Shown here: positions 1 through 64,000 of the stretch, piece after piece
Layout: the number at the start of each line of letters is the position of its first letter
Position numbering within the stretch: position 1 is the first letter of the stretch
Notes under the pieces: model-generated
Database searches by the model: none
What the model saw: the letters and a program-made list of their open reading frames with translations, nothing else
Told to the model about the DNA's origin: nothing
Translations under genes and position numbers: made by a program
Virus record (IMG/VR): IMGVR_UViG_3300032270_001445
Location: 21,239 to 85,238 of that record
From: a virus
Taxonomy: Duplodnaviria; Caudoviricetes
Direction: 5' to 3' (one strand)
Length of the DNA stretch: 64,000 nt

Positions 1-1
1 C

Positions 2-3000
2 GCATCCTTCACCGACTGGAGCGCAACCCAGATAACCGGTTTAATGGGATATGGGGATTTTGAGGACTCTGTTTCATACTCCGTACCAATTTACGAGATG
101 GAAGTTCCAACGAGCCCTGTAGAGTCTGGTGCATCGGTAAACAGGCTTCATCTTTATGCTGTATTCAGGACCAAGGACGAAAACGGCAACAAGGTAGCTC
201 TCACCGACCAGAGCGGGAATCCCGTTCAGTATGTCGACTACGATTTCGTTCCAGGCATATGGGCCACTAATGGAAAGATAGTAGAGGCGGCAATTACTGA
301 CGAGCGAGTGGAGACACTCGAGGATGCGGAGCTTTCTGCGGAAGGATTCTGGAAGGAGAACGGCCTCCCGATAGAGTCCTACACATTCGAAATGCGACCG
401 TCAAGCGCCAACGGGACAGCGTATCCAGTTCCTGAGGTCGGCGACGTTATCCCGTTCCTCTGGACGCTTCTCGGGGTTGCGAAGCCGCTGATCGTTAAGG
501 CGGTCCAGGCAAGAATGATGGGAATGGACGTTGTTTATACAATTACTGTTGGTGGTGACATCAGGCTGCAAAGAAGTGCGTTTATCAGGCTAAGCGAAAA
601 GATCAAGGAGCTTGACCAGGTAAACCCAATTCCGCCAAGGCCCGAGACTCCGTCTAGTATTTCCGTTTCCGCAAATGACAAATCGGTATCCCTCGCCTGG
701 ACATTCGACCAAGACGTTGAGGTCAACAAAAACCTTGCGTCTTTCGAGGTCCAGAGGCAGGACGCAATATACAAGGACATCTCAAGTGTATCCAGGTCCG
801 GAAGCACAGTAACAGTCAACACCTCTGACTCCCATGGTCTTGTTGCAAACGATGTTGTAAGGATAGAAATTGAAACCATAGACGAAACCTTACTTACGTT
901 AAACGGTCAGTGGCTTGTTAGCCAGACATACACAAACAGCTTTGAGTATGTTTGCCTTGAGAGCGGCACAGTAGAGGAATCCGAAGTAGACGGACTTGCC
1001 TATTACGCCTTCAACGACTTTAGAACAATTCAAAATACAAATGCCACATATGTGAACGACTCTGGATTGATACCTGCTCTTGGGTATAGGTACAGGGTTC
1101 GCGCCATATCAACCAACGGAACTTTTAGCGGATACTCGGAAGCAACCGCGCCAATTTCTCCTAATACAGTATCACCCGAGCTTCAGGACGGTTCTGTTTC
1201 AATAGAAAAACTTGAGTCAAGCCTTAGACCGTTGCAAATCATTAGCGGCCTCAATCTGCCAGATATAGAAAATATTGCATCCCTAAGATCTATTTACCCT
1301 GAGGGAATGATTGTTTACCACCTCGGCGGGACACCACCAGGACTGAGGAAGGTCGCTGTCGGGGGCACTTCATGGGAAAACGCAATTAATACCGCAGACA
1401 TTGTTCTTAATTCAATTACCAGCGGATTGATATCCTCTGCGGGAATTGACGCTGGTGTCATAAAGTCTGGAAAGATAACTATCGACTCAAGGTGGGGCGC
1501 AACCCTCGGTACAACAACCGCTGTCTACAAGCATAAGTCCGGTACTGCCGCAACATTGTGGACCGGAACTACGGCCGGGGTTGCGGCAGGGAACCTGGCA
1601 ATCATTGCTGGGGTCGGCGCAGGCTTCGACGGATCAAGGACCATTTCAGCGATAGATGTCCCCACGTCCAGGAAGGTGAAAAACGGCACCACGGGCGCTC
1701 TAAGTCTTGAAAACAAGCACGGGATCTCGCCTGGAGATCTCCTTACGATAGCAGGCGTAGACGCGTCAATGAATCTTACTGGTGTTCCTGTTTCACATAC
1801 AGACGAGTGGATTACCCATAAAACAAAGTGGGGAAGCCTCTCCTCCCTTAGATCGCTTCAGTGGCACCCGTTCGCATCAGGAGACCTAGTTACGGTACTA
1901 AATTCGGACGTTGATGCAAATGTTACAGACGTAGCAATCTCAAGCATTAGCAGCGCGATATCGCTAAAGGCACAAGGAGTTCCTGCTGCGGGCGGAACAG
2001 ATCTTTCCCCGACGGCGGGAACGGATACATACGGAACCCTTGTATCGACAGCGCCCCACTCGATTCTTCCAGGGGATATTGTAAATGTCTCAAACACATC
2101 GACCATGGATGGATCGTCTCGGGTTGCTTACGATTACGGCTCTGAGATTGAGTCTTTTGCAAGGGTTGGCAATGTCGCAACGGTAAGAACAAAGAGATAT
2201 CACGGTATTTCCGCAGCGGAATCGATAAAGGTTTCCGGTCTCGGGGTGGCATTAAATTCTGGAACAACGGCAACAAGAACCAACCTTGAGGTTATAAGGA
2301 CTCAGTCATATACGGTCTCAACAGCAACACCAGCAGCACCGAGCGTTCAGGCGGCAAACATATCGGCAAACACGTCAGGCTCGGTAATGACAGTATCGAT
2401 GCCTCAGGCATCATTGGCCATAGGTGACCTGGTAGCGGTTACTGTTGGTTCGGATACGGCAACAAGCATAACCAATGGAGTAGCATTTGTAGGATCTGTT
2501 TCAACAAATTTTGCTGGCTCTACTACCGGAACGGCCAGCCTTCCCGTGACAGCCAAGGGCGACGTAGTTCTTGTATACGCAGCGTCAGACGGCTCCCTGC
2601 CGTCAACGTCTTCTGCTGGGTGGACTGAGCTTCAATCAATGACGAATGGTAGCCACTATGCGAAGTTGTGGGCAAAAACTATGGGCGACACTCCAGACAC
2701 GTCACTTGCTGTTACCGGTATCTCCACAGCAAGCGCTTCAATCGCTCGGGCATACAGAAACTGCACAGTTCAAACAAGTGCTCAGCAGCTTGCGTCAACT
2801 GGCATGCCGGACTCTCCTTCGGTTTCGGTTTCCATTGAAAATTCAGCGGTTGTTGCGTTTGGAAGCCTTGATGACGATGGAATCTCTTCATCCGCCCCCA
2901 CTGGCTTTGCAAACTATTTAGGAATCCAGTCAAGTTTGCCGGGAACCACCGTGGTCAATGTATACTCTGCAGACAGCCTGGTAAACCCTGTGGGCGCCTT

Positions 3001-5293
3001 GAATCCAGCCATTTGGCCGGGAACGGGCACCGACGACAACGCCGCCGCTACTGTACTTTTGGCGCCACTATCTAGCTGGCAGCGTATTGCAACTCTTCCA
3101 ACAGATCCCGGGGCAGCAATTTTTGTTTACCCAGTAGCATCGCTTCCAGTTCCAGACCTTGTGGTTTCAGGGTTTACCGCTCTGGCAACTGCTGCAGTTG
3201 GAATGATATTTAGACCGGCATCGGGGAGGACGATAGCCTACACGACCCCAGCAACAACTGACTCATTGACGACAAACGGAGACCCTAATCCCCCTGCGAC
3301 AACAACACCGATAGCAAATTCCATGGTGGTTGCAGCCATCGCGCAGGATGATACCCCTCAGACATACACCGCTCCAGCTGGATACTCAAATCTTAGGCAG
3401 GCCTCATCTGGTACTGGGACCTCAAGCGTCAGCGTTGCAATGGCGACCAAGATTGTTGTTGGGTCTGGAGTTTCCGAGGACCCAGGGGTATTTGACGGTG
3501 TGACGAACGAAACATACGGAGCGTTTACGTTTGCCGTATACGACAACAGCACTGAGAAGAGATATGGGATAATTTCCACCGCCCAGCCGAACGGATTTAT
3601 CCCCGGCGACTTCGTGGAAATTGCAGCAACCAGCGCCACCTACAACGGTTCAAGAAAGGTATTGTCAAACCAGGTTTCAGTAACATCGTACTCGGTAACC
3701 AGTAACGTTGTCACCTGCGTGACCGACAAGCCGCACGGATTTATTAACGACGACACCGTTTCAGTTTCCGGGCTTGGCGCACCATATGACGGCTTTTTCC
3801 TTGCAACATCTATTGCTACGACAGGAAATCCACTTACATTCAGCTACTCCCTGACAACCGCAAATGTTGCGAGCAAACCCTCCTCGGGCACGGCGACAAA
3901 CGGAAAAATGTTTACCGTTGCACTAGCTTCTGGGGCAAATACTTCGATCGTCACGACTACGGGAACCGCGACAAATAGATCAACTGTTACCTATGGTATG
4001 ACAGTTTCAGGTGGAACCGCAGGATCTCCTGTCACGCTTGTTCCAATTGGCACCATAGTTTCTGGTGCCAAAATAGACAATGGGAAGACTATTGTAATAT
4101 CTGGATTGACTGCAGCGAATCAGGCTCTTGCCTCTGCTGGCGCTGGCGCTGATGCAAACAACTACAGGACAATCAACTACACGCATCCGTCGTCTACCTC
4201 AACTCCATACTCGCTCGTTCAGCTCACAAGCTCGACCAACGCAGATGGCTATGGAAACGCAACTACGGGCAAGACAATCAGGATTGCAGGCATTTCATCT
4301 GGGGATATTTCACCCCAAAGTGACACAAACGGTACGGTGGCAAACGGGAAGGTCATAAGATTTACTGGCGGAAGCGGAAATGTGGCATTTGCGCAGGTTA
4401 CGCCTGCCGGATCAATCGAGACGAAGTCAGACACTAATGCCATACAGTCACCGAACTTTACCGTTGACTTTAATGGAAATGTTACTGCTTCAAGCATAGA
4501 TATCACGGGTGGCGCATTTACCGGCGGTTCAATAGATCTTGGAAACGGAACGTTTACTGTTGACAACAGTGGTTCCGTTTCAGCAAGCGACATATCTATT
4601 ACTGATGGGTTCATAAACCTTGGCGGAGAGTTTGTTGCCTATACCACCGGAGAGGTTCAGGCCACAAACATGAACATTACCGGTGGCGGGATAAACATCG
4701 GGAGCGGAAAATTTGTCGTCAACGGATCGGGTGAAATGACCGCAGTTGGGCCAATTCTTGATAATCTGGTAATTAACCCGGACGGAGAGCCAGCGCTTCT
4801 AGTTTCAGCAAACGCTGCCGAGGGGGACTTTGCGGTTCCTACCAACAATAGGATCGACCTTGGGCATTGGGCTGCGGGTAGTCCGGGGACGTTTACGCCA
4901 AGATTGAGAGTTAACAGCTCGGGAAACACGCAGGCAAGCGGGTCAATTACTGGAGGTCAAACACTAACCGCTTCGGATATTAACTACAAGCACAGCATAG
5001 AGGAGTACTCGATAGACCCTTCGTCAATCGATAAGATAAATTTGTATTCTTTTGAATGGAACAATCAGAAGATCAAGGATGATGGTTACATTGGCGGGGG
5101 CGATGGCAGGGTTATTGGTGTTATCGCCCAGGAGATTGAAGAGCATCTACCAGTTGCGTTTTCTCCGGCAGACAGTGATTCAATGGCCACCGTAAGCACT
5201 CAGCACCTTATCTACGCACTGATCGAGACATCAAAAGACCTTAGGGCTAGGCTTGAGCGTGCAGAAAAGAAAATAGCAGAACTAGAAGGCTAG
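2..5293 (+). CDS. Giant tail fibre / receptor-binding protein (FN3-like domain, repeated beta-sandwich modules, C-terminal peptidase-S74-type intramolecular chaperone); 5'-truncated
   Basis: Frame is open back to nt 2. FN3-like PETPSSISVSANDKSVSLAW...YRYRVRAISTNG; Ser/Thr/Gly-rich body; C-terminal DINYKHSIEE...LYSFEWN...GVIAQEIEEHLP followed by a coiled coil. Confidence 0.85.
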   Translation, partial: ASFTDWSATQITGLMGYGDFEDSVSYSVPIYEMEVPTSPVESGASVNRLHLYAVFRTKDENGNKVALTDQSGNPVQYVDYDFVPGIWATNGKIVEAAITDERVETLEDAELSAEGFWKENGLPIESYTFEMRPSSANGTAYPVPEVGDVIPFLWTLLGVAKPLIVKAVQARMMGMDVVYTITVGGDIRLQRSAFIRLSEKIKELDQVNPIPPRPETPSSISVSANDKSVSLAWTFDQDVEVNKNLASFEVQRQDAIYKDISSVSRSGSTVTVNTSDSHGLVANDVVRIEIETIDETLLTLNGQWLVSQTYTNSFEYVCLESGTVEESEVDGLAYYAFNDFRTIQNTNATYVNDSGLIPALGYRYRVRAISTNGTFSGYSEATAPISPNTVSPELQDGSVSIEKLESSLRPLQIISGLNLPDIENIASLRSIYPEGMIVYHLGGTPPGLRKVAVGGTSWENAINTADIVLNSITSGLISSAGIDAGVIKSGKITIDSRWGATLGTTTAVYKHKSGTAATLWTGTTAGVAAGNLAIIAGVGAGFDGSRTISAIDVPTSRKVKNGTTGALSLENKHGISPGDLLTIAGVDASMNLTGVPVSHTDEWITHKTKWGSLSSLRSLQWHPFASGDLVTVLNSDVDANVTDVAISSISSAISLKAQGVPAAGGTDLSPTAGTDTYGTLVSTAPHSILPGDIVNVSNTSTMDGSSRVAYDYGSEIESFARVGNVATVRTKRYHGISAAESIKVSGLGVALNSGTTATRTNLEVIRTQSYTVSTATPAAPSVQAANISANTSGSVMTVSMPQASLAIGDLVAVTVGSDTATSITNGVAFVGSVSTNFAGSTTGTASLPVTAKGDVVLVYAASDGSLPSTSSAGWTELQSMTNGSHYAKLWAKTMGDTPDTSLAVTGISTASASIARAYRNCTVQTSAQQLASTGMPDSPSVSVSIENSAVVAFGSLDDDGISSSAPTGFANYLGIQSSLPGTTVVNVYSADSLVNPVGALNPAIWPGTGTDDNAAATVLLAPLSSWQRIATLPTDPGAAIFVYPVASLPVPDLVVSGFTALATAAVGMIFRPASGRTIAYTTPATTDSLTTNGDPNPPATTTPIANSMVVAAIAQDDTPQTYTAPAGYSNLRQASSGTGTSSVSVAMATKIVVGSGVSEDPGVFDGVTNETYGAFTFAVYDNSTEKRYGIISTAQPNGFIPGDFVEIAATSATYNGSRKVLSNQVSVTSYSVTSNVVTCVTDKPHGFINDDTVSVSGLGAPYDGFFLATSIATTGNPLTFSYSLTTANVASKPSSGTATNGKMFTVALASGANTSIVTTTGTATNRSTVTYGMTVSGGTAGSPVTLVPIGTIVSGAKIDNGKTIVISGLTAANQALASAGAGADANNYRTINYTHPSSTSTPYSLVQLTSSTNADGYGNATTGKTIRIAGISSGDISPQSDTNGTVANGKVIRFTGGSGNVAFAQVTPAGSIETKSDTNAIQSPNFTVDFNGNVTASSIDITGGAFTGGSIDLGNGTFTVDNSGSVSASDISITDGFINLGGEFVAYTTGEVQATNMNITGGGINIGSGKFVVNGSGEMTAVGPILDNLVINPDGEPALLVSANAAEGDFAVPTNNRIDLGHWAAGSPGTFTPRLRVNSSGNTQASGSITGGQTLTASDINYKHSIEEYSIDPSSIDKINLYSFEWNNQKIKDDGYIGGGDGRVIGVIAQEIEEHLPVAFSPADSDSMATVSTQHLIYALIETSKDLRARLERAEKKIAELEG

Positions 5294-5356
5294 AAACAGC
5301 TTGCTGTGAACTGTATACTAACATTGCTCCAGACGGGGCTATAGTTAGGGGGTTTC

Positions 5357-5980
5357 ATGAAGTTCAAGGTAAAGTCTCAGCTTGACCACGAGGAAAAGGG
5401 CGGAATTCTTGACGACTGCGGGCCATCAAGTGTAGCCGCCGCTGTTTCCTGGGTTTTTCAGTACGAAGCGGGCAAGGATTTCTCTGCAGCGCAGGGCATC
5501 GCCGCCAAGGAAAAGGCAACCGGGCACAAGGATAAGCAAGGGGTCTCAGACAACGGATCTTCCCTTGGAGACCTCATGAAGGCCGCCAGGGTGCTTGGTG
5601 CTAATGCCCGCTTTGCAAAGGACTGGTCTGATGTTGTGAAGAGCTGCGAGAATGGCGCCGCTCTGATTGTTTGGGTTCAGCAGCCAATCGGATATCCCAA
5701 GGAGTTAGAGGTTAGCGCCTGGCACGCAGGCTGGGCATCTTACTGGTCCAAGAAGGACAAGACGCACATCACTCAGGGATATGGTCACATGACCGCCGCC
5801 GCATGGGATGCGGTTGAGGGGTGGCAGTGGGCCTGTCCAACGCGATCAGGCAAGGGCAAGGAGCAGTTCGGCGTCAAGGTTACAGAGGCCCAGCTGAAGG
5901 CAATTGCCGACTCAAAGCGTGCCTCCGGCGAGCACAATGCCCCTCCGTTCCAGCACGTCATCATCATAGAGAAGAAGTAG
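5357..5980 (+). CDS. C39-like cysteine peptidase, probable endolysin
   Basis: DDCGPSS catalytic Cys motif, GYGHMTAA His motif; lies between tail fibre and holin-like gene. Confidence 0.7.
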   Translation: MKFKVKSQLDHEEKGGILDDCGPSSVAAAVSWVFQYEAGKDFSAAQGIAAKEKATGHKDKQGVSDNGSSLGDLMKAARVLGANARFAKDWSDVVKSCENGAALIVWVQQPIGYPKELEVSAWHAGWASYWSKKDKTHITQGYGHMTAAAWDAVEGWQWACPTRSGKGKEQFGVKVTEAQLKAIADSKRASGEHNAPPFQHVIIIEKK

Positions 5981-5995
5981 AGAGGATTTTGAATA

Positions 5996-6373
5996 ATGAT
6001 TAAGAACGCAGTTCTTTGGCTTGTGAACAACACTGGTATTGACGAGATGCTTTTGGAGGCCGCAAGAGCCTTCCTTGCCGTCTCAATCGCGGTTGCCCTT
6101 GGGTTGGGCGTGCCGCTTCTTGATATCTCTGACGGGGACTTCCGAATGGTTATGTCGGCCGGTCTTGCTGCGTGCCTCCAGGTAATCGTGCGAGCCCTCA
6201 ACCCGGAGGACGCAAAGTTTGGCGTCGGCAAGGCAAAGGCCTTTAAGGCGGAGCAGAATTCCACCTCCCACATCTCAGGGTCGGCGATCGACACCGATGG
6301 TGACGGGATCGCGGACGAGCTTGCTGGTAGCCTGGCGAACGAAGCGTATGAAGACGACGCATCACAGAAGTAA
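5996..6373 (+). CDS. Holin-like membrane protein with acidic C-tail
   Basis: Two hydrophobic segments (AFLAVSIAVALGLGVPLL; MVMSAGLAACLQVIV), follows the peptidase. Confidence 0.6.
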   Translation: MIKNAVLWLVNNTGIDEMLLEAARAFLAVSIAVALGLGVPLLDISDGDFRMVMSAGLAACLQVIVRALNPEDAKFGVGKAKAFKAEQNSTSHISGSAIDTDGDGIADELAGSLANEAYEDDASQK

Positions 6374-6429
6374 TCTGCTATACTCAGAAAACGGTCAATT
6401 GACCGAGTTTTTGAGAAGGGGTATAAAGA

Positions 6430-6579
6430 ATGTCAGGAAAGAAGATCGCAAAGAAGCCAGTAGCAAAGAAGCCTGCTGCGAAGCCGAAGCCTGCTGCAAA
6501 GCCTGCCAAGAAGGCTCCCGCGAAAAAGAATGCGGTAGCTAAGGGCGGCGGGATTCTAGGCAAGATTTTCGGTAAGTAA
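6430..6579 (+). CDS. 49-aa Lys/Ala/Pro-rich (histone H1-like) peptide with amphipathic C-terminus
   Basis: Manual translation MSGKKIAKKPVAKKPAAKPKPAAKPAKKAPAKKNAVAKGGGILGKIFGK; purine-rich RBS; TGcTATACT extended -10 at 6376-6384; terminator downstream. Confidence 0.75.
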   Translation: MSGKKIAKKPVAKKPAAKPKPAAKPAKKAPAKKNAVAKGGGILGKIFGK

Positions 6580-6606
6580 TACGAGGGGGCCCGAGACCCC
6601 TCCCAC

Positions 6607-6645
6607 AAGAGGCCCTGGTGTCGCCCCACCAGGGCCTCTTTATTT
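6607..6645 (+). terminator. Intrinsic terminator closing the tail/lysis unit
   Basis: aagaggccctggtg-tcgccc-caccagggcctctt followed by tattt. Confidence 0.75.
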
Positions 6646-6741
6646 CCACCAACACATCCGTGTATGTATGTGGACAACTATTCGCGTAGGTGTTATGCTT
6701 ACACTGCAGGGAACGTCCTGCCGAATAGACAAGGAGAAGAT

Positions 6742-6996
6742 ATGTCCGTAGACGAGATCTTGGACGAAATGAGGAGCAGCTTCGTTAAGAAGGGGCCTCA
6801 GTGCAGCGTTGGGCTGATCTTCACGTCGCTCGGTGGCGATGAACGGGAGGCTTTGGAAAAGGCGCTGTTGGACTCAACCATTGAGCTTGTTGCCGTCTCT
6901 AGATGGCTGCTCAAGAACGGGCATGACGCCAAGCCGCATACGCTTGGGCGCCATCGCCGAAAGGAATGTCGGTGCGATCAATGGCTAACCCGCTAG
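6742..6996 (+). CDS. Small helical protein ending in HxxxECxC (putative Zn/DNA-binding)
   Basis: AAGGAG RBS before ATG 6742; LGRHRRKECRC tail. Confidence 0.6.
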   Translation: MSVDEILDEMRSSFVKKGPQCSVGLIFTSLGGDEREALEKALLDSTIELVAVSRWLLKNGHDAKPHTLGRHRRKECRCDQWLTR

Positions 6997-8186
6997 ACGA
7001 CATAAAGGCGGTTCAGAGCGAACTGCAGGCTGAAAGAAAGCCAAAGCGTCAACACGCAGAGGGCTGGGAGCCAGGGGTGTCGTGGAATGGCAACGAGGGA
7101 ACAGTCACGACAAATGGCATGCCCGCAGAGAATGCACCAGACTGGGACACCGTTCTTCGCGTGTGGGGCCTAGACCCTGCAGGCTTTGAGGTTGTAGAGC
7201 CGGTCCTCTTTAACGTCTGGGGTGACACTCTTGGGGTGTTAAACCGCCAGTGGAAGGGCAAGGTTGTCCGCAAGACTGCCGAGATGGGCGCTGATGTTCA
7301 GGACATTATTGAAGAGATAAGGAAGCACAAGTTTGCCCGTCCAGTCGTCTCGGAGAATGGCTCCGCTCTTGTGGTTGCCATATCCGACCTCCAGCTTGGC
7401 AAGGGGGAGAACGGCGGAAGCCTAAAGATCGCAGGGAGATTCCTTGCCGGGATCAACGAGGTAGAGGCGAGATGGAAGGAGCTGAGGAAGCTTGGCGCAC
7501 CTCTATCGAAACTCATCGTTGTTGGCCTCGGGGACATTATTGAAAACTGTGACGGCCACTACGACATGCAGGCATTCCAGGCGGACCTAGACCGAAGGGA
7601 GCAGGTAACTGTTGCAAGGCGCCTTATTACTAAGGCGCTGACCCAGTGGTCAAAGTTTGCCCCAGAGGTCCTTGTTGCCTGCGTTCCTGGCAACCACGGG
7701 GAAAACAGGAAGAACGGCAAGGCGTTCACGACGTTCGGCGACAACGATGACGTGGCAGTATTTGAGCAGGTCGCCGAGATACTTGCAGCAAACCCAGAGG
7801 CATATGGGCACGTAAAGTTCATTATCCCAAAGAACGATCTCACCGTCACGCTGGACGTGTACGGGACGATCATTGCCCTCGCCCACGGCCATCAGGCGCG
7901 TAGGGGCGGCGGAAACGCGACTGGGAAGATTGAGAACTGGTGGGCACGACAGGCGCTTGGGATGCAGCCGATATCGGACGCAACCCTGCTCCTTACGGGG
8001 CACTACCATCATCTTGCCCTTGCAACGCACGGAGCGAGAACGCACATACAGGCGCCAAGCCTTGATGGCGGATCTCAGTGGTACAAGGAAGTTGCTGGCG
8101 TTGACGCGCCCACTGGAATGCTGACGCTAGTCGTTGGCAATTTTGGGTGGGATGACCTAAAAGTTCTTAGGTGCAGGATCGATTAA
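6981..8186 (+). CDS. Calcineurin-like metallophosphoesterase (Mre11/SbcD-like fold)
   Basis: Motifs ISDLQ, GLGDIIE, GNHGE, AHGH, GHYHH. Confidence 0.8.
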   Translation: MANPLDDIKAVQSELQAERKPKRQHAEGWEPGVSWNGNEGTVTTNGMPAENAPDWDTVLRVWGLDPAGFEVVEPVLFNVWGDTLGVLNRQWKGKVVRKTAEMGADVQDIIEEIRKHKFARPVVSENGSALVVAISDLQLGKGENGGSLKIAGRFLAGINEVEARWKELRKLGAPLSKLIVVGLGDIIENCDGHYDMQAFQADLDRREQVTVARRLITKALTQWSKFAPEVLVACVPGNHGENRKNGKAFTTFGDNDDVAVFEQVAEILAANPEAYGHVKFIIPKNDLTVTLDVYGTIIALAHGHQARRGGGNATGKIENWWARQALGMQPISDATLLLTGHYHHLALATHGARTHIQAPSLDGGSQWYKEVAGVDAPTGMLTLVVGNFGWDDLKVLRCRID

Positions 8187-8518
8187 CGCTCAAGCCTCTC
8201 TGCCCTAAGAAGCAGGTGATGACGAATGGCCTCGAAGTCCAGTCCAATGACTCGGAACTCGAGGCCATTTGTTTCCAGCCTGTCGTTGACTTTTGGCTTT
8301 TCTCTTCCCTCAAGATAGGGAGTCCAAAACCTATACACCTGTCGCGAGGTCGGTCCGGTTGCGGTTGCGTTATCTCGGCTGCCATCCTCACGGAGCGACT
8401 GGTAGTGGCAGTTCTTGACCCATATGATCTCGTCAGTGGTAATCGGCGTACCGTCTGCCGCCTGGCTGGCAGTCCCCTTCCTCTTCAGCGTGACCCGAGC
8501 CATGGCTCCTGGGATCAT
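8183..8518 (-). CDS. Head-closure/stopper-like protein
   Basis: Size, position after the adaptor, PKVNDRLETNGLEFRVIG pattern. Confidence 0.55.
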   Translation of the reverse strand: MIPGAMARVTLKRKGTASQAADGTPITTDEIIWVKNCHYQSLREDGSRDNATATGPTSRQVYRFWTPYLEGREKPKVNDRLETNGLEFRVIGLDFEAIRHHLLLRAERLER

Positions 8519-9435
8519 CTGAGGGATACCGAGATGTATTGGTCAAGGATTGCGGCTGCAGTTGGCGGTATTGCCAAGGCCGAGTAGCGACCGCCGACCA
8601 CCTGGGGCAGTCTCTCCATGGTCGTGTCGCCCACGGTAAGCTTGGTAAGAAGCCCCATGCCGGTCTGATAGAGGGAATCTCTAGCGGCAAGGTCAATTGC
8701 AATCATTGCTGTCGCGTCCTTTATCTCGTGAGGAGGCTTCTTGTATCCGTGCTTGTAGGTAATTCTCGCAACTGGTTGGATTAGGCCGAGGGCAACAATT
8801 GCGGGGAAAAGAGAATAGGTCACGTTTGCAAGACTGGTGACCTCAATGTAGTTCTGCGATGTGTTGATAAATAGGTCGCTTAGGTTAAACGTGGCCTTCT
8901 GCTGATTGCTTACAAAAACCTCAACCGAGTCGATGCTGATGATTGGGTTGTTGTATGGGTATACCCTTCTTGAGTTCTGGTTCCAGCTGTGTTGCTCCGT
9001 GGACTCCTTGTATTGAAATGTTATTCCGCAGTAGCTGTCAACCATCGAGGAGGCGACGGCTATCAGGCGCTCAAGGCGATTGTCAGTCGACTCGCTTCCG
9101 TCAGGAAGGGATATAGCCCCAAGCTCATAATCCCTGAACTCTGAGACGGTTAGATACCCAAGCTCTTTGCCCTGGAAGGCTGTGGACCATGCGCTGCTCG
9201 CCGATGAGCTAAATAGGCGATATGCATACCAGTACCCAACGGGGGCGGAGGTGTCGTTGTAGTGGTATATGCCGACGTAGGGGTCAATTGCAGCCGTGCT
9301 TCCGAGATTTGAAAAGGTTCCAGTTTGAGCGTTTGCGTCTGCCTCGTTTGCTGCCCTGCCAATCTGAATATGGGTGTAGGAGGCTGCCGAAGAGGCTGGG
9401 TCGCTGAGGTTGACGGTGACTTTTATCATGTTCAC
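8515..9435 (-). CDS. Head-to-tail adaptor (gp6/gp15-like) with N-terminal extension
   Basis: YLTVSEFR...LIAVASSMVDSYCG...ITYKHGYKKPPHEIKDATAMIA. Confidence 0.75.
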   Translation of the reverse strand: MNMIKVTVNLSDPASSAASYTHIQIGRAANEADANAQTGTFSNLGSTAAIDPYVGIYHYNDTSAPVGYWYAYRLFSSSASSAWSTAFQGKELGYLTVSEFRDYELGAISLPDGSESTDNRLERLIAVASSMVDSYCGITFQYKESTEQHSWNQNSRRVYPYNNPIISIDSVEVFVSNQQKATFNLSDLFINTSQNYIEVTSLANVTYSLFPAIVALGLIQPVARITYKHGYKKPPHEIKDATAMIAIDLAARDSLYQTGMGLLTKLTVGDTTMERLPQVVGGRYSALAIPPTAAAILDQYISVSLR

Positions 9436-9507
9436 ATCCTAAAGCAATGGGGCCCGCAAATCACCTAAATTAGGTCCTGCGAGCCCCATTACAGCTACTG
9501 AGTTTGA

Positions 9508-9825
9508 TTACTCGGACTTGCCGAAGACCTTCTCCAGTTCAGCCTTTTGCGCTGCGGTGAGCTCGTCTGGCTTTGGCGAAGGGGCGTCGGCTTCAACCGT
9601 GCAGCCCTGTGCTACTGCCTGAACGAGGTACTTCGCCTTAATGTTGGCAACGCTGAGGTGGAATCTAGCAAAGGTCCCGTCCCCAAAAACGATTGAGGAA
9701 AGACCGTCATTAGTTCTTACCTTGACAATCTGGTCGTCGGCAACTGCCGCCTTTGCCGCCGTAACGGCCTTCTTGGCAACTGCAGATGAATCTACTACAG
9801 GAGCTTCCTTCTTATCTTCAAACAT
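9508..9825 (-). CDS. Small virion/head-associated protein
   Basis: Between capsid and adaptor genes; GGAG RBS. Confidence 0.55.
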   Translation of the reverse strand: MFEDKKEAPVVDSSAVAKKAVTAAKAAVADDQIVKVRTNDGLSSIVFGDGTFARFHLSVANIKAKYLVQAVAQGCTVEADAPSPKPDELTAAQKAELEKVFGKSE

Positions 9826-9846
9826 TTGATGCTCCCTCTAGCCTCT

Positions 9847-9872
9847 TGGGCCCCAGGTTTCCCTGGGGCCCA
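9847..9872 (-). terminator. GC-rich hairpin (GAAA loop on - strand) after the capsid gene; terminator or mRNA stabiliser
   Basis: tgggccccagg-tttc-cctggggccca; no clear U-tract. Confidence 0.5.
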
Positions 9873-9886
9873 TTTGGCACTTACTA

Positions 9887-11122
9887 TTAGGCTGTTACGC
9901 GAATCTTTGACTGGAACTGAGGTGCCTTGTTGGCAAACCCGAACATCACATACATGATGTAGAGGCGCGTAAGGGCACCGTTCACGCCGATTGGAATCTC
10001 GAGGGTCGTGATTGAGTCAGAGCCAAGATATGGCATTGACCAACCGGCCTCGTCTACCACGTACATATCGCGGTAGCTGGTTCCGGAGATTGCGTATCCA
10101 CCGATGGCATCACCAGGAACGGCAAGGATTGGCAAGTTGCCAGCTGCCGTAACTACTGAACCGAAGGTTGCGCCAGCAGCCTGATCCGTCTGCGAAGGTG
10201 CATTGTAACGAACGAGGTTTGTAAGCTCGTTCACAAGACCAGCGTAGTCGGTTGGGGTGCAGACGATGGCCGACGGAGCGCCACCGTTGTCCAGAACGCC
10301 AGCAACTGCGGTGTTGATGGTGGACAGGTATGAAGCCGTCCCCTTGCCAACAATGCCGTTACCAGCAGCTGCAGCGGACCCGAGCAGCTTGCGAAGCCCG
10401 TCAAACGAGTTGGCATCATAAGCACCAAGCTCGGTTGTTGAGGTAGCACCTGTCGTAACCGTTGCGTTGCCCTGGAACAGGGTCTTCTGAAGCTTGTGGG
10501 CAATGCCGGTCACGCCGCTGCCAAGCTCCTGCGAAAGGCCATTGAACGGCGAGCCGCCCTGACCAAGCGCGAACTGATTCTTGAGCGTGATACCACGGCG
10601 TGTCGCAAGAACGGCCACGTTGGTCGTCTGGCGTGAATACGTCGCGTTATCGTCGGTCACAGTGCCAGTTTCAGTCTGGAAGACTGCGTCACCGTAAGCC
10701 GTCTGCTGGTTGAACGCGTGCACGAGGCCGTTTGCAGGCTCCTTGCGGATGCGCTCAAAGAATGGGAACTTCTTCACGAACAGGCTGTAAAGGATTGGCT
10801 CGAGGTCCTGGCGGATAAGCGCCGAACCGCTGCTGCTGTCAAGTGCCTTTGCAATCTGTGGGTTTGACATCGCAAGCTGGTTAAGCACGGCCGAATCGGC
10901 CTGCTTGCCTGCCTGTGTCGAAGCCTGAACATCAAGCATCTCGTTGAGTTCAGTTGCCGAAAGCTTTGAGAACTTCTTGCGAAGCTCGCGCTGAACGGCA
11001 TATGCCTCGGCTGGGTCAAACGATGACTTCTTATCTACATCGATGTCTCGACCGATGTGGCCGTCGTTAAGGGAGTTTAGACCCTTCTCGACGTCCTGTA
11101 GCTTCTCTCGTATCTCAGACAT
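9887..11122 (-). CDS. Major capsid protein (HK97 fold)
   Basis: 411 aa directly after protease/scaffold; LIRQDLEP, FDGLRKLL, PSAIVC pattern, YVMFGFANKAPQFQSKI end. Confidence 0.85.
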   Translation of the reverse strand: MSEIREKLQDVEKGLNSLNDGHIGRDIDVDKKSSFDPAEAYAVQRELRKKFSKLSATELNEMLDVQASTQAGKQADSAVLNQLAMSNPQIAKALDSSSGSALIRQDLEPILYSLFVKKFPFFERIRKEPANGLVHAFNQQTAYGDAVFQTETGTVTDDNATYSRQTTNVAVLATRRGITLKNQFALGQGGSPFNGLSQELGSGVTGIAHKLQKTLFQGNATVTTGATSTTELGAYDANSFDGLRKLLGSAAAAGNGIVGKGTASYLSTINTAVAGVLDNGGAPSAIVCTPTDYAGLVNELTNLVRYNAPSQTDQAAGATFGSVVTAAGNLPILAVPGDAIGGYAISGTSYRDMYVVDEAGWSMPYLGSDSITTLEIPIGVNGALTRLYIMYVMFGFANKAPQFQSKIRVTA

Positions 11123-11125
11123 TTT

Positions 11126-13009
11126 CTACTCCTCGTCTTGCGCCTCAAGGACGCGCTGTACATATGGGCTTAGCCACGGAGCAAACTCCGGTGACTTTAC
11201 ACGAACTTCCTGCGGACGGTCATAAGACTTTCTGCCGACCCCAAGAGCGCTGATGCGCTCAATGAGTTCGAGCGCCTTCGAAAGATCCTCTTCGACCTTG
11301 GCCTTCGCCTCAGCAAGTTCGGTCACGCGCACAGAAATGGCAGCGACCTCCTCGTGAGCAGCATTGGCTGCATCGAGAGCGGACTTTGCGATCGACTTGA
11401 CTTCGTCAATAGACGAAACCTCGTCAGCCTCGACATTCTCCGCCGCCGGGGCCTCCTCAACGGGGGCCTCGACAACAACTTCCGCCTCTGCCGTTTCCGG
11501 CTGTACGGATGATTCATTTTCGCCGTCTGCAGACTTTTCAGCCTCGACTAGCGTGGCGCCAAGCGCCTCAAGGGCCTCAACCACAGGGTCCTTCTCGGAC
11601 TCTTCGGCCTCGGCATCCTCTTCTACGTTAACGGCTGGCTCAGTATCCTCTGGGCTGGCTGAGGCCTTAACCTCTTCCTTCTCCTCGGCCTGATCAACTT
11701 CAGCAACTGGCTCCATTGCTGGGGCCTGCTGCCTCTCGTCTCCATCCGTGCTGACCGTAACGGTCACGCGAGTCTTCTTCTCTTCGATTTCCATTGAACT
11801 CTCCTGTTCATTCTTCTTGCTTGACGTAAATCCATTGGACACAACGCCGGAGGATGACGCCTCTTCCGTTGCTGTATCTTCGACGTCAATGCCACCAGCA
11901 CCAGTATCAGTCTCGACTTCGGCGAGCGAAGATCGAATCTGCCATGACCATTTCTGGTGCATGTCCTGGCGTTCAGCAAGGAAATTTGCAATCCCCTGCT
12001 GATTTTGTCTGGTAGCAACGTCAAATGCGGAGAGAATCCGCTTGATAAGGGCCTCGTTTGCGGAATAGACCGAAGAAGCCAAGCTTTCTGGGTCGTAGTC
12101 ATCCGCAATTGGCTGTGGCGAGGACATGAGGGCAAGCTCTCTTATCTCTGCAGGGGCAGGGACGTTAAGCTTTCTAATGTTCTCGGCGAGCGGATCTAGC
12201 GAGCCGTAGACATCCTCGTAGATCTCGCCAAAAAGCTCATGATACTGAGCAAAGGCTGGCCCAACAACGTTCCAATGCGCTCCGTGGGCCTTCACATAGA
12301 GGGCCGCAGAGTCGGCAAGCACGCCAGCAAGGGCTCCGGCAAGGGCAATGTTTTCCGGTGACGTCTCGCCCTCAATCTCAAGAGACTTGATCGAATCAAT
12401 AATCTCCCTGGCCTTTGCAAACTTATTGTTGATCTCTTCGTAGTCTTCACCAGACTCGATGCTGTCGAGGTTTACACCTGCAGCCTTGATGCTCTTAATT
12501 GCATTGTGCAAGTAGGATCTCTGGTTCGCCGGAATCCCTACAACGCTTGCCTCCATGAGGCGAACCTTCTCGATAACAATGGACTCAGGCTGGCTGTCCG
12601 TAGCCGCCTTGCGGCTTGCCTTCTCGACTCGTGCGCCAATGGATAGTCCGAGCTTGACGCCGCGCTTGATTGCGCGATATGCGCGAAGTGCCTCTGGGTT
12701 TTCGTCCTCGTTTACGACACGAATGTTGACGTCCAGGTCATAAACCTCTTGCCCAGTCTCGGAGTCAAATCGCTTGACAATCTGAGCGTCCATTGCGGAT
12801 CCAAAAAGATCTTCTGGAACGTTGTAGTTGTGATTAAGAAACACAGTCATATTCTGTCTTGCCGTATCGGCCATTGACTTCAACGCGTTCAGGGACATCT
12901 CATCTCCGTGAAGGTCCCTGATCGTGGAGGAGGTGGTCCCAGTGACAAATCGCTCGCCACCCTCATTTTCGTAGGCCTTCAAGGCATTGGTGTAAATCTT
13001 GAATTCCAA
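11126..13009 (-). CDS. HK97-type prohead protease fused to a Dps/ferritin-like domain and an acidic scaffold
   Basis: Protease: RDLHGDEM, FLNHN, GLSIG, EASVVGIPAN. Dps: AHGAHWNVVGPAFAQYHELFGEIYEDVYGSLDPLAENIRKL...HQKWSWQIRS. Acidic tail with coiled coil. Confidence 0.88.
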   Translation of the reverse strand: MEFKIYTNALKAYENEGGERFVTGTTSSTIRDLHGDEMSLNALKSMADTARQNMTVFLNHNYNVPEDLFGSAMDAQIVKRFDSETGQEVYDLDVNIRVVNEDENPEALRAYRAIKRGVKLGLSIGARVEKASRKAATDSQPESIVIEKVRLMEASVVGIPANQRSYLHNAIKSIKAAGVNLDSIESGEDYEEINNKFAKAREIIDSIKSLEIEGETSPENIALAGALAGVLADSAALYVKAHGAHWNVVGPAFAQYHELFGEIYEDVYGSLDPLAENIRKLNVPAPAEIRELALMSSPQPIADDYDPESLASSVYSANEALIKRILSAFDVATRQNQQGIANFLAERQDMHQKWSWQIRSSLAEVETDTGAGGIDVEDTATEEASSSGVVSNGFTSSKKNEQESSMEIEEKKTRVTVTVSTDGDERQQAPAMEPVAEVDQAEEKEEVKASASPEDTEPAVNVEEDAEAEESEKDPVVEALEALGATLVEAEKSADGENESSVQPETAEAEVVVEAPVEEAPAAENVEADEVSSIDEVKSIAKSALDAANAAHEEVAAISVRVTELAEAKAKVEEDLSKALELIERISALGVGRKSYDRPQEVRVKSPEFAPWLSPYVQRVLEAQDEE

Positions 13010-13160
13010 AATCAGATCCCCCGGCTACTGCGATTTGTTGGACAGGCAGACCGGCCAGGCAGGCCGATAAACACCTGTGTCAGTAGATAGTCCCGTATAA
13101 GCACCATCAGATAATCCCCCCTGGCTGCCATGTTTTCAAGGCTATTGATTCCTACGCATA

Positions 13161-13205
13161 ATAATACACTAGTTTTCACACAAAATGCAGAGTTGTGTGT
13201 ATACT
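13161..13205. promoter_or_regulatory. Back-to-back -10 boxes: GTG-TATTAT (-, head operon) and GTG-TATACT (+, portal operon)
   Basis: ataatacac at 13161-13169; gtgtatact at 13197-13205, 6 nt before ATG 13212. Confidence 0.5.
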
Positions 13206-13211
13206 GTCATC

Positions 13212-13724
13212 ATGTGTGATGGGACGGCAGTCAAATGCCATTTGTGTCTAGAGCTGAATGAGGCCGAAACCGGCCTGATTGAGATTGTCCTTGCCATCCG
13301 AAAAATACAGAAAACCCTTGCCCCAATTATGCGAAGATACGAGGAGATACACCGGGCCCACCCAAGGTGTGCGATGTGCACCATCATGGTTGGGCCTGAG
13401 CATATGGAGGCCGATCTGGTCCCAGAGCCGATGGTTCCGAGGGCCAAGGGCCAGAAGCGGTATGCCGTATGCAACGACTGCCACAAGATCCTCTCTAGGC
13501 TTAAGAGGAGCGTCCCCCAGCAGATCAAGTATCAGCGCCACGTAGAAGAAGAATTGGTCAGGGTGGCGGATGAGGATGATAAGGTTTATGATGGTTTCTG
13601 GAAAAAGTTCCGCGAAGAGAATCCGACAGATCCATCGGCCGTCGGTAAGTTAATGGGAAACCTGGACTCTGTTGCGGAGATCATGTCTGAAGACTATGCT
13701 GAAGAGGTCGATGAGGATGCTTGA
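13212..13724 (+). CDS. Hypothetical Zn-binding protein (CxxC x3)
   Basis: CHLC, CAMC, CNDC motifs. Confidence 0.6.
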   Translation: MCDGTAVKCHLCLELNEAETGLIEIVLAIRKIQKTLAPIMRRYEEIHRAHPRCAMCTIMVGPEHMEADLVPEPMVPRAKGQKRYAVCNDCHKILSRLKRSVPQQIKYQRHVEEELVRVADEDDKVYDGFWKKFREENPTDPSAVGKLMGNLDSVAEIMSEDYAEEVDEDA

Positions 13725-13956
13725 AGTTAGCGAAAGCGTCGAGATGCAATTTGAGGACGGTAGATACGTTGTGCCAAAGTGGTGGTCCCGTCTTCCCTCA
13801 TTTCGTGGCATTGGGATGGTTGATGGGATTCGTATGATACCATTCAACTATACAGATGCCAGGGGCATTGTGAATAAAGACTTGGATCAAACAGCAATTA
13901 CTAACGCTATTAGATCATGGAGAACAAGAAAGCCGAAGGAGCAAAACCCGTGGTGA
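13717..13956 (+). CDS. Hypothetical protein
   Basis: GAGG RBS, overlaps both neighbours. Confidence 0.5.
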   Translation: MLEVSESVEMQFEDGRYVVPKWWSRLPSFRGIGMVDGIRMIPFNYTDARGIVNKDLDQTAITNAIRSWRTRKPKEQNPW

Positions 13957-16115
13957 TGATGCCCTGGGAGCGCGTAAGTCGCTCCACAGCAAATGTTCAG
14001 GCTGAAGCAGATGTTCAGGCAATAAAGGATGCAATTCTGATTCCTAACTATGACGCGCAGCCTTATGCGCGCGGGGCGGGGCAAAGTACGGTTCAGAAAA
14101 GATCAGTCAATATGCTGCGCAAGTGGTCGCGTAACAATCCGTGGATTCGCTCTGCGATAAATCTTCGTAGGCAGCAGATCAGCCGGGCGCGATGGGATAT
14201 TGTCACGATTGATGGCGAAAGCCAGGCAAACGTGGAAATTGTGCACAAGATTAAGCACTTGCTTCGTGATCCAAACACAAGAATGGATTCATGGCGCTCA
14301 TTCATCGAGCCCGTTGTCGAGGACATACTTGTTCTTGACCAGGGGTGCATTGAGAAGGAGCTGACCGTTGGGGCGCGTGCCGGAAGGAGCACCGACCCGA
14401 TTAAGAATCTTTGGCCAAAAGATGGTTCAAGAATTGCGTTTGACCCAGCATGGGACGGATCAAACCTTAAGAAGCCAAGGTACTTTGAGTACGACGATAC
14501 CGGCAAGGTCGTTGCTGACTACAAGAACGAAGAGATGGTGGTGATTGTTGCCAACAAGGTGACGTATTCTCCACTCGGGCTTTCCCCGCTCGAGGTTCTA
14601 GCGGAAACCATTGAGGCAGATCTTCGCGCGGCGAAGTACAACAACAACATTGTTGAACAGGCGACTCCCCCTGGCATTATTGATCTTGGCGAGGGCGTGC
14701 GCCCAGACCAGGTAGATGCCTTCAAGTCATACTGGGAAGGCGAGATTGCAGGCAAGAGCCAGACCGCCATCACGGGCGGGGGCAAGGGTGTCAAGTGGAT
14801 ACCAATGGCCCAATCGAATCGCGACATGCAATTCATGGAGTGGCAGATCTATCTCGCGAGAAAGATCTGTGCAGTCTTCGGCGTTCAGCCGCAAGACATC
14901 GGACTCAACTTTGATGTAAACAAGAGTACGTCTGAGTACGGGGCAGCGTTCACTGCCGATAACGGGATCGCACCGCTGTGCGAGCTGATCGCGGACTATA
15001 TTACCCGCGAGATCGTCTGGCTGTATGACAGAAACCTAAGATTTGTTTACACCGACGTTGGCAGGGAATCTGCCCAGGCAGTCGCCGACTACTACAAGGC
15101 CGCACTTGCAGGTCTTCCGTGGCTGCGGCTCAACGATGCCCTTAAGGAGCGAGGACAGGATGCCGTTGGCGACCTTGGCAATGAGATCTGGCTTCCGAGC
15201 CCGCTTGGGTACATGCCACTCAGGTACTACGAGCTTTACCTCAAGGGCAAGGTTGGCGACCCCGACCAACCGGCACCACCAACCGTTCCAGACGCTCCTG
15301 AGGGTGCAGTGGACGATTCTCCAGGCGCGCCGAAGCCGCCGAGCAAGCCGGACCAAGGCAAGGATCAGCTAGATTCAAAGCCAAATCCCGACATGAACGC
15401 GCGCCAGCAATCCGGCAAGAAGTCTGCTGTGATTATTGAGTCAGACAATGTCCTGGACGAGAACTGCCCCGCCCACATAATTGATGAGCTTGACATGTAC
15501 ATCGAGGCAGGGGTGGAAATCATTGCAATCACACGCTCAAAGGAAAGCCCTGATCTGATTAAGGATCTTCTTGGGGATTTCGGAATACCTGTCGCAGATG
15601 TAATTCGCAACACGTTCCCGGACGACGCCGCCCTCCACTTTAAGAGATACGAGTCTCAGAAGGTTGAAAGAGACGGCTACAATGTGGTCGCATTCTACGA
15701 TACTGACGAACAGGCGGCGCGCGCGTACTCTTCGTCTCATCCAACAGCGAAGAACATTGCCGAGGTTGAAATCGAGAACGCCGACGGGATAAACCTCGAT
15801 GTTCCTTCTGGCGTGAAGTCTGAGGCCCAGAAGGGTCTCGACTGGAGAAGAGAGTTTGGTCGTGGCGGTATTGGCCCAGGCCAGCAAACCGCACGAATGC
15901 TCGTTGGCAACAAGATGACAGTTGCTCGCGTCAGAAAGATGCGTTCGTATCTTGCCCGTCACGAGGTTGACAAGAAGGGTGAAGGCTGGGCACCAGGGCA
16001 AAAGGGTTTCCCTTCTGCTGGAAGAATCGCCTGGGCTCTCTGGGGTGGAGATGCTGGCAAGGCATGGTCAAACAAGGTAATGCGATCAGTAGAATCCCGC
16101 GAAGCGAATGGCTGA
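13917..16115 (+). CDS. HK97-family portal protein with C-terminal HAD-like domain and a further head-associated domain
   Basis: YSPLGLSPLE, PPGIID, DMQFMEWQ...ICAVFGVQP, RLNDALKERG; then Pro-rich linker, IIESDNVL...FYDTD HAD-like region and PSAGRIAWALWGGDAG domain. Confidence 0.9.
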   Translation: MENKKAEGAKPVVMMPWERVSRSTANVQAEADVQAIKDAILIPNYDAQPYARGAGQSTVQKRSVNMLRKWSRNNPWIRSAINLRRQQISRARWDIVTIDGESQANVEIVHKIKHLLRDPNTRMDSWRSFIEPVVEDILVLDQGCIEKELTVGARAGRSTDPIKNLWPKDGSRIAFDPAWDGSNLKKPRYFEYDDTGKVVADYKNEEMVVIVANKVTYSPLGLSPLEVLAETIEADLRAAKYNNNIVEQATPPGIIDLGEGVRPDQVDAFKSYWEGEIAGKSQTAITGGGKGVKWIPMAQSNRDMQFMEWQIYLARKICAVFGVQPQDIGLNFDVNKSTSEYGAAFTADNGIAPLCELIADYITREIVWLYDRNLRFVYTDVGRESAQAVADYYKAALAGLPWLRLNDALKERGQDAVGDLGNEIWLPSPLGYMPLRYYELYLKGKVGDPDQPAPPTVPDAPEGAVDDSPGAPKPPSKPDQGKDQLDSKPNPDMNARQQSGKKSAVIIESDNVLDENCPAHIIDELDMYIEAGVEIIAITRSKESPDLIKDLLGDFGIPVADVIRNTFPDDAALHFKRYESQKVERDGYNVVAFYDTDEQAARAYSSSHPTAKNIAEVEIENADGINLDVPSGVKSEAQKGLDWRREFGRGGIGPGQQTARMLVGNKMTVARVRKMRSYLARHEVDKKGEGWAPGQKGFPSAGRIAWALWGGDAGKAWSNKVMRSVESREANG

Positions 16116-16254
16116 TAAGTTTTATCATCAGCAGCCCTGCTTCTGCATGCCATGCCGAGTTCTGAAGGATTCCGGAGAGGCACCAAGGCCAAAGTTAATT
16201 GACGTGGACAAGGAGCCAGTCATTAAGAAAAGCCGTGGGCGAAAGAAGTCCTAA
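16108..16254 (+). CDS. 48-aa Cys-containing basic peptide
   Basis: Manual translation MADKFYHQQPCFCMPCRVL...KKSRGRKKS; TAATG coupling to the HNH gene. Confidence 0.5.
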   Translation: MADKFYHQQPCFCMPCRVLKDSGEAPRPKLIDVDKEPVIKKSRGRKKS

Positions 16255-16568
16255 TGGGTCATCGAGATCCGGTTACGCCCGTAATGAGAAAAGCCGTCTT
16301 GGCCAGGGACAAAGGGTGCGTTGGGCCAAGGATTGGCATGCACGACCAGTGCGGAAGCCAGTTTGGTCCTGGTACAGGCATCGTCCTGGAGATGGATCAC
16401 GTTTTCAGCTATGGTATGGGGAGGCGAGGGCCATCAGAGGAATGGAACCTGGTGACCCTTTGCGGCTGGCATCACCGGATTAAAACGGAGTCCTCTCGCA
16501 AATGGCGTGAGGCTATATACGAATATTTGGAGGGCTTTGCATATGATCGAGGAGAATACGTCCCCTAG
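16254..16568 (+). CDS. HNH endonuclease (possibly packaging-associated)
   Basis: VLARDKGC...EMDHV...NLVTLCGWHHRIKT. Confidence 0.85.
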   Translation: MGHRDPVTPVMRKAVLARDKGCVGPRIGMHDQCGSQFGPGTGIVLEMDHVFSYGMGRRGPSEEWNLVTLCGWHHRIKTESSRKWREAIYEYLEGFAYDRGEYVP

Positions 16569-16716
16569 CGGATATTGTCACAGCAAGGTATGTCCCGCAC
16601 GAAAGTGGGGCCTCACCCGGAAGGGACTCGGACCCCTCGTAAAGAAAGGCAACGACAAGTACCACCTGTCATGCCTCCCCGAACGCGCCTTGACAAGAGG
16701 TGATACAATCAAGTAA
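16543..16716 (+). CDS. Small Cys/His protein
   Basis: GGAGG RBS; CHSKVC...YHLSC. Confidence 0.4.
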   Translation: MIEENTSPSGYCHSKVCPARKWGLTRKGLGPLVKKGNDKYHLSCLPERALTRGDTIK

Positions 16717-16738
16717 GGTCATACTCGAAGGAGGGAAG

Positions 16739-17062
16739 ATGGCTGAAAAGGGGATCTGGTGGAGATCCTGCTACGCATGTAGCGGGAAACTCTATGAGCT
16801 CACAACTGGAATGCTGTTTTGCTCAAATGAGCACTGCATGCGTGGCGGCAGAGTGATGAGCTTTGATGAGACCATCGATAAGGCGGGATCTACGCACTCT
16901 TCGTGTATTTTGGATGAGTGCTATTCCCATAGCAAGGGGAGATACGAGAATGACGGAACTGGAGATGGTGAAGCTCGGGAGTTGGCGATTCAGTCTTCAT
17001 CTAAAAAGGGTGCTCGACAGATCAGACTCCGTAGAAAAGCCGAAGGTGGCGATCGGGTTTGA
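16739..17062 (+). CDS. Hypothetical Zn-ribbon protein
   Basis: AGGAGG RBS, TGaTACAAT extended -10 at 16701-16709; CYAC...CSNEHC. Confidence 0.5.
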   Translation: MAEKGIWWRSCYACSGKLYELTTGMLFCSNEHCMRGGRVMSFDETIDKAGSTHSSCILDECYSHSKGRYENDGTGDGEARELAIQSSSKKGARQIRLRRKAEGGDRV

Positions 17063-17189
17063 GGCTGCAAATGCAGCCGCTGGAATGGAGCCGGAACTGA
17101 CCCCCGAAGATCACTCGGCGTACTACGAGGGAATCAACTACGCTCTCCAGCAATGGCTAGTCGGCTCGGATGAGTCTGGAAGGGATTGA
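16950..17189 (+). CDS. Hypothetical protein
   Basis: GGGAG RBS, operon context. Confidence 0.5.
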   Translation: MTELEMVKLGSWRFSLHLKRVLDRSDSVEKPKVAIGFEAANAAAGMEPELTPEDHSAYYEGINYALQQWLVGSDESGRD

Positions 17190-17463
17190 AGTACCAATGA
17201 AGCAAACAGGGCCAAACTTTGCAGAGCAGCGCCTGCTTCAACGCAAGAAGACCGCCTGGGTGTGGAGACTGCTCGAGGAAACTGGGATCAAGAGAAGGTT
17301 TCTTGCACGGCACCTTGGGGTGTCGTATGGTTATCTAAACCAAGTGCAGTATGGGCAGGCGCCAATCAGTAAGCCGATGCGCCAGCGTATTTCTGAATTT
17401 CTTGGTGTTGATGAAGCAAAGCTGTTCGAGGATCTCGACCAGTACATGAATAAGGAGGACTGA
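17170..17463 (+). CDS. XRE-like HTH DNA-binding protein
   Basis: IKRRFLARHLGVSYGYLNQVQYG...ISEFLGV. Confidence 0.75.
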   Translation: MSLEGIEVPMKQTGPNFAEQRLLQRKKTAWVWRLLEETGIKRRFLARHLGVSYGYLNQVQYGQAPISKPMRQRISEFLGVDEAKLFEDLDQYMNKED

Positions 17464-17464
17464 A

Positions 17465-18064
17465 ATGGCATTCGATAAGAGCGCACTCAAGGATTACGTG
17501 GATGTAGCGGAGCGAATTCGCGCGTGGTACGAAGCGTATCCAAATGCACGAATCGAAACGAAAATTGTTGAGCACACGGAGAAGCGCGTGGTGATTGAGG
17601 CTCGTGCTTACCGCGGTATAAAGGGCGAGGGCAGCAGCGACGACCTCGGGTTTATAGATCACTACCCAGCAGGAATCGGACACAGCGCGATGCAGATTCC
17701 AGGCGCTACGCCGTACACCCGCGGTTCTGAGATTGAGAACTGCGAGACGTCGGCAGTTGGTCGCGCCCTTGTTATGGCCGGTCTTCCGTCAAAGCGTATT
17801 GCTTCAGACGACGAGATAAAGTCAAAGGGCGGCACGTCAAAGACGCTCGCGAAGGCTGCTGCAGAAGTGTTTGAGGACATGGTCCTTGCTCCGCATGTAC
17901 AGAAGTTCTCCGACGATTTTGACGCGGCGACCACAATGGAGCAGTTGAACGCAGTGGGGCAGAAGGTAAACAACTCTTCCGCTGACGGAATCGAAATTGA
18001 CGAGATTTCCCGAGAGTTCCTTGTCAAGAAATTCAAGAGCCGCCGCACGGAGATCGTTGGATGA
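17465..18064 (+). CDS. Rad52/Sak-like single-strand annealing protein
   Basis: YVDVAERI...PNARIET...ENCETSAVGRAL; next to exonuclease. Confidence 0.6.
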   Translation: MAFDKSALKDYVDVAERIRAWYEAYPNARIETKIVEHTEKRVVIEARAYRGIKGEGSSDDLGFIDHYPAGIGHSAMQIPGATPYTRGSEIENCETSAVGRALVMAGLPSKRIASDDEIKSKGGTSKTLAKAAAEVFEDMVLAPHVQKFSDDFDAATTMEQLNAVGQKVNNSSADGIEIDEISREFLVKKFKSRRTEIVG

Positions 18065-18930
18065 TTGAGGAGCGAAATCCTCAGCACATCAGCGTCAGCG
18101 AGCTAAGAGAGTTTCTCTCTTGCCCGTTGCGCTGGTGGTACAAGTATCGCCTCGGCATGTGGACGAACCGCACTACGGCGTACTTTGCTCTTGGAACTTC
18201 CGTACACGCTGGTCTCCAGCGCTGGTACGAGCCCATCACTGGCGGTAAGCGCAACGGCGACCTTTCAATGGCCTACGACCACTACAGAAAGACGTGGGCG
18301 CTAGAGGCAGATAAGGTCGACTGGGGCGGAGAAAAGGAACGCGACTCAATGAGCGAGGGATTTGCTGGCGAGGAGATGCTTCGCGCAGCCATACTTGAAG
18401 GTGACGATTGGGAAGCCAAGCACGTTGAGCACACGCTGATGTCCGAGATCAAGCACTCCCGACTGGGAAAGCTTCCGATCAAGCTCAAGACAAATCTTGA
18501 CATGATCAACAAGGACCTCAATGTCGTGGAGCACAAGACGGCGCAGCGCAGGTGGGAAAAGGATAGGGAGAATGGCGACATTCAGGCAACAGCCTACGTC
18601 AATGCCATTAGAGAGAACTACAGTCATGACCCTACGATCACATTCAACATCATTAGCAATTCAGCCAAGGGTGTGAACGTGGATCGCAGAGTGACAACAA
18701 GAACACAGGATCAGATTGACACAATGTATATTGGCGCGAGGTCGTTCCTTGACGCGATTGAGAAGGGTGCAATCTATCCAAACCCAACGGCCTTTGCGCA
18801 CGCAACGTGCGAGTTTAAGACGTTGTGCAATAAGTTTGAGAGTCACCCGCAGCAGATTCCTGAAGACCGTAAGGAACTGTATAGAATGGTTCCAACATTG
18901 AAGAAAGGTCTTTGGCCTGACTGGGAATAA
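18061..18930 (+). CDS. PD-(D/E)XK RecB/Cas4-like exonuclease
   Basis: SVSELREFLSCPLRWW, LGTSVH, LDMI...VVEHKT, QATAY, CEFKTLC. Confidence 0.85.
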   Translation: MIEERNPQHISVSELREFLSCPLRWWYKYRLGMWTNRTTAYFALGTSVHAGLQRWYEPITGGKRNGDLSMAYDHYRKTWALEADKVDWGGEKERDSMSEGFAGEEMLRAAILEGDDWEAKHVEHTLMSEIKHSRLGKLPIKLKTNLDMINKDLNVVEHKTAQRRWEKDRENGDIQATAYVNAIRENYSHDPTITFNIISNSAKGVNVDRRVTTRTQDQIDTMYIGARSFLDAIEKGAIYPNPTAFAHATCEFKTLCNKFESHPQQIPEDRKELYRMVPTLKKGLWPDWE

Positions 18931-18940
18931 GGAGGAGTCG

Positions 18941-19090
18941 ATGTACGATTGGGCGATGAAGTGCGCGGCATGCGAGAAGATCAACACCTCAGAATATTTT
19001 CCGAATGACACAGACATTTGTGTTGATTGTCAGGAGGAAATTATTCCAGACCAGTTGAAACTACCACTTGGCGAAGGGGATCAGGGGTGA
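18941..19090 (+). CDS. 49-aa CxxC..CxxC microprotein
   Basis: Manual translation MYDWAMKCAACEK...ICVDCQEE; AGGAGG RBS. Confidence 0.6.
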   Translation: MYDWAMKCAACEKINTSEYFPNDTDICVDCQEEIIPDQLKLPLGEGDQG

Positions 19091-19776
19091 AGCCCCAGAT
19101 CATTCCGATTGAGGAGCCAGCGGATCACCGAGTATATTGGAGATGCTACAGCGACCTACCGCGACACAAGAAGCTATGGCGCTTGCCCGACAACAACGCA
19201 CGGTGGGCGTGGGTAGTTCTTCTCTGCTCGGCATCGGAAACAAACGGCGTGTTTGAATCAGATCAGCATGTTGAGGGGCTCGTCGGAACGCAGAACGCAA
19301 AGTTCCTTCCGCACTTCCGAAGGGTCGGATTGATGGATGGTCTTGCTGTTCACGATTGGGACGAGTGGCAGGAGCCAGCAGACGGCATGGCGCAGGCTCG
19401 CGCAAATCTTGCGGCGGCTGGAAGGGCGAGGCTTGACCGACTTGGATTGCGAGATGATCACGACACACCAGTTGCCAGGAGCCTGAAGGAGTGGCTCTCA
19501 TATGTCGTTGCTGGGCCGAACACGCAGGGAAGGCTCGGTGAGTTCTTTGGTGCGATGCTTGGGGTTGTGCCGCAACGAAGCGAATACAGCCGCATTGCAA
19601 AGTTGATGAAAGATTTCCCTGGAGGGATTCCAGCGCTCATGGCAGCAGTTTGCGACGCGGCACTTAGGGACCTCAAGGGAGATCCGATCTCCTATTTGAC
19701 GGCAATAAGCCAGAAGCGTAAGATAACTCCAGTCAGGCAAACATCAAGCGCCAGAGATGCGCATTTGGAGGATTGA
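19087..19776 (+). CDS. Replication initiator / replisome-organiser-like protein
   Basis: RHKKLWRL...WAWVVLLCSAS...VHDWDEWQ N-domain; immediately before a DnaC-like gene. Confidence 0.65.
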   Translation: MKPQIIPIEEPADHRVYWRCYSDLPRHKKLWRLPDNNARWAWVVLLCSASETNGVFESDQHVEGLVGTQNAKFLPHFRRVGLMDGLAVHDWDEWQEPADGMAQARANLAAAGRARLDRLGLRDDHDTPVARSLKEWLSYVVAGPNTQGRLGEFFGAMLGVVPQRSEYSRIAKLMKDFPGGIPALMAAVCDAALRDLKGDPISYLTAISQKRKITPVRQTSSARDAHLED

Positions 19777-20417
19777 TGACAGAAGTAGTGTACCTAGAAG
19801 ATGTGCAGAATAAAACTGTGCCACCAAGCGACATCAAGGAAGCCCTGCGAAAGTCGGGAATCCCTGAACGTTATATGAACAGCACCTTTGCGCAGTTTGA
19901 GTCCCAGAAGGAATCAAAGACCGCACTGCAGGCTGCACAGGACTGGGCTGCTGAACCGCTGGGCGAGCGCGGACTCCTCTTTGTCGGTCCTCCTGGAACG
20001 GGAAAGACCCACCTCGCCGTCGCTGCGGTACGAGAGAAGGTTGCCCAGGGTCTCCTTGGCGCTCGTTTCATCAACGTCCCGTTGTTCCTTGATCGCATCC
20101 GATCATCCATGAAGTATAATGACGCAGAAGTAGTAGCCATGTTTGAATACTGCCTGGAAAAGGCTTCGGTCGTCATTCTTGATGATCTTGGCAAGGAGAA
20201 GGCCACGGACTGGGCGGCGGAGAGGCTCTACGTATTAGTGGAGAGTCGATATAGTGCGTGCAAAGCGACCATCGCAACGACGAACCGCGGACTTGACGAG
20301 CTCGACGCCCTTGGATATGGGGCTCTCGTCTCCCGCCTACAGCAGACCTGTCGCGCTGTCAAAGTGGGAGGGTCGGACCAGCGTATCCGACTTGGAAGGC
20401 TGGACCAGACCACTTGA
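19773..20417 (+). CDS. DnaC/IstB-like AAA+ helicase loader
   Basis: GPPGTGKTHLA Walker A, VILDDLG Walker B, TTN, SRL. Confidence 0.9.
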   Translation: MMTEVVYLEDVQNKTVPPSDIKEALRKSGIPERYMNSTFAQFESQKESKTALQAAQDWAAEPLGERGLLFVGPPGTGKTHLAVAAVREKVAQGLLGARFINVPLFLDRIRSSMKYNDAEVVAMFEYCLEKASVVILDDLGKEKATDWAAERLYVLVESRYSACKATIATTNRGLDELDALGYGALVSRLQQTCRAVKVGGSDQRIRLGRLDQTT

Positions 20418-20769
20418 GATACGCCTGAACGGAAGACCCCCCTCGTGGAACAGGGCCTACCGTGTCGCAGGCAGGATTTTCTACATGACCAGGGAAGCCA
20501 AAGCGTGGAAGGAGGAAGTGACACGACAGACGATTGCTGCTATAGTGGCAAGGCCGGACTTTATTCCGGTGGATAAGAAGCGTATTGTCATCGACATCTG
20601 GGCGCATTTAAATCGCCCAATGGACGCGGACAATTTGCTGAAGCTCACGCTCGATGCGATCGCGACGGGGCTTCAAGTGAACGATCGCTGGTTCATTCCA
20701 CGTGTGTGGGAACTAGAGTTTGGGAACAAGGATGAGCATATCGTCCTCGCTCTCAGTCAGGAGTTGTAA
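20392..20769 (+). CDS. rusA: RusA Holliday junction resolvase (start uncertain)
   Basis: PPSWNRAY...DADNLLKLTLDAI...VNDRW. Confidence 0.85.
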   Translation: MEGWTRPLEIRLNGRPPSWNRAYRVAGRIFYMTREAKAWKEEVTRQTIAAIVARPDFIPVDKKRIVIDIWAHLNRPMDADNLLKLTLDAIATGLQVNDRWFIPRVWELEFGNKDEHIVLALSQEL

Positions 20770-21147
20770 ATGGCTAAGGAGAGACTGGAGATCACGGGGC
20801 GACTCGGATCAAAGCCAGAGATGCGAAACACCAAGAACGGCAAGCAGGTGAGCTCTTTCAGCGTTGCTGTGAAGAACAAGCGCGCTGGCGAAGAGACTAC
20901 CAACTGGTACGACATTTCAGTTTGGGAGAAGCAGGCGGAACTTGCCGTTCGCCTTCTCGACAAGGGCGACCTCGTGTGCGTTGCTGGAACGCCAAGCGTG
21001 AAGACATTCACGACGCGTACTGGCGAGCAGAAGTCGTCGATTCAGATTACCGCCCAGACGTTTGATCTCCTTGCAAAGGGCAAGAACGCAGTCGGCGCGG
21101 TAAAGGCAGAGCCAGAGGAGCCAGACTTCTCTGAGGTTCCGTTCTGA
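20770..21147 (+). CDS. ssb: Single-stranded DNA-binding protein
   Basis: ITGRLGSKPEMR...KGDLVCVAG; acidic EVPF C-terminus. Confidence 0.92.
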   Translation: MAKERLEITGRLGSKPEMRNTKNGKQVSSFSVAVKNKRAGEETTNWYDISVWEKQAELAVRLLDKGDLVCVAGTPSVKTFTTRTGEQKSSIQITAQTFDLLAKGKNAVGAVKAEPEEPDFSEVPF

Positions 21148-21248
21148 TGGAACTCGGCACGTTCTTTAGTTACGTGGCAGCAGTTGTTATCGGCTCCACG
21201 CTCACGCTGGCCCTCTGGACTCTTTGGTTCAGAATCGTCAATAGATAA
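21147..21248 (+). CDS. 33-aa single-TM peptide
   Basis: MELGTFFSYVAAVVIGSTLTLALWTLWFRIVNR; TGATG coupling. Confidence 0.5.
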   Translation: MELGTFFSYVAAVVIGSTLTLALWTLWFRIVNR

Positions 21249-21339
21249 CAATGTCACTTCTCCTTAGGAGACCCGTACCCAAGAGTTATCCTAGTGGCTC
21301 TTGGGTACGGGAACCAGTGATCCTCGCGCGAGGCTCAAG

Positions 21340-21639
21340 ATGAAGCAGGGTCGTATGGTTATAGCCATACAAGAAGACACTGTTCAGATTGTTCCTTTTT
21401 CTACTCTTCGTTATGATGGCACAAGCGAAAAAATTTTTTGTGGGAAGCTTGCGGTAGCGGCTAGTTTGGCTGTTAACCACATACGCCTGCTACCTGACCG
21501 CCGCTACAGGCAACTTATTGCCAGCAGATACGCCCCAGGATATTACCCAGAACTCTGGCAACGCTGGGCGCTTGACGCATGGCATGTCAGTACGCCGATA
21601 GACGAACGGTCCCTTGCAAAGGTGAGGAAGATCAAGTGA
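21340..21639 (+). CDS. Hypothetical protein
   Basis: ORF in operon. Confidence 0.45.
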   Translation: MKQGRMVIAIQEDTVQIVPFSTLRYDGTSEKIFCGKLAVAASLAVNHIRLLPDRRYRQLIASRYAPGYYPELWQRWALDAWHVSTPIDERSLAKVRKIK

Positions 21640-21941
21640 GGGGCAAAGAGATTACTGAGTTCCAGTACCGAGGAGAACCAGTCAAGCTCTACATGGACCG
21701 ATACCCTAGTGGACAAGTTGCTATCATTGCCTACGGCGTCTATGGGGAGCCCTATGGGACCCTCAGCGTCAATCTTGACGACCTGCCACCGGGAGGATCG
21801 TTCTGGGTCAAGGGGTGGAATGAGAACGCAGAGTTTGCTGCGTGTGCATGGGGTAGTGGTGTTTTCGCCAAGGCAGGTACGACACGGATTCCGTCCCCTG
21901 GTGGGGTTATTACTGTAGAGGCTTGGTTTATCAAGCCATAA
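21636..21941 (+). CDS. DUF4313-like protein
   Basis: YPSGQVAIIAY...GEPYGTLSVNL pattern. Confidence 0.5.
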   Translation: MRGKEITEFQYRGEPVKLYMDRYPSGQVAIIAYGVYGEPYGTLSVNLDDLPPGGSFWVKGWNENAEFAACAWGSGVFAKAGTTRIPSPGGVITVEAWFIKP

Positions 21942-21950
21942 GGAGGGAAT

Positions 21951-22349
21951 GTGGACGAACAGACAGTTATTACGAGACCAGTTATCGAACAGATCGACGA
22001 TGTGCTTTACGCTGACGGTTGGGAGGACTGCCTTGTAGGCCATGGGAACATCTTCCACGGCTCGGATGGCCCACTCATTGTCGCCATTTATGATCGGAAT
22101 AAGATCCTCAAGCGCATAATGGACGATGTCATTGAGACGTGCAATGCCAACAATCCTGGCGATACGCACGAGAACTGCTTCCACTATGAGGAGGCAGACG
22201 AATATATCTCCTTCAATATGGAGGGTGCCTTCATCAAGCCAGGCATGCCGGTGTACGCTTCGTTTCAGGCGCACCCAGGCGTAGTCTCCGACTGGAGCAT
22301 CGAGATTGAAGATGGTGGCATCTGTGCCCAGTGCAAGGAGAAGATTTAA
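21951..22349 (+). CDS. Conserved phage hypothetical protein
   Basis: ADGWEDCLVG...IYDRNKIL...EEADEYISFNMEGA pattern; AGGAGG RBS. Confidence 0.65.
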   Translation: MDEQTVITRPVIEQIDDVLYADGWEDCLVGHGNIFHGSDGPLIVAIYDRNKILKRIMDDVIETCNANNPGDTHENCFHYEEADEYISFNMEGAFIKPGMPVYASFQAHPGVVSDWSIEIEDGGICAQCKEKI

Positions 22350-22729
22350 TGTGCCTCGCATGCGACAGCATGGACGCTCGTCTGCACCGCGAACTAGCCG
22401 ATCTCCACGAGGAGCCAGCAGTACCGCAAGAGGAGATTGACGGACTCGTCAACCGCCTCAACCGTATGGCTGGATTCCCTGATGGGCTCAAGGGAAAGAC
22501 CACCCCTGGATTTTTCCGTCTTCTTTCTGACTACGGCGGAACAAGTCTTGTCCGCGTCGTCAATGATGCTGGCGGAGTCCGCGCAGTCATGGGCGGGTAC
22601 CATCCCGCCAAGAACTTTTACTCCGTGCTTCGTGGCTTTGTCATGGGGATGGATGAGTCTTCGCAGGGCCTAGACCATTATCAAGCCGTAGCAGACGGAT
22701 ATAAGGAACGCGGCTATTCCGCGTGGTAG
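22349..22729 (+). CDS. Hypothetical protein
   Basis: TAATG coupling. Confidence 0.55.
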   Translation: MCLACDSMDARLHRELADLHEEPAVPQEEIDGLVNRLNRMAGFPDGLKGKTTPGFFRLLSDYGGTSLVRVVNDAGGVRAVMGGYHPAKNFYSVLRGFVMGMDESSQGLDHYQAVADGYKERGYSAW

Positions 22730-22737
22730 GAGGGGAC

Positions 22738-23169
22738 ATGATCACACAAGATTGTTGCATCTGTGCATGCGTTGGGTGTAGTGAGGGCAACTGCTGCGAC
22801 CACAGCGCAGGGAACCGAGGGGATCTTCCTCTCAGTTTCAGCTCGTACCAGCGGGGGGCCTCCATCACCGCGCGCGGCAATATAACCCTCCCCGACGCCA
22901 AGGGTCGCGCTGCTATTGCAGCCATGGGCCTTGCCGGTGAGTCTGGCGAGCTTATTGACCACCTCAAGAAGTGGGTCGGCCACGGGCACGATCTCGATCG
23001 CACCTACCTACTCATGGAGCTTGGTGATATCCTGTGGTATGTCGCAGAGATTGCGACGGTTGTTGGCATTGACCTTGGCGAGGTCGCCAGGGTGAATGAA
23101 AGAAAGTTGCGCATGCGGTACCCAGCGGGGTTCTCCGTAGAGCGCAGCGTCAATCGGGAGGATGCATGA
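22738..23169 (+). CDS. mazG: MazG-like nucleotide pyrophosphohydrolase
   Basis: GLAGESGELIDHLKK...ELGDILWY...NERKLRMRYP. Confidence 0.88.
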   Translation: MITQDCCICACVGCSEGNCCDHSAGNRGDLPLSFSSYQRGASITARGNITLPDAKGRAAIAAMGLAGESGELIDHLKKWVGHGHDLDRTYLLMELGDILWYVAEIATVVGIDLGEVARVNERKLRMRYPAGFSVERSVNREDA

Positions 23170-23449
23170 AGAGCAAGAGACCAATCAAGTCCAAGGGCGA
23201 TTCAAAGTTCATCTATACCGGTAAGCCAAGCGAACTTAACCGCAGCACATCGTCAGTGTACGCTGGCCTGGTCCTGGTTATCGGTGCGCTGCTGGTCCTC
23301 GCCGCAATTTATCGCGAATATTTCCGATAGTAGGGGGTTGTATGAAGAAAAACCAAGAATTTACTTTGCGCAGTAGGCGTGATGCTCTGGTAATGCAGGT
23401 CATTAGCCTCGTATTGCTGGTGGTATTCCTAAAGGTTGTTGGCTTCTAA
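23166..23449 (+). CDS. Two small single-TM proteins (23166-23330 and 23342-23449)
   Basis: Manual translation; each has one hydrophobic segment. Confidence 0.45.
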
Positions 23450-24189
23450 TGCCGCAGCCACTCGCAAATTTACCGCCGATTTCTTGCTATGTGAGGAAGG
23501 AGTATCTCCGCGACCTTCAGGATGGGCACGGCGAGTTCACTCCTGCCTACTGGGTGACCGTCAAGGCGCTCCGTCACCGTGCGCTGTATGTCGAGGCATT
23601 CTTGCCAGAGTACGGCGCGTTGTACGATAAGTTGCCTATCAGCGCGTTCACCACGAGACCGGAGACCCCAACGCCCGATCTTCCGCTGGGGACGCTCCAG
23701 TTGTGGGATGTTGGGACAAACGCGATCTCCGTTGTGGAGAAGGCGTTCCTCAAGGGGATGCACTGCAAGTTCCGCGACCCAAAGGGTTCGTGGCACCGAG
23801 GCACCTACCTCTTTACGGTTGACTTGGTAGAGGGTGACCCGAACGAGCTTGATACCGGGTATTCGAGACTACCGTCAGAGCACAAGTCGTACAATTTCAT
23901 TAAGATGGATAACGGACAGTTTGGCGCGCAGCCGAACAATCGCATTCTTTGGGATGACGAAGCCCTTGTTCACAGAAATAAGAAGATTCCAGACTTCAGG
24001 GTCAGCACGATAGAGTTCTCAGCAGAGGGTGAGCGATTTGCCCCACTCGGTGACAGCGATAGCTGGACCTACGAGGAGCCAAAATTCATCACCAAGGCGG
24101 ACGACGACGATGCCGCCGCAGAAGCAATGTTCACGAAGCCGATTAACCCAGACAATGTCACAAGCATGGCAAGAGATTTAAAGAAGTAG
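23449..24189 (+). CDS. Conserved phage hypothetical protein
   Basis: PPISCYVRKEYL...GHGEF...LPISAF...AQPNNRILW pattern familiar from aquatic phages. Confidence 0.7.
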   Translation: MPQPLANLPPISCYVRKEYLRDLQDGHGEFTPAYWVTVKALRHRALYVEAFLPEYGALYDKLPISAFTTRPETPTPDLPLGTLQLWDVGTNAISVVEKAFLKGMHCKFRDPKGSWHRGTYLFTVDLVEGDPNELDTGYSRLPSEHKSYNFIKMDNGQFGAQPNNRILWDDEALVHRNKKIPDFRVSTIEFSAEGERFAPLGDSDSWTYEEPKFITKADDDDAAAEAMFTKPINPDNVTSMARDLKK

Positions 24190-24200
24190 GGGGTGTGTAA

Positions 24201-25001
24201 ATGGGGAAGAAGTCAAAGCAGGTAAAGAATCAGCAGGCGCCAAAGCTGCAGTCAAAGATCTCCATCTACGCGGGTGGACCGGTCGCACACGAGATCAATC
24301 CAAGAAACGCCACGGGCCTCATGGAGTTGCAACGAGACGCCGGTAGAAACGGCATCCCGTTTAAGTGGAAGATCATCCACGGATCATCAGTGCTCCCAGA
24401 CGCCCGAAACATTGTCTGCAAGCAATTCCTGGAAAGCGGGTACAGCCACCTCTTCATGGTGGACGCAGATATCGCCTTTTCTGGTTTTGATGTCTTGAGG
24501 GCTATCGCAACGGGTAAGGATATTGTCGGTCTGCCTTGTGCCAAGAGATCAGCAGACTTCGAGCTTGCCGTAGAGGTCATGAGGAAGTTCCCAGAAATAC
24601 CAGCAAAAAACCTTGCTGCGTATATCGGCGGTGTCAACTTCATGCCGCTTGACGAGAACACAAAGCCAGACCTTGACATGACCCTCAAGGTGAAGCACAT
24701 CGGCACTGGCGCCATGATCATCTCGAGAGAGTCGATGCTGAAGTTTGCCAAGGAGTACCCAGAGCGGTATTATCACAACACGATCACTGGTGATCGGCTC
24801 GTTGAATACTTCCGCTTCTGGACAAATCCGGAGACGAAGGAGCAGTGGGGCGAAGACTACGGTTTCTGCCAAGATATGCGAGGAATTGGCATTGACGTCC
24901 ACGCACTCATCGACGCGAAGACCGTGCACTACGGTTCATTTGGATACGAGTGCGACTTCTCAAAGCTCGCATCTCATTATATAACGAAGGAGAAGGTATG
25001 A
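24201..25001 (+). CDS. GT-A-fold glycosyltransferase-like protein
   Basis: ARNIVC...HLFMVDADIAF (DxD), IGTGAMII, GEDYGFC. Confidence 0.7.
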   Translation: MGKKSKQVKNQQAPKLQSKISIYAGGPVAHEINPRNATGLMELQRDAGRNGIPFKWKIIHGSSVLPDARNIVCKQFLESGYSHLFMVDADIAFSGFDVLRAIATGKDIVGLPCAKRSADFELAVEVMRKFPEIPAKNLAAYIGGVNFMPLDENTKPDLDMTLKVKHIGTGAMIISRESMLKFAKEYPERYYHNTITGDRLVEYFRFWTNPETKEQWGEDYGFCQDMRGIGIDVHALIDAKTVHYGSFGYECDFSKLASHYITKEKV

Positions 25002-25297
25002 GCGACTCAAAAGAGGATCTAAAGAAAATTGCCGAGGGCATCTCTGAGCAGCTATCAAAGTTGTCAGCGGAACTCCCAGACGGGGAGCGCCTCCATATGC
25101 TGGAGTTCCTCAGGGAAGCAAACGTGTGGTCTGCATCATCTCAGGTGTTTGACCCAAAGGCGGAAAACTATTTGAACAACCTGGAATATCTTGACGGTGT
25201 GGAGAAGCCAAAGGGTGATTGGGTCACCGTTGGGTACGCTGCAGGAGAGACCATTGCAGAGGCGATTGCCAACCTCGTCGTCAAGAGGAAGTCGTGA
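24998..25297 (+). CDS. Hypothetical protein
   Basis: AAGG RBS, ATGA overlap. Confidence 0.55.
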   Translation: MSDSKEDLKKIAEGISEQLSKLSAELPDGERLHMLEFLREANVWSASSQVFDPKAENYLNNLEYLDGVEKPKGDWVTVGYAAGETIAEAIANLVVKRKS

Positions 25298-25545
25298 GCG
25301 TCCCCTGGAGCAAGTACGCCTCCCTGACTCACGAAGAGGCAGAGTTGAGCCTGTCCAGCGGCGGCTACCTGCTGGCAGCAATCCATAGAGCCTTCGTGGA
25401 CGGAGACTGGATGGCTGTCGCCTATGACAAGAAGGGCAGGAAGTACGCTGCAAAGGGCAGAAATCCTCATGAGGCGGTCTGTAGGCTCGCGTGGGAGCTC
25501 ATGATGCGGTCGTCCAATCAACAGGGCTCTACGGGCCGCAAATAG
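25294..25545 (+). CDS. Hypothetical protein (last gene of the replication operon)
   Basis: GTGA overlap; AAKGRNPHEAVCRLAW. Confidence 0.5.
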   Translation: MSVPWSKYASLTHEEAELSLSSGGYLLAAIHRAFVDGDWMAVAYDKKGRKYAAKGRNPHEAVCRLAWELMMRSSNQQGSTGRK

Positions 25546-25594
25546 GCATTTCCGGGGCTTCTGCAACGCTCTCCGAGAGTGATTATCGAACCGC

Positions 25595-25680
25595 CAACCC
25601 CCACATTGTGAAAAAAAGGTAGGCGTCCCTAGCGCAGGTGGGGAGGGGGGGTCAAAGGGTACACGCGAGGGGTTAGACCC
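25595..25680. other. C-run / A7 / G-run segment at the operon-array boundary (possible genome end or G4)
   Basis: aacccccacattgtgaaaaaaagg...ggtggggagggggggtcaaagggtacacgcgagggg. Confidence 0.35.
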
Positions 25681-25777
25681 GCCCCTCCGGGGCTATCGGT
25701 CGTCCCAAGATGAGGCACGCTCTCGGCGTATTGTTCTTGTACGGGGGACTTCCCCGCGAAGTACAGAGGAGGCAATC

Positions 25778-26071
25778 ATGGACACGATCGGTACAGCAAT
25801 CAAGGCTCTCTTCGTGGGAGTCATCGCAGCCAATCTTCTCGCGTGGCAGCATCTCGTTCTTGGATTCGATAGCCGTTCTATTCAGATGGTGAACCCGATC
25901 GAGATCATCGTAGCGCTCCTCGCAGGAGTCACGGTGTTCCGAGCATTCTACGCATGGACGCACGATACACTCTTCCCGGCGATGGACAGGGTATTCGAGA
26001 AGATCGACGCAATGCGAGAGAAGCGAAAGGCTCGCGTGACTTGCCCATGCGGCAGGCACCACAGCGTCTAG
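25778..26071 (+). CDS. Cassette 1: two-TM membrane protein
   Basis: GGAGG RBS; two hydrophobic helices; CPCGRHH tail. Confidence 0.7.
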   Translation: MDTIGTAIKALFVGVIAANLLAWQHLVLGFDSRSIQMVNPIEIIVALLAGVTVFRAFYAWTHDTLFPAMDRVFEKIDAMREKRKARVTCPCGRHHSV

Positions 26072-26305
26072 CACAGCACCCCACTCACCGCGCGGCGGTG
26101 GGTGGGGTGTTCCAGTCCTCTTCTCTATCTCTCTCTGTTCGATCTCACACACACCTAAGATAACTAACTAACACTAACTAACGTAACCTGACTAAGGTTC
26201 GATTCGGCGCTCCGCGCCTATCGGTGTCACCTGAACTATCTGTCGCTATGGGGCACTATGGACTCACGGGGCAACCGCTCCGTAATAGTAGCAAGGGGGT
26301 ACGCA

Positions 26306-26560
26306 ATGGTAGGAGCACTAGCAGGGTGGAGCACGCGACACGGCGTCGTGTCGCTCCACTATGATATCCGAAACGGCGGCGGTTTCCCAGACACGCTGAC
26401 GTTCGAGCTCGCACGAGTCAATGGCGAATTGGTCGCCAATATTCACAGCGGCGGCTATGCTGCTGCTAGTGATATCAACCTACGCGGTGCTGCTGCCGAG
26501 CAGCGCCTAGTAGACGCTGGTGTCTGGCTAGACTTCCCAGCGTATCTACGTCGAGCGTAG
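26306..26560 (+). CDS. Cassette 2: hypothetical protein
   Basis: AAGGGGG RBS within repeat. Confidence 0.6.
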   Translation: MVGALAGWSTRHGVVSLHYDIRNGGGFPDTLTFELARVNGELVANIHSGGYAAASDINLRGAAAEQRLVDAGVWLDFPAYLRRA

Positions 26561-26788
26561 TCAGCTCGCACGCTTCACCCCGCTCACCGCAATCGTGCGG
26601 TGGGCGGGGTGTTCGTTCTCTCATCTCTATCTCACTGCGTTCGATCTCGCCTGTCCCTAATATAACTAACCGACTAACTAACGTTCGAGACGCCGCTCCG
26701 CGGCTATCGCTATCACCTGAACTACTCTGCTCTATTCCGTATTCTTTGTATGTGAGGCAACCGCTTCACAATAGTATGGAGGTCTGGT

Positions 26789-27076
26789 ATGTGGCATATC
26801 CCGGAGGAAGGGTGCAGACTCACGGTGAAGGGCGACGTCAATGACGTCATCACCGTGTCCTGCAATCTTGATGGTAAAGCAATGGATTATCATTGCGCCG
26901 TCACGCAGCGTGGTCTCTTGATGATGTTCGTCAAGGATCACGGTCATAGCACCGAGTACTATGATGGTCGCAACGCTGTTGGGATTCTAAAGCAGGACCT
27001 AGTATGGGAAACGCTCCCAGACACGTTCCGCTCAATGGTCAATCTATCGGCGGCATCGCTGACGAAGCGACGCTAG
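26789..27076 (+). CDS. Cassette 3: hypothetical protein
   Basis: GGAGG RBS. Confidence 0.7.
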   Translation: MWHIPEEGCRLTVKGDVNDVITVSCNLDGKAMDYHCAVTQRGLLMMFVKDHGHSTEYYDGRNAVGILKQDLVWETLPDTFRSMVNLSAASLTKRR

Positions 27077-27303
27077 TCCAGCCCCCCGCTCACCGCGAAC
27101 GCGCGGTGGGCGGGGTGGTCAATCTCTACTCTCTATCTCACTCTGTTCGATCTCGGCAGTCCCTAATATAACTAACCGACTAACCATAAGGTTCGAGACG
27201 GCGCTCCGCGCCTATCGCCACCACAATGAATGAACTAGGCGATATGCGATTGTAGGTAGGCGACGGACGCGTCGCGTAAGTAGTCATAGCAGAGGAGGTA
27301 AGT

Positions 27304-27591
27304 ATGAGTAAGCACTACGAGCCGCTTCGGTGGGAGGTGCGTATCGGCGCCGTCCTGAACGAAGCAGATAGCGATAGGGTATCGGACTGCATCGTCAGGA
27401 TGCTGGAAGGTATCCGCAAGTCACGCCCTAGCACTTGGATGGAAGATATCCAAGGCGAGTATGCATATACGCTGCTGAACGATGCACTTCGTCCAGCGGG
27501 GTATTGCACTACCGGACGCAACGAAGAGGACGCGTGGATGATCGGCAAGTTGCCGATGGATAGGTGGTCAGCGAACCTGCTGATCGTCTGA
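27304..27591 (+). CDS. Cassette 4: hypothetical protein
   Basis: AGGAGG RBS. Confidence 0.7.
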   Translation: MSKHYEPLRWEVRIGAVLNEADSDRVSDCIVRMLEGIRKSRPSTWMEDIQGEYAYTLLNDALRPAGYCTTGRNEEDAWMIGKLPMDRWSANLLIV

Positions 27592-27826
27592 TTCTACTTC
27601 CCCCAGTCGCGGACGCGCGGCTGGGGGAGTTAGGTTGTCTCTCTCTATCGAACTATGTTCGATCTCGCAACTCCATAATATAACTAACCGACTAACCATA
27701 AGGTTCGAGACGGCGCTCCGCGCCTATCGGCACAACCTGAACTATCCCTCCCCATTGCGTACTCTTCTTGTAGCGGGACGCCGCCGCGATGAATGCGACA
27801 TCGCAATAGTATCAGCAGGAGGCTAT

Positions 27827-28087
27827 ATGAAGGGTAAAGAGCATCCGGCGTTGATGCCGTTTATCGTCGTGGTCGCACGACTCGTTGAGTACTCTATCCC
27901 GATCGCTGCTGAGACAGCAGAAGCGGCGAAAGATATCGCCGAGAAGATGGTCATGGATGGTCATGCTGATGACTACGCCCATGAGTGCGACATCCAAGAG
28001 GATGACGTTAAAGCGAGTGATCCTAGCGATGCGGAGCGCACCGCGTACAGGTTCTTGAACCGGGAGAACGACGAGCACACGTTCTAG
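27827..28087 (+). CDS. Cassette 5: acidic protein, DpnD/PcfM-like motif
   Basis: AGGAGG RBS; EYSIPIAAETAEAAKDIAE. Confidence 0.65.
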   Translation: MKGKEHPALMPFIVVVARLVEYSIPIAAETAEAAKDIAEKMVMDGHADDYAHECDIQEDDVKASDPSDAERTAYRFLNRENDEHTF

Positions 28088-28331
28088 CAGGTAAATCACC
28101 CCCGCCGCAGCGGACGCGCTGCGGCGGGGGTGGTTAGATCACCTCTCTCTATAGAACTTCGTTCTATCTCGAGACGCCCTAATATAACTAACCACCTAAC
28201 TAAGTTCGACTCGCCGCTCCGCGGCTATCGGTACAACCTGACTAAACTTCGCGGTGGGCGTATTCTTCTTGTAGGGGGGACGCTCCCGCGATGAGTGCGA
28301 CATCGCAATAGCAGTTAGCGAGGAGGCTATC

Positions 28332-28619
28332 GTGAAAATGGTAAAGACAATCGGCGACGCGATCGCGCAGTTGCGCGTTCTAGTCTCCGAAGGCACGGCA
28401 CTATACTCGGAGGCGGTCAGTATCGCTAGCCGATCAGATGTCCTGGTGGACCTATTATCAGGGAGCGACCGCGATGCGATGGTTGCTGCTCGCGATGGTG
28501 CGATAGATCGTGCGGCGCGGGTAGCGATTATCAATCGCGCCAACCAACACTCACTCGCTCAGTTAGAGGCTCAGGCAGCAGTCTACGGACTGGACTGGAC
28601 TGGCTACCAGAGCCAGTAG
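28332..28619 (+). CDS. Cassette 6: helical hypothetical protein
   Basis: AGGAGG RBS. Confidence 0.7.
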   Translation: MKMVKTIGDAIAQLRVLVSEGTALYSEAVSIASRSDVLVDLLSGSDRDAMVAARDGAIDRAARVAIINRANQHSLAQLEAQAAVYGLDWTGYQSQ

Positions 28620-28852
28620 TACCGACCACCCTCGTCGCAGCGGACGCGCTGCGGCGGGGGTGGTTAGATCATCTCTCTCTATAGAGAATGGTTCTATCTC
28701 GCCAGCCCATAAGATAACTAACCTAATAACTAACGTTCGATAGGCCGCTCCGCGTCCATCGCCACCACCCTGAATGAGTATCGCGTTGTGGCATTCTTCA
28801 TATGCGGCGGACGCGCCGTATTGTTGTGGTAGTCATAGAGTAGGAGGCAGTT

Positions 28853-29104
28853 ATGAGTCAGTACGGACTAAAGGCAATCGTTAAGGGTAAGGAGCGAAAG
28901 TTCATCTACGGATTCGATCGGGGTATTCCAGAATACTTCTTGACGGATATCACTGATGGTGATGATCCGCAGTGCATCGTTGGCATGCTCGGAGGCGTGT
29001 ACGGCGATAGGATGAACTTGCACGAGAAGATGAACGAACTCGGTCTATGGAAGATGCTCACTGACGATCAGCGCAGCAGAATCCTGATGGATCTTCCGTT
29101 CTGA
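28853..29104 (+). CDS. Cassette 7: hypothetical protein
   Basis: AGGAGG RBS; YGFDRGIPEYF. Confidence 0.7.
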   Translation: MSQYGLKAIVKGKERKFIYGFDRGIPEYFLTDITDGDDPQCIVGMLGGVYGDRMNLHEKMNELGLWKMLTDDQRSRILMDLPF

Positions 29105-29352
29105 ATTTATCACCCCTGCCACGGCGGACGCGCCGCGGCGGGGGTGGTTAGGTCGTTATTCTCTATAGAACTTTGTTCTATCCCGAAACTTCTCAGGATA
29201 ACTAACTGAATAATAACCACTAACTAAGTTCGACTCGCCGCTCCGCGGCTATCGGCTGAACCTGACTAAACTTTGCGAACCGCCTACTCTTCTTGTAGCG
29301 GGACGCCGCCACACTATCGTTGATGGTGTGAATCGCGATAACAGGAGGCGAA

Positions 29353-29601
29353 ATGGAAGCGTTGATGAAACTATTCGCTATGGCATGGATAGCAGAGAAG
29401 CGTTCATGGGAAAATCTGGAAAGATACGAAAACTTTCTTCTTGATCTGGGCAGGGAGCCAATGACGCACCCGTACTACAAAGGGCTTCTGGACCTTTGGA
29501 GTGAATCGCAAAAGGAGACCAAGAGGATCGGCAAGGAACTCCTCAAAGCGTACAGCGAAACGCAGGGCTCCGAATCGTTCTCGGTTCTCTCCGCGAAGTA
29601 G
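29353..29601 (+). CDS. Cassette 8: hypothetical protein
   Basis: AGGAGG RBS. Confidence 0.7.
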   Translation: MEALMKLFAMAWIAEKRSWENLERYENFLLDLGREPMTHPYYKGLLDLWSESQKETKRIGKELLKAYSETQGSESFSVLSAK

Positions 29602-29845
29602 ACCACAACCCCTCATCGCAGCGGACGCGCTGCGGTGGGGGGTTGGTAGATCGCTTCTCTCTATAGAACTTCGTTCTATCCCGAAGATCCATAAACTAAC
29701 TAACTAACTAACTAACTAACCTGGTTCGACTCGACGCTCCGCGTCTATCGGCCTAACATTACTAAACAACGCCGTACGCCTACTCTTCTTGTATCGGGAC
29801 GCCGACGCGTAATGATTGATTGCGCGAATAGTTTAGCAGGAGGGC

Positions 29846-30103
29846 ATGATGACTCTTGAGAATAGCGTGGTTGATGAGACCACGGAAGAGCAAGAAGATA
29901 CGGGTAGGTTTTGTGCTTGGTGTAAGGTATCTGAGCAGGAGACGGACATTCGTCACTCGTGGGACGACCACGAGGGTAATGATGTCTCTTACTTTGAGAA
30001 GAAGACAATCCTAGACCTTTGTAGGGAATGTTTTTACGAGGGTCACGTAGAGTCTGTTATTGACGACATCAAGAAGATTTACGCAGACCTAGCGAAGGGC
30101 TGA
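29846..30103 (+). CDS. Cassette 9: CxxC..CxxC acidic protein
   Basis: AGGAGG RBS; CAWC, CREC. Confidence 0.7.
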   Translation: MMTLENSVVDETTEEQEDTGRFCAWCKVSEQETDIRHSWDDHEGNDVSYFEKKTILDLCRECFYEGHVESVIDDIKKIYADLAKG

Positions 30104-30330
30104 GAGACCACCACCGTCAACCGCGGACGCGCGGTTGGCGGTGGCGGTTAGTTCGTCTCTCTCTATAGAACTTCGTTCTATCCCGCAGATCCCTAAGATA
30201 ACTAACTAACCTCATAACCATAACGTTCTGCCGGTCGCTCCGCGCCCTTCGGCACAACCTAAACTACCTGAGCGATACCGCGATTATGTATGTGCGGGGA
30301 ACACCTCGCGTAATAGTAAGGAGGTATGAA

Positions 30331-30612
30331 ATGGGAAAGCGGCTAAATCGTAATGGGGTCATTGCGGCGATCGCTCGCCTAGATGATTTCACATCGCATA
30401 CAAAGAGTATGCGTGGCGAGTGGCAGGGAGAGATCTACGTGGTGTATTCGTACAACCAGTGGATTGGTCAGACGGACGGCACGCATTGGAATCTAAACGA
30501 TCAGCGATACAGCGTGACGACATCCCGCCACCAGTCATATCTACGCCGTGCAATCAGCGCGCACGCAATCAACACTCAAGAGAGGGAGATCGGTAAGCTG
30601 CTCTCCAGGTAG
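30331..30612 (+). CDS. Cassette 10: conserved phage protein (YSY...YSxTTSRHQ family)
   Basis: AAGGAGG RBS; motif seen. Confidence 0.7.
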   Translation: MGKRLNRNGVIAAIARLDDFTSHTKSMRGEWQGEIYVVYSYNQWIGQTDGTHWNLNDQRYSVTTSRHQSYLRRAISAHAINTQEREIGKLLSR

Positions 30613-30831
30613 TCAATCCACCCGAGCCGCGAAGTCCTGCGGCTCGGGTGGTTAGGTCTCTTCTCTCTATCTCTCTTTGTTCGATCTCGAGACGCCATAA
30701 GATAACTAACTAACTGAGTTCGACTCGACGCTCCGCGTCTATCGGCCTAACATTACTAAACCAACCATCAAGCGTATTGTTCTTGTAGCGGCGGACGCGC
30801 CGCACAATCCAATAGTAGTAGAGGAGGCTTT

Positions 30832-31134
30832 ATGGGAGAGAAAGTAAAGCGCGTGAAGCGCAAAGCAACGGAGTCGCTTGGAGTGATCACGAAACTCCTC
30901 GCGCGCTCCATTGAGCAGCGTGCAGCAGCGGTTGACGCTGTTGATTTCACGCAAGAGCAGATTGCGATAGTCGCAAGAGCAGAGAAGCCCAGCAAGAGCG
31001 TCGTCAAGAAACTGAACGCTGCGCTTGTTGTTGCCAATAGTGCTCTCGCGTACTATGAAGCAAACGTCAAGGAACTTCAGAAGCGTCAGGCTTCTGCTAT
31101 GAAGGCGATTGAGAAGGCTCAAGCGCAAGAGTAG
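30832..31134 (+). CDS. Cassette 11: coiled-coil protein
   Basis: GAGGAGG RBS; Ala/Lys/Glu helical. Confidence 0.7.
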   Translation: MGEKVKRVKRKATESLGVITKLLARSIEQRAAAVDAVDFTQEQIAIVARAEKPSKSVVKKLNAALVVANSALAYYEANVKELQKRQASAMKAIEKAQAQE

Positions 31135-31357
31135 TATCCCCACCCTCATCGCAGCGGACGCGCTGCGGTGGGGGTGGTTAGATCACCTCTCTCTATAGAA
31201 CTTCGTTCTATCCCGGACCGCCTTAATATAACTAACCACCTAACTAACCAGCGTTCGATTACTCGCTCCGCTCGTATCGCAACAACCTAAACTGACCTGA
31301 CCTAAAGCCTATTCTTTGTATGTGAGGCAACCGCCTCACAATAGTAAGGGGGCTAAA

Positions 31358-31642
31358 ATGGCAGTGAAGCAAGTGCCAGAGAAGGTAGTCAGGGACATTG
31401 TTGAGTTCCAGAGTATCCTTGAAGGATTCATCGCGGCACTCAACAAAGGTAGATACTTCGATCACGATAGCCAACAGGCTGTTAGTGATGTGCTGTACCT
31501 TATGGAGAAGCCTTGGAAGTATAAGTTTGAGATGGCTGAGTGGGAGGTTCTTGGATACCCCGACGCTTACAATCCAGACTATGTTAGCGATCTAGAAATT
31601 GACACCACCGACGCAAAGATCTTTTCTTACTTCAGCCGCTAA
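31358..31642 (+). CDS. Cassette 12: hypothetical protein
   Basis: AAGGGGG RBS. Confidence 0.65.
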   Translation: MAVKQVPEKVVRDIVEFQSILEGFIAALNKGRYFDHDSQQAVSDVLYLMEKPWKYKFEMAEWEVLGYPDAYNPDYVSDLEIDTTDAKIFSYFSR

Positions 31643-31851
31643 CGATTCCCCCCGCTCACCGCGAACGCGCGGTGGGCGGGGTGGTCAATCTCTACTCTCT
31701 ATAGAACAAAGTTCTATCCCGCAGATCCCTAAGATAACTAACTAACGTTCCATAGCTCGCTCCGCTCGCTTCGGCAGAACTCTAACAAACTAACAGGAAC
31801 GCGTATTCTTTAGGTGCGGGGCAACAGCCACGCAATAGTAAGGAGGCTAGT

Positions 31852-32091
31852 ATGTCAATAAAGGAGTTCAGGGTAACGGCAACATACGAGACCACTGTTG
31901 AAGTGGATCAAGATTACGAGTGGCAGGTGTGCGACAAGCACAAGCCAGCCGACGATGAGACACCTGCTCAGTGGGATGTTCGCATGGTAGCGATTGAATC
32001 GTGCAGCGATTGCGACGATAAGGCTTACGATGTCGCTTCTGAAGAGGCTTACGGAAAGTTTCCAAACGCCGACGACATTGACATCTCCTAG
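31852..32091 (+). CDS. Cassette 13: acidic Cys-containing protein
   Basis: AAGGAGG RBS. Confidence 0.7.
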   Translation: MSIKEFRVTATYETTVEVDQDYEWQVCDKHKPADDETPAQWDVRMVAIESCSDCDDKAYDVASEEAYGKFPNADDIDIS

Positions 32092-32315
32092 TCGCTAAGG
32101 AGAACCCCCGCTCACCGCAATCGTGCGGTGGGCGGGGTGTTCGTTTCCTTCCCTCTATAGAACTTCGTTCTATCCCGCAACTCCTTAATCTAACTAACCA
32201 CCTAACTAACGTTCGCACGCTCGCTCCGCTCGCTTCGGCCGAACTCTAACAAACTAACGCGTAGGCGTATTCTTTGGGTGCGGGGATTCCCGTGAAGATC
32301 ATAAGGAGGCTTGAA

Positions 32316-32519
32316 ATGGTTGCGTGCGATCAGTGCGGCACGGAGTTCTTCAACGAGTTTGAGCCGCTCTCAACGATCTGCGAATCGTGCAAGGAAGAAG
32401 AATCCGCAGCGGCGGACGCGTATTGGGAGAAGTATCTTGATTGGGTTGATGATACCCATCATCGCGATAGCGATGACGATACTGACCCGCTTATTCAATA
32501 CGAAGACGGCTGGCGATAA
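32316..32519 (+). CDS. Cassette 14: acidic Zn-finger microprotein
   Basis: AAGGAGG RBS; CDQC...CESC. Confidence 0.7.
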   Translation: MVACDQCGTEFFNEFEPLSTICESCKEEESAAADAYWEKYLDWVDDTHHRDSDDDTDPLIQYEDGWR

Positions 32520-32523
32520 ACGA

Positions 32524-32566
32524 TAAAGCCCCAGATTCCCACGAGGGAGTCTGGGGCTTTATTATT
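32524..32566. terminator. Bidirectional terminator where the two arrays converge
   Basis: taaagccccagattccc-acga-gggagtctggggctttattatt. Confidence 0.8.
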
Positions 32567-32631
32567 GAGTTCCAGTCCTAGCAGCCGCGGCTGCTAGGAG
32601 CCTAACGATAATAGCCCCTAGCAGCCGAGGA

Positions 32632-32910
32632 TTATGCGGAGTAGTAATCCAACTCCATCTTCTCCACGAAGTTATCGTCAACTTCAATCTCGCTATATTC
32701 CACAACGAAGCCTTCCCGCGCCATTGCGGTTATGAACAATGGTGCGTCACAATCTTCTTCAAGGTAGACGCTTCCGTTGCCTTCGTATGAGCAGTTGCTC
32801 ACAACGCTGGCGATACCGAGTTGGCGAAGCATAGCCTTCTCCGCTACGAGGTAGCCGTGCCCTGGCGTATTGAACTTCCGCGTGAAGTAGGTTGCCGAGA
32901 TTCCGAACAT
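32632..32910 (-). CDS. Conserved phage protein (PGHGYL...YLEEDCD family)
   Basis: AAGGAGG RBS; motif seen. Confidence 0.75.
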   Translation of the reverse strand: MFGISATYFTRKFNTPGHGYLVAEKAMLRQLGIASVVSNCSYEGNGSVYLEEDCDAPLFITAMAREGFVVEYSEIEVDDNFVEKMELDYYSA

Positions 32911-33038
32911 TGGTGCCTCCTTGCTTCCCTACGGCAACTGCCGCAACGCAATACTACGCGAACTTCTGGCAGGTTGTCAAGCGTTCCATCCTAAGCCACC
33001 GCGGTGGCTTAGGGCTGAACCCTAAACCACCGCGCTCG

Positions 33039-33368
33039 CTACGCGTTCGCGTTCTCTGTCTGTTGTCGCTCGTTCTCTATTGCTTCGTCGGTGTAGTGCT
33101 TCGCGATCTCCCGCCAATCAACGCGCGAGAGTGAGGCGCCGAGCAAATCGGTCACGAGCCCAACCGCCGCCTCTGGTAGCGTGTTGGTCACTTCCTCCTT
33201 GAGCCACTTGCCCATTTCATAGGCTGCGAAGTTTCCGTCGCTGTCGTTGCTTTCTGCGAACGCACGAGCCTGCTCCTCTACTCCGTGGAGGTCTCCGATG
33301 ATCCCCTCACCGAGCCAGAGATTGACGAGCCATGTCTCGTAGTTGCTCCAGCCGTTGTAGTCTGCCAT
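33039..33368 (-). CDS. Conserved phage protein (YNGWSNYETW family)
   Basis: AAGGAGG RBS; motif seen. Confidence 0.75.
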   Translation of the reverse strand: MADYNGWSNYETWLVNLWLGEGIIGDLHGVEEQARAFAESNDSDGNFAAYEMGKWLKEEVTNTLPEAAVGLVTDLLGASLSRVDWREIAKHYTDEAIENERQQTENANA

Positions 33369-33526
33369 TTTTGCCTCCTTATGACCTAGCGGGAAGCCCC
33401 GCAAGGGAATACTAAACGAACTCCTAGCGAACTGTCAAGCGTTCTATTCCAATGTGCCGCGGCACATTGGAGCCTAACAATAAACCCCGCCGAAGCGGGG
33501 CTTATTGTTTCCGCAGCTGCGAAACT

Positions 33527-33934
33527 TTACGCCATCGGATAGTTGCCCAGTTCTAGAAGCGTCTTGATTTCCGCAACCTGCTCATCGCTGAACGCAAGCG
33601 TCTTGCCGTCCTCGTCCTCTGCGGTGAGTACGCAGTTGCCGTAGATTCCGTCAAACACGCCGCCAAGAATCTCATTGCGCAAAGATGTTGCCGCCTGATT
33701 GCGAATCACAGGCTCGTTGTATAGCCCTTCCTCGTCGCACCAAAGCACCACGCTCGTCGCGCCGTACTTACCAGAAGCCGCAACCTCTACCAGGCTCCAC
33801 TCGCCGACTCGGTAGAGTTCGGTGAGCGTGTTGCCGTCATCGTTGAAGTCCACGACCTCAACCCAGTTGAACAGCGCGGGGACTGGCGTAGCAGTCTCAA
33901 ACTTTCCAACTCCGAACTTGATTGCCTTACCCAT
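33527..33934 (-). CDS. DUF3846-like protein
   Basis: LWCDEEGL...NQAATSL...IYGNCVLT. Confidence 0.65.
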   Translation of the reverse strand: MGKAIKFGVGKFETATPVPALFNWVEVVDFNDDGNTLTELYRVGEWSLVEVAASGKYGATSVVLWCDEEGLYNEPVIRNQAATSLRNEILGGVFDGIYGNCVLTAEDEDGKTLAFSDEQVAEIKTLLELGNYPMA

Positions 33935-34054
33935 TTGCTTGCCTCCTTTGCCTTTCATCGGGAAGCCCCGACCTCTGAATCTTACGCGATAAAGTTCCAG
34001 CCTGTCAAGGGGTTCTATCTCAAATGGTCGCGACCATTTGAGGCTGAACAAAAT

Positions 34055-34292
34055 GATAAGGGTCTGACTGGCACCACACCAACCAGACCCTTATCGGCAT
34101 TTCGCTGCCTTTGACGCTTATCCTCTTGCGAGGAGAGGCTTCACCTTCCGGCTGCCTCTTGCGAACGGCGTAGGTGTCGGTTAGGCACCCCCACCGCTCG
34201 TCCTTATCGTCTCGGGTAGTTAGTCTACAACTACCAACCAGCCGCAGCCCCATAAGCCCGCCACTTTCACAGCGGCACCAGAGCGGCTCGTG
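34055..34292 (-). ncRNA. Candidate structured ncRNA occupying a cassette slot
   Basis: Own promoter and terminal hairpin, no AGGAGG-led ORF, several GNRA-type stem-loops. Confidence 0.45.
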
Positions 34293-34377
34293 TGATGATT
34301 CTAAACGAACATCTGCCAGCCGTCAAGCGTTCTATCCCAAATGGCCGCGGCCATTTGGGGCTGAACAATAATAAGAG

Positions 34378-34590
34378 TTATACGCCGCTTCTTACTGCCT
34401 CGTCTAGTCTTGTCGCCGCTTCCGTAATCGTCGCCAGAACTTCGTCGCCAAAGATTTCCGCGAAGCCCGTAGGCTCGGCGGTATGGTCTGCCGCAAGTTT
34501 CTGGAACCGATAGGCTCCGTCATCTTGCTGGTAATAGCGTGCGAAGGTTGTCGTTGCGCCGTTGGTGTGAATCTGCTTCCACTCCGTCAT
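34378..34590 (-). CDS. Hypothetical protein
   Basis: GGAGG RBS at the end of the upstream gene. Confidence 0.6.
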   Translation of the reverse strand: MTEWKQIHTNGATTTFARYYQQDDGAYRFQKLAADHTAEPTGFAEIFGDEVLATITEAATRLDEAVRSGV

Positions 34591-34591
34591 C

Positions 34592-34876
34592 TTATCCCTC
34601 CACTTCATACTTCTCGCCGCCGATTCGCAGCCCTGTGATTGCGTCAAGCGCGATGGTGCGATAGCCCTCGGCGGTAATGTCGTAGACAAAGATGAGGTCT
34701 TTCGCAGCCGCGTCATACGCAGCCTCGCCGCCTTTGAGGTGCTTCTTGACCCCAAGACGCGCCGTCATCTTTCGCAACTCGCCTGTCGTGCGCTTCACGA
34801 AGTCCACGCCAAAGATCGCGCCGTTGCTTGTGCGGATCATCTCTGCCGCCTCTGCCATCTTGATTACCTTGTTCAT
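34592..34876 (-). CDS. SH3/WYL-like small protein
   Basis: VDFVKRTTGELRKM...VYDITAEGYRTI pattern. Confidence 0.55.
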   Translation of the reverse strand: MNKVIKMAEAAEMIRTSNGAIFGVDFVKRTTGELRKMTARLGVKKHLKGGEAAYDAAAKDLIFVYDITAEGYRTIALDAITGLRIGGEKYEVEG

Positions 34877-35024
34877 TTAAGCCTCCTTACTTCTGTACCT
34901 TTCTGGTACAAGATGATTCTAGAACAGACCTATCCAATCCGTCAAGGGGTTCTAGTCCAAAGGGCCGCCGCCCTTTGGAGGCGAACAAAAATACCGCCCG
35001 AAGGCGGCATCTTTGCTTTCTGGA

Positions 35025-35363
35025 CTACTCGGCTGTCTGAAGCGCGATGATCTTGCTGAACTCCAGTTCAGCGTCGCGCTCGTGCTCAAACGCAACGAAG
35101 TCAATGAATCCATCGTTTCGCCAATGGACAACGATGTTGCCGAACTTGTCGTAAGTCCCATCAAGTTCAGTTGAAATGAAATCGTCTGGGACTGCCAGTC
35201 CGTCCATCACATCGCCGTAGATTTCAGCAAACTTCAGATCGTAGCCTTCAAGACGACTCGCAACCCTTTGCTCAACAAGCCAGTCGCCATCGCAACTTCC
35301 CTGAGAGCACTTGAACTTCGTGAAGTCGCCGTTCGTGAGTGAAACCGCCAGAGCCTTGAACAT
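35025..35363 (-). CDS. Acidic hypothetical protein
   Basis: AGGAGG RBS. Confidence 0.7.
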   Translation of the reverse strand: MFKALAVSLTNGDFTKFKCSQGSCDGDWLVEQRVASRLEGYDLKFAEIYGDVMDGLAVPDDFISTELDGTYDKFGNIVVHWRNDGFIDFVAFEHERDAELEFSKIIALQTAE

Positions 35364-35553
35364 TTTAGCCTCCTCTGTTATCCGCCCAGTTGGGCTATGC
35401 CCATTGTAATCAGTAATCTACTCAGCCGTCAAGAGGTTCTATTCCGAGGAGCCGCCGCTCCTCGGAGACGAACATAATAAAGCGGACTAGTTGGGCTGCG
35501 ACTCAACTAGTCCGCTTGTAGTGGATAGGTGGAGGCTTTCTACCTATCCGTAG

Positions 35554-35826
35554 TCATAGTGCCGCCAAGTACGGCAGGCGGCAGTCGTATCCTAGCAGGC
35601 AACTTGATGGCTCGTGATGGACAGGCTCAACCGCCCACTCAAGGCAAGTCCCGCAAGACTCGCCGCACCAGTTCACTTCGTCCCAGTCAAAGACAGGGTG
35701 AAGTGGATTGCCTTCGCTATCAACAGATTCCTCGTCGTTCAGAGCCGTTCCCCACCTTGCCTCGGAGCAGGGTACGCAATGAACAGCAGCCTCGTATTGC
35801 CACGCGATCGGTGTGTGCTCGCTCAT
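35554..35826 (-). CDS. Cys/His-rich acidic protein
   Basis: AGGAGG RBS; HCVPC, CGTC. Confidence 0.7.
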   Translation of the reverse strand: MSEHTPIAWQYEAAVHCVPCSEARWGTALNDEESVDSEGNPLHPVFDWDEVNWCGESCGTCLEWAVEPVHHEPSSCLLGYDCRLPYLAAL

Positions 35827-36019
35827 CTTTGCCTCCTTGTTTCGTCAGAAGTCCTGACTAAGGGATTGTCGCACAGCCGCAACAGCCTGTCAAATGGTTC
35901 CATCGTAGGTAGCCGCCGCTACCTACGCCCGAACATAATAAACTGCTATGGGCGGGTAAGCACCAGCGCGTAAAGCATAAGCGCGCCGAGCATTATGTAG
36001 AACGCTCCCTGCGCGTCCA

Positions 36020-36283
36020 TTAGATCAAATCCGAAAGCGTTGGGACTGCCTCGTAGCAATCGTCGCAAAGATACTCAATGTTCTCGTGGGCGTTCTCGTA
36101 GCCGTTCCAGCCGTAAGGGAAAGAACGCTTCTTGCCCTCAAATGGGCAACGCTTCTCCAATGAGAGAAACTCCTCGCCGTGGCACTCCTGAACGAGCGGG
36201 TGGTCGTGCGTTTCGCACTCGCATTGATCGTAGTAGCAATCGCCGTTGCCACACATCGTCATTGAGCCTTGTAGGTACGCCAT
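36020..36283 (-). CDS. Cys-rich acidic protein
   Basis: AAGGAGG RBS; LCDDCY. Confidence 0.65.
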   Translation of the reverse strand: MAYLQGSMTMCGNGDCYYDQCECETHDHPLVQECHGEEFLSLEKRCPFEGKKRSFPYGWNGYENAHENIEYLCDDCYEAVPTLSDLI

Positions 36284-36397
36284 TGTCGCCTCCTTATTCG
36301 CAGCCCCAAATCGGGGTAGCCCCATTGTAAATCCATCGCGCCAGATTCGTCAAGCGTTCTAATCCAAGGAGCGGCGGCTCCTTGGAGCTGAACCTAA

Positions 36398-36630
36398 TAA
36401 AGAAGCCTCTTGGAACCCGTCGGTCCCAAGAGGCTTCTTTCGGATTATTCATTGGGGGCTAATCACTTCCCCCAACTCCTTTTCCTTCCGCTCCGCCGAT
36501 CCATTGGCACCTAGCGGTCATCGTCCTTTGCGTCTCGTCTACCCGCGCTTTATTGGTGGCGGCAGACCTGCTCGCTCGTCCACGAGTCTCACCTAGTCGG
36601 AGTTGCTTCATCTAGAATCGCTTCCGACAA
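36398..36630 (-). ncRNA. Second candidate ncRNA cassette (GGA-rich)
   Basis: Promoter TTGACA-18-TAGTAT, strong terminator 36398-36440, only an RBS-less 50-codon ORF. Confidence 0.4.
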
Positions 36631-36772
36631 GACCATACTAAGCGATGATTATACGACCTGTCAAGCCCCTAGTTTCAGTTCTATCCCAAGAGGCCGCCGC
36701 CTCTTGGGGCAGAACATAATAAATAAGCCACCCCCGGCGGGGTGGCTTATTTACTTTGGATTCTGCTCTAAA

Positions 36773-37735
36773 TTACGCGAGGGCGAGAATCGCTTCGCGC
36801 TTTGTCTTGGCTGCGAAGCCCGTATCAAGCATTACGCTTGACGCACGAGCGTCCAGAGCCGTTGATCGCACGCCGCCGCGATACGATACGCCGTGATCTA
36901 GATACTCGGCGATGGCGTTATACACGCCCCACTTCGTATCGCGAAGCCCGTCAAGATTTTCTGCGTTATTGAGAATCGCGAAGGTTGCCTTTGCGCGCTC
37001 CGACATTACTTCCTTCTCTCGCTTCTCCGACTCCGAGAGCGGGAAGATTTTTGAGATGATGCGGAAAGCCTCGCCTCGCTCAATCTTTTCCTTGACCATA
37101 CGCGAGCCGATGAGCGAGAACTCATCAACAGCGGCAGAGGCAAGACCAAGAGCGCGCTTGGCTTCCGATACTTTCTCCTCAATCTTCGCGGTGTGGCGAA
37201 GCGTGAACGACATCTTGGCAGAGCCAAGAGCCGCGTTCAGCGTGTTCATACAAACTACGCGTACGGGCGTGATCATCGCTTTTAGCGGGAACAGCCCGTT
37301 ATGCCCGTTGGCGATCACAAGGTAAGTTGTGGTCGCGCCGTTGTCGCCCTTGATCGCGATCTTTTCTGGAATCTCCAACGCTGCGAAGATCACCTGACCG
37401 CTTTTGAGTGATCCTGCCGTTTCGTATCGTGCGCCCTCATCAAGAAGCGCGTCTGCGAACGACATCATCTCATCGTTCTGGATTGGCGTGTAGCGATCCC
37501 CGACAACGCCGAGAACCTCGCCGTCCGTTGATCGTACATTTGCGCGCTTGCCGTTGATCGCAATCTGCTTGCCGTCAAGCGTAGTGAAGATCGGCTGCTG
37601 CTTTACCGCCCAGTCAAGACCAGCCGCAACGATCATCTCCGCGCTTGTGGTCAAGCCGTTGGTCGCAACGCCAAGCCCATGCCACGGCATACCTCGCTCC
37701 TTGTTGTATGCCATCGTTTCTACCTCGTGTGCCAT
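36773..37735 (-). CDS. DUF932-family protein
   Basis: MAHEVETMAY...PWHGLG...AGLDW...YTPIQN...ETAGSL...TPVRVVCMNTL...LRHT. Confidence 0.85.
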   Translation of the reverse strand: MAHEVETMAYNKERGMPWHGLGVATNGLTTSAEMIVAAGLDWAVKQQPIFTTLDGKQIAINGKRANVRSTDGEVLGVVGDRYTPIQNDEMMSFADALLDEGARYETAGSLKSGQVIFAALEIPEKIAIKGDNGATTTYLVIANGHNGLFPLKAMITPVRVVCMNTLNAALGSAKMSFTLRHTAKIEEKVSEAKRALGLASAAVDEFSLIGSRMVKEKIERGEAFRIISKIFPLSESEKREKEVMSERAKATFAILNNAENLDGLRDTKWGVYNAIAEYLDHGVSYRGGVRSTALDARASSVMLDTGFAAKTKREAILALA

Positions 37736-37859
37736 TTCGTACCTCCTTATTTCCCAACGGCAAGTGCCGCTAGATGGATTGTAAAGTACCGCCGAGATTG
37801 CGTCAAGTTCTACCCCAAAGGGCGGCGGCCCTTTGGGGTCTAACCATAATAAGAGCGAT

Positions 37860-37988
37860 CTACTCTCCGTGCTCGCAGTTCTCTGATTGCTCCAACTCGT
37901 AGCACGCATTATCTCGTGTTGGCGTGTTCACGCACTCGCAGACGACCTCGTTGCGCTCGCAGTCGTCGCACCAAACCATCGTGCTCAC
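37860..37988 (-). CDS. 42-aa Cys-rich microprotein
   Basis: Manual translation (GTG)STMVWCDDCERNEVVCECV...; GTGA overlap. Confidence 0.45.
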   Translation of the reverse strand: MSTMVWCDDCERNEVVCECVNTPTRDNACYELEQSENCEHGE

Positions 37989-38218
37989 AGGACTCCCGTC
38001 CCTTCGCAGCCACAGGCTCCGTCTTGGCACATAGCACCTTCGGCAACAAACATCGCGCAGCCATACTTGTCCGCACGATTCTCCTCGCAGTCAGAGCAGT
38101 ACCACTCGGCGTGCCCACTGGCGTTATTATCTGAACACCACTCGCCCTCTTTGCCGCAGCCGCAAACAAAGATAGTGTTTTGCGGTTCGCCAACAGGAAT
38201 CTCAAAGTGGTCGCTCAT
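37985..38218 (-). CDS. Cys-rich protein
   Basis: CGCG, YCSDC, CQDGACGC. Confidence 0.6.
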   Translation of the reverse strand: MSDHFEIPVGEPQNTIFVCGCGKEGEWCSDNNASGHAEWYCSDCEENRADKYGCAMFVAEGAMCQDGACGCEGTGVL

Positions 38219-38424
38219 TGTGCGACCTCAAAGCCGTCAGCCTGAATCCCGTCAAGAATCTGAGAAGCGAATCGTCGCTCAACGGCAAGCCCCTGACCGA
38301 AGTAGATCGCGTCCTCGCCGATGTTGTCGTCTAGCCAGCGACGAGCCTCGCGTGTTGCGGGAATCAACAGGCAGACCGAGCCGCCGTCTACGAAAGTGAA
38401 GTCCGCGCTCTTGTGCTCACTCAT
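38215..38424 (-). CDS. Conserved small phage protein
   Basis: AAGGAGG RBS; GSVCLLIP...WLDDN...VERRF. Confidence 0.7.
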   Translation of the reverse strand: MSEHKSADFTFVDGGSVCLLIPATREARRWLDDNIGEDAIYFGQGLAVERRFASQILDGIQADGFEVAQ

Positions 38425-38540
38425 ACAGCCTCCTTACTCCTTCGCCCAAGTCGGGCTTACGCAATCTTACAACCTATCTAGTTCTGGTGTCAAGGGTTCT
38501 ATCCCAGATAGCCGCCGCTATCTGGGGACGAACCTAATAA

Positions 38541-38750
38541 TCACTTCTTCCAGTCTTCTGGAACTTCACGCCAAGTTTCGCCGCCATTGTCGCAATCCGA
38601 TGAATAGATGTCGCACTCTTGACACCAGACCACAAAGCAGTCCTCTGCGTGTCCAGAGATTTCACAATCAGACCATAACCAATGCGCGTCCCTCTTGTCC
38701 GTCGGGCAGTCGCAGGGCTTTCGTTCAGATGTAGGGAATAAGCGACTCAC
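38541..38750 (-). CDS. Cys-rich protein
   Basis: GTGA overlap; WCQEC. Confidence 0.55.
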   Translation of the reverse strand: MSRLFPTSERKPCDCPTDKRDAHWLWSDCEISGHAEDCFVVWCQECDIYSSDCDNGGETWREVPEDWKK

Positions 38751-39196
38751 AGGACTTCGCAACCTTTTAGGTCAGCGCATAGCGCAAGGAACTCCTGCCA
38801 CTCTCGGATAAGCCCAAGCCAACTTTTCGCCTCATCGGAGGGGTCAGCCCTGTCTGCGTCAGACGAGTATGTATTCGCCTTGATGAGATCACTCATTATC
38901 ACGATGATCTCATCGTCGCCCATTGAGGCAATCTTTTCGGATAGTTGGCGGCATTGGTAGTTCTTGATCACATCGCCGCTATTGTCCACGAGGCTTTCGT
39001 TCACATCGTCAAGCCCGATGGCTTCGTGGAAATCACGCAACATCGGCATACCCCAAATGTTCAGACGGAAGTAGATCGTATCGGGAGCCTTCTCCGCATA
39101 CGAGCCGTCCTCGTCAATCCACATTGAGCGGTACTTCTTTGCGTGAGCAGCCGCAGCCTCGCGGTCAGGTAGCAGCGAGTAAATGTCGTAGCCCAT
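38747..39196 (-). CDS. Hypothetical protein (MGYD...YFRLNIWGM type)
   Basis: AAGGAGG RBS. Confidence 0.7.
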   Translation of the reverse strand: MGYDIYSLLPDREAAAAHAKKYRSMWIDEDGSYAEKAPDTIYFRLNIWGMPMLRDFHEAIGLDDVNESLVDNSGDVIKNYQCRQLSEKIASMGDDEIIVIMSDLIKANTYSSDADRADPSDEAKSWLGLIREWQEFLALCADLKGCEVL

Positions 39197-39320
39197 TTCA
39201 TACCTCCTTACGCCTCACTCCAAGCGGAGCCTCATCATTGTAAGACCGCGCTAGTTATTCTGTCAAGGGGTTCTATCCCAAGAGGCGGCGGCCTCTTGGG
39301 GCAGAACTAATTAACCTTGC

Positions 39321-39794
39321 TTAGTAGATTTGGTTGGTTGTGTATCCGCACGCCATACAGACGGGCGCAGAGCAGCCCTCTGGGTTTTCGCCCGTGTCTA
39401 CGCCTTCATCTGGGTCGCACACGCCACACGGAGCATAATCAACATCTCGGCACAGGCACTCACTAACTGAATCTCGCGGTATGTCGTTGTAGTGTCGGTG
39501 CCAGTTTGCTTCATCTTCTCGCGTTAGCGCGCTGATCAAGCACTCTGGATTAAAGCACCAGCCGTTATCTCGCGCCTCCTTATCCGACATAAGTGGCGGG
39601 TGAAACTCACACTCGCAAGGAGCGCAGTCCAAGCAGAATACTAAGTAGCCTTCTGGCACGCCCTTCTCGTACTGATCAAAGTCAAGAACATCAAACCGCG
39701 TGTTCGGCTCGCCGTTCCAAGTCCCGATGACCTTCTCGTCTGCGTAGAAGATCGGAGCCGAGCAACGCGTACAAGCGTGAAGTTCACCGCTCAT
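39321..39794 (-). CDS. Multi-CxxC protein
   Basis: CTRC, CLDC, CGVC, CMAC. Confidence 0.65.
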   Translation of the reverse strand: MSGELHACTRCSAPIFYADEKVIGTWNGEPNTRFDVLDFDQYEKGVPEGYLVFCLDCAPCECEFHPPLMSDKEARDNGWCFNPECLISALTREDEANWHRHYNDIPRDSVSECLCRDVDYAPCGVCDPDEGVDTGENPEGCSAPVCMACGYTTNQIY

Positions 39795-39960
39795 CTGTAA
39801 TCTCCTCCGTGCTCCATACGATTGTTTCTGGGGTCGTGTCCCACGGCGCAGGTTCCTCGGAAGCAGTCCACGCCTTCTGCTCTGCCTCCTGCTTGCTATC
39901 GGCTTCTACCTCAAACTCCCGATAGCCTGTGTTCTGTAATACAACAATCCACTTACTCAT
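39784..39960 (-). CDS. DpnD/PcfM-like small protein
   Basis: YREFEVEADSKQEAEQKA. Confidence 0.6.
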   Translation of the reverse strand: MSKWIVVLQNTGYREFEVEADSKQEAEQKAWTASEEPAPWDTTPETIVWSTEEITDER

Positions 39961-40264
39961 TTTCGTCCTCGTCATCTGCGCCCTGCTCAATGAGGGAAAT
40001 GAATCCGTCATTAGGGTTTGCGTGATTCGTGCGAACTGCCTGAACGAAGCGCAAGCCGCAAGAGTCCGCGTACCAGTCCTGAATCGTTGCGAGCATTTCG
40101 CTTGGCGTGAGATCATCTGCGGATAGAAGCGGGTCGTATCCGTACTCCTTCATCTGAGCCATCTGCTCATCGTCCATCAAGACATAAATCTTGTGGCATT
40201 GGTCAAAGCCGATTCCCTTTGCCATCTCAACCGCAACCTCTACCTTGTCCCAACTAGCAGCCAT
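39953..40264 (-). CDS. Hypothetical protein
   Basis: AAGGAGG RBS; FDQCHKIYVLMD...SCGLRF. Confidence 0.7.
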   Translation of the reverse strand: MAASWDKVEVAVEMAKGIGFDQCHKIYVLMDDEQMAQMKEYGYDPLLSADDLTPSEMLATIQDWYADSCGLRFVQAVRTNHANPNDGFISLIEQGADDEDENE

Positions 40265-40427
40265 CACAACCTCCTTATTTCCCAACGGCAAGTGCCGTCT
40301 AGTGGATTGTCCCATACCCGCGTACCAGCCGTCAAGCGTTCTATCCCAAGTAGCGGCGGCTACTTGGGGACGAACCTAATAAATAAGCCGCCCCCGAAGG
40401 GACGGCTTATTTGCATGCGACTAACGA

Positions 40428-40970
40428 TTACGCTGGTACTTCTTGCTTCGCAGCCTCTTCCTTTGTGATCTTGCCGCTGCGAATCGCATCGCGGAGAGCG
40501 ATGTGCTCGCCCCAAGTGATCGCGTCCTGCTCTGGGTTCTCCTTCTCCGCGTGTCGGAGTTCACGCAATCCCTCTTCCTCCATACGCTCCATCACGCGCT
40601 TGCGCCAAGCCCCTGCCGTCTCGTATGAGGCGTTGGTGTTCAGCCCGATGTGATTCACGAGATCGGCTCGCGTAATCATGCGTGGCTCCCACTTGATGTT
40701 GCCGTCGCTCTCGTATCCAGCAAACACCACCATCTTGCTAATCCAGTCAATGTGATAAGCAAGGGCAAGACGCTTCTCCCACTCGTCAATGTTTCCTTCG
40801 GTAATCTCATTGAGTCCGATGCTCATCGTCAGCCAGACGATGTTGTCGGTGATTGGGTGCGTGTATTCATTGCCTCGGATCACGCCATCAAATGTGCGCG
40901 TCTTTACGGCGGTGAAGTAGCAGATGTCGTCTGAGTTCTTTACTTCGCGTACTGACCAGTTCAGCGGCAT
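40428..40970 (-). CDS. Hypothetical protein
   Basis: AAGGAGG RBS; IGLNEITE. Confidence 0.7.
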   Translation of the reverse strand: MPLNWSVREVKNSDDICYFTAVKTRTFDGVIRGNEYTHPITDNIVWLTMSIGLNEITEGNIDEWEKRLALAYHIDWISKMVVFAGYESDGNIKWEPRMITRADLVNHIGLNTNASYETAGAWRKRVMERMEEEGLRELRHAEKENPEQDAITWGEHIALRDAIRSGKITKEEAAKQEVPA

Positions 40971-40979
40971 AGAGCCTCC

Positions 40980-41207
40980 TTACTTCTTCTTGGTGGCGCG
41001 CTTTGCGCCAGACTCACGGATCGCCTTTTCCAGTTTCGCCGTGCGCTTATCGGCGTGATGGCTGCTGATGACGAAGAACGCCCAGATCGTTGCTGGAATC
41101 CAGCCGATCAAGGTGAACTGAAGAATCAGCGCGATGATCGCCTGAAACCATTTGCCAGCAGCCAGAAACCCGAACGCTGGAAAGAGCAACGCTAACAGGT
41201 ACTTCAT
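40980..41207 (-). CDS. YqaE/Pmp3-like membrane proteolipid
   Basis: LLALLFP...LIGWIPATIWAF. Confidence 0.65.
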   Translation of the reverse strand: MKYLLALLFPAFGFLAAGKWFQAIIALILQFTLIGWIPATIWAFFVISSHHADKRTAKLEKAIRESGAKRATKKK

Positions 41208-41402
41208 TTCCTACCTCCTTACTCGTTATCGGGAAGTCCCGATAGATGGATTTTCTCACAGGTACTAGCGACCTGTCAAGCGTTCTATCCCTCATGGCCG
41301 CCGCCATGAGGGGGCGAACCTAATAAATAAGCCCCGCCGTTTCCAGCAGGGCTTATCTACACTTGGGCTGGGCGCTGTGATTGTACCCAGCCCAGAATCT
41401 AA

Positions 41403-42239
41403 TCAGCCTCCGACAACACCTCCGAAATGCTCATCACAGAAAGACTCGTACTCGGTCATCGGCACTTTGTCGTAATCACGCTCGCCCCACTCAATCTTGC
41501 CGTTCTCATCTTTGAGCCAAGCGTCGTCCCCGATGTCCTCTGCGCTGTATTCCATACGCGAGGCTTCTTGACCACCCTCGTAGACAACCTGACCAGCGAA
41601 GCCCATACCGCCCTCGCAATAGCGATGGGTAATGGTGAGCATTGGAAACTGCTCCGCAAGCGCGGCGATCAACGGCTCAACAGGAGCCCACGCCGTATCA
41701 AAGTTGTACGAGGTTTGACCCGCCACCATTCCGTCAGCGTTGTCTACTCGGTCGTTCCACGCTTCGCTTGCGCTCCACTTGGAACCCCAGTTCTCAACAT
41801 TCCAGTTGTACCACCAGTCTGGGTGATTGGCGTTTCTTGGTACGAAATGTTCTGGGCAAAGTTCCGTGCCGCCAAACTCTGAATCAACAAACCCACGAAG
41901 TGTTGATGTGTCTGGCGTGCCGCGGACAATCGCCTTGCCATTGACCTGACGCTCGTGCTGGTAGACCATCTCCTTTACTTCCTCGCCGTCCACATTGCGA
42001 ACTTGCTCGGTCTTTGGAAGGTCGGTAAGTTCCACCCACTTATCCTTACAGCCGCATTGGAAATCATTCTGCCCTTCGTTGATCGTGTAGAACTTGCTGG
42101 TCGGCGGCGGCAGAATCTTTGCGAAGGAGAATACATCGTCTTCGTTCGTACTCGTGTCGCCCTTGACGAAATCAACAAGCCTTGCGACATCTACCTCGTC
42201 GCCGCTAATGTCCACTTGGTTCACGCACCAGTTAGGCAT
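41403..42239 (-). CDS. YubB/DUF1281-like ferredoxin-domain protein
   Basis: MPNWCVN...WYNWNVENWGSKW...FDTAWAP...YCEGGMGFAG. Confidence 0.8.
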   Translation of the reverse strand: MPNWCVNQVDISGDEVDVARLVDFVKGDTSTNEDDVFSFAKILPPPTSKFYTINEGQNDFQCGCKDKWVELTDLPKTEQVRNVDGEEVKEMVYQHERQVNGKAIVRGTPDTSTLRGFVDSEFGGTELCPEHFVPRNANHPDWWYNWNVENWGSKWSASEAWNDRVDNADGMVAGQTSYNFDTAWAPVEPLIAALAEQFPMLTITHRYCEGGMGFAGQVVYEGGQEASRMEYSAEDIGDDAWLKDENGKIEWGERDYDKVPMTEYESFCDEHFGGVVGG

Positions 42240-42382
42240 CTTCTTTACCTCCTTGTATCACAGACAGGGAAGCCCCTGCCGTTAGATTGTAAGCCAGATT
42301 ATAGCCAGCCGTCAAATAGCCCACCTTCGGTTCTATCCCACATGACCGCCGTCATGTGGGGCCGAACTTAATAAATAACGAT

Positions 42383-42715
42383 TTAGCGATCGAAGGACAT
42401 TGCGCTAACTCCGTCAGGGGTCATAACCACATGTCCACCCTCTACGAAGATTCTTCCACCATCGTTCGCTTCATCATCAGATGAAATAACAAGGGAATAA
42501 CGCTTGCCGCCCTGCTCTACGAATAAAACTGGCATGTAAGGGTCAGCACCGCCATCGCCTAACACCGTGCCGCCAATAATCGTTGCGCCAATAAGCGGCT
42601 CAACCATCTCTGTCCGAAGGTAGTGCCGCTCAATCTGGTCGCGGCTCAATCCGCTTCGCTCCTTGACTAACTGATCTCTGCTGCTCAATAACTGCGCGAT
42701 CGTTTCGATTGCCAT
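42383..42715 (-). CDS. Hypothetical protein
   Basis: AGGAGG RBS; SSDDEANDGG. Confidence 0.65.
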   Translation of the reverse strand: MAIETIAQLLSSRDQLVKERSGLSRDQIERHYLRTEMVEPLIGATIIGGTVLGDGGADPYMPVLFVEQGGKRYSLVISSDDEANDGGRIFVEGGHVVMTPDGVSAMSFDR

Positions 42716-42892
42716 AACCTAACCTCCTTGACTCCTTCGGCTAACTGCCGTGGGAGCATTATAAGGTTGCCCATAACGATCTGTCAAGCCCTAAGCTCGG
42801 GTTCGACCCTCGCGTCTGCGGACGCTCGGCTCGCACAAATAACAACTCCTGTCAAGTCCTCCCCAAAAGATCAAATAACCACGAATGCCAGT

Positions 42893-42921
42893 TTGACGGC
42901 TCACTTGGCAAGCCTTACAAT
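42893..42921 (+). promoter_or_regulatory. sigma70 promoter driving the 43-45 kb operon (divergent from the - array)
   Basis: TTGACG-17-TACAAT. Confidence 0.75.
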
Positions 42922-42963
42922 GCCCCATAGCGCAGGAAGTTCCTGCCGTAGTAAGGAGGTCGT

Positions 42964-43142
42964 ATGGGTTCATACCGCTATGTTCGGGCACGAAGGGTGC
43001 GAAGGCGATACTCGTGGATTGCTGGTATCGCAATCTTCTTTGGTTTGTAATGGAAGAGTTGGTGTTCTGGCAGATCGTTGCGATCGTTATCGTGGCACTG
43101 CTACAAGGAGCGTTATACGCGATAGGAGGAATCTTCTCATGA
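42964..43142 (+). CDS. Two small membrane peptides (42964-43050, 43050-43142)
   Basis: AAGGAGG RBS; TAATG coupling; hydrophobic. Confidence 0.45.
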
Positions 43143-43381
43143 AGCGATACAGAGTGTATATTCAGAAGGTTGATGATTTCGTTGCCGAGTTGTCTTATGA
43201 GGACGATGAGTTGACTGACCTCAGCCACGATGAACTTCTTGCCGCGGCTGCTAACGATGTATCGGAGCAGGGTCTTGGCGAGTGGAACTTCATGCAAAGC
43301 GATACGACCGCTCTGTCTGTCTGCGAGATTCTCGAAGACGGCACTGAGGGTGAGGTATGGGAAATCAACACGGAGGTATGA
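43139..43381 (+). CDS. Acidic hypothetical protein
   Basis: AGGAGG RBS, ATGA overlap. Confidence 0.6.
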   Translation: MKRYRVYIQKVDDFVAELSYEDDELTDLSHDELLAAAANDVSEQGLGEWNFMQSDTTALSVCEILEDGTEGEVWEINTEV

Positions 43382-43773
43382 GTATGTGGGAGTTGATTCA
43401 CGACGAGAGCATTACCGCAAACGAGAACATGTCGATCTGGTACAAGGAAACTGAAAACCTTGACAAGTCGATCTTGTTCGAAGTAAACAAGCAGGGTCTT
43501 AGCATTGGGTATTACCACACAGCATTCGACGCGTTTGACGACCGCTTCCCCGCGGCAGCGATCTGCTACGGCTGGGATGTGATCCAGATGGAGTCAGGCG
43601 AGAAGGACGGCTTCCTTAGTCGGGTAGCCGATAGTGATGACATTGCCCACGCGATCGCCTGCGACCACGACTTCACCTGCGAGGAGATCTTCCACGCAGC
43701 GGCGGTCTTATTGGATAATGAGGAGTGCGAGGGCTGTGAGCCATGCTCCCGCTACGGAAAGAAGGAGGAATAA
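43378..43773 (+). CDS. Acidic hypothetical protein
   Basis: GGAGG RBS. Confidence 0.6.
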   Translation: MSMWELIHDESITANENMSIWYKETENLDKSILFEVNKQGLSIGYYHTAFDAFDDRFPAAAICYGWDVIQMESGEKDGFLSRVADSDDIAHAIACDHDFTCEEIFHAAAVLLDNEECEGCEPCSRYGKKEE

Positions 43774-43886
43774 TGGACTTCATTAAGGGGTTAGTTCTTA
43801 TCGTTGCCGTCGTTGCGGTCAATGTCGCGTGGGTCGCTGCCCTTGTCTGGGTGGCAGCCCAAGTCATCAAGTCGGTGTTCGCATGA
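43773..43886 (+). CDS. 37-aa TM peptide
   Basis: MDFIKGLVLIVAVVAVNVAWVAALVWVAAQVIKSVFA. Confidence 0.55.
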   Translation: MDFIKGLVLIVAVVAVNVAWVAALVWVAAQVIKSVFA

Positions 43887-44071
43887 AGTACACCGTGAAG
43901 GTACTCTTCCCTTTCTACCTCGACGTTGAGGTGGAGGAGAAGGATCTCCCGACGGCACGGATCGAGGCGATGAAGATCGCCACGCAGACACCGATCGATG
44001 ATTGGAGAGGCGACCTATTGGAGGTCTACGAAACGGAGTGGGTGGAAGATGGCATCCACACCATCATTTAG
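43883..44071 (+). CDS. DpnD/PcfM-like small protein
   Basis: MKYTVKV...VEVEEKDLPTARIEA. Confidence 0.55.
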   Translation: MKYTVKVLFPFYLDVEVEEKDLPTARIEAMKIATQTPIDDWRGDLLEVYETEWVEDGIHTII

Positions 44072-44083
44072 TTAGGAGGTTGT

Positions 44084-44395
44084 ATGTTGATTCATAAGAC
44101 GTGTGCTTTATCAGAAGCCCCAGAGGGGGAGCAGCGACGAGGGGTCTACTTCCTTGGCAATGTGTCAATGTCATTTGATCTGACAGGCACGCCAAGCGGG
44201 ATGGGCGGCGTACAGATCGGTATCGCCAATGACTACTCATTGGGCGACGGCGGTTCCTACATCTCGTCGATTGAGTGCTATGACTGTGGGAAGACGGTCA
44301 ATGAGTTTGTCGGTGATATCGAGCCCTACAAGTTGGAGCGCATCCTTGACGTGGACGCTGACCAGTACGACTTGGTGGAAGACGATGGCAAGTGA
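44084..44395 (+). CDS. Hypothetical Zn-ribbon protein
   Basis: AGGAGG RBS; ECYDCG. Confidence 0.6.
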   Translation: MLIHKTCALSEAPEGEQRRGVYFLGNVSMSFDLTGTPSGMGGVQIGIANDYSLGDGGSYISSIECYDCGKTVNEFVGDIEPYKLERILDVDADQYDLVEDDGK

Positions 44396-44603
44396 ACACA
44401 AGGGACACGAGATAGAGGTTGGGGTATACGGCCCCGACCTCGCTCGCAATGATCAATTACTATTCGACCACAGCGGCATACACAACCTTGCGTTGGAATG
44501 CCTTGACTGTTCGGAAGTAATCGTGGACTATGACATCACAGGGCAGATGACCGTCGCCGTGGCGCGCAATCTGATCTCTGACGCAATCAAGGAGATCCTA
44601 TGA
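44385..44603 (+). CDS. Small Zn-binding protein
   Basis: HKGHEIEV...LALECLDCSEVI. Confidence 0.6.
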   Translation: MASEHKGHEIEVGVYGPDLARNDQLLFDHSGIHNLALECLDCSEVIVDYDITGQMTVAVARNLISDAIKEIL

Positions 44604-44986
44604 CCGATCACCGTGCCAACCAGCAGAAGTTTCTCTCCCGAGTCGAGGGCTGGGCAGAGAAGTTGGAGTTCACCAAGAAGGATCTATATCGGCACATTGG
44701 CGCGCTCTACGGGAAGCCACACAACTGGGTGGAGAGCCGCCAGCGCGGTGCGGTACACGCCAGTAAGGAGGATATTGAGTGGATGATCTGGGCGGAGAAG
44801 AACGACACCACACCGATCACCAGCCGACCAGAGCAATACGCCTGCTACGACTGCGAGGAGATGCTTCTTGGCAAGCCCTACTTCACGATGATCCCAGCGC
44901 GGGGGGAAGACCCAGGCGCGTTCCTCTGCCCGCAATGTTTCAAGGGACTAGAAGCGAAGGGCTACACCCCTGACATTATCGAATAA
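44600..44986 (+). CDS. HTH-like plus CxxC..CxxC protein
   Basis: CYDC, CPQC. Confidence 0.6.
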   Translation: MTDHRANQQKFLSRVEGWAEKLEFTKKDLYRHIGALYGKPHNWVESRQRGAVHASKEDIEWMIWAEKNDTTPITSRPEQYACYDCEEMLLGKPYFTMIPARGEDPGAFLCPQCFKGLEAKGYTPDIIE

Positions 44987-45183
44987 GAACTAACCTGTTT
45001 TGGTGGCTAGGAGCCACGCAGATTCCCAACCCGCCTCTGGACACCAGGGTGCGGGTTTTCTGTTGCCAGCGTGGCGCAAATCGGGGAGCCAGCCTGTTCT
45101 ATCCCACGACCCCAGGCAATAACTCTCTGGTTCTATCCCACAAGCCCGCGCAATAACCCAAACTTGCATAACTCGGCCGGATG

Positions 45184-45259
45184 TGGTAGGGACGCCTGGA
45201 CTCGAACCAGGAACCGCTGAGATATAAGCTCAGTGCTCTAACCGTTGAGCTACGTCCCC
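45184..45259 (-). tRNA. tRNA-Ile(UAU), CCA encoded
   Basis: GGGGACG TAGCTCAACGGTTAGAGC A CTGAG-CTTATAT-CTCAG ... GGTTCGAGTCC ... CGTCCCT A CCA (76 nt). Confidence 0.92.
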
Positions 45260-45281
45260 CTATATGCAGGATGAATAACTA

Positions 45282-45509
45282 TTATGCATCCTTAGAATAA
45301 CCCTCATCCTCTGCCCGTGCCTGCTCCCTCCTGCGCCGGAGCCGATTCTGAAGATCATCCAATCTTATGCGCGTGGAGATATCCGTCAGGCACCGGAGGC
45401 AGACCAGGAATATTGGACGAACTTCATCCTCCTGTTCGTACACACGGGTGAGCTCCTGGCAATAATTGCACATGCCAAGCACTTTGTTGTTATCCACCAT
45501 ATGGGCCAC
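45282..45509 (-). CDS. Zn-finger microprotein
   Basis: CNYC...CLRC. Confidence 0.5.
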   Translation of the reverse strand: MAHMVDNNKVLGMCNYCQELTRVYEQEDEVRPIFLVCLRCLTDISTRIRLDDLQNRLRRRREQARAEDEGYSKDA

Positions 45510-45656
45510 CGTAATAACTCTGCATTACGGGAGGATACACCATGAATGAGCGTGAGGGTTTTGAGGAGGGATTCGGTCGGGGGGTGCGCAAGGTGTTTTA
45601 CGCCTTCCACCCCTCCCACAACAATATCATCCTTTATGGGCTCTCACAATAACCCG

Positions 45657-45698
45657 TTATGCACATTTGATCTCATTTATCCACAACGCTGTGCATAA
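45657..45698. promoter_or_regulatory. DnaA-box cluster
   Basis: TTATGCACA 45657, TTATCCACA 45677 (perfect), TGTGCATAA 45690 (inverted). Confidence 0.55.
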
Positions 45699-45709
45699 AC
45701 AGCAAATCA

Positions 45710-46015
45710 CTAACCCTGAGAAATAATCCCCACATGCACCGTTTCTCCATCGGGTATCACGCCAGATTGCAGGGTTTGACGCATCGCTACATGCTCACTC
45801 GTAAAACACTCCGTCCCCGCTGCGTTGCCACATTCACACTCGCACACCCGTGCTGCGTGCAGTGCAAGCACCGTCCTGAGCTTCCCCTCTTTCCACTGGC
45901 TGTATGCCTGCTCTAGAGACATCCGTTCAACCTCGGAGTGTTCTCGTTGATTCTCGAGCATGCCGATCACCCTATCCTTCTCCTTCTTGGGATACCGTGA
46001 CCCCTTCTGGATCAC
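45710..46015 (-). CDS. Hypothetical protein
   Basis: ORF; CECECG. Confidence 0.45.
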   Translation of the reverse strand: MIQKGSRYPKKEKDRVIGMLENQREHSEVERMSLEQAYSQWKEGKLRTVLALHAARVCECECGNAAGTECFTSEHVAMRQTLQSGVIPDGETVHVGIISQG

Positions 46016-46155
46016 TATATGTTTCTATTGCCTCTAGTGTCAAATGCCCCTTTGGGCGTGCCCCTCGCTTCGCTCGGGTCGGGCTCTCGCGCTGCGCGTC
46101 AAGCCTCGCTGCGGCGAGTCTTTCCCCTACGGGCTTCGATCCCTCACGTGCTTCG

Positions 46156-46608
46156 CTACATAGAGAACACATGTCGTCCCTCCAGTCTTCCCTCATGCAT
46201 CCAATCACGCGCAACCTTCATGAACTCTGGGTATCGCACTGCGGCGGCGCCAGCCTCGCGCTCATAGTCATCCTCTGGCAGATACTTTCGTAAGAGGTAG
46301 AGGTAGGTAAACGACCACTTACTCCCGTGGTGCTCCATCGCCCAAAGGTGCGCAAGTTCGTGTAGGGCGACAGCCCTGCTGTTCTCGCACAGCGTCACTC
46401 GGCGCTGAAGATAGTTGGATGTCCCCATCTCGTGATGTCCGCCGTCGTGGTCTGGTGTGTCCTCGTGATAGTGCAGCACGACCGTGTCGAGGTCAACCTT
46501 GTTCTGTTCGGCAACAAGGGTAATAAAGTCAACCGTTTCTTTCCACGACAGAAAGAACTCCTCTGGGTTCCTCGGCATGTCCGAGGCTATGACCACTGGG
46601 GGGTTCAC
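46156..46608 (-). CDS. Putative zincin metallopeptidase (SprT-like)
   Basis: ALHELAHLW...HHGSKW. Confidence 0.65.
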   Translation of the reverse strand: MNPPVVIASDMPRNPEEFFLSWKETVDFITLVAEQNKVDLDTVVLHYHEDTPDHDGGHHEMGTSNYLQRRVTLCENSRAVALHELAHLWAMEHHGSKWSFTYLYLLRKYLPEDDYEREAGAAAVRYPEFMKVARDWMHEGRLEGRHVFSM

Positions 46609-47013
46609 TTACTTTTTAGGAAACTCCGGAAGTGGGAGCATCGGCGCGACAAGTCTGGCCCAGTGCTCAACCATTCTCTCCGTAGCGTCAAGGTAGTTCG
46701 GCTCGGCGACTGCCCAAGCAATCTTTCCAAGCGGCTCTTCCAGGTTCTCAAATACCCTATCGGTGCGAGAAGAAATAATATGTCCAATCTCGTGACATAG
46801 GACCAAACGCTGTTTCTCTGGTGTCTGGTCAAAAAAGTCGCGCTGAACACGAAGGTCGGCAGAGTTCCTCTGATCAGATACATCTATGTCTGCATGGGCA
46901 TCAATTTCCGCAGCGTCACGAGAGACGGTGATCTCCCACTCTTGGAGCTGGAAAAAGATCAGAGCATTTGCAATCCACTCATCAAGAGACGACCACTTAT
47001 CTACCCGTGTCAT
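46609..47013 (-). CDS. Putative HExxH metalloprotein
   Basis: VLCHEIGH...E. Confidence 0.6.
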   Translation of the reverse strand: MTRVDKWSSLDEWIANALIFFQLQEWEITVSRDAAEIDAHADIDVSDQRNSADLRVQRDFFDQTPEKQRLVLCHEIGHIISSRTDRVFENLEEPLGKIAWAVAEPNYLDATERMVEHWARLVAPMLPLPEFPKK

Positions 47014-47161
47014 GAAACCCCCCTAAACGTTTGTATCATCCTGTGCGCAGGAAAACGCCTCCGCGTTGTGTTGGCAGAGCATAGCAGGGGTGCAAAGGAG
47101 GCGTCTATATGGCATACTTCTGAGTATCTGAATAAGTAAACCCTAGACACTGGAGGACCCC

Positions 47162-47464
47162 TTGATCACCACCCTTGGAGCATCGACCCTTGATTCTGAG
47201 ACTTCCACTGGAAATGTCGTTGTCGACTTCTGGGCCCCGTGGTGCAACCCGTGCAAAACGCTCGGCAAGGAAATAGAGCGGGTCAACGAGTTGCGCCCAG
47301 ACATCAAAATCGTCAAGGTCAACGTTGATGAGCACCCCGACCTTGTGTCGAAGTACTCCATCAGAAGCATCCCGTTGCTGCTGTTCATCAAGAACGGCGG
47401 ATCGCCAACCTCTTCCGTTGGCGTCATGAAGGCTGAGGACATCATCAGAAAGATTGAGTCATAG
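47162..47464 (+). CDS. trxA: Thioredoxin
   Basis: VDFWAPWCNPCK, VNVDE, IRSIP. Confidence 0.92.
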   Translation: MITTLGASTLDSETSTGNVVVDFWAPWCNPCKTLGKEIERVNELRPDIKIVKVNVDEHPDLVSKYSIRSIPLLLFIKNGGSPTSSVGVMKAEDIIRKIES

Positions 47465-47466
47465 GC

Positions 47467-47688
47467 TTGGTAAAGATCACCAGGCTCCCAGGCGCGATTG
47501 AGGTCTGGAAAGTCCAGGTCGGAAAATCGGTAACGCTTGCGATCAGCCCAGAGGAGGCTATCGACTCTGTGATGGCCCAGATCGACAACGCTTCGGTCGG
47601 CATCCAGTGGGTCAACGTTCCTCATGACTTTGATCCGCCCGGATGGGACGGTCGCTTTCCCCGCTTGCCCCCAAGCGCAATAGCGTAA
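47467..47688 (+). CDS. Hypothetical protein
   Basis: Follows trxA; overlaps the ParB 3' end. Confidence 0.35.
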   Translation: MVKITRLPGAIEVWKVQVGKSVTLAISPEEAIDSVMAQIDNASVGIQWVNVPHDFDPPGWDGRFPRLPPSAIA

Positions 47689-48140
47689 AACTTGTGCCCG
47701 CACATTGGGCACTCTGTCTTCTTTTCATCTAGATCCATCGGTGACGGCTCCATCGCCTGTCGCACAAGCCTGTCCATGTCTTCCATGTCGTACCCAGTAG
47801 AGTCAAGCAGTCCATCTACCGCCGTCTCGTAGACAAGCCGTGCAAGAATCTCGTCATCGTAGCCGCCAAGGTCGGACGCCCTGTTGTCCGCAAGAAGGAT
47901 GGCTTTTGCACGGTTGTCGTCAACCTCAGCCCACTGGACCGGGATGTTCTCCATCCCAAGGATAAGCGCAGCCTTCACGCGGTGATTGCCAACAAGTATT
48001 CTTCGCGTTCCCTCTTGGCAGACAACAACGCCGTGCCAACCGTTTTTCTTTATGGACTCTACAATAGCGCCAACGTCGCCCGCCCTTGGATTGTCGGGGT
48101 GGGGCTTAAGCGTTTCGGGGCGTTCATCCGTAATCCGCAT
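47622..48140 (-). CDS. ParB/Srx N-terminal-domain protein
   Basis: LKPHPDNPR...SIKKNGW...ILVGNHRVKAA...LLADNR. Confidence 0.85.
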   Translation of the reverse strand: MRITDERPETLKPHPDNPRAGDVGAIVESIKKNGWHGVVVCQEGTRRILVGNHRVKAALILGMENIPVQWAEVDDNRAKAILLADNRASDLGGYDDEILARLVYETAVDGLLDSTGYDMEDMDRLVRQAMEPSPMDLDEKKTECPMCGHKFYAIALGGKRGKRPSHPGGSKS

Positions 48141-48832
48141 TAGCGATCCTTCGGGAAGCCCTTTTCCTTCCTGGCCTCAAATATCACTCGATCAGCCTTG
48201 TACCGTGCTGGCTCTTCGTTCCTAAGGAGCAGCGCGTCAAGCGACTGGTCCTTGCCAATCCAGTCGTGCTTTACAATCCGGTCAGAAATATAGGTAAGTT
48301 TTCCCAATCCCATGCCAACTTCGCTGTACTCGTTATCCGCGAATACCGAGTCGTACCCTGGATAGTAAATGTACCCAAATCGCTTGTAGTATTCCCGACC
48401 GGCGGAAACTATTGTGCAGTTTTGGTCGTACCCCATGTACTGGTCATTGAGCCATAGCGCGCCATCCGTGTCGGGGAACAGCTCAAAAAGTCTGGTAAGC
48501 ATGACGTCGTCATACCCTTGGGCTGTCGGGATCATGTCGTCCTGCCCGTTAAACACCATGTCCCAGTCGTCGCTGGCCTTATCCATGTCTGCGTTGATTG
48601 CCTCGATCTTCGTCTTGGAGTCGCCATAAAAGTACTTAAGATCCACCCCGCCAGCAATGAGGGCATCCAGGCGATTCCTCACGGGATCGTTGTTCATGGT
48701 GTCGTCGTCGCTGTCCATGGAGATAATGTATTCAATCTGATGCTTTCCAGATGACATTGTTATGTACTTTTGCAGCGTGTCGAAGAATAGTGTTGGTCTC
48801 TGCCTTGTTGGGAACTTAATCAGTAACTTCAT
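48140..48832 (-). CDS. GT-A glycosyltransferase
   Basis: KFPTRQRP...ISMDSDD...KIEAIN...QDD...FADNE. Confidence 0.75.
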   Translation of the reverse strand: MKLLIKFPTRQRPTLFFDTLQKYITMSSGKHQIEYIISMDSDDDTMNNDPVRNRLDALIAGGVDLKYFYGDSKTKIEAINADMDKASDDWDMVFNGQDDMIPTAQGYDDVMLTRLFELFPDTDGALWLNDQYMGYDQNCTIVSAGREYYKRFGYIYYPGYDSVFADNEYSEVGMGLGKLTYISDRIVKHDWIGKDQSLDALLLRNEEPARYKADRVIFEARKEKGFPKDR

Positions 48833-49418
48833 CTTCCTTCTCCTTTGGCTTCACGGTCGGTTGCGGCGATTTGAACTCAGACGACGGGTAGTAGTGATAA
48901 ATTATCCCAGGGGCCTCGCCCTCGGTTGTCAGATGTTTCCGGATCTCCTTTGAGAACTGGTGATCTTCGCCGTGGTTAAGTTCGGGAAATCCAACCATGA
49001 CCGCAAGCTCCCTCCTAATTGCGTTGATGTGATTAGGCGTCCTGAAGTCAACGTCGTCTTTCGTGTACCAACCATCGTGCTTTATTGAATGTGTGAACAC
49101 GCGCTTCTTTCCTTCTGGAGTGTAGATGAATCCGTTAAGGGAGGCGCAGTCGGGGCTACCCTCAAGCGCGGTCATCACCTGCTCGATGTAGTCGTCGCTT
49201 ATCATATCGTCGTCGTCAATAAACGCCACGTAGTCTCCGATTGCGGCGTCTAGCAGCGCGTTCCTCTTTTCCCCAATGGTTTTCTCCCCGTTGTCGGGAA
49301 GGAGCATCATTTCAACTTCAGTCGTTAGCTGATCGATAATTTTTGAGGTAAGCCGCTCGCAAAGCTTGCTCCGATTGTTGAGTGTCGGGATCAGCAGCGA
49401 AAGACGCTTGGCACCCAT
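48816..49418 (-). CDS. GT2-family glycosyltransferase
   Basis: LSLLIPTL...IGEKRNALL...YVAFIDDDD...GED. Confidence 0.85.
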   Translation of the reverse strand: MGAKRLSLLIPTLNNRSKLCERLTSKIIDQLTTEVEMMLLPDNGEKTIGEKRNALLDAAIGDYVAFIDDDDMISDDYIEQVMTALEGSPDCASLNGFIYTPEGKKRVFTHSIKHDGWYTKDDVDFRTPNHINAIRRELAVMVGFPELNHGEDHQFSKEIRKHLTTEGEAPGIIYHYYPSSEFKSPQPTVKPKEKEDEVTD

Positions 49419-50402
49419 TTATCCCTGCACCCTCTTTGAGGCGACCTGGTCATAAATCCAGGCATATGTTTTCTCCATCCCACTGCGAAGAGAAACAGAT
49501 GGCTGCCAGCCAAGAAGGTTTTGAATCTTTGTGTTGTCGCTGTTCCTTCCGCGAACGCCCTTTGGTGCGTCTAGGTTGTAGTTTCTATTGAGCTTTACGC
49601 CAGCAATATCCTCGACAACCGAAACGAGCTGATTTATTGAGACAAGCTCTGATGACCCGAGGTTGAGCGGCTCACTTACGTCAGACTGCATGATCTTAAA
49701 AATTCCCTCAATGCAGTCGTCAATGTACATGAACGACCTGGTCTGTTCTCCGTCGCCCCAAATCTCAATCTCATGCTTTCTGCCGATGACCGCCTCTGCG
49801 ACCTTTCTTGATATTGCAGCGGGGGCCTTCTCCCTTCCGCCAGACCACGTTCCGTTTGGCCCGTAAACGTTGTGGAATCTTGCAACTCTTGTTTGCAGCC
49901 CATAGTCTTCCATGAAGTGTCGAGCCATCCGCTCGGAGAAAAGCTTTTCCCATCCGTATCCGTCTTCGGCCATTGCTGGATACGCATCCTCTTCCTTGAG
50001 CGCGGTGACATCGGTGTCGGTCTGCTTATCGGCGGCGTAAACACAAGCGCTTGATGAATAGAAGAATCTCTTTACCCCCGCATCTCTTGCGGCGACAAGC
50101 ATGTTGGTGCTTGTAAGGACTGAAAGCATGCACGCTGCCTTGTTGTGCTCGATGAAGCCCATACCGCCCATGTCCGCGGCAAGGTTGTACACCTCGTCGG
50201 CACCCTCAACGGCTTTCTTGCAGTTTTCTGGCAGGGATAGGTCAGCGTTTCCGAACGATGCGGCAAGCTTGTGGATTTGCTCCCATTCGGAAAGCGGCTT
50301 CTTGTCAACGGCAAAGACCTGGCCTTCGTCTCGCTCCACAAGGGCGCGGACTAGCCAGCCACCAATAAAGCCGCCTGCGCCGGTTACGACAATTCGCTTC
50401 AT
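49419..50402 (-). CDS. NAD-dependent epimerase, GDP-mannose 3,5-epimerase-like
   Basis: GAGGFIG, NLAADMGGMGFI, YSSSACVY, YGWEK, REKAPAA, WGDGEQTRSF. Confidence 0.9.
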   Translation of the reverse strand: MKRIVVTGAGGFIGGWLVRALVERDEGQVFAVDKKPLSEWEQIHKLAASFGNADLSLPENCKKAVEGADEVYNLAADMGGMGFIEHNKAACMLSVLTSTNMLVAARDAGVKRFFYSSSACVYAADKQTDTDVTALKEEDAYPAMAEDGYGWEKLFSERMARHFMEDYGLQTRVARFHNVYGPNGTWSGGREKAPAAISRKVAEAVIGRKHEIEIWGDGEQTRSFMYIDDCIEGIFKIMQSDVSEPLNLGSSELVSINQLVSVVEDIAGVKLNRNYNLDAPKGVRGRNSDNTKIQNLLGWQPSVSLRSGMEKTYAWIYDQVASKRVQG

Positions 50403-50432
50403 AGGCGGCATTATACACACCGCCAGGTTTAG

Positions 50433-50978
50433 TTATTGCACAGGCTCGATAGTGATTCTCATAATGCCATTCCCAAGCGGAAGACCAAGGGCGGTAAACG
50501 CCTCGGGGGAAAGGTCAATGATCTTGTCGTCCGAGGCCTTGTCCGACCCCCCGCGACACCCGCACCAGTCAGTAACCGTGACGAGAATTTGCTTTCCGGT
50601 TTTACGTGAGGTAATCAAAAGAACGGGTCTTTCACCTGAGGCGGCGAGGTCCTGCCAATACCCCGACCCGCCAATCTCAGTTGAGTAAAACCTTTCAATA
50701 AATCTCCTTAATCGCGGACCTGCGGCGCCATAAAACTTTACTGGCTCGCCCCACTTTGTGTCCTGCGTATACCAGGCAAAGTTTCTCGTTGCGTCAAACC
50801 AACTTGCAACGCCATCAATTGAATCTTCTGCCTCACAGGGATCAAAGCAGGCGTCGTTGTACCACGTATCACGCGGGCCACTGTAGGCAAGTACGTTCTG
50901 CGCAGGGACCGGCACTCCGACGATGGTGATACCCACCGCAATGATTGCCGCCCGAAGAGCTTGCGCAATTAATGGCAA
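50433..50978 (-). CDS. Secreted RlpA-like double-psi beta-barrel protein (lytic transglycosylase/expansin-like)
   Basis: Signal peptide; GVASWF...VTVTDWC...IIDLSPEAF. Confidence 0.7.
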   Translation of the reverse strand: MPLIAQALRAAIIAVGITIVGVPVPAQNVLAYSGPRDTWYNDACFDPCEAEDSIDGVASWFDATRNFAWYTQDTKWGEPVKFYGAAGPRLRRFIERFYSTEIGGSGYWQDLAASGERPVLLITSRKTGKQILVTVTDWCGCRGGSDKASDDKIIDLSPEAFTALGLPLGNGIMRITIEPVQ

Positions 50979-51184
50979 ACTACTGTCATCTCCCGCTTAA
51001 TTATTTCTGCCTCGATCTTGTCGATGCCACTAAGCGCGTCGCTTAGATATTTAGCCTGTACGTTTTCTCCCTCTTCGTCAAGATATGCAACCCAGCTAAA
51101 CATCAGCGCTCGCTGCCTTAGCGTCTGCCTGATCTCCTTGTTGCTCATCTTTCCGATGGGCCGCCTACTGCTGTGGTTTTCCAT
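50969..51184 (-). CDS. Hypothetical protein
   Basis: GAGGAGG RBS. Confidence 0.5.
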   Translation of the reverse strand: MENHSSRRPIGKMSNKEIRQTLRQRALMFSWVAYLDEEGENVQAKYLSDALSGIDKIEAEIIKREMTVVCH

Positions 51185-51503
51185 TTTTTTCCTCCTCTTC
51201 GTAAAATGCAAGCCAGATCGCCATCGCCATCGCCTTGCACTTTGAATATGCGCCGTCTTTGTCGGCATAAATGCTTGGGTTTATCTCCATGGCAACGCAT
51301 AGGGCTTCAAGAAATTCTGCGTGCCAAACACCGGCAACAATCTTGCCCTCGGCTTCATGTGTTCTCGAAAGCTGGGCGATAAAATCTTTCGGCCAGCCGC
51401 CCTTGGTGTAAAACGACGGGTCAACAATCTCCCGCCAGTTATCTCCGACGGTCATTTGTGCCTCAGTCGCTTGCATGATCTGCAAGGCTTCGACCTTATT
51501 CAT
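51165..51503 (-). CDS. Hypothetical protein
   Basis: ORF directly downstream of the tRNA. Confidence 0.55.
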   Translation of the reverse strand: MNKVEALQIMQATEAQMTVGDNWREIVDPSFYTKGGWPKDFIAQLSRTHEAEGKIVAGVWHAEFLEALCVAMEINPSIYADKDGAYSKCKAMAMAIWLAFYEEEEKNGKPQQ

Positions 51504-51524
51504 TCATGAAGCATACCACAAGAT

Positions 51525-51600
51525 TGGCGCCGTCGACAGGAATCGAACCTGCGACCAAGGGCTTAGAAGTCCCCTGCTCTATCCACTGAGCTACGACGGC
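51525..51600 (-). tRNA. tRNA-Arg(UCU), CCA encoded
   Basis: GCCGTCG TAGCTCAGTGGATAGAGC A GGGGA-CTTCTAA-GCCCT ... GGTTCGATTCC ... CGACGGC G CCA (76 nt). Confidence 0.9.
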
Positions 51601-51631
51601 GCGAGCGGCTCTCTTCATTGCCGCTGCGTTG

Positions 51632-52084
51632 CTATTTTCCCCCGCGAGCAACAAGCTCGTAGGCTGCGCTGCCAACGAGGAAGTGGCTTACGCCCAACTC
51701 TTTGGCAATTCTTCCAATCGGCTTGCGACATTCTGCCGCCGCCCTGACCGCATCCAGAAGCGGAACGTCCAACTTCTTTGATCGGAACGTTTGGCGATTT
51801 CTATTTTCGCCGTACTTCTCAACGTCAGCGCGAAGATACATCACCCTCGGCCTTCCGCCATTCGGTCCCTGGCCAGCGCCAGTCTTTTTCCATCCGTATC
51901 GTCGCGCCGCCTGAACTGCTGCGGAGTAGCTAACTCCTAGCATTTGGGCTGCGTCCGCGATGCTAACCATCTTCTCGGTAGTCATCAAAAACTCCCTTCT
52001 TTCCTTCAGGTCATCCATGCCTGACTTCCTAAAGGTAGCGAACTCAGTGAGGCTTGTCAAACTGGCTCTTACATTGACATTCAC
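51632..52084 (-). CDS. HTH DNA-binding protein (start may be downstream, MTTEKMVSI)
   Basis: VSIADAAQMLGVSYSA...; second HTH IGRIAKELGVS. Confidence 0.65.
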   Translation of the reverse strand: MNVNVRASLTSLTEFATFRKSGMDDLKERREFLMTTEKMVSIADAAQMLGVSYSAAVQAARRYGWKKTGAGQGPNGGRPRVMYLRADVEKYGENRNRQTFRSKKLDVPLLDAVRAAAECRKPIGRIAKELGVSHFLVGSAAYELVARGGK

Positions 52085-52133
52085 TCAATAGCCGTCAACG
52101 GGGGAAAAAGGGTAGGGATAAAGGGGGAAGAAG

Positions 52134-52350
52134 GATCACGGAGGTATCTTAAAGAACATGAGGTATGAAATACCGAATGTTCTTAAGATACCGTAGTGAT
52201 CGGTTAAAGTATCCTGATGGTTCCTGAGGTACGTAGTACCGAAGGAACAAGAAGGATATCTTTAACCGTAAGATTACGGTTAATCCAAAGAATACTGTTA
52301 CCGTGGTAACTATGTTCTTAAGAGTTATTCGGTTCTGGTTACTTTAGAAC
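52134..52350. other. AT-rich nested inverted-repeat element
   Basis: Two long bulged hairpins and two short ones (see findings); TTGACA-16-TACAAT at 52388>52361 points into it. Confidence 0.65.
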
Positions 52351-52369
52351 AATAGAGAGGATTGTAGCG

Positions 52370-52534
52370 GTGGAAAACGACTTGTCAAGGGATAAACCAG
52401 AAGTTGTGTTGGATGATATTAATCAAGAAGACATGGTCAGAGTGTGTCTGAACTGCGGGAAGCAAATGATTGAACAGAAATGCAAGCTTATCTGCGACTG
52501 CGGCTACTACGCCTCATGCTCGGACTACTACTGA
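52370..52534 (+). CDS. Small Zn-finger protein (CxxC...CK.xC.xCGY..SCSD type)
   Basis: Manual translation ...VCLNCGKQMIEQKCKLICDCGYYASCSDYY. Confidence 0.65.
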   Translation: MENDLSRDKPEVVLDDINQEDMVRVCLNCGKQMIEQKCKLICDCGYYASCSDYY

Positions 52535-52606
52535 TTTGCACCGATTTGAGATTGCGTGTAGACTCCCCACAGGCGGCATGTCTCCGCAAAAGATTTGGGG
52601 GAATTT

Positions 52607-52975
52607 ATGAGAAAAGGAAGACCAATACTCGTGGACGGCTGGCTCGTTCAGCAGGTGCTGATGCACCGCTCGCCGCCAGAGGTAAAAACAATTACCGAGG
52701 CGTGCAAGTTGCTTGCAAATGGGTATGGGGTGACTCCCGAAACTCTGAGATGCTATGCGTCTTCAGGGATTCCTGAAAGATCAAAGCTTGTGAGAAAGAT
52801 GCTTGATGATTACGCCAAGGTTGAGGCGCACAATAGCTCGGAGATCTTCAAGATTAACGAAATGGAAAACGAGCTACTTGGTTCTCTGGCGCGAGTCGCG
52901 GAATCGTTTGCCGAAGCCAGCAGAACTCTTGAATCGCTAAAGAATTCGATTGAAAGAAGGGAGCGAAGGGCATGA
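52607..52975 (+). CDS. Putative DNA-binding protein with coiled-coil tail
   Basis: GYGVTPETLRCYASSG HTH-like. Confidence 0.55.
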   Translation: MRKGRPILVDGWLVQQVLMHRSPPEVKTITEACKLLANGYGVTPETLRCYASSGIPERSKLVRKMLDDYAKVEAHNSSEIFKINEMENELLGSLARVAESFAEASRTLESLKNSIERRERRA

Positions 52976-53649
52976 TTGCAGATGACTTGATTCCATTGGC
53001 TACGCCAATTGAAAGCCTAAAGTCTTGGGAAAAGAACCCGCGAAGGGGAAACGTTGACGCGGTCGCAAGGTCGCTTGCACGGTTTGGTCAGCGGAAGCCG
53101 ATCATCGTAAACAGGGGGACAGGCGAAGTGATCGCTGGAAACCATACGTTTGCCGCAGCGAAGCAACTCGGCTGGAAGCAGATTGCAGTCGTCTGGGTTG
53201 ATGACGACGAGCAGACCGCAACCGCCTTTGCCCTTGCCGACAACCGAACGCAGGACCTGGGGTCTTACGACGAGGACCTTCTTGAAGACCTGATTAACAG
53301 CATCAAGGAGCAGGATCTATTCCTTGCGACTGGGTACGGTGAAGAGGTCGGGGATGGCCCCGAGACGGCGATGCCTTATCAGCACAACGTACAGATTCCT
53401 GAGATCTCTGACCCGAACGCTATGCGAACCGAAATGACTGACGGAATTGACGGGTCAATTTCCCAGCGTCCAGCACCACCGCTAGATCCAAACATGGCGA
53501 TGCTTGTCAAGATTGGCGGGATTGAATTGCGGCTGGCAAGGGAAGAGGCCGAACCGCTTGTGATGGCGTACCGAAGGTACGTGGAAAAGAAGGGGACGGC
53601 AACTGGGTTTTTCCTTTGGCTCGTAGACGGGAAGGATACTCCGGAGTGA
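52972..53649 (+). CDS. Second ParB/Srx N-terminal-domain protein
   Basis: WEKNPRRGNV...FGQRKPIIV...IAGNHT...ALADNRT. Confidence 0.85.
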   Translation: MIADDLIPLATPIESLKSWEKNPRRGNVDAVARSLARFGQRKPIIVNRGTGEVIAGNHTFAAAKQLGWKQIAVVWVDDDEQTATAFALADNRTQDLGSYDEDLLEDLINSIKEQDLFLATGYGEEVGDGPETAMPYQHNVQIPEISDPNAMRTEMTDGIDGSISQRPAPPLDPNMAMLVKIGGIELRLAREEAEPLVMAYRRYVEKKGTATGFFLWLVDGKDTPE

Positions 53650-53796
53650 GTAGCCGCCCGATGGAAAAGGAGGAAACCACCGGGCGGCAGGGCCATAGGC
53701 CCGACGGCGAAGCGTGGGCGACGCCGTCCTCAGCATTGTTTCAGGTTAAAAACACAATGTCAATGCTCGTTCACTTTGCTGTGTTATGCTTAGGTT

Positions 53797-54009
53797 ATGG
53801 CAGTGAAGACAGCAGCAAACAAGTCCGGCCCAGCCTCGGCGGTAAAGAAAACCGCAAGGGTGTGCTCGGCGTGCGGCTCAGTGCTGATGTCAAACGCGAT
53901 TTATTCTTATCGGGAGATAACGTTTACCGATAAGTCGGCAAAGTCTAGGATGAGGTACACCTGTAAAGATCATGCCAAGAGAGCAGGAGACGCGGGAAGT
54001 AAAAAGTAG
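53797..54009 (+). CDS. Basic Zn-binding protein
   Basis: CSAC...CKDH; TATGCT 6 nt upstream. Confidence 0.6.
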   Translation: MAVKTAANKSGPASAVKKTARVCSACGSVLMSNAIYSYREITFTDKSAKSRMRYTCKDHAKRAGDAGSKK

Positions 54010-54172
54010 TCCGATCTACCCCAGGTGTGGAATCTGCCACATCAGGAAGCAAGATTGCGTAAATCTTGGCTCTGACAGCGGGAATGGTTGGTCCAATAAG
54101 ACCATCTGTGCAGAATGCCTGCCGATGGCAACAAGGAGGAGGAAAGTAAATGGGACAGGAGATTCTCGGTAG
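53972..54172 (+). CDS. Zn-finger microprotein
   Basis: CGIC...CAEC. Confidence 0.45.
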   Translation: MPREQETREVKSSPIYPRCGICHIRKQDCVNLGSDSGNGWSNKTICAECLPMATRRRKVNGTGDSR

Positions 54173-54341
54173 CGTCCTAGTTATTTGGCTGCTGGTGATG
54201 GCGTTTTTTAACGGATCACTGGCGATTAGCATGGCAAGAAAGCCAGACGATGAAGGGGCCACCTTCGCCGTAGGGACGGCAATATTCTTCTTTTTCGGAT
54301 CTACAATCGCGGCAGTGTGGATTTGGAGGGCGATACAGTGA
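54150..54341 (+). CDS. Two-TM membrane protein
   Basis: GAGGAGG RBS; two hydrophobic helices. Confidence 0.6.
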   Translation: MGQEILGSVLVIWLLVMAFFNGSLAISMARKPDDEGATFAVGTAIFFFFGSTIAAVWIWRAIQ

Positions 54342-54685
54342 AGAAGCAGGAAACGTTTCAGGACGTCTTTAGGGGGCTTTTTTCTGAGTCCTTTAGTCTG
54401 CTTGTTGAGAGACAGGCAAAGTATGGAAACCTAAACATTCAGCAGCTAGGATTACACGGGGTCATGAGCAGGATTGCCAACGACAAAATGTCCCGAGTAA
54501 TGAAGAGTTTGAATGGCAAGATTGTCGATGGTCAAGTCGTTCTTGACCCTATAGATGAGTATAAGGACGAGGCGTTTGAAGACGCGCTGATCGACATAGC
54601 CAACTACGCCCTAATTGCTATCTCCCTGAAGCGCGGGACCTGGGGAATGCCACTTGAGGCTGACGACAAGGAGCTTGTCAAGTGA
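54338..54685 (+). CDS. Nucleotide-modification-associated domain 1 (DUF1599-like)
   Basis: RQAKYG...SRIANDKMSR...EDALIDIANYALI. Confidence 0.75.
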   Translation: MKKQETFQDVFRGLFSESFSLLVERQAKYGNLNIQQLGLHGVMSRIANDKMSRVMKSLNGKIVDGQVVLDPIDEYKDEAFEDALIDIANYALIAISLKRGTWGMPLEADDKELVK

Positions 54686-54861
54686 GTACAACATCTGCAA
54701 CAAAGAAGAACCGCTACGACGTCATTCACGTTGGACTGCACGGAACCGACTGGATTGCAATCATTTGGGACAAGCGTGAAAAGAGAATTGCAGGTAGTTC
54801 TGTTGGCAGGAATCTCGACGAGGTCGTCAAGGCATGCGTGGAGATAATTAGCAGCCTTTAG
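54682..54861 (+). CDS. Hypothetical protein
   Basis: GTGA overlap; manual translation. Confidence 0.45.
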   Translation: MSTTSATKKNRYDVIHVGLHGTDWIAIIWDKREKRIAGSSVGRNLDEVVKACVEIISSL

Positions 54862-54900
54862 GCTGGTATCCGTGGCTACTTCCTGGTGTACAATCGCACC

Positions 54901-55278
54901 ATGGACGATTTAGAGGAATCCTTGGTTTGGTCGACTTCCGGGACGGAAGAGTCAAGGCTCTTCTACGAGTCCTCAATGAAGTCGCTTGCCAAGAGGTATG
55001 CGTCAAGATCTGAAGAAGAGATCGCTGGCGAAATGGTTGCCAAAGTTTTCCAATGGCTTTCAGTTGCCATAGACGCGTATGGCAGGGAGGGCGAAATTGA
55101 TGACATTGTCGTTAGGTGCCAGGTCCCAAGGGAGACCGGTGGGATATGGGCTTTTGACGTAAGGTTTATGATTAACGGGAGAAGCTCACAGGTTCTGGCC
55201 GCAGCGCGGACTATAAGAGAAGTAGGCGACAGCCTAAGCAGGGAGATCAGTGGCATCGTCAAAGACGTCATCCGGTAG
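54901..55278 (+). CDS. Hypothetical protein
   Basis: TACAAT 6 nt upstream. Confidence 0.55.
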   Translation: MDDLEESLVWSTSGTEESRLFYESSMKSLAKRYASRSEEEIAGEMVAKVFQWLSVAIDAYGREGEIDDIVVRCQVPRETGGIWAFDVRFMINGRSSQVLAAARTIREVGDSLSREISGIVKDVIR

Positions 55279-55471
55279 GGCGGCAAAGAGAATCGCCTCC
55301 GCAGTGTCTCAGGCGCTTACCGAGGACTACAGAAAGGCTCCGGGCAAGGTTGACACCATGTCCAGACTTTCCTACGTGCTTGGCCTCCAGAAGGCGCTTG
55401 AAATCCTTATGGAGGAGATTAAGGCGGAGGGCAAGGGTTTCGACGCCAAAAACGATCTCACTAAAAACTAA
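55250..55471 (+). CDS. Hypothetical protein
   Basis: YVLGLQKALEIL. Confidence 0.5.
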   Translation: MASSKTSSGRAAKRIASAVSQALTEDYRKAPGKVDTMSRLSYVLGLQKALEILMEEIKAEGKGFDAKNDLTKN

Positions 55472-55639
55472 AACAATTACCAGCCATTTGAGCCGCATTT
55501 CTGCGCAATTTCTGGCAATATCAAGGCAATGCGCAAGAGGAATTGGGGCGAAATAAATGAGTTTCCTGTTAGTTGACAAATTCTATGCGTTGGATGTATC
55601 ATCCCGCCAAGTACACAATAGTATCAGCAGGGGAGGGTT

Positions 55640-56032
55640 TTGATCTTGGACGATAACAAAATGACAAGAAAAGACAAGGTGCTCAATCTGCTTCGGGAAA
55701 ACCTCAACGTGTGGATTGAGGGCCCGAGGATCGCAAGCCCCGAGGTTGGCGGCAGCGAGGGGCTCAAGAGGCTAAGGGAGCTCAGGGAAGACGGCCATAA
55801 AATTGAGACAAAGCCACATCCAAACAAGAAGCGCGACGTCTGGGTTTATCGCCTTGTCGGGGAGTCATCTGCACCAGTTGGCGTGTGGGCATGCTCGAGG
55901 TGCGGGGATACCGTAAAGGAAAAGCCAGAAGAGGGGGCAGTTAAAAGCGTGGTTGAAACAATGATTATGGTTAATTGTTGGAAGTGCAGGAAGCAGACCG
56001 TCTGGCAGTTCAAGCAGCCCCGTTTGGCTTGA
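55640..56032 (+). CDS. Winged-HTH plus Zn-ribbon protein
   Basis: KVLNLLRE...GSEGLKRLRELREDGHKIE; CSRC, CWKC. Confidence 0.7.
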   Translation: MILDDNKMTRKDKVLNLLRENLNVWIEGPRIASPEVGGSEGLKRLRELREDGHKIETKPHPNKKRDVWVYRLVGESSAPVGVWACSRCGDTVKEKPEEGAVKSVVETMIMVNCWKCRKQTVWQFKQPRLA

Positions 56033-56034
56033 AA

Positions 56035-56661
56035 ATGTATTCACAAAACAATGAAGAAGAAGTCATCGTTAAGAGGTTTGGCGACAGGGTGGGCGCATTC
56101 CTCGACATTGGGGCATACGACGGAGTAAATCTTAGCAACACCAGGAGGCTTGCTGAGCTTGGCTGGTCTGGCGTACTGGTTGACGGGTCATCATTTTCTT
56201 TCTCTAGACTTTTTGACCTTTATAGGGGGAATAAGAAAATGACCCTGATCAACGCCATGATTACGGGAGATCAGGAGGCAAGGGAAAGAATACGGCTAAT
56301 GTGGGAGTCTCCTCACTCTGGAGTCTCAACAATGGAGGTGGAAAACTACAATAAGTGGAAGGATCACGTTAAGAGCATACCCATCCCTGGTACGGAATTT
56401 GCAGAAATTTATGTCCCAGTTGTGACAATGGGTGAGATCCTTGGGATCGTGGGTTCCGTAAATCCAGTTGTTGAGTTTGTTTCCATTGATGTCGAGGGGA
56501 CTTCGTCGGACTTATCGCTTCAGCTCAATCCCGATACTTTTGGAGTTGAGATGCTGTGCGTAGAGCACGACAACAGGGTTGATGAGATCCTTGCACACTA
56601 CCAACCTTACGGCTTTTCTGTGGCCCTCATGAATGGCGAGAACATCATTCTCGAGAGGTAA
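56035..56661 (+). CDS. FkbM-family methyltransferase
   Basis: YSQNNEE...FLDIGAYDG...SNT...GWSGVLVD...SIDVEG...CVEH. Confidence 0.85.
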   Translation: MYSQNNEEEVIVKRFGDRVGAFLDIGAYDGVNLSNTRRLAELGWSGVLVDGSSFSFSRLFDLYRGNKKMTLINAMITGDQEARERIRLMWESPHSGVSTMEVENYNKWKDHVKSIPIPGTEFAEIYVPVVTMGEILGIVGSVNPVVEFVSIDVEGTSSDLSLQLNPDTFGVEMLCVEHDNRVDEILAHYQPYGFSVALMNGENIILER

Positions 56662-56662
56662 T

Positions 56663-58123
56663 TTAGTTTCTTTTTGCTGCAGTAAAGTAAAATCCGGAGT
56701 TTCCGACATCCGCAGCGTAAACAAGGGCGTCGACAAGGTCGTCGTGCTCGCTGTTTGGGAATGCCATCATTTCCGATTCCAACTGCCTGATTCCAGGTCC
56801 GCCCTTGAGATGAAAGACCTTTCCTGCCTCGTATCTTGCAGCAAGGGACCTTGACCTAAAGACCTTGTCTCTTTCTGGTCGGACTCCTCTCGCTGGAAGC
56901 CTTGTCTCATTAATCAGTTCCCGCACGAACGTTGATTGATACTGGACAACCTCAACATTTACCTCGGTTAATCGTCTCGGCTCCTCCCCCCAAACGTCGC
57001 GCTGGCCCTTGAGCCCGACAAACTTTGCTGGCCAAAGAAGCTTTGGGCTGGATGGGTCGTCGTAGATTGTCCCGTCCCGCTCAATGCCAGTTAACCACCT
57101 CTGGTGACCCTGCTGAATTCTGGTGCGGTAAGCGCCAACAACGTAAAGGTTATGCTCCTCGTCCTCAACAACCTCAACTGCGGCGGTGTAGTCAGATCGC
57201 TCTCTCTCTGAAGCAGCAAGGTCAACACCGACTCTTCTTGCCCCAGGCGGTATCGAGTCAACGTACTTGAAGTACTCGTAGCGGAAAATGTTGCCGCCCA
57301 TCGAGGTGACGTCGTTTTGGTATTGCAGATTGAAGATTGGCGTCCCTAACTCTTCTCGTTTCTGCTCAAGGTCCTCAACTGTGTACATATCTGGCCAAAG
57401 CGGCCCATGGTCCTCAAGCGACCTCCTTAAGTACGTTGGTATCCCCTTGCTTGTGAGCTCTGCGTAGAAGTCATCCTCGTGCCATCTTGTGCCTATGTAC
57501 CAACGTGTTGCGCTGGGAACCAGCATTGGGTCAATGACCTGCCAATAGGTATCACTTGCTTTTTGCCTCTGAGTCGGCGTGGCGTTCTCCCTTAGGCCGA
57601 CAATGTCGTCTGCAATCAGCAGGTCAAGTCGTGGCCCTGGCTTGATTGACGTTAGGCCGTCGGCAAAGCACGTCGCGTCTTTTCCAAGGTTTACCCCCTT
57701 GATTGTCCAGACCTCATCGGTCCATTTTGACCCAGCAACTCCGCCTCTGGCCCACGGAAATATTTCCGCAAAACTTGCCGACTCTACAATCGTTTTGATT
57801 GCCCTCGATCTTGCAAGCGCATCAGAAAGAACGGACGTCACAATGCCAATTCTGATTTTTCCCTGTGTAACGCCAACTAGTCGGGCGGCACGGTGGATAA
57901 GCTGCGTAGTTTTTGCATGGCCTCTTGGCATCAGTACTAGCGCCCGCTTGCTCTTAGTTAGAAACTGCTCCATCTCCCTGAGGTGTCTTGGAAAGACCAG
58001 ACCGCTTACGTACTCGGCGAAGGCGGCGTCGTCAGAGGAGGCCTTATCCCTCAGCCACGAGCGGTATTGCTCGTTAGTCGGCGGTGGTGCTTGCTTCGAC
58101 TTGCTTTGCTTCAGTTTCGGCAT
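56663..58123 (-). CDS. terL: Terminase large subunit
   Basis: MPRGHAKT Walker A, LIADD Walker B, GTRWHEDD, GVDLA, HDDLVDA. Confidence 0.93.
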   Translation of the reverse strand: MPKLKQSKSKQAPPPTNEQYRSWLRDKASSDDAAFAEYVSGLVFPRHLREMEQFLTKSKRALVLMPRGHAKTTQLIHRAARLVGVTQGKIRIGIVTSVLSDALARSRAIKTIVESASFAEIFPWARGGVAGSKWTDEVWTIKGVNLGKDATCFADGLTSIKPGPRLDLLIADDIVGLRENATPTQRQKASDTYWQVIDPMLVPSATRWYIGTRWHEDDFYAELTSKGIPTYLRRSLEDHGPLWPDMYTVEDLEQKREELGTPIFNLQYQNDVTSMGGNIFRYEYFKYVDSIPPGARRVGVDLAASERERSDYTAAVEVVEDEEHNLYVVGAYRTRIQQGHQRWLTGIERDGTIYDDPSSPKLLWPAKFVGLKGQRDVWGEEPRRLTEVNVEVVQYQSTFVRELINETRLPARGVRPERDKVFRSRSLAARYEAGKVFHLKGGPGIRQLESEMMAFPNSEHDDLVDALVYAADVGNSGFYFTAAKRN

Positions 58124-58607
58124 TCTTTGCTGCCTCCTCTAGCTGCTCCGCCCAAAGTGATAGCCGCCCGGAAAGCTCTCCGGCGGTAAGCGTGTCAATC
58201 TCATGAGGAGTCTTGGATATCTCGATGGCACCGCCATCAACTCCGCTGACCTCCTGTCGGACTGGGGCATATGCCCCAGTAAGCTTTGCAACCTTATCAA
58301 GAATCTCAATCTGAATTTTAAGATACTGAATTTCCATGCCAGAACCGCGCGCCTTTGAGGCGCCAACCGCAGCCTGCTGACCGATCATTCTCGCCTTTTG
58401 AATCAACTCCGCCCTTGTGAGGGTCTGGTCAGGCTGGTCCTCGGACCATTTCTTGCGAATACCGCGGATATGCTCCCTGACCGTGTGGACGGAAAGGTCG
58501 GTTGCCTTTGCGATTTGCGCGGTGGGGACGCCGTTAAGGAGCAGTTGCGTAATCTGCTCCCTCAGCGCGTCAATCTGTGCCTGCGGCTTTCGTCCTGGTT
58601 TTCCCAT
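58074..58607 (-). CDS. terS: Terminase small subunit-like HTH protein
   Basis: AQIAKATDLSVHTVREH HTH; EVSGVDGGAIE; directly upstream of terL. Confidence 0.65.
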   Translation of the reverse strand: MGKPGRKPQAQIDALREQITQLLLNGVPTAQIAKATDLSVHTVREHIRGIRKKWSEDQPDQTLTRAELIQKARMIGQQAAVGASKARGSGMEIQYLKIQIEILDKVAKLTGAYAPVRQEVSGVDGGAIEISKTPHEIDTLTAGELSGRLSLWAEQLEEAAKNAETEAKQVEASTTAD

Positions 58608-58648
58608 GAGAAGATGATACACTATTGCCAACGCAAAAGCACACATGG

Positions 58649-58676
58649 TTGACTTTCCTGTACGAAATGAGAGAAT
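58649..58676 (+). promoter_or_regulatory. Promoter for the tail module (leaderless)
   Basis: TTGACT-16-GAGAAT, 6 nt, ATG 58683. Confidence 0.45.
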
Positions 58677-58682
58677 CCAGGC

Positions 58683-59027
58683 ATGCCAGCCAACATTTAC
58701 GACATCATCTGCGAGCAGGGAACAACCTTCACCCGAGTGGTTACGTATAAGGATGCCGCAGGTAATGCGGTGAACTTGACCTCGTACACCGCCAGGATGA
58801 AGGTTAGGTCTTCGCGCGGCGCGGAGGGATTCTATATGACCCTGGTCAACTCAAGGGGGATTACCTTGCAATCCAACGGAGAGATTGAAATCATCATCCC
58901 CGCAACTTCTACAGCTGTCGTTCCAGCCGGAAACTATAGGTACGACCTGGAAATTGTCTCAACCTCTGGGGTGGTCACAAGGGTCATAGAGGGAGAATTT
59001 AAGGTTTCCGGCGAGGTGACAAGATGA
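58683..59027 (+). CDS. Virion structural protein (Ig/BppU-N-like)
   Basis: EQGTTF...VNLTSYTARMKVR...YRYDLEI. Confidence 0.7.
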   Translation: MPANIYDIICEQGTTFTRVVTYKDAAGNAVNLTSYTARMKVRSSRGAEGFYMTLVNSRGITLQSNGEIEIIIPATSTAVVPAGNYRYDLEIVSTSGVVTRVIEGEFKVSGEVTR

Positions 59028-59299
59028 CCGATGATTTTAACGTAATAATCGCAGAGGAAAATCAAAATTCTGTCACAATTAGCTCATCAACCGCCATTGT
59101 TGGCCAGGTAACCTATACCCATAACCAATCATCTGCCGCGTCGTCCTGGGTTATCGTCCACAACCTTGGGAGAAGGCCGTCCGTAACCATTGTCGATAGC
59201 GGTGGAAACGTACAGATTGGCGATGTGTTGTATAACTCAGATAATCAGATTACAGTCAATTTCTCAGCTGCTTTTGGCGGCTATGCATATTTAAATTAG
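59024..59299 (+). CDS. Small virion protein
   Basis: YTHNQSSAASSWVIVHNLG...F.GYAYLN. Confidence 0.7.
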   Translation: MTDDFNVIIAEENQNSVTISSSTAIVGQVTYTHNQSSAASSWVIVHNLGRRPSVTIVDSGGNVQIGDVLYNSDNQITVNFSAAFGGYAYLN

Positions 59300-59306
59300 T
59301 GAGGAG

Positions 59307-61097
59307 ATGCCCGTGAAGGTACTGACGAGTCTAGACCTACGAAGTTTTCTTGACCTTAACAAGAATGAACTGCGCAACGCAGTAATTCAGGTCCTTGCGA
59401 TCCCTCCAGCAACTCCATCTACTGGGCAAATCTACTACAACTCAGACTCCAACGACGGCGCAATTGGTCTGCTCGTCTACGATGGGTCTAACTGGCAGCC
59501 AGTTGGTTCAATTGACGGAATTGAAGTCACTGGACCAATCCAGAAGTCCACTTCGGGCGGAACCGTTACCATCTCCATTAGCGCAGCGGACGGCTCAAAC
59601 GCTGGCTCAATGTCCGCCGCCCACTACACGCTTGTTAATAACGCAACTGATGCCAACACCGCAAGTGCCATTGTTAAGCGCGACGCTTCTGGCAACTTCA
59701 CCGCCGGAACAGTTAGCGCGACAACCGTAAGCATTTCGGGATCTGTTACTAACGCAACTGACGCAGCGACCAAGGCATATGTTGATAGCGTTGCGACTGG
59801 TCTCGATGTCAAGGCATCCGTCCGAGTCGCTACAACTGCAAACGTTGCACTTGCCACTGCGCTTGAAAACGGCGACGCAATTGACGGGATTACCCTTGCC
59901 ACTGGCAACCGAGTCCTTGTTAAGAATCAGTCAACTGGTTCTGAAAACGGCATTTACGTTGTCCAGTCTTCCGGCGCAGCGGTTCGCGCAACTGATGCCG
60001 ATGTAAGCGCAGAAGTCACTGGCGGACTCTTCACGTTTGTTGAAGAAGGAACTGCCAACGGCAACACGGGTTGGGTTCTCACTACTGACAACCCAATTAC
60101 GCTTGGAACTACTGCACTTGTCTTCAATCAGTTCTCTGGCGCAGCAACCGTCACTGGCGGAGATGGACTTACCCTCACGGGGACTGACCTTGCGGTCAAC
60201 GTTGACGCATCAACGATTGAGATTGCTTCTGACACCCTTCGCGTCAAGGACGCTGGGATTACGTCCGCAAAGCTTGCAACCAGCGCGGTTGACCTCAGCA
60301 CGACAACTGTAACTGGAACACTTCCAGTTGCCAAGGGTGGTACTGGAGCAACAACTGCTTCTGATAACACCGTCTTCGCTGGACCAGCAACTGGCGGGCC
60401 TTCCGCTCCTTCGTTCCGAGCGCTTGTCGCTTCGGACATCCCAAGCCACAGCACCGATAAGCTTACAAGCGGCACCCTTGGTGTTGCTCGTGGCGGTACT
60501 GGTGCAGCAACGTTTACCGCTGGTATCGTTAAGTCAACTGGCGGAACTGATGCTCTCACGACGGGCAGCACTGTTTCGCTTACAACTGAAGTAAGCGGTA
60601 CTCTCCCAGTTGCTAACGGCGGTACTGGCGCAACGACACTTACAAGCAACGGCGTTATCATTGGCGCAGGAACCAACGCACTTGCCGCGACGACTGCGGG
60701 AACTGCCAATCAGGTCCTCCGTGTCCCAAGCGGCGGTGGCGCACCTGCGTTCGGCGCAGTTGACGTAAGCTCCGCATCTGCGGTCACTGGTGCACTTGCC
60801 ATCGCGAACGGTGGCACTGGCCAGACGACGGCAGCGGCAGCCCTTGCAGCCCTTGGCGGGACGCGAAAGCATTCTGCACTCATCGGGGACCCTGCGGGCT
60901 ATGCGGGCGGACCAAGGTCAACCATCACGGTAACCCACAACCTGAACACAAAGGATGTGGCCGTTGAGGTGTATGAGGTCGCCAGCCCGTATCAGAAGGT
61001 TTATCCTGACATCGTTCATGCGACCGTAGACACGACTGACTTCGTGTTCTCCACGGCCCCATCCGAGGATGCGTACAGGGTTGTTATAATCGGGTAA
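59307..61097 (+). CDS. Tail fibre-like protein with GTLPVxxGGTG repeats
   Basis: AATKAYVD...GNRVLVKNQ...ENGIY; five GxLxVxxGGTG repeats; HNLNT C-domain. Confidence 0.8.
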   Translation: MPVKVLTSLDLRSFLDLNKNELRNAVIQVLAIPPATPSTGQIYYNSDSNDGAIGLLVYDGSNWQPVGSIDGIEVTGPIQKSTSGGTVTISISAADGSNAGSMSAAHYTLVNNATDANTASAIVKRDASGNFTAGTVSATTVSISGSVTNATDAATKAYVDSVATGLDVKASVRVATTANVALATALENGDAIDGITLATGNRVLVKNQSTGSENGIYVVQSSGAAVRATDADVSAEVTGGLFTFVEEGTANGNTGWVLTTDNPITLGTTALVFNQFSGAATVTGGDGLTLTGTDLAVNVDASTIEIASDTLRVKDAGITSAKLATSAVDLSTTTVTGTLPVAKGGTGATTASDNTVFAGPATGGPSAPSFRALVASDIPSHSTDKLTSGTLGVARGGTGAATFTAGIVKSTGGTDALTTGSTVSLTTEVSGTLPVANGGTGATTLTSNGVIIGAGTNALAATTAGTANQVLRVPSGGGAPAFGAVDVSSASAVTGALAIANGGTGQTTAAAALAALGGTRKHSALIGDPAGYAGGPRSTITVTHNLNTKDVAVEVYEVASPYQKVYPDIVHATVDTTDFVFSTAPSEDAYRVVIIG

Positions 61098-61117
61098 ACT
61101 CCCCATGGAGGTAACCC

Positions 61118-63391
61118 GTGCCTAAGCTACTCAATAAGACAAATTTACCAAATTACGCCAGCGCCCCGTCGTCCCCGACGAATGGGGATATCTACTACAA
61201 CACCACGGATCACATCGTATATGCGCGAGTCAATGGTGCGTGGGTTGACCTTGGAGCTGGTGGTGGCGGTGCAGGAGACATCACCGAAGTTGTCGCTGGT
61301 GCGGGCCTAACGGGCGGTGCAAGCACTGGTTCTGCCACCCTTACCGTAGGTGCCGGAACAGGCATTACCGTCAATGCTGACGATGTGGCAATTGACACAA
61401 CTGTTGTTGCCCGCAAGACCGATAATTTGTCGGCATTTGCCGCGACGACATCCGCAGAGCTAGCTGGAGTTGTTTCAGACGAGACTGGATCTGGCTTGCT
61501 GGTATTTGGAACTGGACCAACGATTTCGCTTCCAGTTATTGATAACCCAAAACTTGGATACGACACAACCACAACATCAGCAAGCACGCTGACCCTTACA
61601 AATACTTCTGGATATTACCAGTTCTTTACTGGCTCAACTGCTGGGCAGGTTGTCCAGCTACCAGTTGCAAGTCTTGGGCAAAGCTTCCTAATTGTAAACA
61701 AAACTACTAATGTAATAACAGTAAACTCATCTGGCGGAAATCTTGTGCAATCATGCGTGAGTAAGGGAATTTATCTTATTACATGCATTTTAGGCAGCGG
61801 TACCACTGCGGCATCGTGGTCATCTCAATTTTCTGGCAGCACAAGTCCAACAACGGGCTCAGGGACAAGTGCTGGTGGTGGGGTTGTTCTTGCTGATAGC
61901 CCAACATTTACTGGTAGGCCAACAATTTCTCAGGCTCTAACAATTTCTCCAACAGTTATTGCGTCAAGTAATGGCTCAACTGCGGTAAACCCGTCTCAAA
62001 CTGCATATGTCAGGGTCACAGGAACAAGTGCACACACATTAACACTAGGCGCAAATCAACTTATTGGAAATTGGATTTGGGTAAAAAATGACAGCACTGG
62101 TATCGTAACGGTTAATGCAAGCGGTGGTGCAGTTTTAGCCTACTTGAAAGCGGGGCAGACCGCAGAGTTTATTGGAATTACCCAAAACGGATCTGCCGCC
62201 ACAGACTGGGCTGTGCATTTCCTTGGCGGCTCAACTGCGACAGGCACTGGAGCAAGCGTTTTTGCAACAAACCCAACGCTTACCACGCCAGATATCTCGG
62301 GCCGCCTACTTGTAAATGACGCCATAATTTTGCTTGCAAGTTCCATAACTTCAAGCGGTGGAACTACTGCAATTTCAGCAACAACTGATTCAGTTGTTAT
62401 CGTGACCGGTACATTGGGGCACACCCTAACACTACCAACTCTGTCAACAGCTTCGGTATTTTTTTGGATTAGGAACAGCAGCACGCAATCAATAGCAGTA
62501 AATACTAACGCCGGATCACTGGTCGCAACGGTATCCCCTGGTCAAATTGTTAACCTTATTTGTCTGGTTTCCAATGGTGGATCAAACGTCTCAGATTGGT
62601 CAGTGCATTTCCTTGGCGGATCAACAACAACTGGTACTGGTTCAAGCGTGTTTGCCACAAGCCCAACGCTTACCACGCCAGTCATTTCAAGCATTGTTAA
62701 TACGGGAACTCTGACTCTTCCTACTTCTACGGATACACTTGTTGGTCGAGCAACTACAGATGTTCTTACAAACAAGACAATATCAGCATCTAGCAACACT
62801 ATCAGCGGTGTAGCAAAAGTTTACTATCAGACTACGGAGCCAACCGGAGGAACATACGTAGCTGGAGATATCTGGTTTGACTCGGATAGTGATGTTGCCT
62901 CTACTTCTGCGCAAATTTCTATTGGCGCAGTAACAACGGGGGCCGCTGGATCAAGCGCAACGGTGTCAAATACTGGGACAGGAACTAATGCGGTGCTTGC
63001 ATTTAGCATCCCACAAGGTGCAGTTGGCGCTACTGGTGCTACTGGCGCAACTGGGGCTACTGGGGCTACTGGGGCAAACGCATACAATGTACCAATTACC
63101 ACTCAGGCGACATCACGAGATATAGCGCTTACCGATCTTGGCGACCTAATCGAGTGCACTTCTGCTAGCGCAATGACCCTAACGGTCCGCTCCAACGCAA
63201 CGGTATCTGGGTTTGCCAACGGAGATCAGATCATGATTCTTCAATCTGGAGCAGGACAGGTAACCATTGCCGGAAACGGCGCAACAATTAATGGGACCCC
63301 GGGACTTAAGTTGCGCGCTCAATGGTCTTCTGCTACGCTGATTAAGCGCGGTACGGACCTCTGGGTTCTTGTTGGGGATACTTCAGCATGA
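61118..63391 (+). CDS. Tail fibre protein with collagen-like segment
   Basis: DITEVVAGAGLTGG, repeated modules, GATGATGAT, C-terminal LRAQWSSATLIK...WVLVGD. Confidence 0.8.
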   Translation: MPKLLNKTNLPNYASAPSSPTNGDIYYNTTDHIVYARVNGAWVDLGAGGGGAGDITEVVAGAGLTGGASTGSATLTVGAGTGITVNADDVAIDTTVVARKTDNLSAFAATTSAELAGVVSDETGSGLLVFGTGPTISLPVIDNPKLGYDTTTTSASTLTLTNTSGYYQFFTGSTAGQVVQLPVASLGQSFLIVNKTTNVITVNSSGGNLVQSCVSKGIYLITCILGSGTTAASWSSQFSGSTSPTTGSGTSAGGGVVLADSPTFTGRPTISQALTISPTVIASSNGSTAVNPSQTAYVRVTGTSAHTLTLGANQLIGNWIWVKNDSTGIVTVNASGGAVLAYLKAGQTAEFIGITQNGSAATDWAVHFLGGSTATGTGASVFATNPTLTTPDISGRLLVNDAIILLASSITSSGGTTAISATTDSVVIVTGTLGHTLTLPTLSTASVFFWIRNSSTQSIAVNTNAGSLVATVSPGQIVNLICLVSNGGSNVSDWSVHFLGGSTTTGTGSSVFATSPTLTTPVISSIVNTGTLTLPTSTDTLVGRATTDVLTNKTISASSNTISGVAKVYYQTTEPTGGTYVAGDIWFDSDSDVASTSAQISIGAVTTGAAGSSATVSNTGTGTNAVLAFSIPQGAVGATGATGATGATGATGANAYNVPITTQATSRDIALTDLGDLIECTSASAMTLTVRSNATVSGFANGDQIMILQSGAGQVTIAGNGATINGTPGLKLRAQWSSATLIKRGTDLWVLVGDTSA

Positions 63392-64000
63392 TTACTGCCA
63401 CGTCTTCCTTAAGCCAGAATGTACAGGCTGGACCGCAACATATCGCCGTAGTGCACGGGGGCAGCCCATACGTCTCCGTCTACCCTTGGACGGGAACGTT
63501 TGGAACGAAGGTTGCAAACCCTGCAACGCTGCCTGCGAGTACTGGCAACGGAGTAGCGTTCAGCCCATCTGGTGGTCATATCGCCGTAGCGCATGTTGGT
63601 GCGACTGACCCAAATGATAGCAAGATACGGATTCCTCCATATTTTTCCGTCTACCCCTGGACTGGTGCGTTTGGAACGAAGGTTGCCGATCCAGCAACGC
63701 AGACCAGTGGTGCTGGCAACGGAGTAGCCTTCACCCGATCTGGTGGGCATATCGCCGTTGCACACACCACCACCCCATTCATCTCCGTCTACCCTTGGAC
63801 GGGAACGTTTGGAACGAAGGTTGCCGATCCAGCAACGCTGCCTGCGAGTACTGGCAACGGAGTAGCGTTCACCCCATCTGGTGATCGTATTGCTGTAGCA
63901 CACACCACCACCCCATTCATCTCCGTCTACCCTTGGACGGGAACGTTTGGAACGAAGGTTGCAAACCCTGCAACGCTGCCTGCGAGTACTGGCAACGGAG
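63388..64000 (+). CDS. Beta-propeller repeat protein (3'-truncated)
   Basis: Manual translation: repeats of IAVAHTTTPFISVYPWTGTFGTKVADPATLPASTGNGVAFTPSG; ATGA overlap; open to the window end. Confidence 0.85.
   Translation, partial: MITATSSLSQNVQAGPQHIAVVHGGSPYVSVYPWTGTFGTKVANPATLPASTGNGVAFSPSGGHIAVAHVGATDPNDSKIRIPPYFSVYPWTGAFGTKVADPATQTSGAGNGVAFTRSGGHIAVAHTTTPFISVYPWTGTFGTKVADPATLPASTGNGVAFTPSGDRIAVAHTTTPFISVYPWTGTFGTKVANPATLPASTGNG

Follow-up and report, generated by a model that had tools for sequence, protein, structure and literature searches.

What is a Dps (mini-ferritin) domain doing in the middle of a head-maturation protease? The question is raised by a stretch of 64,000 nucleotides (the window; positions 21,239 to 85,238 of IMG/VR record IMGVR_UViG_3300032270_001445) from an uncultured lake phage, in which one gene joins a prohead protease to a Dps domain. 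The answer for which we argue is that the phage probably loads an iron-detoxifying enzyme into its capsid in an encapsulin-like manner. The gene is a minus-strand open reading frame that begins with TTG and encodes a product of 627 residues, the length given in the earlier note on this DNA. Its stop codon lies at 11126-11128, and the same start codon position is used in relatives, as TTG, GTG, or ATG. The gene and its parts, with the basis of each assignment in parentheses, are as follows.

11126..13009, minus strand: whole gene, consisting of prohead protease, Dps, acidic linker, and C-terminal tail (open reading frame list, translation)
12476..13009, minus strand: Peptidase S78 prohead protease domain, residues 1-178 (Pfam, PHROG, AF2)
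12356..12475, minus strand: linker, residues 179-218, with a helix at residues 190-208 (AF2)
12368-12382, minus strand: (V/L)E(I/V)EG motif, residues 210-214 (conservation)
11918..12355, minus strand: Dps domain, residues 219-364 (Pfam, PHROG, PDB, AF2, Foldseek)
12275-12277, 12239-12241, 12194-12196, and 12182-12184, minus strand: codons of the ligands H245, H257, D272, and E276, respectively
11411..11917, minus strand: acidic disordered linker, residues 365-533 (AF2, pLDDT about 30)
11792-11794, minus strand: ATG of M406, a candidate nested in-frame start, with AGGAG at 11801-11805 (DNA variants)
11750-11782, minus strand: invariant linker motif EKKTRVTVTVST (conservation among relatives)
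11129..11410, minus strand: conserved C-terminal tail, consisting of a long helix (residues 534-588) and a terminal segment (residues 589-627)

The N-terminal part of the protein is a protease of the S78 family. A Pfam profile search gave PF04586 (Peptidase_S78) at 29.1 bits (cut-off 21), phrog_80 matched residues 3-167 in a PHROG search, and the AF2 model has a mixed beta/alpha domain at residues 1-176. Residues H60 and S123 (the latter in the sequence GLSIG) are invariant in 59 relatives and are candidate catalytic residues, a role assigned to them via homology. E213 and G214 in the linker that follows are invariant too, and the (V/L)E(I/V)EG motif to which they belong is retained also in relatives that lack Dps; it is a candidate site at which the protease may cut. 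We looked for a cleavage motif common to the protease linkers and the N-terminus of the capsid protein and found nothing convincing.

The inserted domain belongs to the Dps family. It matched Ferritin (PF00210) with 55 bits (E 1.1e-14; cut-off 24.5), the Peptidase_S78 and Ferritin matches co-occurring in one protein, and PHROG 3636 with an E value of 9.4e-24. Alignment to the solved Dps of Pseudomonas aeruginosa (Pa Dps; 8ff9, E 8.8e-21) is gap-free across residues 219-363, with 31-32% identity over the full domain. By AF2 and Foldseek the domain is a four-helix bundle with a short helix in a long B-C loop; the modeled helices span residues 221-247, 251-280, 289-294, 307-334, and 338-362 (pLDDT 84-96), and TM scores of the model against Dps chains, normalized to the target, were 0.83-0.89. 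The span of 11930-12360 given in the earlier note agrees with these limits, and the motifs that it listed are all present (HWNV at residue 245, YHELF at 256, DPLAENIR at 272, and HQKWSWQIRS at 351). Its claim that the His/His/Asp/Glu ferroxidase ligands are intact was likewise borne out: H245, H257, D272, and E276, together with W246, which adjoins H245, correspond without gaps to H37, H49, D64, E68, and W38 of Pa Dps, in which the ligands are those identified in PMC10002758.

Several observations bear on whether the domain is functional. None of the four ferroxidase ligands varies among 72 fused domains or among 85 diverse multi-domain proteins; this is modest evidence only, because about a third of the Dps-domain positions in the fused set are conserved at 97% or more. 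Median pairwise dN/dS was 0.17 for the Dps domain, 0.11 for the protease, and 0.31 for the tail, and, as judged by these ratios, purifying selection acts on Dps to a degree comparable to that on the protease. The domain can decay, since one lineage (L066) retains only its C-terminal half and lacks the ligands. On balance, the Dps domain of the window appears catalytically competent. A role in DNA binding, which the earlier note mentioned for the family, is unlikely, because the domain is acidic (pI 4.78, net charge -9) and has no Lys-rich or other basic tail, and because the linker that follows it (residues 365-533) has a net charge of -40.

Beyond the acidic linker, the protein ends in a tail that is found in every full-length relative regardless of cargo. 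Its helix is modeled with a pLDDT of about 87, and a block of invariant residues extends over residues 541-621. The tail had no family match, and no scaffold family was among the Pfam or PHROG matches. We regard it as a candidate capsid-targeting or scaffold-like part, and the C-terminal region likely binds the interior of the capsid. Nested or fused scaffolding proteins are exemplified by lambda C/Nu3 and P2 gpO, and in the present gene a nested start at M406, preceded by a candidate Shine-Dalgarno site, could possibly yield a tail-only product of 222 residues: of 16 distinct DNA variants, 13 have an ATG or GTG with GGAG 6-9 nucleotides upstream despite differences in the encoded residues, and the signal is absent in the other three. 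In a lake metatranscriptome, contig depth over the tail and capsid differs from that over the protease; since contigs cannot rank expression, this difference is no evidence for the nested start.

Two neighboring genes complete the picture of the locus.

9887..11122, minus strand: major capsid protein, 411 residues (Pfam SU10_MCP at residues 101-389; phrog_752)
13917..16115, plus strand: portal protein, 732 residues, with a C-terminal extension (Phage_portal at residues 76-410)

The protease gene thus has the head-module position of a Peptidase S78, directly upstream of the major capsid gene. The capsid gene begins four nucleotides past the protease stop, with no separate scaffold gene between them, and the two are adjacent in this order in every locus examined. 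The capsid protein has a conserved N-terminal extension of about 95 residues before the core matched by Pfam, which may be a delta-like scaffold; an AF2 model of the capsid protein, made to probe this idea, had a mean pLDDT of 33. The earlier note had placed Dps between prohead protease and scaffold. The first of these flanks stands, being a Pfam S78 match, but the second is less secure, given the lack of a scaffold family match and the capsid protein's own N-terminal extension, and the scaffold label for the C-terminal part is only partly supported. As for the portal protein, phrog_2859 matches its C-terminal domain (residues 594-727), and 19 of 146 cluster representatives have that domain along with Dps. 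The portal is, after the protease, another carrier of accessory domains inside the head.

Comparison of relatives revealed that the place occupied by Dps is variable. Relatives without an insert are 437-471 residues long; others carry at this place Hva1_TUDOR, Dps, both, or further modules, the modules including Dps, Tudor-like, and DUF6582-like domains or combinations of them. The content differs even between backbones that are identical or 97% identical, and in one lake contig positions 11783-12548 of the window are exchanged for 487 other bases. On the tree the state of Dps changed at least nine times, a count that covers Dps only, as the pattern used for Tudor over-calls that module. Among the proteins compared, the site between the protease and the tail is therefore a swappable, recombination-prone cargo slot, which is newly reported here.

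The same Dps clade is found in other fusions. Among 85 multi-domain representatives that contain it, 24 matched Peptidase_S78, three Peptidase_S78_2, one Mu-like_Pro, and two Phage_Mu_F, and others matched additional head-protease PHROGs. Judging from these matches, the clade has on repeated occasions become joined to MuF and to several head-protease families that are unrelated to one another, which is also new here. It occurs, in addition, in polypeptides with Zeta_toxin, RelA_SpoT, HAD phosphatase, polynucleotide kinase, and RNA ligase modules. A portal-Dps fusion suggested by phrog_859 was rejected, as the matches cover only positions 361-807 of that profile and overlap those of head-maturation-protease PHROGs. 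The nearest stand-alone homologues are phage proteins of 143-145 residues with 50-56% identity, and a branch with an SH-like support of 97 (FastTree) sets the fused domains apart from 112 stand-alone phage Dps proteins. A collection of sequenced phages contained no relative of the fusion, its sole match being a stand-alone Dps with 26% identity; matches of the large terminase and the capsid protein in sequenced phages were below 30% identity. Lakes and freshwater, sampled in several studies, are the habitat of the metagenomes in which the architecture occurs. Our search of the literature found no description of a Dps or ferritin fused to a prohead or maturation protease.

What, then, is the domain for? 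It lies inside a head protein, after the S78 domain and before a C-terminus that likely binds the capsid interior, and delivery into the procapsid is therefore the natural expectation, one that gains strength from the repeated joining of the same Dps clade to MuF and to other proteases of the head. The account that we favor, with reasonable though by no means full confidence, is that the protease serves as a cargo carrier and Dps as a capsid-internal cargo that most likely shields packaged DNA from iron and peroxide. The constant backbone, an N-terminal S78 protease and a conserved C-terminal helical tail, would be co-assembled into the procapsid interior, by analogy with the protease tail of HK97 and the protease-scaffolds C/Nu3 of lambda, and the slot between its two parts would hold small accessory domains, here a complete Dps. 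Between some tens and roughly a hundred copies would be enclosed as the capsid assembles, after which the linkers would be cut by the protease; the folded domain of 16 kDa, especially as a 12-mer, would be too big for the capsid pores and would stay with the DNA. Dps would use H2O2 to oxidize Fe(II) at inter-subunit di-iron sites and would store the iron, removing both Fenton reagents from a genome that would be unrepairable while the virion is adrift in the oxic, sunlit water of a lake. Pa Dps is known to form a 12-mer, to oxidize Fe2+ with H2O2 and not with O2, and to protect cells from H2O2 (PMC10002758), and the outward-facing termini known for Dps suggest, by analogy, that a tethered domain would be compatible with the 12-mer. 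These steps do not carry equal weight. Encapsidation of Dps is probable; its release and retention in the mature head have roughly an even chance of being correct; and the antioxidant function in the virion, for which we would not claim even that much, is put forward tentatively. Going further, the capsids of lake tailed phages may be in part encapsulin-like iron-oxidizing compartments, in which Dps, loaded by way of the protease or scaffold, forms 12-mers that mineralize iron and prevent Fenton chemistry, a possibility that we consider doubtful.

An alternative that shares the packaging and release of Dps is that the domain acts as an early effector that reaches the next host along with the ejected DNA, where it would shield the incoming genome, lower free iron or peroxide, or act on host DNA. 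The models for such behavior are the internal proteins of T4 and the MuF-borne polyvalent effectors, and the fusion of this Dps clade to MuF and to effector modules typical of packaged polyvalent proteins (a concept set out in PMC5512222) is what would be expected. Pa Dps, moreover, cleaves DNA in vitro (PMC10002758), and a monomeric four-helix bundle could, on general structural knowledge, fit the tail channel. The 9-nm dodecamer, however, is too large for passage through the tail, the ferroxidase site requires at least a dimer, and no ejection signal is known. We judge injection to be unlikely.

Still less probable, in our estimation, is that Dps works only in the cytoplasm, late in infection, guarding replicating or packaging DNA or sequestering iron in the infected cell. 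The fusion would then provide high late expression, and those copies that entered capsids would be digested and lost. The nearest stand-alone Dps genes adjoin genes for a replication initiator, a helicase loader, and a helicase in other phages, and members of the clade can therefore work in the cytoplasm; Dps genes that stand alone in phages have been explained as helping against oxidative stress within the cell (PMC8008677). Left unexplained, however, are the repeated fusion to head-internal carriers of unrelated families and the sharing of the slot with other small modules that are typical of head proteins.

The earlier note had also raised the idea that Dps nucleates assembly by oligomerizing. 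A 12-mer would in this case act as a structural hub that clusters twelve proteases and twelve tails to nucleate or size the procapsid, catalysis being irrelevant. Dps is a stable 12-mer with its termini outside (family knowledge, and PMC10002758 for Pa Dps), and scaffolds do act as oligomers. Yet the domain is missing from backbones that are 97% identical to identical, in genomes of similar size (79-85 kb), and in five relatives that lack the fusion no ferritin-like gene is present elsewhere. Dps is thus an accessory, which speaks against a role in assembly, and the invariance of the ligands and the selection on the domain do not fit with catalysis being irrelevant. Nucleation is an unlikely selected role, and we regard the hub as very improbable.

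Finally, a chimeric contig, the refutation that the earlier note had foreseen, or a two-gene read-through artefact, to which we give practically no credence and in favor of which nothing was found, is ruled out by a genome of 85,238 bp that has direct terminal repeats and a CheckV completeness of 100%, by the presence of the Dps-protease architecture in one uninterrupted frame in more than 100 independent contigs, and by contigs from another sample of the probable source study and from a separate lake study that span Dps, the tail, and the capsid gene.

If Dps is indeed retained as a capsid-internal cargo, the consequences would be several. Virions are usually regarded as chemically inert, and a ferroxidase that stayed in the head and consumed peroxide would defend the packaged DNA from within at no energy cost; it could help explain differences in the persistence of phages in sunlit oxic waters. 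The locus also provides a natural case of a ferritin-superfamily enzyme on an internal assembly protein of an HK97-fold shell, and it is directly relevant to the evolutionary exchange that has been proposed between encapsulins and the procapsids of phages. The slot and the recurrent Dps fusions suggest a wider, undescribed toolkit of capsid-internal accessory domains, and the slot hints at a natural way of placing proteins inside the capsids of phages. Were the compartment reading true, the slot would be a general, exchangeable bay for virion-borne enzymes, and iron stored in abundant lake phages would touch on the Ferrojan Horse hypothesis of virus-bound iron (10.1101/674382).

How does the fusion compare with known systems? 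With the Dps family (PA0962, PDB 8ff9, and the Dps of Listeria and Escherichia coli) it shares the fold, the short B-C helix, the four ligands, and the Trp; the phage domain differs in being embedded in a head protein of 627 residues, tethered at both ends, acidic, and without a basic tail. The stand-alone Dps of Lactobacillus phages, "Gratiaviridae", and Synechococcus phage S-SRM01 are also phage-encoded, but by separate genes, and the nearest stand-alone Dps lie in replication modules whereas the fused domain lies in a head module. A ferritin-like protein does occur in virions of phage G.

In the HK97 type of protease, too, an S78 domain is encoded just before the capsid gene, and the protein continues past the catalytic domain in a C-terminal region. 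The HK97 protease is said to have been shown by Duda, Oh and Hendrix in 2013 to be targeted into the prohead by that C-terminal part, and about 60-90 protease copies per prohead have been reported for HK97 and D3. Proheads of these two phages have been produced by co-expression in E. coli (PMC12749128). In the present phage, by contrast, protease and tail are about 350 residues apart, separated by the swappable slot and the long acidic linker, and there is a Dps passenger, whereas HK97 has no enzyme passenger.

The internal proteins of T4, which bear a capsid-targeting sequence, and the polyvalent proteins of MuF and portal type enter the head through attachment to a head element, are cleaved by the prohead protease, and remain with the DNA (PMC3012670, PMC7697877, PMC5512222), and the phage protein may behave in a similar way. 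Polyvalent proteins (Iyer et al. 2017) are multidomain products of the head or packaging region in which a head anchor is joined to effector domains. The architecture and the head context fit, but the anchor is the protease itself and not MuF or portal, and what it carries is an enzyme of the antioxidant, iron-handling kind in place of an anti-restriction or host-modifying effector; the survey of polyvalent proteins does not mention Dps or ferritin (PMC5512222).

A further parallel is offered by the encapsulins with EncFtn/Flp or IMEF cargo, in which an HK97-fold shell encloses an iron oxidizer of the ferritin superfamily that a C-terminal element directs inside (PMC11202242), an arrangement that the phage would share. 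A complete 85-kb tailed-phage genome with genes for portal, large terminase, adaptor, head closure, and tail fibre does not fit an encapsulin cargo system, and the cargo is Dps and not EncFtn, carried by fusion to a protease in place of a short targeting peptide. A recent model for evolution between HK97-fold viruses and encapsulins holds that enzymatic cargo on a scaffold-like protein should exist and be testable (PMC13669383), and the Dps-protease of this lake phage may be such a case.

A single open reading frame encodes both a head maturation protease and a Dps domain. It opens with TTG at a start position that its relatives share, as TTG, GTG or ATG. The protease-Dps gene and the capsid, portal and terminase genes lie in the window as follows.

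11126-13009, minus strand: protease-Dps gene, one open frame of 627 aa, TTG start
9887-11122, minus strand: capsid gene (SU10_MCP family, HK97-type), starting four bases past the protease stop codon
13917-16115, plus strand: portal gene, divergent from the protease gene
56663-58123: large terminase gene

The ribosome-binding site of the capsid gene sits within the 3' end of the protease gene, and genes for a head-tail adaptor and a head-closure protein come after the capsid gene. Between the protease and portal genes is a Cys-rich ORF of 179 aa (13185-13724, plus strand) without a Pfam or PHROG match. Directly 3' of the capsid gene is an Ala/Lys-rich ORF of 105 aa (9508-9825, minus strand), which has no family match and could encode a decoration protein or a head-associated one. 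No cultured relative was found in the phage collection, where the sole match was a stand-alone Dps (26% identity) and the matches to the large terminase and capsid protein were below 30% identity.

Both domains exceed their Pfam cut-offs in the one frame, in agreement with the earlier note: Peptidase_S78 at aa 103-173 (29.1 bits against 21) and Ferritin PF00210 at aa 226-365 (E 1.1e-14, 55 bits against 24.5). In PHROGs, aa 3-167 match a head maturation protease and aa 224-362 match phrog_3636, the phage Dps family (E 9.4e-24). The top match among solved structures is Pseudomonas aeruginosa Dps PA0962 (PDB 8ff9, E 8.8e-21), whose residues 11-155 pair with aa 219-363 with zero gaps; below it stand 31 more distinct chain sequences, almost all of the Dps family. 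The Dps motifs quoted in the earlier note are all found (HWNV at 245, YHELF at 256, DPLAENIR at 272 and HQKWSWQIRS at 351), and their positions therefore place the domain at window 11918-12355, where it had been reported.

The fusion is not a chimeric assembly. The virus record (85,238 bp) has direct terminal repeats and an estimated completeness of 100%, and the one-frame arrangement recurs on more than 100 independent metagenomic contigs. Unbroken sequence from the capsid gene across tail and linker to Dps occurs on contigs of a second sample from what is probably the source study and on contigs of a separate lake study; a further contig of that second sample spans Dps and the protease. Each sequencing run that contains the stretch is a lake-water or freshwater metagenome, and several studies are represented.

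An AlphaFold2 model of the 627-aa protein, built on 59 relatives, gave the following parts.

aa 1-176: mixed beta/alpha protease domain, block-mean pLDDT about 59-87
aa 190-208: helix of low confidence, pLDDT about 50-55
aa 221-362: four-helix bundle with a short additional helix (289-294), pLDDT 84-96
aa 365-531: disordered stretch, pLDDT about 30
aa 534-588: long helix, pLDDT about 87
aa 615-626: last short helix, pLDDT about 60-70

The top Foldseek matches in the PDB were exclusively Dps proteins (target-normalised TM 0.83-0.89). From the ungapped pairing with PA0962 (offset 208), the predicted ferroxidase ligands are H245, H257, D272 and E276, with W246 adjoining the first histidine. The P. 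aeruginosa 12-mer oxidizes Fe2+ with H2O2, not O2, and protects cells from peroxide (PMC10002758). In the protease part, H60 and S123 (GLSIG) are unchanged in all 59 relatives. DNA binding, which the earlier note had associated with Dps, is unlikely here because both the domain (pI 4.8, net charge -9) and the linker that follows it (net charge -40) are acidic.

The four ligands and the tryptophan are unchanged in 72 distinct fused Dps domains, in itself modest evidence because about a third of positions in that set are equally conserved. They are also unchanged over 85 multi-domain proteins whose mean column identity is 8%. The median of pairwise dN/dS is lowest in the protease (0.11), followed by Dps (0.17) and the C-terminal tail (0.31). 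Judged from these comparisons, the Dps domain, with its full predicted catalytic site, is under purifying selection. Decay does occur: in a 517-aa protein (locus L066, 2259-3809) Dps is reduced to its C-terminal half, helices C-D (...NFLAERQEMHQKWSQQLRAS...), as also at L070, L072 and L073. Having lost helices A-B and hence all four ligands, the L066 domain is a decaying remnant at the site that the intact domain occupies elsewhere.

Relatives have in common the protease (as far as aa ~190), some of the acidic linker and the final ~85 residues; between these constant parts lies a swappable, recombination-prone slot with varying content.

437-471 aa protein: slot empty
530-573 aa: Hva1_TUDOR domain
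580-630 aa: Dps
671-720 aa: Tudor and Dps
735 aa: Dps and a second Tudor-like module
up to 900 aa: even larger combinations

A further module of ~100 aa (P0013, aa 192-305; also loci L015 and L055; SWDG...KLPFADV...AAASRL) has a DUF6582-like fold and stands in this slot, before or after Dps; in the ESM Atlas this fold is joined to S78, Mu-like and ClpP-type head proteases and to MuF. In a tree of the constant backbone, slot content differs even where backbones are identical or 97% identical, the presence of Dps changes at least nine times over 106 rows, and the nearest neighbours of the window protein (P0034 and P0035) both lack the insert. One lake contig has 487 unrelated bases in place of window 11783-12548, which puts the exchange points near the protease end and at the invariant motif EKKTRVTVTVST (window 11750-11782, minus strand; aa 409-420). 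This motif, the downstream border of the exchanged cassette, is surrounded by disordered, acidic, fast-evolving linker. None of five relatives lacking fused Dps (one is 94% complete) has a ferritin-like gene elsewhere; Dps is therefore accessory and not an assembly requirement, and nucleation of assembly by its oligomers is unlikely to be its selected role, given near-identical backbones that lack it.

The C-terminal part had been called a scaffold, a label that is only partly supported. In its favor are a 55-residue helix in the AlphaFold2 model, a strongly conserved tail and the lack of a separate scaffold gene between the protease and capsid genes in any locus examined. Against it, the part matches no scaffold family in Pfam or PHROGs, and the capsid protein has a conserved N-terminal extension of its own (~95 aa) that may be a delta-like scaffold. 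Also in favor is an in-frame ATG at M406 (window 11792-11794), six bases 3' of AGGAG, a candidate nested start that resembles the C/Nu3 arrangement of lambda. Of 16 distinct DNA variants, 13 retain an ATG or GTG with an upstream GGAG despite differing encoded residues; against it, the start is missing in three, and GGAG readily arises in Glu-rich coding sequence.

The nearest short homologues (143-145 aa, 50-56% identity) are stand-alone genes of other phages of 90-97 kb, which possess baseplate genes; at the one locus examined (L089, 9001-9435) the gene is divergent from a block encoding a replication initiator, a helicase loader and DnaB helicase. In a tree built with FastTree only, fused Dps is confined to one side of a branch against 112 stand-alone sequences (SH-like support 97), consistent with Dps having been captured once and then exchanged among protease genes. 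An exhaustive domain search returned 4,111 cluster representatives (E <=1e-3); among the 146 best of those newly returned, 98 (about two thirds) were at least 300 aa long. Partner families were scanned in 85 multi-domain representatives drawn from these 146.

Pfam partners of Dps among 85 multi-domain representatives
Peptidase_S78: 24
DUF5824: 5
Peptidase_S78_2 (XkdF type): 3
HAD phosphatase (Acid_phosphat_B): 3
Phage_Mu_F: 2
Zeta_toxin: 2
Mu-like_Pro: 1
RelA_SpoT: 1

PHROGs added further head-maturation-protease and head-morphogenesis families. Examples are P0249, MuF(183-304)-Dps(511-647), and P0342 (1,951 aa), S78(17-166)-Dps(396-534). The metagenomic protein P0241 (777 aa) carries a tandem Dps pair (aa 38-181 and 206-344). 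Apparent portal-Dps fusions (matches to phrog_859, "portal protein") were rejected: protease PHROGs overlap them, and only the C-terminal half of the profile is covered. The window portal has a C-terminal extension of ~230 aa (15240-16115, plus strand) whose last domain (aa ~590-732) is phrog_2859. This domain stands together with Dps on one polypeptide in 19 of the best 146 representatives, which come from other phages, and therefore belongs with it to one pool of head-protein-borne modules, from which portal and protease both seem to draw. On domain content, this Dps clade is joined repeatedly to proteins acting inside phage heads.

We propose that the tail would carry the protease-Dps protein into the procapsid, much as the HK97 protease is reportedly brought into the prohead by its C-terminal part (a finding credited to Duda et al. 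2013, ref 8 in PMC12749128). For HK97 and D3, reported numbers are about 60-90 copies of the protease in each prohead. The protease would then cut the flexible linkers, and folded Dps would remain within the head. Because Dps uses up H2O2 and Fe(II) jointly (PMC10002758) and needs neither cofactor nor energy, it would be well suited to shielding the DNA of an inert particle in oxic lake water. Ejection of packaged Dps into the host as an early effector agrees with the MuF and toxin-type partners (for the concept, PMC5512222) and with DNA cleavage in vitro by P. aeruginosa Dps (PMC10002758), but is incompatible with a 12-mer, and we consider it unlikely. A purely cytoplasmic role, with which the stand-alone homologues agree, would leave the recurrent fusions to head proteins unexplained and is more doubtful still. 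That Dps is purely a structural hub is highly improbable, being contradicted by the near-identical backbones without it and by the conserved ligands.

The fusion is already in public databases under automatic names, such as "DNA-binding protein Dps [uncultured Caudovirales phage]", and one Atlas cluster combines Ferritin and Peptidase_S78; our literature search found no paper describing or interpreting it. Earlier work had described Dps genes that stand alone in phages as well as a ferritin-like protein from the virions of phage G (PMC8008677, PMC12484599), internal proteins targeted to the capsid as well as polyvalent proteins (PMC3012670, PMC7697877, PMC5512222), and the ferritin cargo of encapsulins (PMC11202242). 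A 2026 paper on the evolution of viruses and encapsulins explicitly raises the question of whether procapsids could gain biochemical functions from scaffold-type proteins or from co-assembled cargo (PMC13669383); the protease-Dps protein is a concrete candidate.

Follow-up and report, generated by a model that had tools for sequence, protein, structure and literature searches.

Fourteen small ORFan genes in a tandem array of conserved multi-hairpin spacers: probable shuffled expression cassettes of a tailed phage

Why should a phage genome hold fourteen small genes in a row, each behind a conserved multi-hairpin spacer and at an almost constant period? The locus lies in the window (the whole stretch of 64,000 nucleotides analysed here), taken from a phage genome that is complete at 85,238 bp and has no closely related phage in culture. 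The locus contains 14 plus-strand ORFs of 204-303 nt including the stop codon, all 14 starts being led by a Shine-Dalgarno sequence, and 14 conserved spacers of 209-248 nt. These counts and lengths, given in the original prediction, were reproduced to the base, and its description of nearly half of the DNA as spacer agrees with a value of ~46% of the array. The first spacer is incomplete: H1, H2 and the TAAKATAACTAAC module described below are missing from it. The array and its end are:

25547..32566, plus strand: array of 14 cassettes, beginning with the incomplete spacer of unit 1 and closed by a bidirectional terminator
32527..32566, both strands: this intrinsic terminator, a GC stem with T-runs on both strands, which ends both the plus array and the minus array converging on it

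Each unit of ~520 bp runs from a core through hairpin H4, a strong Shine-Dalgarno sequence and a gene of 67-114 aa to hairpin H1, and repeat families D1-D8 recur at ~500-nt spacing. The cores, ~70-75% alike between units, contain two GTTCGA boxes separated by a (TAAC)n linker: the first goes with the -10-like TAAKATAACTAAC (module P_A), the second with the TCC-loop hairpin H3 (module P_B). Unit 6 is representative:

28094..28135, plus strand: H1, a GC-rich hairpin of 13-19 bp, directly 3' of the stop codon and without a proper U-tract
28151..28167, no strand assigned: H2, the palindrome ATAGAAC-TTC-GTTCTAT
28161..28192, plus strand: P_A, GTTCKATCYCG, 8 nt, TAAKATAACTAAC
28193..28203, plus strand: (TAAC)n linker, 9-45 nt across units, the sole freely variable length
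28204..28230, minus strand: P_B, GTTCGA, 3 nt, the H3 hairpin GCCGC-TCC-GCGGC, then TATCG
28238..28266, plus strand: P_C, candidate core promoter, CTGACT, 17 nt, TATTCT
28274..28287, plus strand: H4, 5' UTR hairpin beginning 6-7 nt past the -10-like hexamer
28320..28334, plus strand: Shine-Dalgarno GAGGAGG and start codon

H2 is optional (15 of 43 units), and the internal spacing of P_A is constant in all 43. The P_A motif was not found elsewhere in the genome, and in each of the three genomes checked on this point unit 1 lacks it. The linker supplies stop codons in all three frames.

The genes themselves, all on the plus strand, are as follows:

25778..26071: ORF 1, 97 aa, hydrophobic, family w1; dN/dS 0.36-0.43
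26306..26560: ORF 2, 84 aa; dN/dS 0.17-0.28
26789..27076: ORF 3, 95 aa
27304..27591: ORF 4, 95 aa
27827..28087: ORF 5, 86 aa
28332..28619: ORF 6, 95 aa, GTG start; dN/dS 0.14
28853..29104: ORF 7, 83 aa
29353..29601: ORF 8, 82 aa; its family is the most widespread and often has two members per array
29846..30103: ORF 9, 85 aa, Cys-rich
30331..30612: ORF 10, 93 aa; matches phrog_32689 (no function assigned), the sole cassette with a family match
30832..31134: ORF 11, 100 aa; dN/dS 0.08-0.14
31358..31642: ORF 12, 94 aa
31852..32091: ORF 13, 79 aa
32316..32519: ORF 14, 67 aa, CxxC zinc-ribbon-like; closes several arrays as last cassette

Across arrays, ~100 cassettes fall into about 24-25 ORFan families by BLAST (~20 after hhalign merges), so that the ORFs are mostly unrelated, as had been proposed. 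All of the families are under purifying selection (dN/dS 0.03-0.62), which indicates that the cassette genes are real.

Four related genomes carry the same array, as do 12 of 13 metagenome fragments, and cassette order, copy number and content vary between arrays (five genomes, 12 of 13 fragments). The relatives keep the spacer scaffold while genes are reordered, duplicated, lost or replaced; the original prediction implied an array whose order and content differ between relatives, with the promoter-stem-loop (PeSL) cassettes of T4-type phages as precedent, and both points are borne out. The long identical blocks that it noted in units 4/5, 9/11 and 13/14 are visible in the alignment. Between units with upstream genes of one family, identity in the H1 region is 0.72 (baseline 0.60), and core identity is 0.71-0.75 in all classes i.e. 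H1 moves together with its upstream gene and the core is equally conserved throughout. Crossovers are located in the conserved spacer core, as plain homologous recombination predicts. Shuffling would then be ordinary homologous recombination within cores, as proposed for T4-type PeSL, with no dedicated recombinase.

Between related T4-like phages, insertions, deletions, replacements and displacements are found where the composite promoter-terminator cassettes PeSL and PmSL lie, and homologous recombination at these repeats has been proposed as the cause (Arbiol 2010, PMC2839356; Comeau 2014, PMC4122927). The array described here shares this coincidence, together with a stem-loop, promoter and Shine-Dalgarno sequence before small ORFan genes in hyperplastic regions. 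It differs in that the repeat is longer (~235 nt, comprising three GTTxGA boxes and four hairpins), close to half of the array is spacer, the 14-15 units follow each other strictly in tandem at a period CV of 4.5%, the promoter is not near-consensus sigma70, and the phage is not T4-like but belongs to a family known from metagenomes only.

The period is the feature that homologous recombination leaves unaccounted for, and this counts against the explanation that we favour. The positions of H3, whose heptamer GCTCCGC (CCTCCGG in unit 1) marks each unit, are:

25684..32229, plus strand: 14 H3 hairpins, 5-bp stem, invariant TCC loop
Heptamer starts, units 1-7: 25684, 26209, 26695, 27203, 27715, 28216, 28747
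Heptamer starts, units 8-14: 29240, 29736, 30237, 30730, 31265, 31759, 32223

The recomputed heptamer-to-heptamer distances (525, 486, 508, 512, 501, 531, 493, 496, 501, 493, 535, 494 and 464) are identical to the loop-to-loop distances originally listed. Over 78 units the period is 518 +/- 23 bp (CV 4.5%), a spread so small that its permutation P is below 1/20000, and the ORFs span 71-114 aa; their size of 93 +/- 10 aa compares with 151 +/- 80 aa in the neighbouring array. The proposed constraint on cassette length is therefore real, but the apparent compensation between ORF and spacer length is confined to the ORF edges, and the length of (TAAC)n, the one linker free to vary, does not offset that of the ORF (r = 0.01). 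The narrow period could reflect site-specific, size-measuring capture of cassettes in an integron-like manner, or spacers acting as evenly spaced loading sites for transcription-driven DNA entry, and words resembling GTTRRRY and RYYYAAC can be read by eye in the spacers. Integron cassette arrays likewise hold co-oriented small unrelated ORFs with structured repeats between them, in an order that varies among relatives. However, the statement that the window lacks a recombinase extends to the complete genome, in which no tyrosine recombinase was found (PF00589; the positive control was detected in 14 of 14 genomes), and no attC-like site or attC architecture was found. Each cassette also has its own promoter and RBS, the crossovers are spread across the homologous core, ORF length is not offset by the linker, and no phage-encoded RNA polymerase was found that could drive entry. 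Neither capture nor loading finds support in these results, and we consider this explanation highly unlikely.

Which of the hairpins act in RNA? We analysed covariation in 43 spacers from four genomes, with 500 shuffles and slid controls. Paired cells made up 91.7%, compared with 76.4% in shuffles, and cells changed on both sides numbered 80, compared with 26 (none of the 500 shuffles reached either value); slid controls gave at most 55.7% paired cells. The covariation of stems that had been claimed is thus present. H1 has 617 Watson-Crick pairs, with 67 G.U pairs on the plus strand and 4 on the minus strand, compensatory changes at 8 of 9 pairs and a plus-strand fold more stable by 5.8 kcal/mol; H4 folds in every unit, with 38 G.U pairs on the plus strand and 15 on the minus strand. 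The bias of G.U pairs to the plus strand and, for H1, the stability of that strand show that H1 and H4 are RNA-level structures. RNase III sites lie between the early genes of T7, and on that model the array would be a single polycistronic transcript from upstream, its spacers being RNA-only processing or stability sites. The RNA-level character of H1 and H4 fits this, as does the lack of a U-tract in H1, the canonical terminator being found at the array end only. Such a model does not lead one to expect modules of fixed spacing, a conserved -10-like hexamer with promoter geometry or an H3 without RNA signature, and we regard it as distinctly unlikely.

H3 behaves differently. It has compensatory changes at 3 of 5 pairs and no G.T or A.C pairs; its mismatches are all pyrimidine-pyrimidine on the plus strand i.e. 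G.A on the minus strand, and the DNA fold of the minus strand was more stable in all cases tested (-6.0/-5.6, -4.5/-2.2 and -1.6/-0.9 kcal/mol, minus/plus). H3 therefore appears to be a DNA-level hairpin favouring the minus strand. GTTCGA (GTTAGA in unit 1) lies 3 nt upstream of its stem. In seven of the 43 units the heptamer is kept while two stem pairs are lost, so GCTCCGC may be read by sequence and not through hairpin formation alone.

The heptamer is that of coliphage N4 promoters P2 and P3 (EF056009), with covarying inverted repeats and the same distance to a downstream G (PMC4496689); the last G of P_B lies 8 nt past the heptamer, the position of +1 in N4, and a purine is found there in all 43 units. 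Extrusion of the N4 hairpin needs a loop 5'G, a loop 3'A and a C:G closing pair, and the C-GGA-G motif lets a 5-bp hairpin extrude at physiological supercoiling, as shown for coliphage N4 (PMC4496689); the template-strand form of H3, C-GGA-G, has these features. The likeness to N4 P1-P3 and the LUZ7 early hairpin promoters (PMC4496689; PMC9163698) covers the non-template GCTCCGC and template GCGGAGC, a stem of at least 5 bp with variable covarying outer pairs, the 3-nt loop, a purine 11 nt from the loop centre and the same loop and closing-pair rule. H3 could therefore be a true N4-type single-stranded hairpin promoter: gyrase-driven extrusion would expose the template-strand hairpin GC-GGA-GC, transcription would begin at the purine 8 nt past the heptamer, and each cassette would be a unit of early transcription, served either by a polymerase unrecognisable by sequence (a novel virion or early enzyme) or by the host enzyme with a phage adaptor. 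This agrees with the mismatch pattern and folding energies, which favour the template strand, with the presence of H3 in unit 1, which lacks P_A, and with an SSB gene called in the replication module of a relative. On the other side, no RNA polymerase or sigma factor was found in the complete genome: searches of the genome in six frames for T7-like or N4-like polymerases (PF00940, phrog_2206, phrog_414, N4 mini-vRNAP) were negative, phmmer --max detected no homologues of N4 gp1, gp2, gp15, gp16 or SSB, and there is no homologue of vRNAP or RNAPII. The motifs Rx3Kx7YG and D-x-DGD are absent from every genome frame, the single DxDxD motif of the two giant proteins lacks conservation among homologues, and the 3493-aa protein is a tape measure (Pfam domain, PDB profile search and protein-language-model features). 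Unit 1 alters the -14/-8 pair, of which N4 vRNAP contacts the template-strand -8G. There are also 14 hairpin copies here and 3-9 in those phages, the stem is weakened in the seven units mentioned above, and GTTCGA precedes the hairpin, with a sigma70-like core promoter ~12 nt downstream. We find an N4-type promoter unlikely.

That downstream element, P_C, is probably the promoter, a weak sigma70-type one with a -10 of yATTmT 6-7 nt before H4. The assignment is made from positional homology alone: P_C sits exactly where the consensus promoters TTGACA-17/18-TAnnAT of the minus-strand array of the same genome sit (window ~32.6-42.8 kb, convergent), with distances to the 5' hairpin and Shine-Dalgarno sequence that are equal in the two arrays, and the hairpin GCGGCAGTTGCCGT is common to both. 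The promoter rules assumed for the host were derived from the minus array alone. In the -10-like hexamer of P_C, A2 is conserved in 43 of 43 units, T4 in 41 and T6 in 43, and the spacer is 17 nt in 42 of 43; the -35-like hexamer matches TTGACA at 1-4 of 6 positions (2 in most units), and a consensus promoter scan did not call the P_C sites. The minus array resembles the plus array in its A/T-rich tract, GGTTCG, variable-stem inverted repeat, promoter, 5' hairpin 6 nt past the -10, AAGGAGG and small gene. It differs in its consensus promoters and canonical U-tract terminators, in having 10-bp palindromes in place of the TCC mini-hairpin, in lacking the TAAKATAACTAAC module and in its widely spread gene sizes (77-378 aa).

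The promoter could instead be P_A, with TAAKAT as a sigma70 -10, GTTCKATCYCG (~ -31 to -21) binding a phage activator as in the T4 Mot-box middle promoters (PmSL), and H3 lying in the 5' UTR or an operator. A2 of TAAKAT is nearly invariant and T6 invariant, no unit of 43 has an indel between box and hexamer, the minus array uses TAAGAT as a -10, PmSL provides a precedent (PMC4122927), and a 150-aa HTH regulator is encoded at 51632-52084. However, conservation extends well beyond the -10 hexamer (ATAACTAAC is nearly invariant), unit 1 lacks the module as noted above, a transcribed H3 should show RNA-type G.U pairs and has none, and the implied 5' UTR of 150-175 nt contrasts with ~50 nt in the sister array. 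We hold this assignment to be improbable, but the strict conservation of P_A (GTTCKATCYCG-N8-TAAKATAACTAAC) has no place in our preferred explanation and counts against it.

With P_C as promoter, the host sigma70-type polymerase would transcribe each unit through the arrangement CTnAmy, 17 nt, yATTmT, 6-7 nt, H4. H3 and the GTTCGA box would form an upstream element at about -70 to -48 (H3 at about -50 to -60), on which the weak -35 suggests that the P_C promoters depend, and H3, extruding under supercoiling, would be a supercoil- or factor-dependent upstream switch. Since H1 has no U-tract, transcripts probably read through in part and stop at the terminal terminator, and H1 and H4 would protect the RNA ends. 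On balance, the region is probably a hyperplastic auxiliary ORFan block of a host-dependent tailed phage, composed of tandem self-contained expression cassettes that are shuffled and transcribed from sigma70-type promoters. Judging from this context alone, the cassettes most likely encode factors for host takeover or anti-defence.

The 14 plus-strand ORFs of the original prediction (67-100 aa, all preceded by a strong Shine-Dalgarno sequence) were recovered, alternating with conserved spacers of 209-248 nt of which the first is partial, and the distances between successive TCC loops were identical to those measured at the outset. This plus array is closed by a bidirectional intrinsic terminator, at which it meets a convergent array of minus-strand cassettes. 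The phage record, a single contig of 85,238 bp bounded by terminal repeats, has a completeness rating of 100%. The main features are as follows (positions in the window unless marked as genome).

25547-32566, plus strand: plus array of 14 cassettes, numbered 1 to 14 in order
32527-32566, bidirectional: intrinsic terminator closing the plus array
32569-42830, minus strand: minus array of ~16 convergent units
Genome 8796-19277: 3493-aa protein, TMP_3 domain in the centre and C-terminus of tape-measure type
Genome 19278-26531 (window to 5293): 2417-aa fibre with a Peptidase_S74 chaperone domain, directly after the 3493-aa protein

Besides these two giant proteins, we recognised a portal, a major head protein, a protease-scaffold fusion, a large terminase, an exonuclease, a PD-(D/E)XK nuclease, a replication initiator, a DnaC-like loader, MazG, sugar-modifying enzymes and two proteins with ParB-N. 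In related records, the gene orthologous to that of the major head protein is flagged PF17236 (SU10_MCP). A 627-aa ORF (11126-13009, minus strand) combines head-maturation-protease matches at aa 3-199 with a match to phrog_3636, 'DNA binding protein', at aa 224-362, and a 125-aa ORF (20770-21147, plus strand) occupies the same position as a gene called PF00436 (SSB) in a relative. Homologues of the 3493-aa protein are 3470-3770 aa long and are found in 80-92-kb metagenomic phages; if the protein is a true tape measure, a tail length of ~0.5 um is implied.

The anatomy of the spacer was derived from an alignment of 43 units from four genomes.

Elements of the plus-array spacer, in 5' to 3' order
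1. H1: GC hairpin of 13-19 bp, after the stop codon
2. The word GGTTAG/GGTCGA and CTCTCTAT, between H1 and H2
3. H2: 7-bp palindrome, optional (15/43 units)
4. P_A, a conserved module: GTTCKATCYCG-N8-TAAKATAACTAAC, with zero indels across units
5. (TAAC)n linker, 9-45 nt
6. P_B, a conserved module: GTTCGA-N3-[5-bp stem, TCC loop; this hairpin is H3]-TAWCR
7. AACCTRAAC, 17 nt, yATTmT, on the 3' side of P_B
8. H4: hairpin of 4-8 bp, 6-7 nt after yATTmT
9. AATAGTA, GGAGG and the start codon, at the 3' end of the spacer

P_A and P_B were not found elsewhere in the genome, and the array has no DNA-level match in cultured phages. Searches of the window with Rfam and ARAGORN returned two tRNAs outside the array, tRNA-Ile(TAT) at 45184-45259 and tRNA-Arg(TCT) at 51525-51600, both on the minus strand, and no known RNA family or tRNA-like element in the spacers.

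As had been anticipated, relatives carry the same spacer in front of reordered or different ORFs: cassette orders differ in five genomes and in 12 of the 13 metagenome fragments (the remaining one gave no unit with the unit pattern used).

Plus-type arrays and cassette orders (numbers, cassettes of the window; x, families outside the window)
Window: 1 to 14 in sequence
IMGVR_UViG_3300016263_001265, 14 units: 1 3 5 2 5 x1 4 8 7 9 8 10 11 13
IMGVR_UViG_3300032245_001466, 12 units: x2 2 x3 4 x1 5 8 x4 x5 x6 x4 14
ena:ERZ28593313 scaffold_65, 15 units: 1 2 3 4 5 5 6 7 8 x4 10 13 11 13 x8
33-kb fragment: 7 units
Examples of fragment orders: x1 8 3 x5 x4 12; 12 x6 8 14

The 92.5-kb scaffold_65 is a mosaic relative i.e. 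its tape measure is only about 38% identical over parts, and its region upstream of cassette 1 matches the window nearly base for base. The 102 cassette ORFs fall into 24 BLAST families, and hhalign merged only five pairs or groups among a first set of 25 families, leaving about 20 unrelated folds. A fixed period arising by tandem duplication and divergence is mostly rejected on these grounds. The cassettes are real genes, with dN/dS of 0.03-0.62, and in Pfam and PHROGs all of the families are ORFans save for one match of unknown function.

The comparison of arrays also located the breakpoints. Identity in the H1 region was 0.72 where the upstream gene family was shared vs 0.60 otherwise, UTR identity was slightly higher where the downstream family was shared, and identity of the spacer core was 0.71-0.75 in all classes. 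Because the H1 region tracks the upstream gene and the core is equally alike everywhere, the crossovers are placed within the core, which is the prediction of homologous recombination. The lack of a recombinase first remarked on for the window holds for the complete genome, from which PF00589 is absent (the control was positive in 14/14 genomes); an integron was rejected, since no IntI tyrosine recombinase adjoins the array. Recombinase-free shuffling of this kind matches what has been proposed for the PeSL/PmSL elements, the promoter-stem-loop cassettes of T4-like phages (PMC4122927). As in those elements, a composite of stem-loop, candidate promoter and Shine-Dalgarno sequence is repeated before small variable ORFs, and genes have been gained, lost, replaced or displaced where the repeats lie, the breakpoints here being in the core. 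However, the array does not lie in the hyperplastic region of a T4-like myovirus: no cultured phage has a large terminase more than 28% identical to the one encoded here, and the phage relies on host replication and carries a tape-measure gene.

Over 78 units the period was 518 +/- 23 bp, made up of ORFs of 281 +/- 31 nt and spacers of 238 +/- 19 nt, and its variance was 535 vs 1308 for the summed parts (permutation P below 1/20000). ORF length was negatively correlated with the length of the UTR (r = -0.53) and with the stop-to-box distance (r = -0.52), and was uncorrelated with the length of the (TAAC)n linker (r = 0.01). The negative correlation between ORF and spacer therefore comes from movement of the ORF edges, and active length compensation was rejected; the pattern resembles a slot inside which the ends of the ORF can slide. 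The about 20 unrelated plus-array families are all of 71-114 aa, vs 77-378 aa for the genes of the minus array. Speculatively, ~500 bp may be close to the best length for looping of the DNA between cores that have protein bound to them.

The covariation of the hairpin stems seen in the window was borne out by the alignment: 91.7% of cells were paired with the structure held fixed, vs 76.4% after shuffling (0/500) and no more than 55.7% with slid partners, and RNAalifold recovered H1 and H3 with compensatory changes at 11 of 13 predicted pairs. The hairpins differ in the strand on which they fold best. In H1, G.U pairs number 67 on the plus strand vs 4 on the minus strand, with the plus-strand RNA folding 5.8 kcal/mol better, and H4 is biased in the same direction (38 vs 15); since G.U pairs favour the plus strand, we conclude that H1 and H4 act in the transcript. 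As an intrinsic terminator, only 2 of 13 H1 copies passed the scan and no direct U-tract follows them, unlike the terminal terminator and the terminators of the minus array, in which U-tracts are present.

Across the 43 units, the five stem pairs of H3 include no G.T or A.C. The full 5-bp stem is present in 32 of these units, with compensatory changes at pairs 2, 4 and 5; the other 11 have internal mismatches (seven lacking pairs 3-4, four with a single mismatch at pair 4), all of them pyrimidine-pyrimidine on the plus strand i.e. G.A on the minus strand. The CTCGC-TCC-GCTCG class (7 units) gives a tandem CGAG/CGAG context on the minus strand, and the DNA folding energy of H3 was lower for the minus strand in every case tested. 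Read from the loop sequences, the minus-strand loop of H3 is C-GGA-G and the commonest H2 loop is C-GAA-G.

Each unit of the minus array comprises a U-tract terminator, TTATTA-GGTTCG, a 10-bp palindrome, ATAGAAC, the consensus promoter TTGACA-17/18-TAnnAT, a 5' hairpin six nt after TAnnAT, and AAGGAGG. The palindromes are perfect, their arms differ among copies and the GGCGG/CCGCC centre flips orientation. When the plus units were aligned on the 5' hairpin, yATTmT lay exactly at the minus-array -10 position (A2 and T6 conserved in 43/43 units, T4 in 41/43), with CTGACT/CTGAAC/CTAAAC, a weak -35-like hexamer, 17 nt upstream. A scan for consensus sigma70 promoters found 0 sites in the plus-array spacers, the two plus-strand calls being at 31109 (in ORF 11) and 32536 (in the terminal terminator), and the hairpin GCGGCAGTTGCCGT is common to a relative's plus array and the window's minus array. 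Because of the alignment of yATTmT and the weak hexamer upstream of it, we read the plus units as the minus-array blueprint with a weak sigma70-type candidate core promoter, P_C. On this reading GGTTCGA plus H3 would replace the GGTTCG plus palindrome element of the minus array, at ~-70 to -48. Two other readings were set aside. A sigma54 promoter within GTGGCA..TGC in the UTR would need a GG-to-GC spacing of 10 nt, where 12 nt is seen, and the window units lack the GG. A Rho-loading site in the C-rich linker had weak support from a C/G ratio of 1.95 and conflicts with the strict spacing of the motifs.

H3 itself strongly recalls the hairpin promoters of coliphage N4, which are read by its virion RNA polymerase (vRNAP). 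The non-template heptamer GCTCCGC, which in N4-type promoters is centred at -11, is present within H3 in 13 of the 14 units of the window and in 42 of the 43 that were aligned. In N4 (EF056009), promoters P2 and P3 have the same heptamer with flanking inverted repeats and a G eight nt after it, and at this N4-type start position all 43 units have G or A. The stem (5 bp here, 5-7 bp in the N4 type) and 3-nt loop, with outer pairs that vary while pairing is kept, are also shared. The N4 promoter hairpin has a -12A/-11G/-10G loop with -9C and -8G, and extrusion of the mini-hairpin at physiological superhelicity needs a loop 5'G, a loop 3'A and a C:G closing pair; when such a mini-hairpin lies within a promoter, that promoter is silenced in a way that depends on gyrase (PMC4496689). 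The TCC-loop hairpins might be working N4-type single-stranded DNA promoters in a non-Schitoviridae tailed-phage lineage that encodes no recognisable RNA polymerase. In that case the template-strand hairpins would be extruded and then read by a novel polymerase or by the host polymerase together with a phage adaptor, and the 14 evenly sized units would form a battery of early transcription units gated by supercoiling. A heptamer and a distance to the invariant purine identical to those of N4 speak for this, but the complete genome has no matching polymerase, and we consider it improbable.

The search for that polymerase was negative throughout. PF00940, phrog_2206 (N4 vRNAP), phrog_414 and the N4 mini-vRNAP gave no match in the complete genome, phmmer --max on six frames found no homologue of N4 gp1, gp2, gp15, gp16 or SSB, and the polymerase motifs Rx3Kx7YG and DxDGD are absent from all genome frames, as is a conserved DxDxD motif from both giant proteins. 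The 3493-aa protein is the size of the N4 vRNAP; a polymerase hidden in it was rejected, as the protein matches Pfam TMP_3, has only tape measures as homologues and shows tape-measure-like language-model features, returned nothing in a PDB profile search, lacks motif B and DxDGD, and has a single DxDxD that is unconserved among homologues. The 2417-aa protein was likewise dismissed, having the Peptidase_S74 fibre chaperone domain and no DxDxD. No sigma factor region 2 was found in the genome and a phage sigma factor was rejected; region-4-like HTH matches occur only in a TerS-like protein and in a 150-aa protein (51632-52084, minus strand). The latter has a weak sigma-region-4-like HTH (PF08281, E = 0.004) and a match to phrog_66, 'excisionase and transcriptional regulator', and may regulate the GTTCGA boxes. 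Membership of the N4 promoter family thus fails because the defining polymerase is missing, and the physical resemblance of H3 to the N4 hairpins stands. Our preferred reading is that H3 is a convergently used mini-hairpin, which would give the host polymerase an upstream switch dependent on supercoiling or on a factor.

The array is one of the cleanest natural cases of gene shuffling via shared regulatory cassettes, with about 100 cassettes of about 24 ORFan families on one scaffold in uncultured freshwater-type phages. It supplies a list of proteins that are candidates for host takeover or anti-defence, with the expression module of each one defined, and its tight ~520-bp unit size, which holds across unrelated proteins, is testable. 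Two versions of one cassette blueprint appear to coexist in the genome, one with consensus promoters and 10-bp palindromes and the other with weak promoters and a mini-hairpin whose sequence has been shown in N4 to extrude at physiological supercoiling. If H3 gates host-polymerase promoters, a DNA-structure switch would have been put to a new use; if H3 is itself the promoter, it would represent N4-style transcription without an N4-style polymerase.

Follow-up and report, generated by a model that had tools for sequence, protein, structure and literature searches.

Template-strand mini-hairpins of the N4 promoter type in an array of fourteen single-gene cassettes of an uncultured siphovirus

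The closest described systems are the virion RNA polymerase promoters of coliphage N4 and the PeSL cassettes of T4-type phages. In N4, mini-vRNAP contacts the bases -8G, -9C, -10G and -11G (PMC4496689), and the heptamer GCGGAGC forms a very stable DNA mini-hairpin that extrudes in vivo (PMC13037366, PMC4496689). When the N4 P1 hairpin was placed between the -35 and -10 of an E. coli rrnB promoter, the activity is reported to have become gyrase-dependent (N4 review; PMC13037366, PMC4496689), and thus extrusion can gate a host promoter. In Thermus phage P23-45, the virion RNA polymerase is fused to the tape measure as gp96 (PMC10770324). PeSLs (promoter-early stem-loops) lie between genes and combine a stem-loop, an A+T-rich tract, a sigma70-like promoter and a Shine-Dalgarno site in one conserved composite cassette. 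They border the small orphan genes of a hyperplastic region, and between close relatives cassettes are found inserted, lost, replaced or duplicated (PMC2839356, PMC4122927). The locus described here resembles PeSLs in all these respects.

The cassette array and its variation among relatives

The window (the whole stretch of DNA that was analysed, 64,000 nucleotides) derives from an uncultured long-tailed phage, a siphovirus with a tape measure. It contains an array in which each cassette consists of a conserved intergenic unit (~230 bp) and one small ORF.

25662..32560, plus strand: array of 14 single-gene cassettes (genes A-N) encoding mutually unrelated proteins of 67-100 aa
32527..32565, both directions: canonical bidirectional terminator (stem and T-run) that closes the plus-strand array at the junction with converging minus-strand cassettes

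An earlier reading made from the sequence alone (the sequence-only reading) had described 14 hairpins between 25681 and 32240, and this series was recovered. The window contains 21 matches to the pattern TCC-N5-YWTC-G(G/C), where 4.8 would be expected, and none of 100 shuffles reached 21. The plus-strand series comprises the matches at 25686, 26211, 26697, 27205, 27717, 28218, 28749, 29242, 29738, 30239, 30732, 31267, 31761 and 32225, at intervals of 464-535 bp (~500 bp). When both strands of the window were searched with a unit profile, no copy beyond the 14 was observed, and no unit was found outside the array in the 85-kb whole genome. Related viral and metagenome contigs brought the total to 79 distinct units, 47 of them on viral contigs. 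In the relatives, cassette order and content vary and duplications are present; the units themselves stay conserved. It is because the 14 proteins are unrelated, the cassette order and content vary and the units are conserved that the array matches PeSLs (PMC2839356, PMC4122927).

The TCC mini-hairpin and its strand

Each unit contains a mini-hairpin (H3) with a TCC loop on the top strand.

25681..25693, minus strand: H3 of unit 1, top strand GCCCC-TCC-GGGGC, template core CC-GGA-GG
26206..26218, minus strand: H3 of unit 2, GGCGC-TCC-GCGCC, template core GCGGAGC
26692..26704, minus strand: H3 of unit 3, GCCGC-TCC-GCGGC
27200..27212, minus strand: H3 of unit 4, GGCGC-TCC-GCGCC
27712..27724, minus strand: H3 of unit 5, GGCGC-TCC-GCGCC, the representative unit for the parts dissected below
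28213..28225, minus strand: H3 of unit 6, GCCGC-TCC-GCGGC
28744..28756, minus strand: H3 of unit 7, GCCGC-TCC-GCGTC, a C.T mismatch on top that is A.G on the template
29237..29249, minus strand: H3 of unit 8, GCCGC-TCC-GCGGC
29733..29745, minus strand: H3 of unit 9, GACGC-TCC-GCGTC
30234..30246, minus strand: H3 of unit 10, GTCGC-TCC-GCGCC, a single Y.Y mismatch on the top strand
30727..30739, minus strand: H3 of unit 11, GACGC-TCC-GCGTC
31262..31274, minus strand: H3 of unit 12, CTCGC-TCC-GCTCG, two Y.Y mismatches on top
31756..31768, minus strand: H3 of unit 13, CTCGC-TCC-GCTCG
32220..32232, minus strand: H3 of unit 14, CTCGC-TCC-GCTCG

This list agrees with the sequence-only reading in its nine perfect stems of four versions (GCCCC, GGCGC, GCCGC and GACGC) and its five imperfect copies (28749, 30239, 31267, 31761 and 32225). 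Unit 1 has GTTAGA in place of a GTTCGA box and lacks the H1, H2 and TAAC tract described below.

Among the 47 units on viral contigs, 92% of the cells were paired and 29 cells showed two-sided changes, compared with 6.9 in shuffles (0/500 shuffles reached 29). When the partner was slid by 1-3 columns, pairing fell to 21-48%. The three outer stem pairs switch identity yet keep complementarity: over the 79 units, pair 1 is G-C in 61, C-G in 8 and A-T in 7, and pair 2 is G-C in 43, C-G in 16 and A-T in 8. In the orthologous cassette K of the relative G001, the stem of unit 11 is GCCGC/GCGGC, a compensatory double change.

Of the 395 stem pairs in the 79 units, 94% were Watson-Crick, and G.T was never found on the top strand. 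All 24 remaining pairs (seven variant stem types) were Y.Y or A.C on the top strand, which is R.R or G.T on the bottom strand. As all of these kinds of imperfect pair are tolerated on the bottom strand, selection acts on the template strand, where the core reads GCGGAGC: H3 is a mini-hairpin of DNA and not an RNA structure. In unit 7, the DNA fold was -4.5 kcal/mol for the bottom strand and -2.8 for the top. In unit 12, the mismatches become tandem G.A/A.G on the template strand and the GCGGAGC heptamer is retained. The CTCGC/GCTCG stems, present in 8/79 units, gave no fold under standard nearest-neighbour DNA parameters.

The resemblance to N4 virion RNA polymerase promoters that had been proposed is real, and closer than the sequence alone could show. 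The template heptamer GCGGAGC is that of N4 P2 and P3, and the array core carries all four bases contacted by mini-vRNAP. The P2 hairpin cited in the sequence-only reading was correct (AGAAGC-TCC-GCTTCT; 11 nt separate its loop centre from the +1 G), and N4's own sequence showed the same geometry, in which a C-to-purine step follows 11 nt after the centre of the loop.

An RNA element is hard to reconcile with these data on either strand. It is very unlikely that the hairpins act as stops or processing sites (GC-GGA-GC) in a minus-strand read-through RNA. The minus-strand cassettes converge on the array, and the tandem G.A and G.U of the bottom strand are equally typical of RNA and DNA, but a strong bidirectional terminator lies between the two arrays, the antisense direction shows neither a T-run nor another terminator feature past the hairpin, and the elements with which the hairpin is in fixed register are promoter elements of the sense strand. 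Least likely of all is a sense-RNA loading or processing site (nut/boxB-like) in inter-cistron transcripts. Read-through is likely because H1 has no T-run, and the GTTCGA box with a 5-bp hairpin bears a loose likeness to boxA and boxB. Against it, none of the 395 H3 pairs is G.U on the sense strand, whereas H1 and H4 contain many such pairs, the sense mismatches are Y.Y or A.C, the promoter of each unit lies downstream of the element, and no Rfam family matched.

Promoter elements and the search for a phage polymerase

The other parts of the unit are given for unit 5.

27599..27629, plus strand: H1, long G+C-rich hairpin directly after the stop codon, without a T-run
27647..27663, no strand assigned: H2, ATCGAAC-TAT-GTTCGAT
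27676..27701, plus strand: A+T-rich TAAC-repeat tract of variable length
27703..27708, plus strand: GTTCGA box, 3 nt upstream of H3
27725..27730, plus strand: TATC followed by GG, the position expected for an N4-type start, 11 nt from the loop centre
27734..27742, plus strand: AAC-CTGAAC box
27760..27765, plus strand: -10-like hexamer TACTCT
27772..27772, plus strand: probable host-RNAP start, 7 nt after the hexamer
27773..27787, plus strand: H4, short hairpin at the 5' end of the putative mRNA, a sense-RNA structure
27804..27829, plus strand: CAATAGTA box, AGGAGG Shine-Dalgarno site and ATG of gene E

H1 folded better on the sense than on the antisense strand (mean -39.4 vs -33.9 kcal/mol; G.U pairs 84 vs 35), and is a sense-RNA structure that probably serves as an attenuator or 3' stabiliser. 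H4 showed the same asymmetry (-12.4 vs -9.9 kcal/mol; G.U pairs 53 vs 18), and its first stable pair falls at +53 to +56 in 29/46 units. H2 reads ATAGAAC-TTC-GTTCTAT in six units; in the G003 lineage, this hairpin is not conserved and only a GTTCGA(T/G)CTCG box is kept. TAACTAAC occurs 26 times on the plus strand, always within the array, and never on the minus strand.

The YWTC followed by G(G/C) had been described as part of the pattern, and this holds in the window's genome only. Across the clade, +11 is C in 79/79 units, +12 is a purine in 79/79 (G 54, A 25), with no constraint on the base that follows. G, T and T of the GTTCGA box are invariant across the 47 viral-contig units, and C at +19 is invariant in 79/79. 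The -10-like hexamer has the clade consensus nAYTnT (A 78/79, T 75/79, T 78/79) and always lies 43 nt downstream of the first loop base. From GTTCGA through H3 to the hexamer, 46 of the 47 units on viral contigs are free of indels, and the remaining one needs a 1-nt shift. At 7 nt past the hexamer, 78/79 units have a purine, and the base before this position is a pyrimidine in 75/79. Of the units with a C-initial hexamer, 38/45 have TG at -15/-14, as against 0/19 of those with a T-initial one. The hexamer at +20..+25 lies 17 bp upstream of the -10-like element and matches TTGACA at 3-4 of 6 positions.

The same phage has at least 12 minus-strand cassettes with TTGAC(A/G), a 17/18-nt spacer and nAnnAT, followed by 7 nt, a short hairpin and a Shine-Dalgarno site. 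Because the downstream layout of the array units recurs behind these canonical -35/-10 elements, it belongs to host-type promoters. One minus-strand cassette carries the stem CGGCAGTTGCCG, which is also found in plus-array units of relatives. The terminators of the minus-strand cassettes have T-runs, whereas the H1 hairpins do not. A host sigma factor had been raised only as a caveat to a phage polymerase; with the -10-like hexamer, TG, pyrimidine-to-purine step and 5' RNA hairpin in register, and the same layout in the second family, it is now the better supported of the two. A generic sigma70 scan called 0/14 array promoters.

We favour, with about even confidence, PeSL-like terminator-promoter cassettes read by a host sigma70-type RNAP, with the template-strand H3 as an upstream module. 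Each unit would insulate and drive one small orphan gene, and the conserved unit sequence would let recombination gain, lose, duplicate and reorder cassettes. Transcription would most likely start ~55 nt past the TCC loop, from a promoter in which a weak -35-like CTRAAC precedes the -10 nAYTnT and to which many units add a TG extension, and the mRNA would begin with H4 as a protective hairpin. H3 would be centred near -54, between the GTTCGA box with the A+T-rich tract and the weak -35. By analogy with the same heptamer in N4, it may extrude from negatively supercoiled DNA and act as an upstream switch or landing site. It might alter how far, and in what phase, the A+T-rich tract stands from the core promoter, or it might be bound by a protein of the phage or the host that makes up for the poor -35. 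We know of no GCGGAGC hairpin that serves as an upstream element of a host promoter. Some observations speak against a host promoter. The -35-like hexamer is poor, the invariant C+11 and purine +12 are left without a role though they stand at the exact N4-type start position, and H1 without a T-run could hint at a different polymerase for the plus array.

The strongest rival, though unlikely, is a true N4-style promoter, in which an unrecognised hairpin-specific polymerase (virion-carried or early-made) binds the template hairpin and starts at purine +12; the -10-like hexamer would then be part of the leader or a second promoter for later use by the host enzyme. The heptamer is identical to P2/P3 with the four contacted bases kept (PMC4496689), the stem and loop sizes are the same, as are the 11 nt to the C-to-purine step, a step invariant in 79 units, the template strand is under selection, and the H1 hairpins lack T-runs, unlike the canonical terminators at other places in the genome. 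The sequence-only reading had suggested a phage-encoded hairpin-reading polymerase or activator and a search of the rest of the genome for a T7/N4-like RNAP. The polymerase gained no support, as the full genome, of which that reading covered a part, encodes no recognisable RNAP and no sigma factor. No T7/N4-like, two-barrel or tape-measure-fused RNAP or sigma factor was found in three complete clade genomes. PF00623 and sigma domains were absent from the complete genomes, and PF00940 was absent from the window's own genome, the only one searched for it, in a search whose control matched 0/14 control genomes. No ORF had a Pfam or PHROG polymerase match, and tblastn and phmmer with N4 vRNAP, N4 RNAPII and P23-45 gp96 and gp64 found nothing. 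There was no DxDGD motif and no DxDxD in a plausible location. At the N-terminus of the tape measure protein, ~1650 aa form a conserved extension without assigned function, for which the polymerase-tape measure fusion of P23-45 is a precedent (PMC10770324). However, the extension is Ala/Lys/Gly-rich and aromatic-poor without a cluster of invariant acidic residues, and the constant total length (3474-3498 aa in eight homologues) is as expected for a ruler. Under N4-style initiation, the conserved register of -10, TG, pyrimidine-to-purine step and H4 would also be coincidental, and N4 has three promoters at its first-injected end vs fourteen here.

Somewhat less probable is a double-stranded operator, where an activator or repressor binds CGC-TCC-GCG with the GTTCGA and AAC boxes on the duplex and the hairpin never forms. 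Positions invariant in sequence beyond the needs of pairing (GTT, CGCTCCGCG, C+11 and C+19) and the position of the element, where class I activators bind, are consistent with it, as are the several helix-turn-helix and two ParB_N proteins of the phage. A duplex binder, however, would not demand that the outer stem pairs vary and stay complementary; in addition, mismatch types are strand-asymmetric and the core is the exact sequence known for hairpin stability.

We regard as equally improbable a DNA role outside transcription, with the folded template strand as a priming signal or cassette-recombination site. GCGNAGC mini-hairpins are present at priming sites of the G4 type and at ssiA (PMC13037366), relatives show clear reshuffling of the arrays, integron attC sites likewise use a folded single strand, and the phage encodes SSB, RusA and exonucleases. 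This role leaves the indel-free register with promoter elements across 60 nt unexplained, no primase, integrase or HUH enzyme was among the Pfam or PHROG matches, and homologous recombination between 230-bp repeats suffices for the shuffling, as in PeSLs.

Comparison with known systems

The array units share with N4 P1-P3 a 5-7 bp stem, a 3-nt loop and the template C-GNA-G (PMC4496689). In both, the outer stem bases are free provided they are paired, and the loop centre lies 11 nt before a pyrimidine-to-purine step. The array differs in its one copy per gene, where N4 has its three at the genome end, and in its phage, a siphovirus with a tape measure and no detectable phage RNAP rather than a schitovirus. 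It also has extra invariant boxes (GTTCGA, C+11 and AAC-C+19), a sigma70-type -10 in fixed register 43 nt downstream and, in part of its clade, A as the would-be start base.

P23-45 is likewise long-tailed and has a genome of about 84 kb and a giant tape measure. Its pre-early units also form a series of small genes that each have a conserved promoter of their own and an unusual terminator (PMC10770324). Its motif, however, is A+T-rich and not a hairpin, and its tape measure has DFDGD, whereas here there is no similarity to gp96/gp64.

The d(GCGNAGC) hairpins of G4-type origins and ssiA belong to the same heptamer class and are used as folded single-stranded DNA (PMC13037366). They are single origins of single-stranded replicons read by primases, in contrast to 14 promoter-locked copies in a double-stranded genome with no primase gene detected.

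Compared with PeSLs, the array belongs to an unrelated phage lineage, and its unit is longer (~230 bp vs ~100 bp), with four structured modules and a weak -35. Its mini-hairpin belongs to the template strand and does not serve as the terminator.

The hairpin array and its unit

When the window was searched with the TCC-hairpin pattern of the sequence-only reading, 21 matches were obtained against 4.8 expected. Fourteen of them form a + strand series from 25686 to 32225 with a spacing of 464-535 bp. The proposed array is real, with nine perfect stems in the four versions named by that reading (GCCCC, GGCGC, GCCGC and GACGC) and five imperfect ones. No further copy of the unit was found elsewhere in the window by profile search with the unit, or outside the array in the whole genome. 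Every unit sits between two unrelated small ORFs and consists of the following elements.

Elements of the array unit, in order
1: stop codon, then H1, a G+C-rich hairpin of 14-17 bp without a T-run
2: box after H1, which forms hairpin H2 (ATAGAAC-TTC-GTTCTAT) in half of the units
3: TAAC-repeat tract, variable
4: GTTCGA, 3 nt, then H3, the TCC mini-hairpin
5: YWWC then R, directly 3' of H3
6: AAC-CTRAAC, then a 17-nt gap
7: nAYTnT hexamer, then 7 nt
8: H4, a short hairpin
9: CAATAGTA, AGGAGG and ATG

No matching family was found in Rfam, and no covariation was found by inspection for an outer helix GTTCGA/TATCGG.

The same array was present in two complete relatives, G001 (84.6 kb, 14 full units and a degenerate copy that lacks the TCC hairpin) and G003 (82.9 kb, 12 units), in the fragment G002 (33 kb, 7 units) and in at least a dozen short metagenome contigs. 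Together with the window these gave 79 distinct units. The stretch from GTTCGA to the hexamer was essentially indel-free across units, the H3 core CGCTCCGCG was invariant or near-invariant, and GTT at -14 to -12 was invariant in 47 units from viral contigs. Counted from the first TCC loop base, C+11, a purine at +12 and C+19 each occurred in 79/79 units, followed by A+44 (78/79), T+46 (75/79), T+48 (78/79), a pyrimidine at +54 (75/79) and a purine at +55 (78/79). Some variants are lineage-wide (TATCGG in the genome of the window versus TAACGA with TGG-CATTCT in the G003 lineage), which suggests homogenisation among units.

In two units in records of relatives (L059 13941 and L058 13554), the regulatory frame is complete, but a simple rule detected no ORF behind a strong Shine-Dalgarno site; a weaker AAGGTAGG site stands ahead of their ATG. 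In a scan of a genome collection, one exact match to the 63-nt unit pattern was found in a 62-kb contig of a Deltaproteobacteria MAG (JAJDAQ010000156.1). This lone match could be due to chance, or could be the trace of a related element and a clue to the host.

Strand preference and N4 likeness of the TCC hairpin

In every unit the stem of H3 is 5 bp and its loop 3 nt long. Among 47 units, 92 % of the cells were paired and 29 cells were changed on both sides, compared with 6.9 in shuffles (0/500 shuffles reached 29), and pairing dropped to 21-48 % when the partner was slid. Over the 79 units, 371 of 395 pairs (94 %) were Watson-Crick, and pairs 1 and 2 each occurred as G-C, C-G and A-T. A compensatory double change is seen in cassette K (protein 93 % identical), which carries GACGC/GCGTC in the window and GCCGC/GCGGC in G001.

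The 24 non-Watson-Crick pairs, which belong to seven variant stem types all of the same strand direction, are pyrimidine-pyrimidine (21) and A.C (3) on the top strand, with no G-T. Read on the bottom strand they become purine-purine and G-T pairs, including tandem G.A/A.G in the CTCGC/GCTCG version. H1 and H4, in contrast, contain many sense-strand G.U pairs and fold better as sense than as antisense. Because its mismatches fit the bottom strand, unlike those of the G.U-rich sense hairpins, H3 is selected on the template strand, most simply as DNA. Nearest-neighbour DNA folding did not separate the strands for perfect stems (-5.6 versus -6.0 kcal/mol) and left the CTCGC variant unfolded, although its parameters may miss sheared G.A pairs.

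The bottom strand reads GCGGAGC in 13/14 units of the window and 69/79 of the clade, and CCGGAGG in the remainder; outside the array GCGGAGC occurs at background frequency (6 on the top strand, 8 on the bottom strand). GCGNAGC is an extraordinarily stable DNA mini-hairpin (Tm 73 °C for N = G), of which the promoter of coliphage N4 has been named as a natural example (PMC13037366).

The promoters read by the N4 virion RNA polymerase (vRNAP) were taken directly from EF056009: P1 (GTTGC-TTC-GCAAC-TTAT-GG), P2 (AGAAGC-TCC-GCTTCT-TTT-GG) and P3 (AAGCTGC-TCC-GCAGCTT-TT-GG). The distance from the loop centre to the first G of GG is 11 nt in all three, so both the P2 sequence given in the sequence-only reading and its 11-nt geometry were correct. 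H3 followed by TATC and G shares with P2 and P3 the identical heptamer GCGGAGC and the identical geometry, and its stem and loop fall within the N4 format for template-strand hairpins (stem of 5-7 bp, loop of 3 nt). The bases contacted by mini-vRNAP (-8G, -9C, -10G and -11G) and the sheared -10G:-12A pair (PMC4496689) are all present in H3. In N4 numbering, the -1 C and the +1 purine are invariant in the phage units, where the fit to the N4 start position would be a geometric one. However, N4 starts at GG, whereas 25/79 phage units have A as the first base, and the base after it is not constrained. Transcription from N4 promoters of this type requires gyrase-driven extrusion as well as host SSB, and it resists rifampicin.

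Genome setting and search for a polymerase

The window covers bases 21239-85238 of an 85,238-bp IMG/VR virus record whose two ends overlap by 117 bp. Since the two complete relatives begin at different, non-homologous points, the record is a circular assembly. It encodes a large terminase (TerL) and a head module of HK97 type, in which portal, major head protein and adaptor accompany an S78 protease that carries a fused ferritin/Dps domain. A tail-tube candidate with an Ig domain and two small ORFs resembling chaperones precede a 3493-aa tape measure and a 2417-aa fibre, the latter bearing an S74 chaperone. As TerL is only 28 % identical to that of the closest cultured phage, the genome represents a new siphovirus-like lineage. 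PHROG and Pfam matches over essentially all called ORFs included SSB, a DnaC-like loader, MazG, RusA, exonucleases, helix-turn-helix proteins, ParB_N and DUF932.

Features of the genome beside the array
8796-19277 of the genome (L009, outside the window): tape measure
11126-13006 of the window, - strand: 626-aa protein joining a Peptidase_S78 prohead protease and a ferritin/Dps-like domain (residues 225-364)
36773-37906 and 41403-42236 of the window, - strand: DUF932 and DUF1281_C (Api92-like) proteins, among the - strand cassettes
45184-45259 and 51525-51600 of the window, - strand: tRNA-Ile(TAT) and tRNA-Arg(TCT) genes
61118-63388 of the window, + strand: 757-aa Ser/Thr/Gly-rich protein with internal repeats and a collagen-like (GAT)n run, a probable fibre, adjoining a 594-aa decoration/fibre-like protein

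The two tRNAs decode AUA and AGA and may hint at rare use of these codons in the host. Two ParB_N proteins and one SSB are encoded elsewhere in the genome; together with the DUF932 and DUF1281_C proteins they form a set that resembles the leading regions of conjugative plasmids.

The sequence-only reading had suggested a phage-encoded hairpin-reading polymerase. A check of the whole genome for a T7/N4-like RNAP found none, and no match to a virion-packaged T7-like RNAP was obtained. PF00623 and Sigma70_r2 were absent from the three complete genomes (14/14 and 11/14 control genomes matched, respectively); PF00940 was absent from the window's own genome in a search that also matched 0/14 control genomes. 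The PHROG and Pfam matches over essentially all called ORFs contained no polymerase, primase or integrase, and tblastn and phmmer searches with N4 vRNAP, N4 RNAPII, gp2 and the P23-45 proteins gp96 and gp64 returned nothing. No DxDGD motif occurs in the genome, and DxDxD was found only in the tape measure (residue 3200, in the coiled-coil part), the collagen-like fibre and two unrelated proteins. Thus, the N4-type interpretation stood for the likeness of the motif, and not for a polymerase in the phage.

Several candidates were considered and rejected. The 3493-aa ORF, which has the size of N4 gp50, matched tape-measure families only, and neither a PDB sequence match nor BLAST similarity to N4 vRNAP was obtained for it. 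The protein is rich in Ala, Gly and Lys and has membrane-like segments, and the single match resembling 'motif B' proved to be an internal repeat. It is a tape measure by its TMP_3 domain (found only at residues 1738-1843), its position downstream of the tail-tube and chaperone genes and its conserved length. In Thermus phage P23-45 a virion RNAP with the hallmark DFDGD is fused to the tape measure (PMC10770324); a two-barrel enzyme of this type was rejected on current evidence (no DxDGD, gp96/gp64 similarity or PF00623). The N-terminal 1650 aa form an extension conserved in eight homologues, all 3474-3498 aa long, with few aromatics and no cluster of invariant acidic residues. A single-sequence AlphaFold2 model of residues 1-1200 was mostly helical or coil (mean pLDDT 42, too poor to use). 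The length of the protein implies a tail of roughly half a micrometre. The 757-aa ORF (DSDSD) was dismissed as a Ser/Thr/Gly-rich fibre with a collagen-like GAT repeat, and a T7/SP6-like promoter in the CTATAGAAC box was dropped, as there is no T7-like RNAP and the box is unconserved in the G003 lineage.

Promoter readings and comparison with known systems

The host-sigma promoter that the sequence-only reading had offered as an alternative was better supported, by conservation of the -10 register, TG, the Y-R step and H4. In the hexamer, 43 nt past the loop, two key -10 positions are kept. TG at -15/-14 accompanies a hexamer that begins with C in 38/45 units and one that begins with T in 0/19 (counts from related units, hence not independent); this association is the pattern of extended -10 promoters. 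A Y-R step follows 7 nt after the hexamer and H4 begins there, so the mRNA would start with a terminal hairpin. The -35-like hexamer of the array is weak, and a generic sigma70 scan called 0/14 promoters.

The layout recurs in a second cassette family, which precedes nearly every - strand gene at about 32900-42400 of the window. Its order is TTGAC(A/G), 17-18 nt, nAnnAT, 7 nt, a short hairpin and a Shine-Dalgarno site; the array's layout 3' of the -10 hexamer is therefore the canonical host-type promoter layout of this phage. Upstream of the - strand promoters are found, often, a canonical T-run terminator, then TTATTAG, GTTC, N3, a 10-bp palindrome, N3 and GAAC, with the A+T-rich TTATTA upstream of the GTTC...GAAC frame. 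The palindrome is perfect, variable in sequence and has a 4-nt centre. Since its 120 stem pairs (12 units folded) included no wobble and no mismatch, it suggests a DNA-level cruciform rather than an RNA. In both families, an extrudable inverted repeat separates an A+T-rich tract from the -35, but the array has a weak -35-like hexamer and a small N4-type hairpin instead of the long palindrome. All 15 copies of GTTCTATCC are on the + strand (window 29175-45130), with none on the other strand. They occur in the array's H2, in antisense orientation to the - strand cassettes, and at 45096 and 45130 adjoining tRNA-Ile.

We give about an even chance to a host promoter with an upstream hairpin. Host RNAP would start near +55, and H3, centred near -54, would be extruded by negative supercoiling, in the way known for this heptamer in N4. 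Extrusion would take 13 bp out of the helix axis, so that the elements farther upstream (A+T-rich tract, GTTCGA box) would be shifted and rotated against the core promoter. When an N4 hairpin was placed inside the E. coli rrnB promoter, extrusion made its activity gyrase-dependent (PMC4496689). Alternatively, extruded H3 may offer a binding site to a protein, of phage or host, which compensates for the weak -35; invariant C+11, C+19 and GTT argue that some protein may read sequence as well as shape. Against a host promoter with an upstream hairpin, the C-purine step where N4 would start has no explanation, the T-run present in terminators of the other family is missing from H1, and folding of eight units requires that tandem G.A pairs be credited.

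In a second reading, the hairpins would be true start signals, as in N4, for a polymerase or initiation factor of an undescribed kind, perhaps inside the 1650-aa extension of the tape measure. We consider this improbable; nothing found points to an undetectably divergent enzyme. The probability left by these two readings is divided among RNA readings, an operator in duplex DNA and a site for priming or recombination. A host promoter made of -35 TTCGAC and -10 TATCGG (start +12) was rejected, as the final T of the -10 is missing and relatives have TAACGA, and an ECF-type promoter was rejected for wrong spacing and the lack of a sigma gene. The integron attC reading, which calls for a tyrosine recombinase (IntI) and RYYYAAC...GTTRRRY core sites, was also rejected: the proteome gave no integrase family among Pfam and PHROG matches, and the GTTCGA box fits GTTRRRY in unit 1 only (GTTAGAC).

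The cassettes are shuffled as wholes among relatives, the order being ABCDEFGHIJKLMN in the window's genome, A C E B E - D H G I H J K M in G001 and O P Q D - E H R S T R N in G003 (families E, H and R are duplicated). Cassette proteins are 24-93 % identical among relatives, with the units still conserved. The 14 array proteins share 11-31 % identity in forced alignment, and only two match a PHROG family. Such whole-cassette shuffling has been described for the promoter-early stem-loops (PeSLs) of T4-type phages (PMC2839356, PMC4122927). Like PeSLs, the array combines a stem-loop (H1), a sigma70-like promoter (A+T-rich tract and nAYTnT with or without TG, though with a weak -35) and a Shine-Dalgarno site (AGGAGG), serves unrelated small orphan genes in a variable region, and differs among relatives by whole cassettes. 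However, PeSL hosts are T4-type myoviruses, with the formation of minicircles as a further PeSL trait. Because the genome is siphovirus-like with an HK97-type head, the array would work like PeSLs but not by descent; on its sequence features it falls in the PeSL functional class, outside the PeSL lineage. Its orphan genes are likely a reservoir of host-takeover or anti-defence functions.

To our knowledge, the GCGGAGC hairpin has so far been the hallmark of one enzyme-promoter pair, that of N4 vRNAP. Here it occurs in 79 units of a clade, selected on the template strand, apparently without a polymerase and in register with host-type promoters, and the array offers 14 ready-made test constructs. 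Should extrusion of H3, driven by supercoiling, gate a host promoter, the hairpin would act as a compact, naturally occurring supercoiling switch and be a useful part for synthetic biology; if H3 is read directly, it would point to a hairpin-reading protein not known so far. True hairpin promoters would mean that the strategy is convergent, or far wider in phages than Schitoviridae alone. Under either reading, the array is a clear non-T4 case of cassette-based shuffling of orphan early genes, and what appears new is the combination of PeSL-like cassettes with N4-type template-strand mini-hairpins in a phage clade without a detected polymerase.
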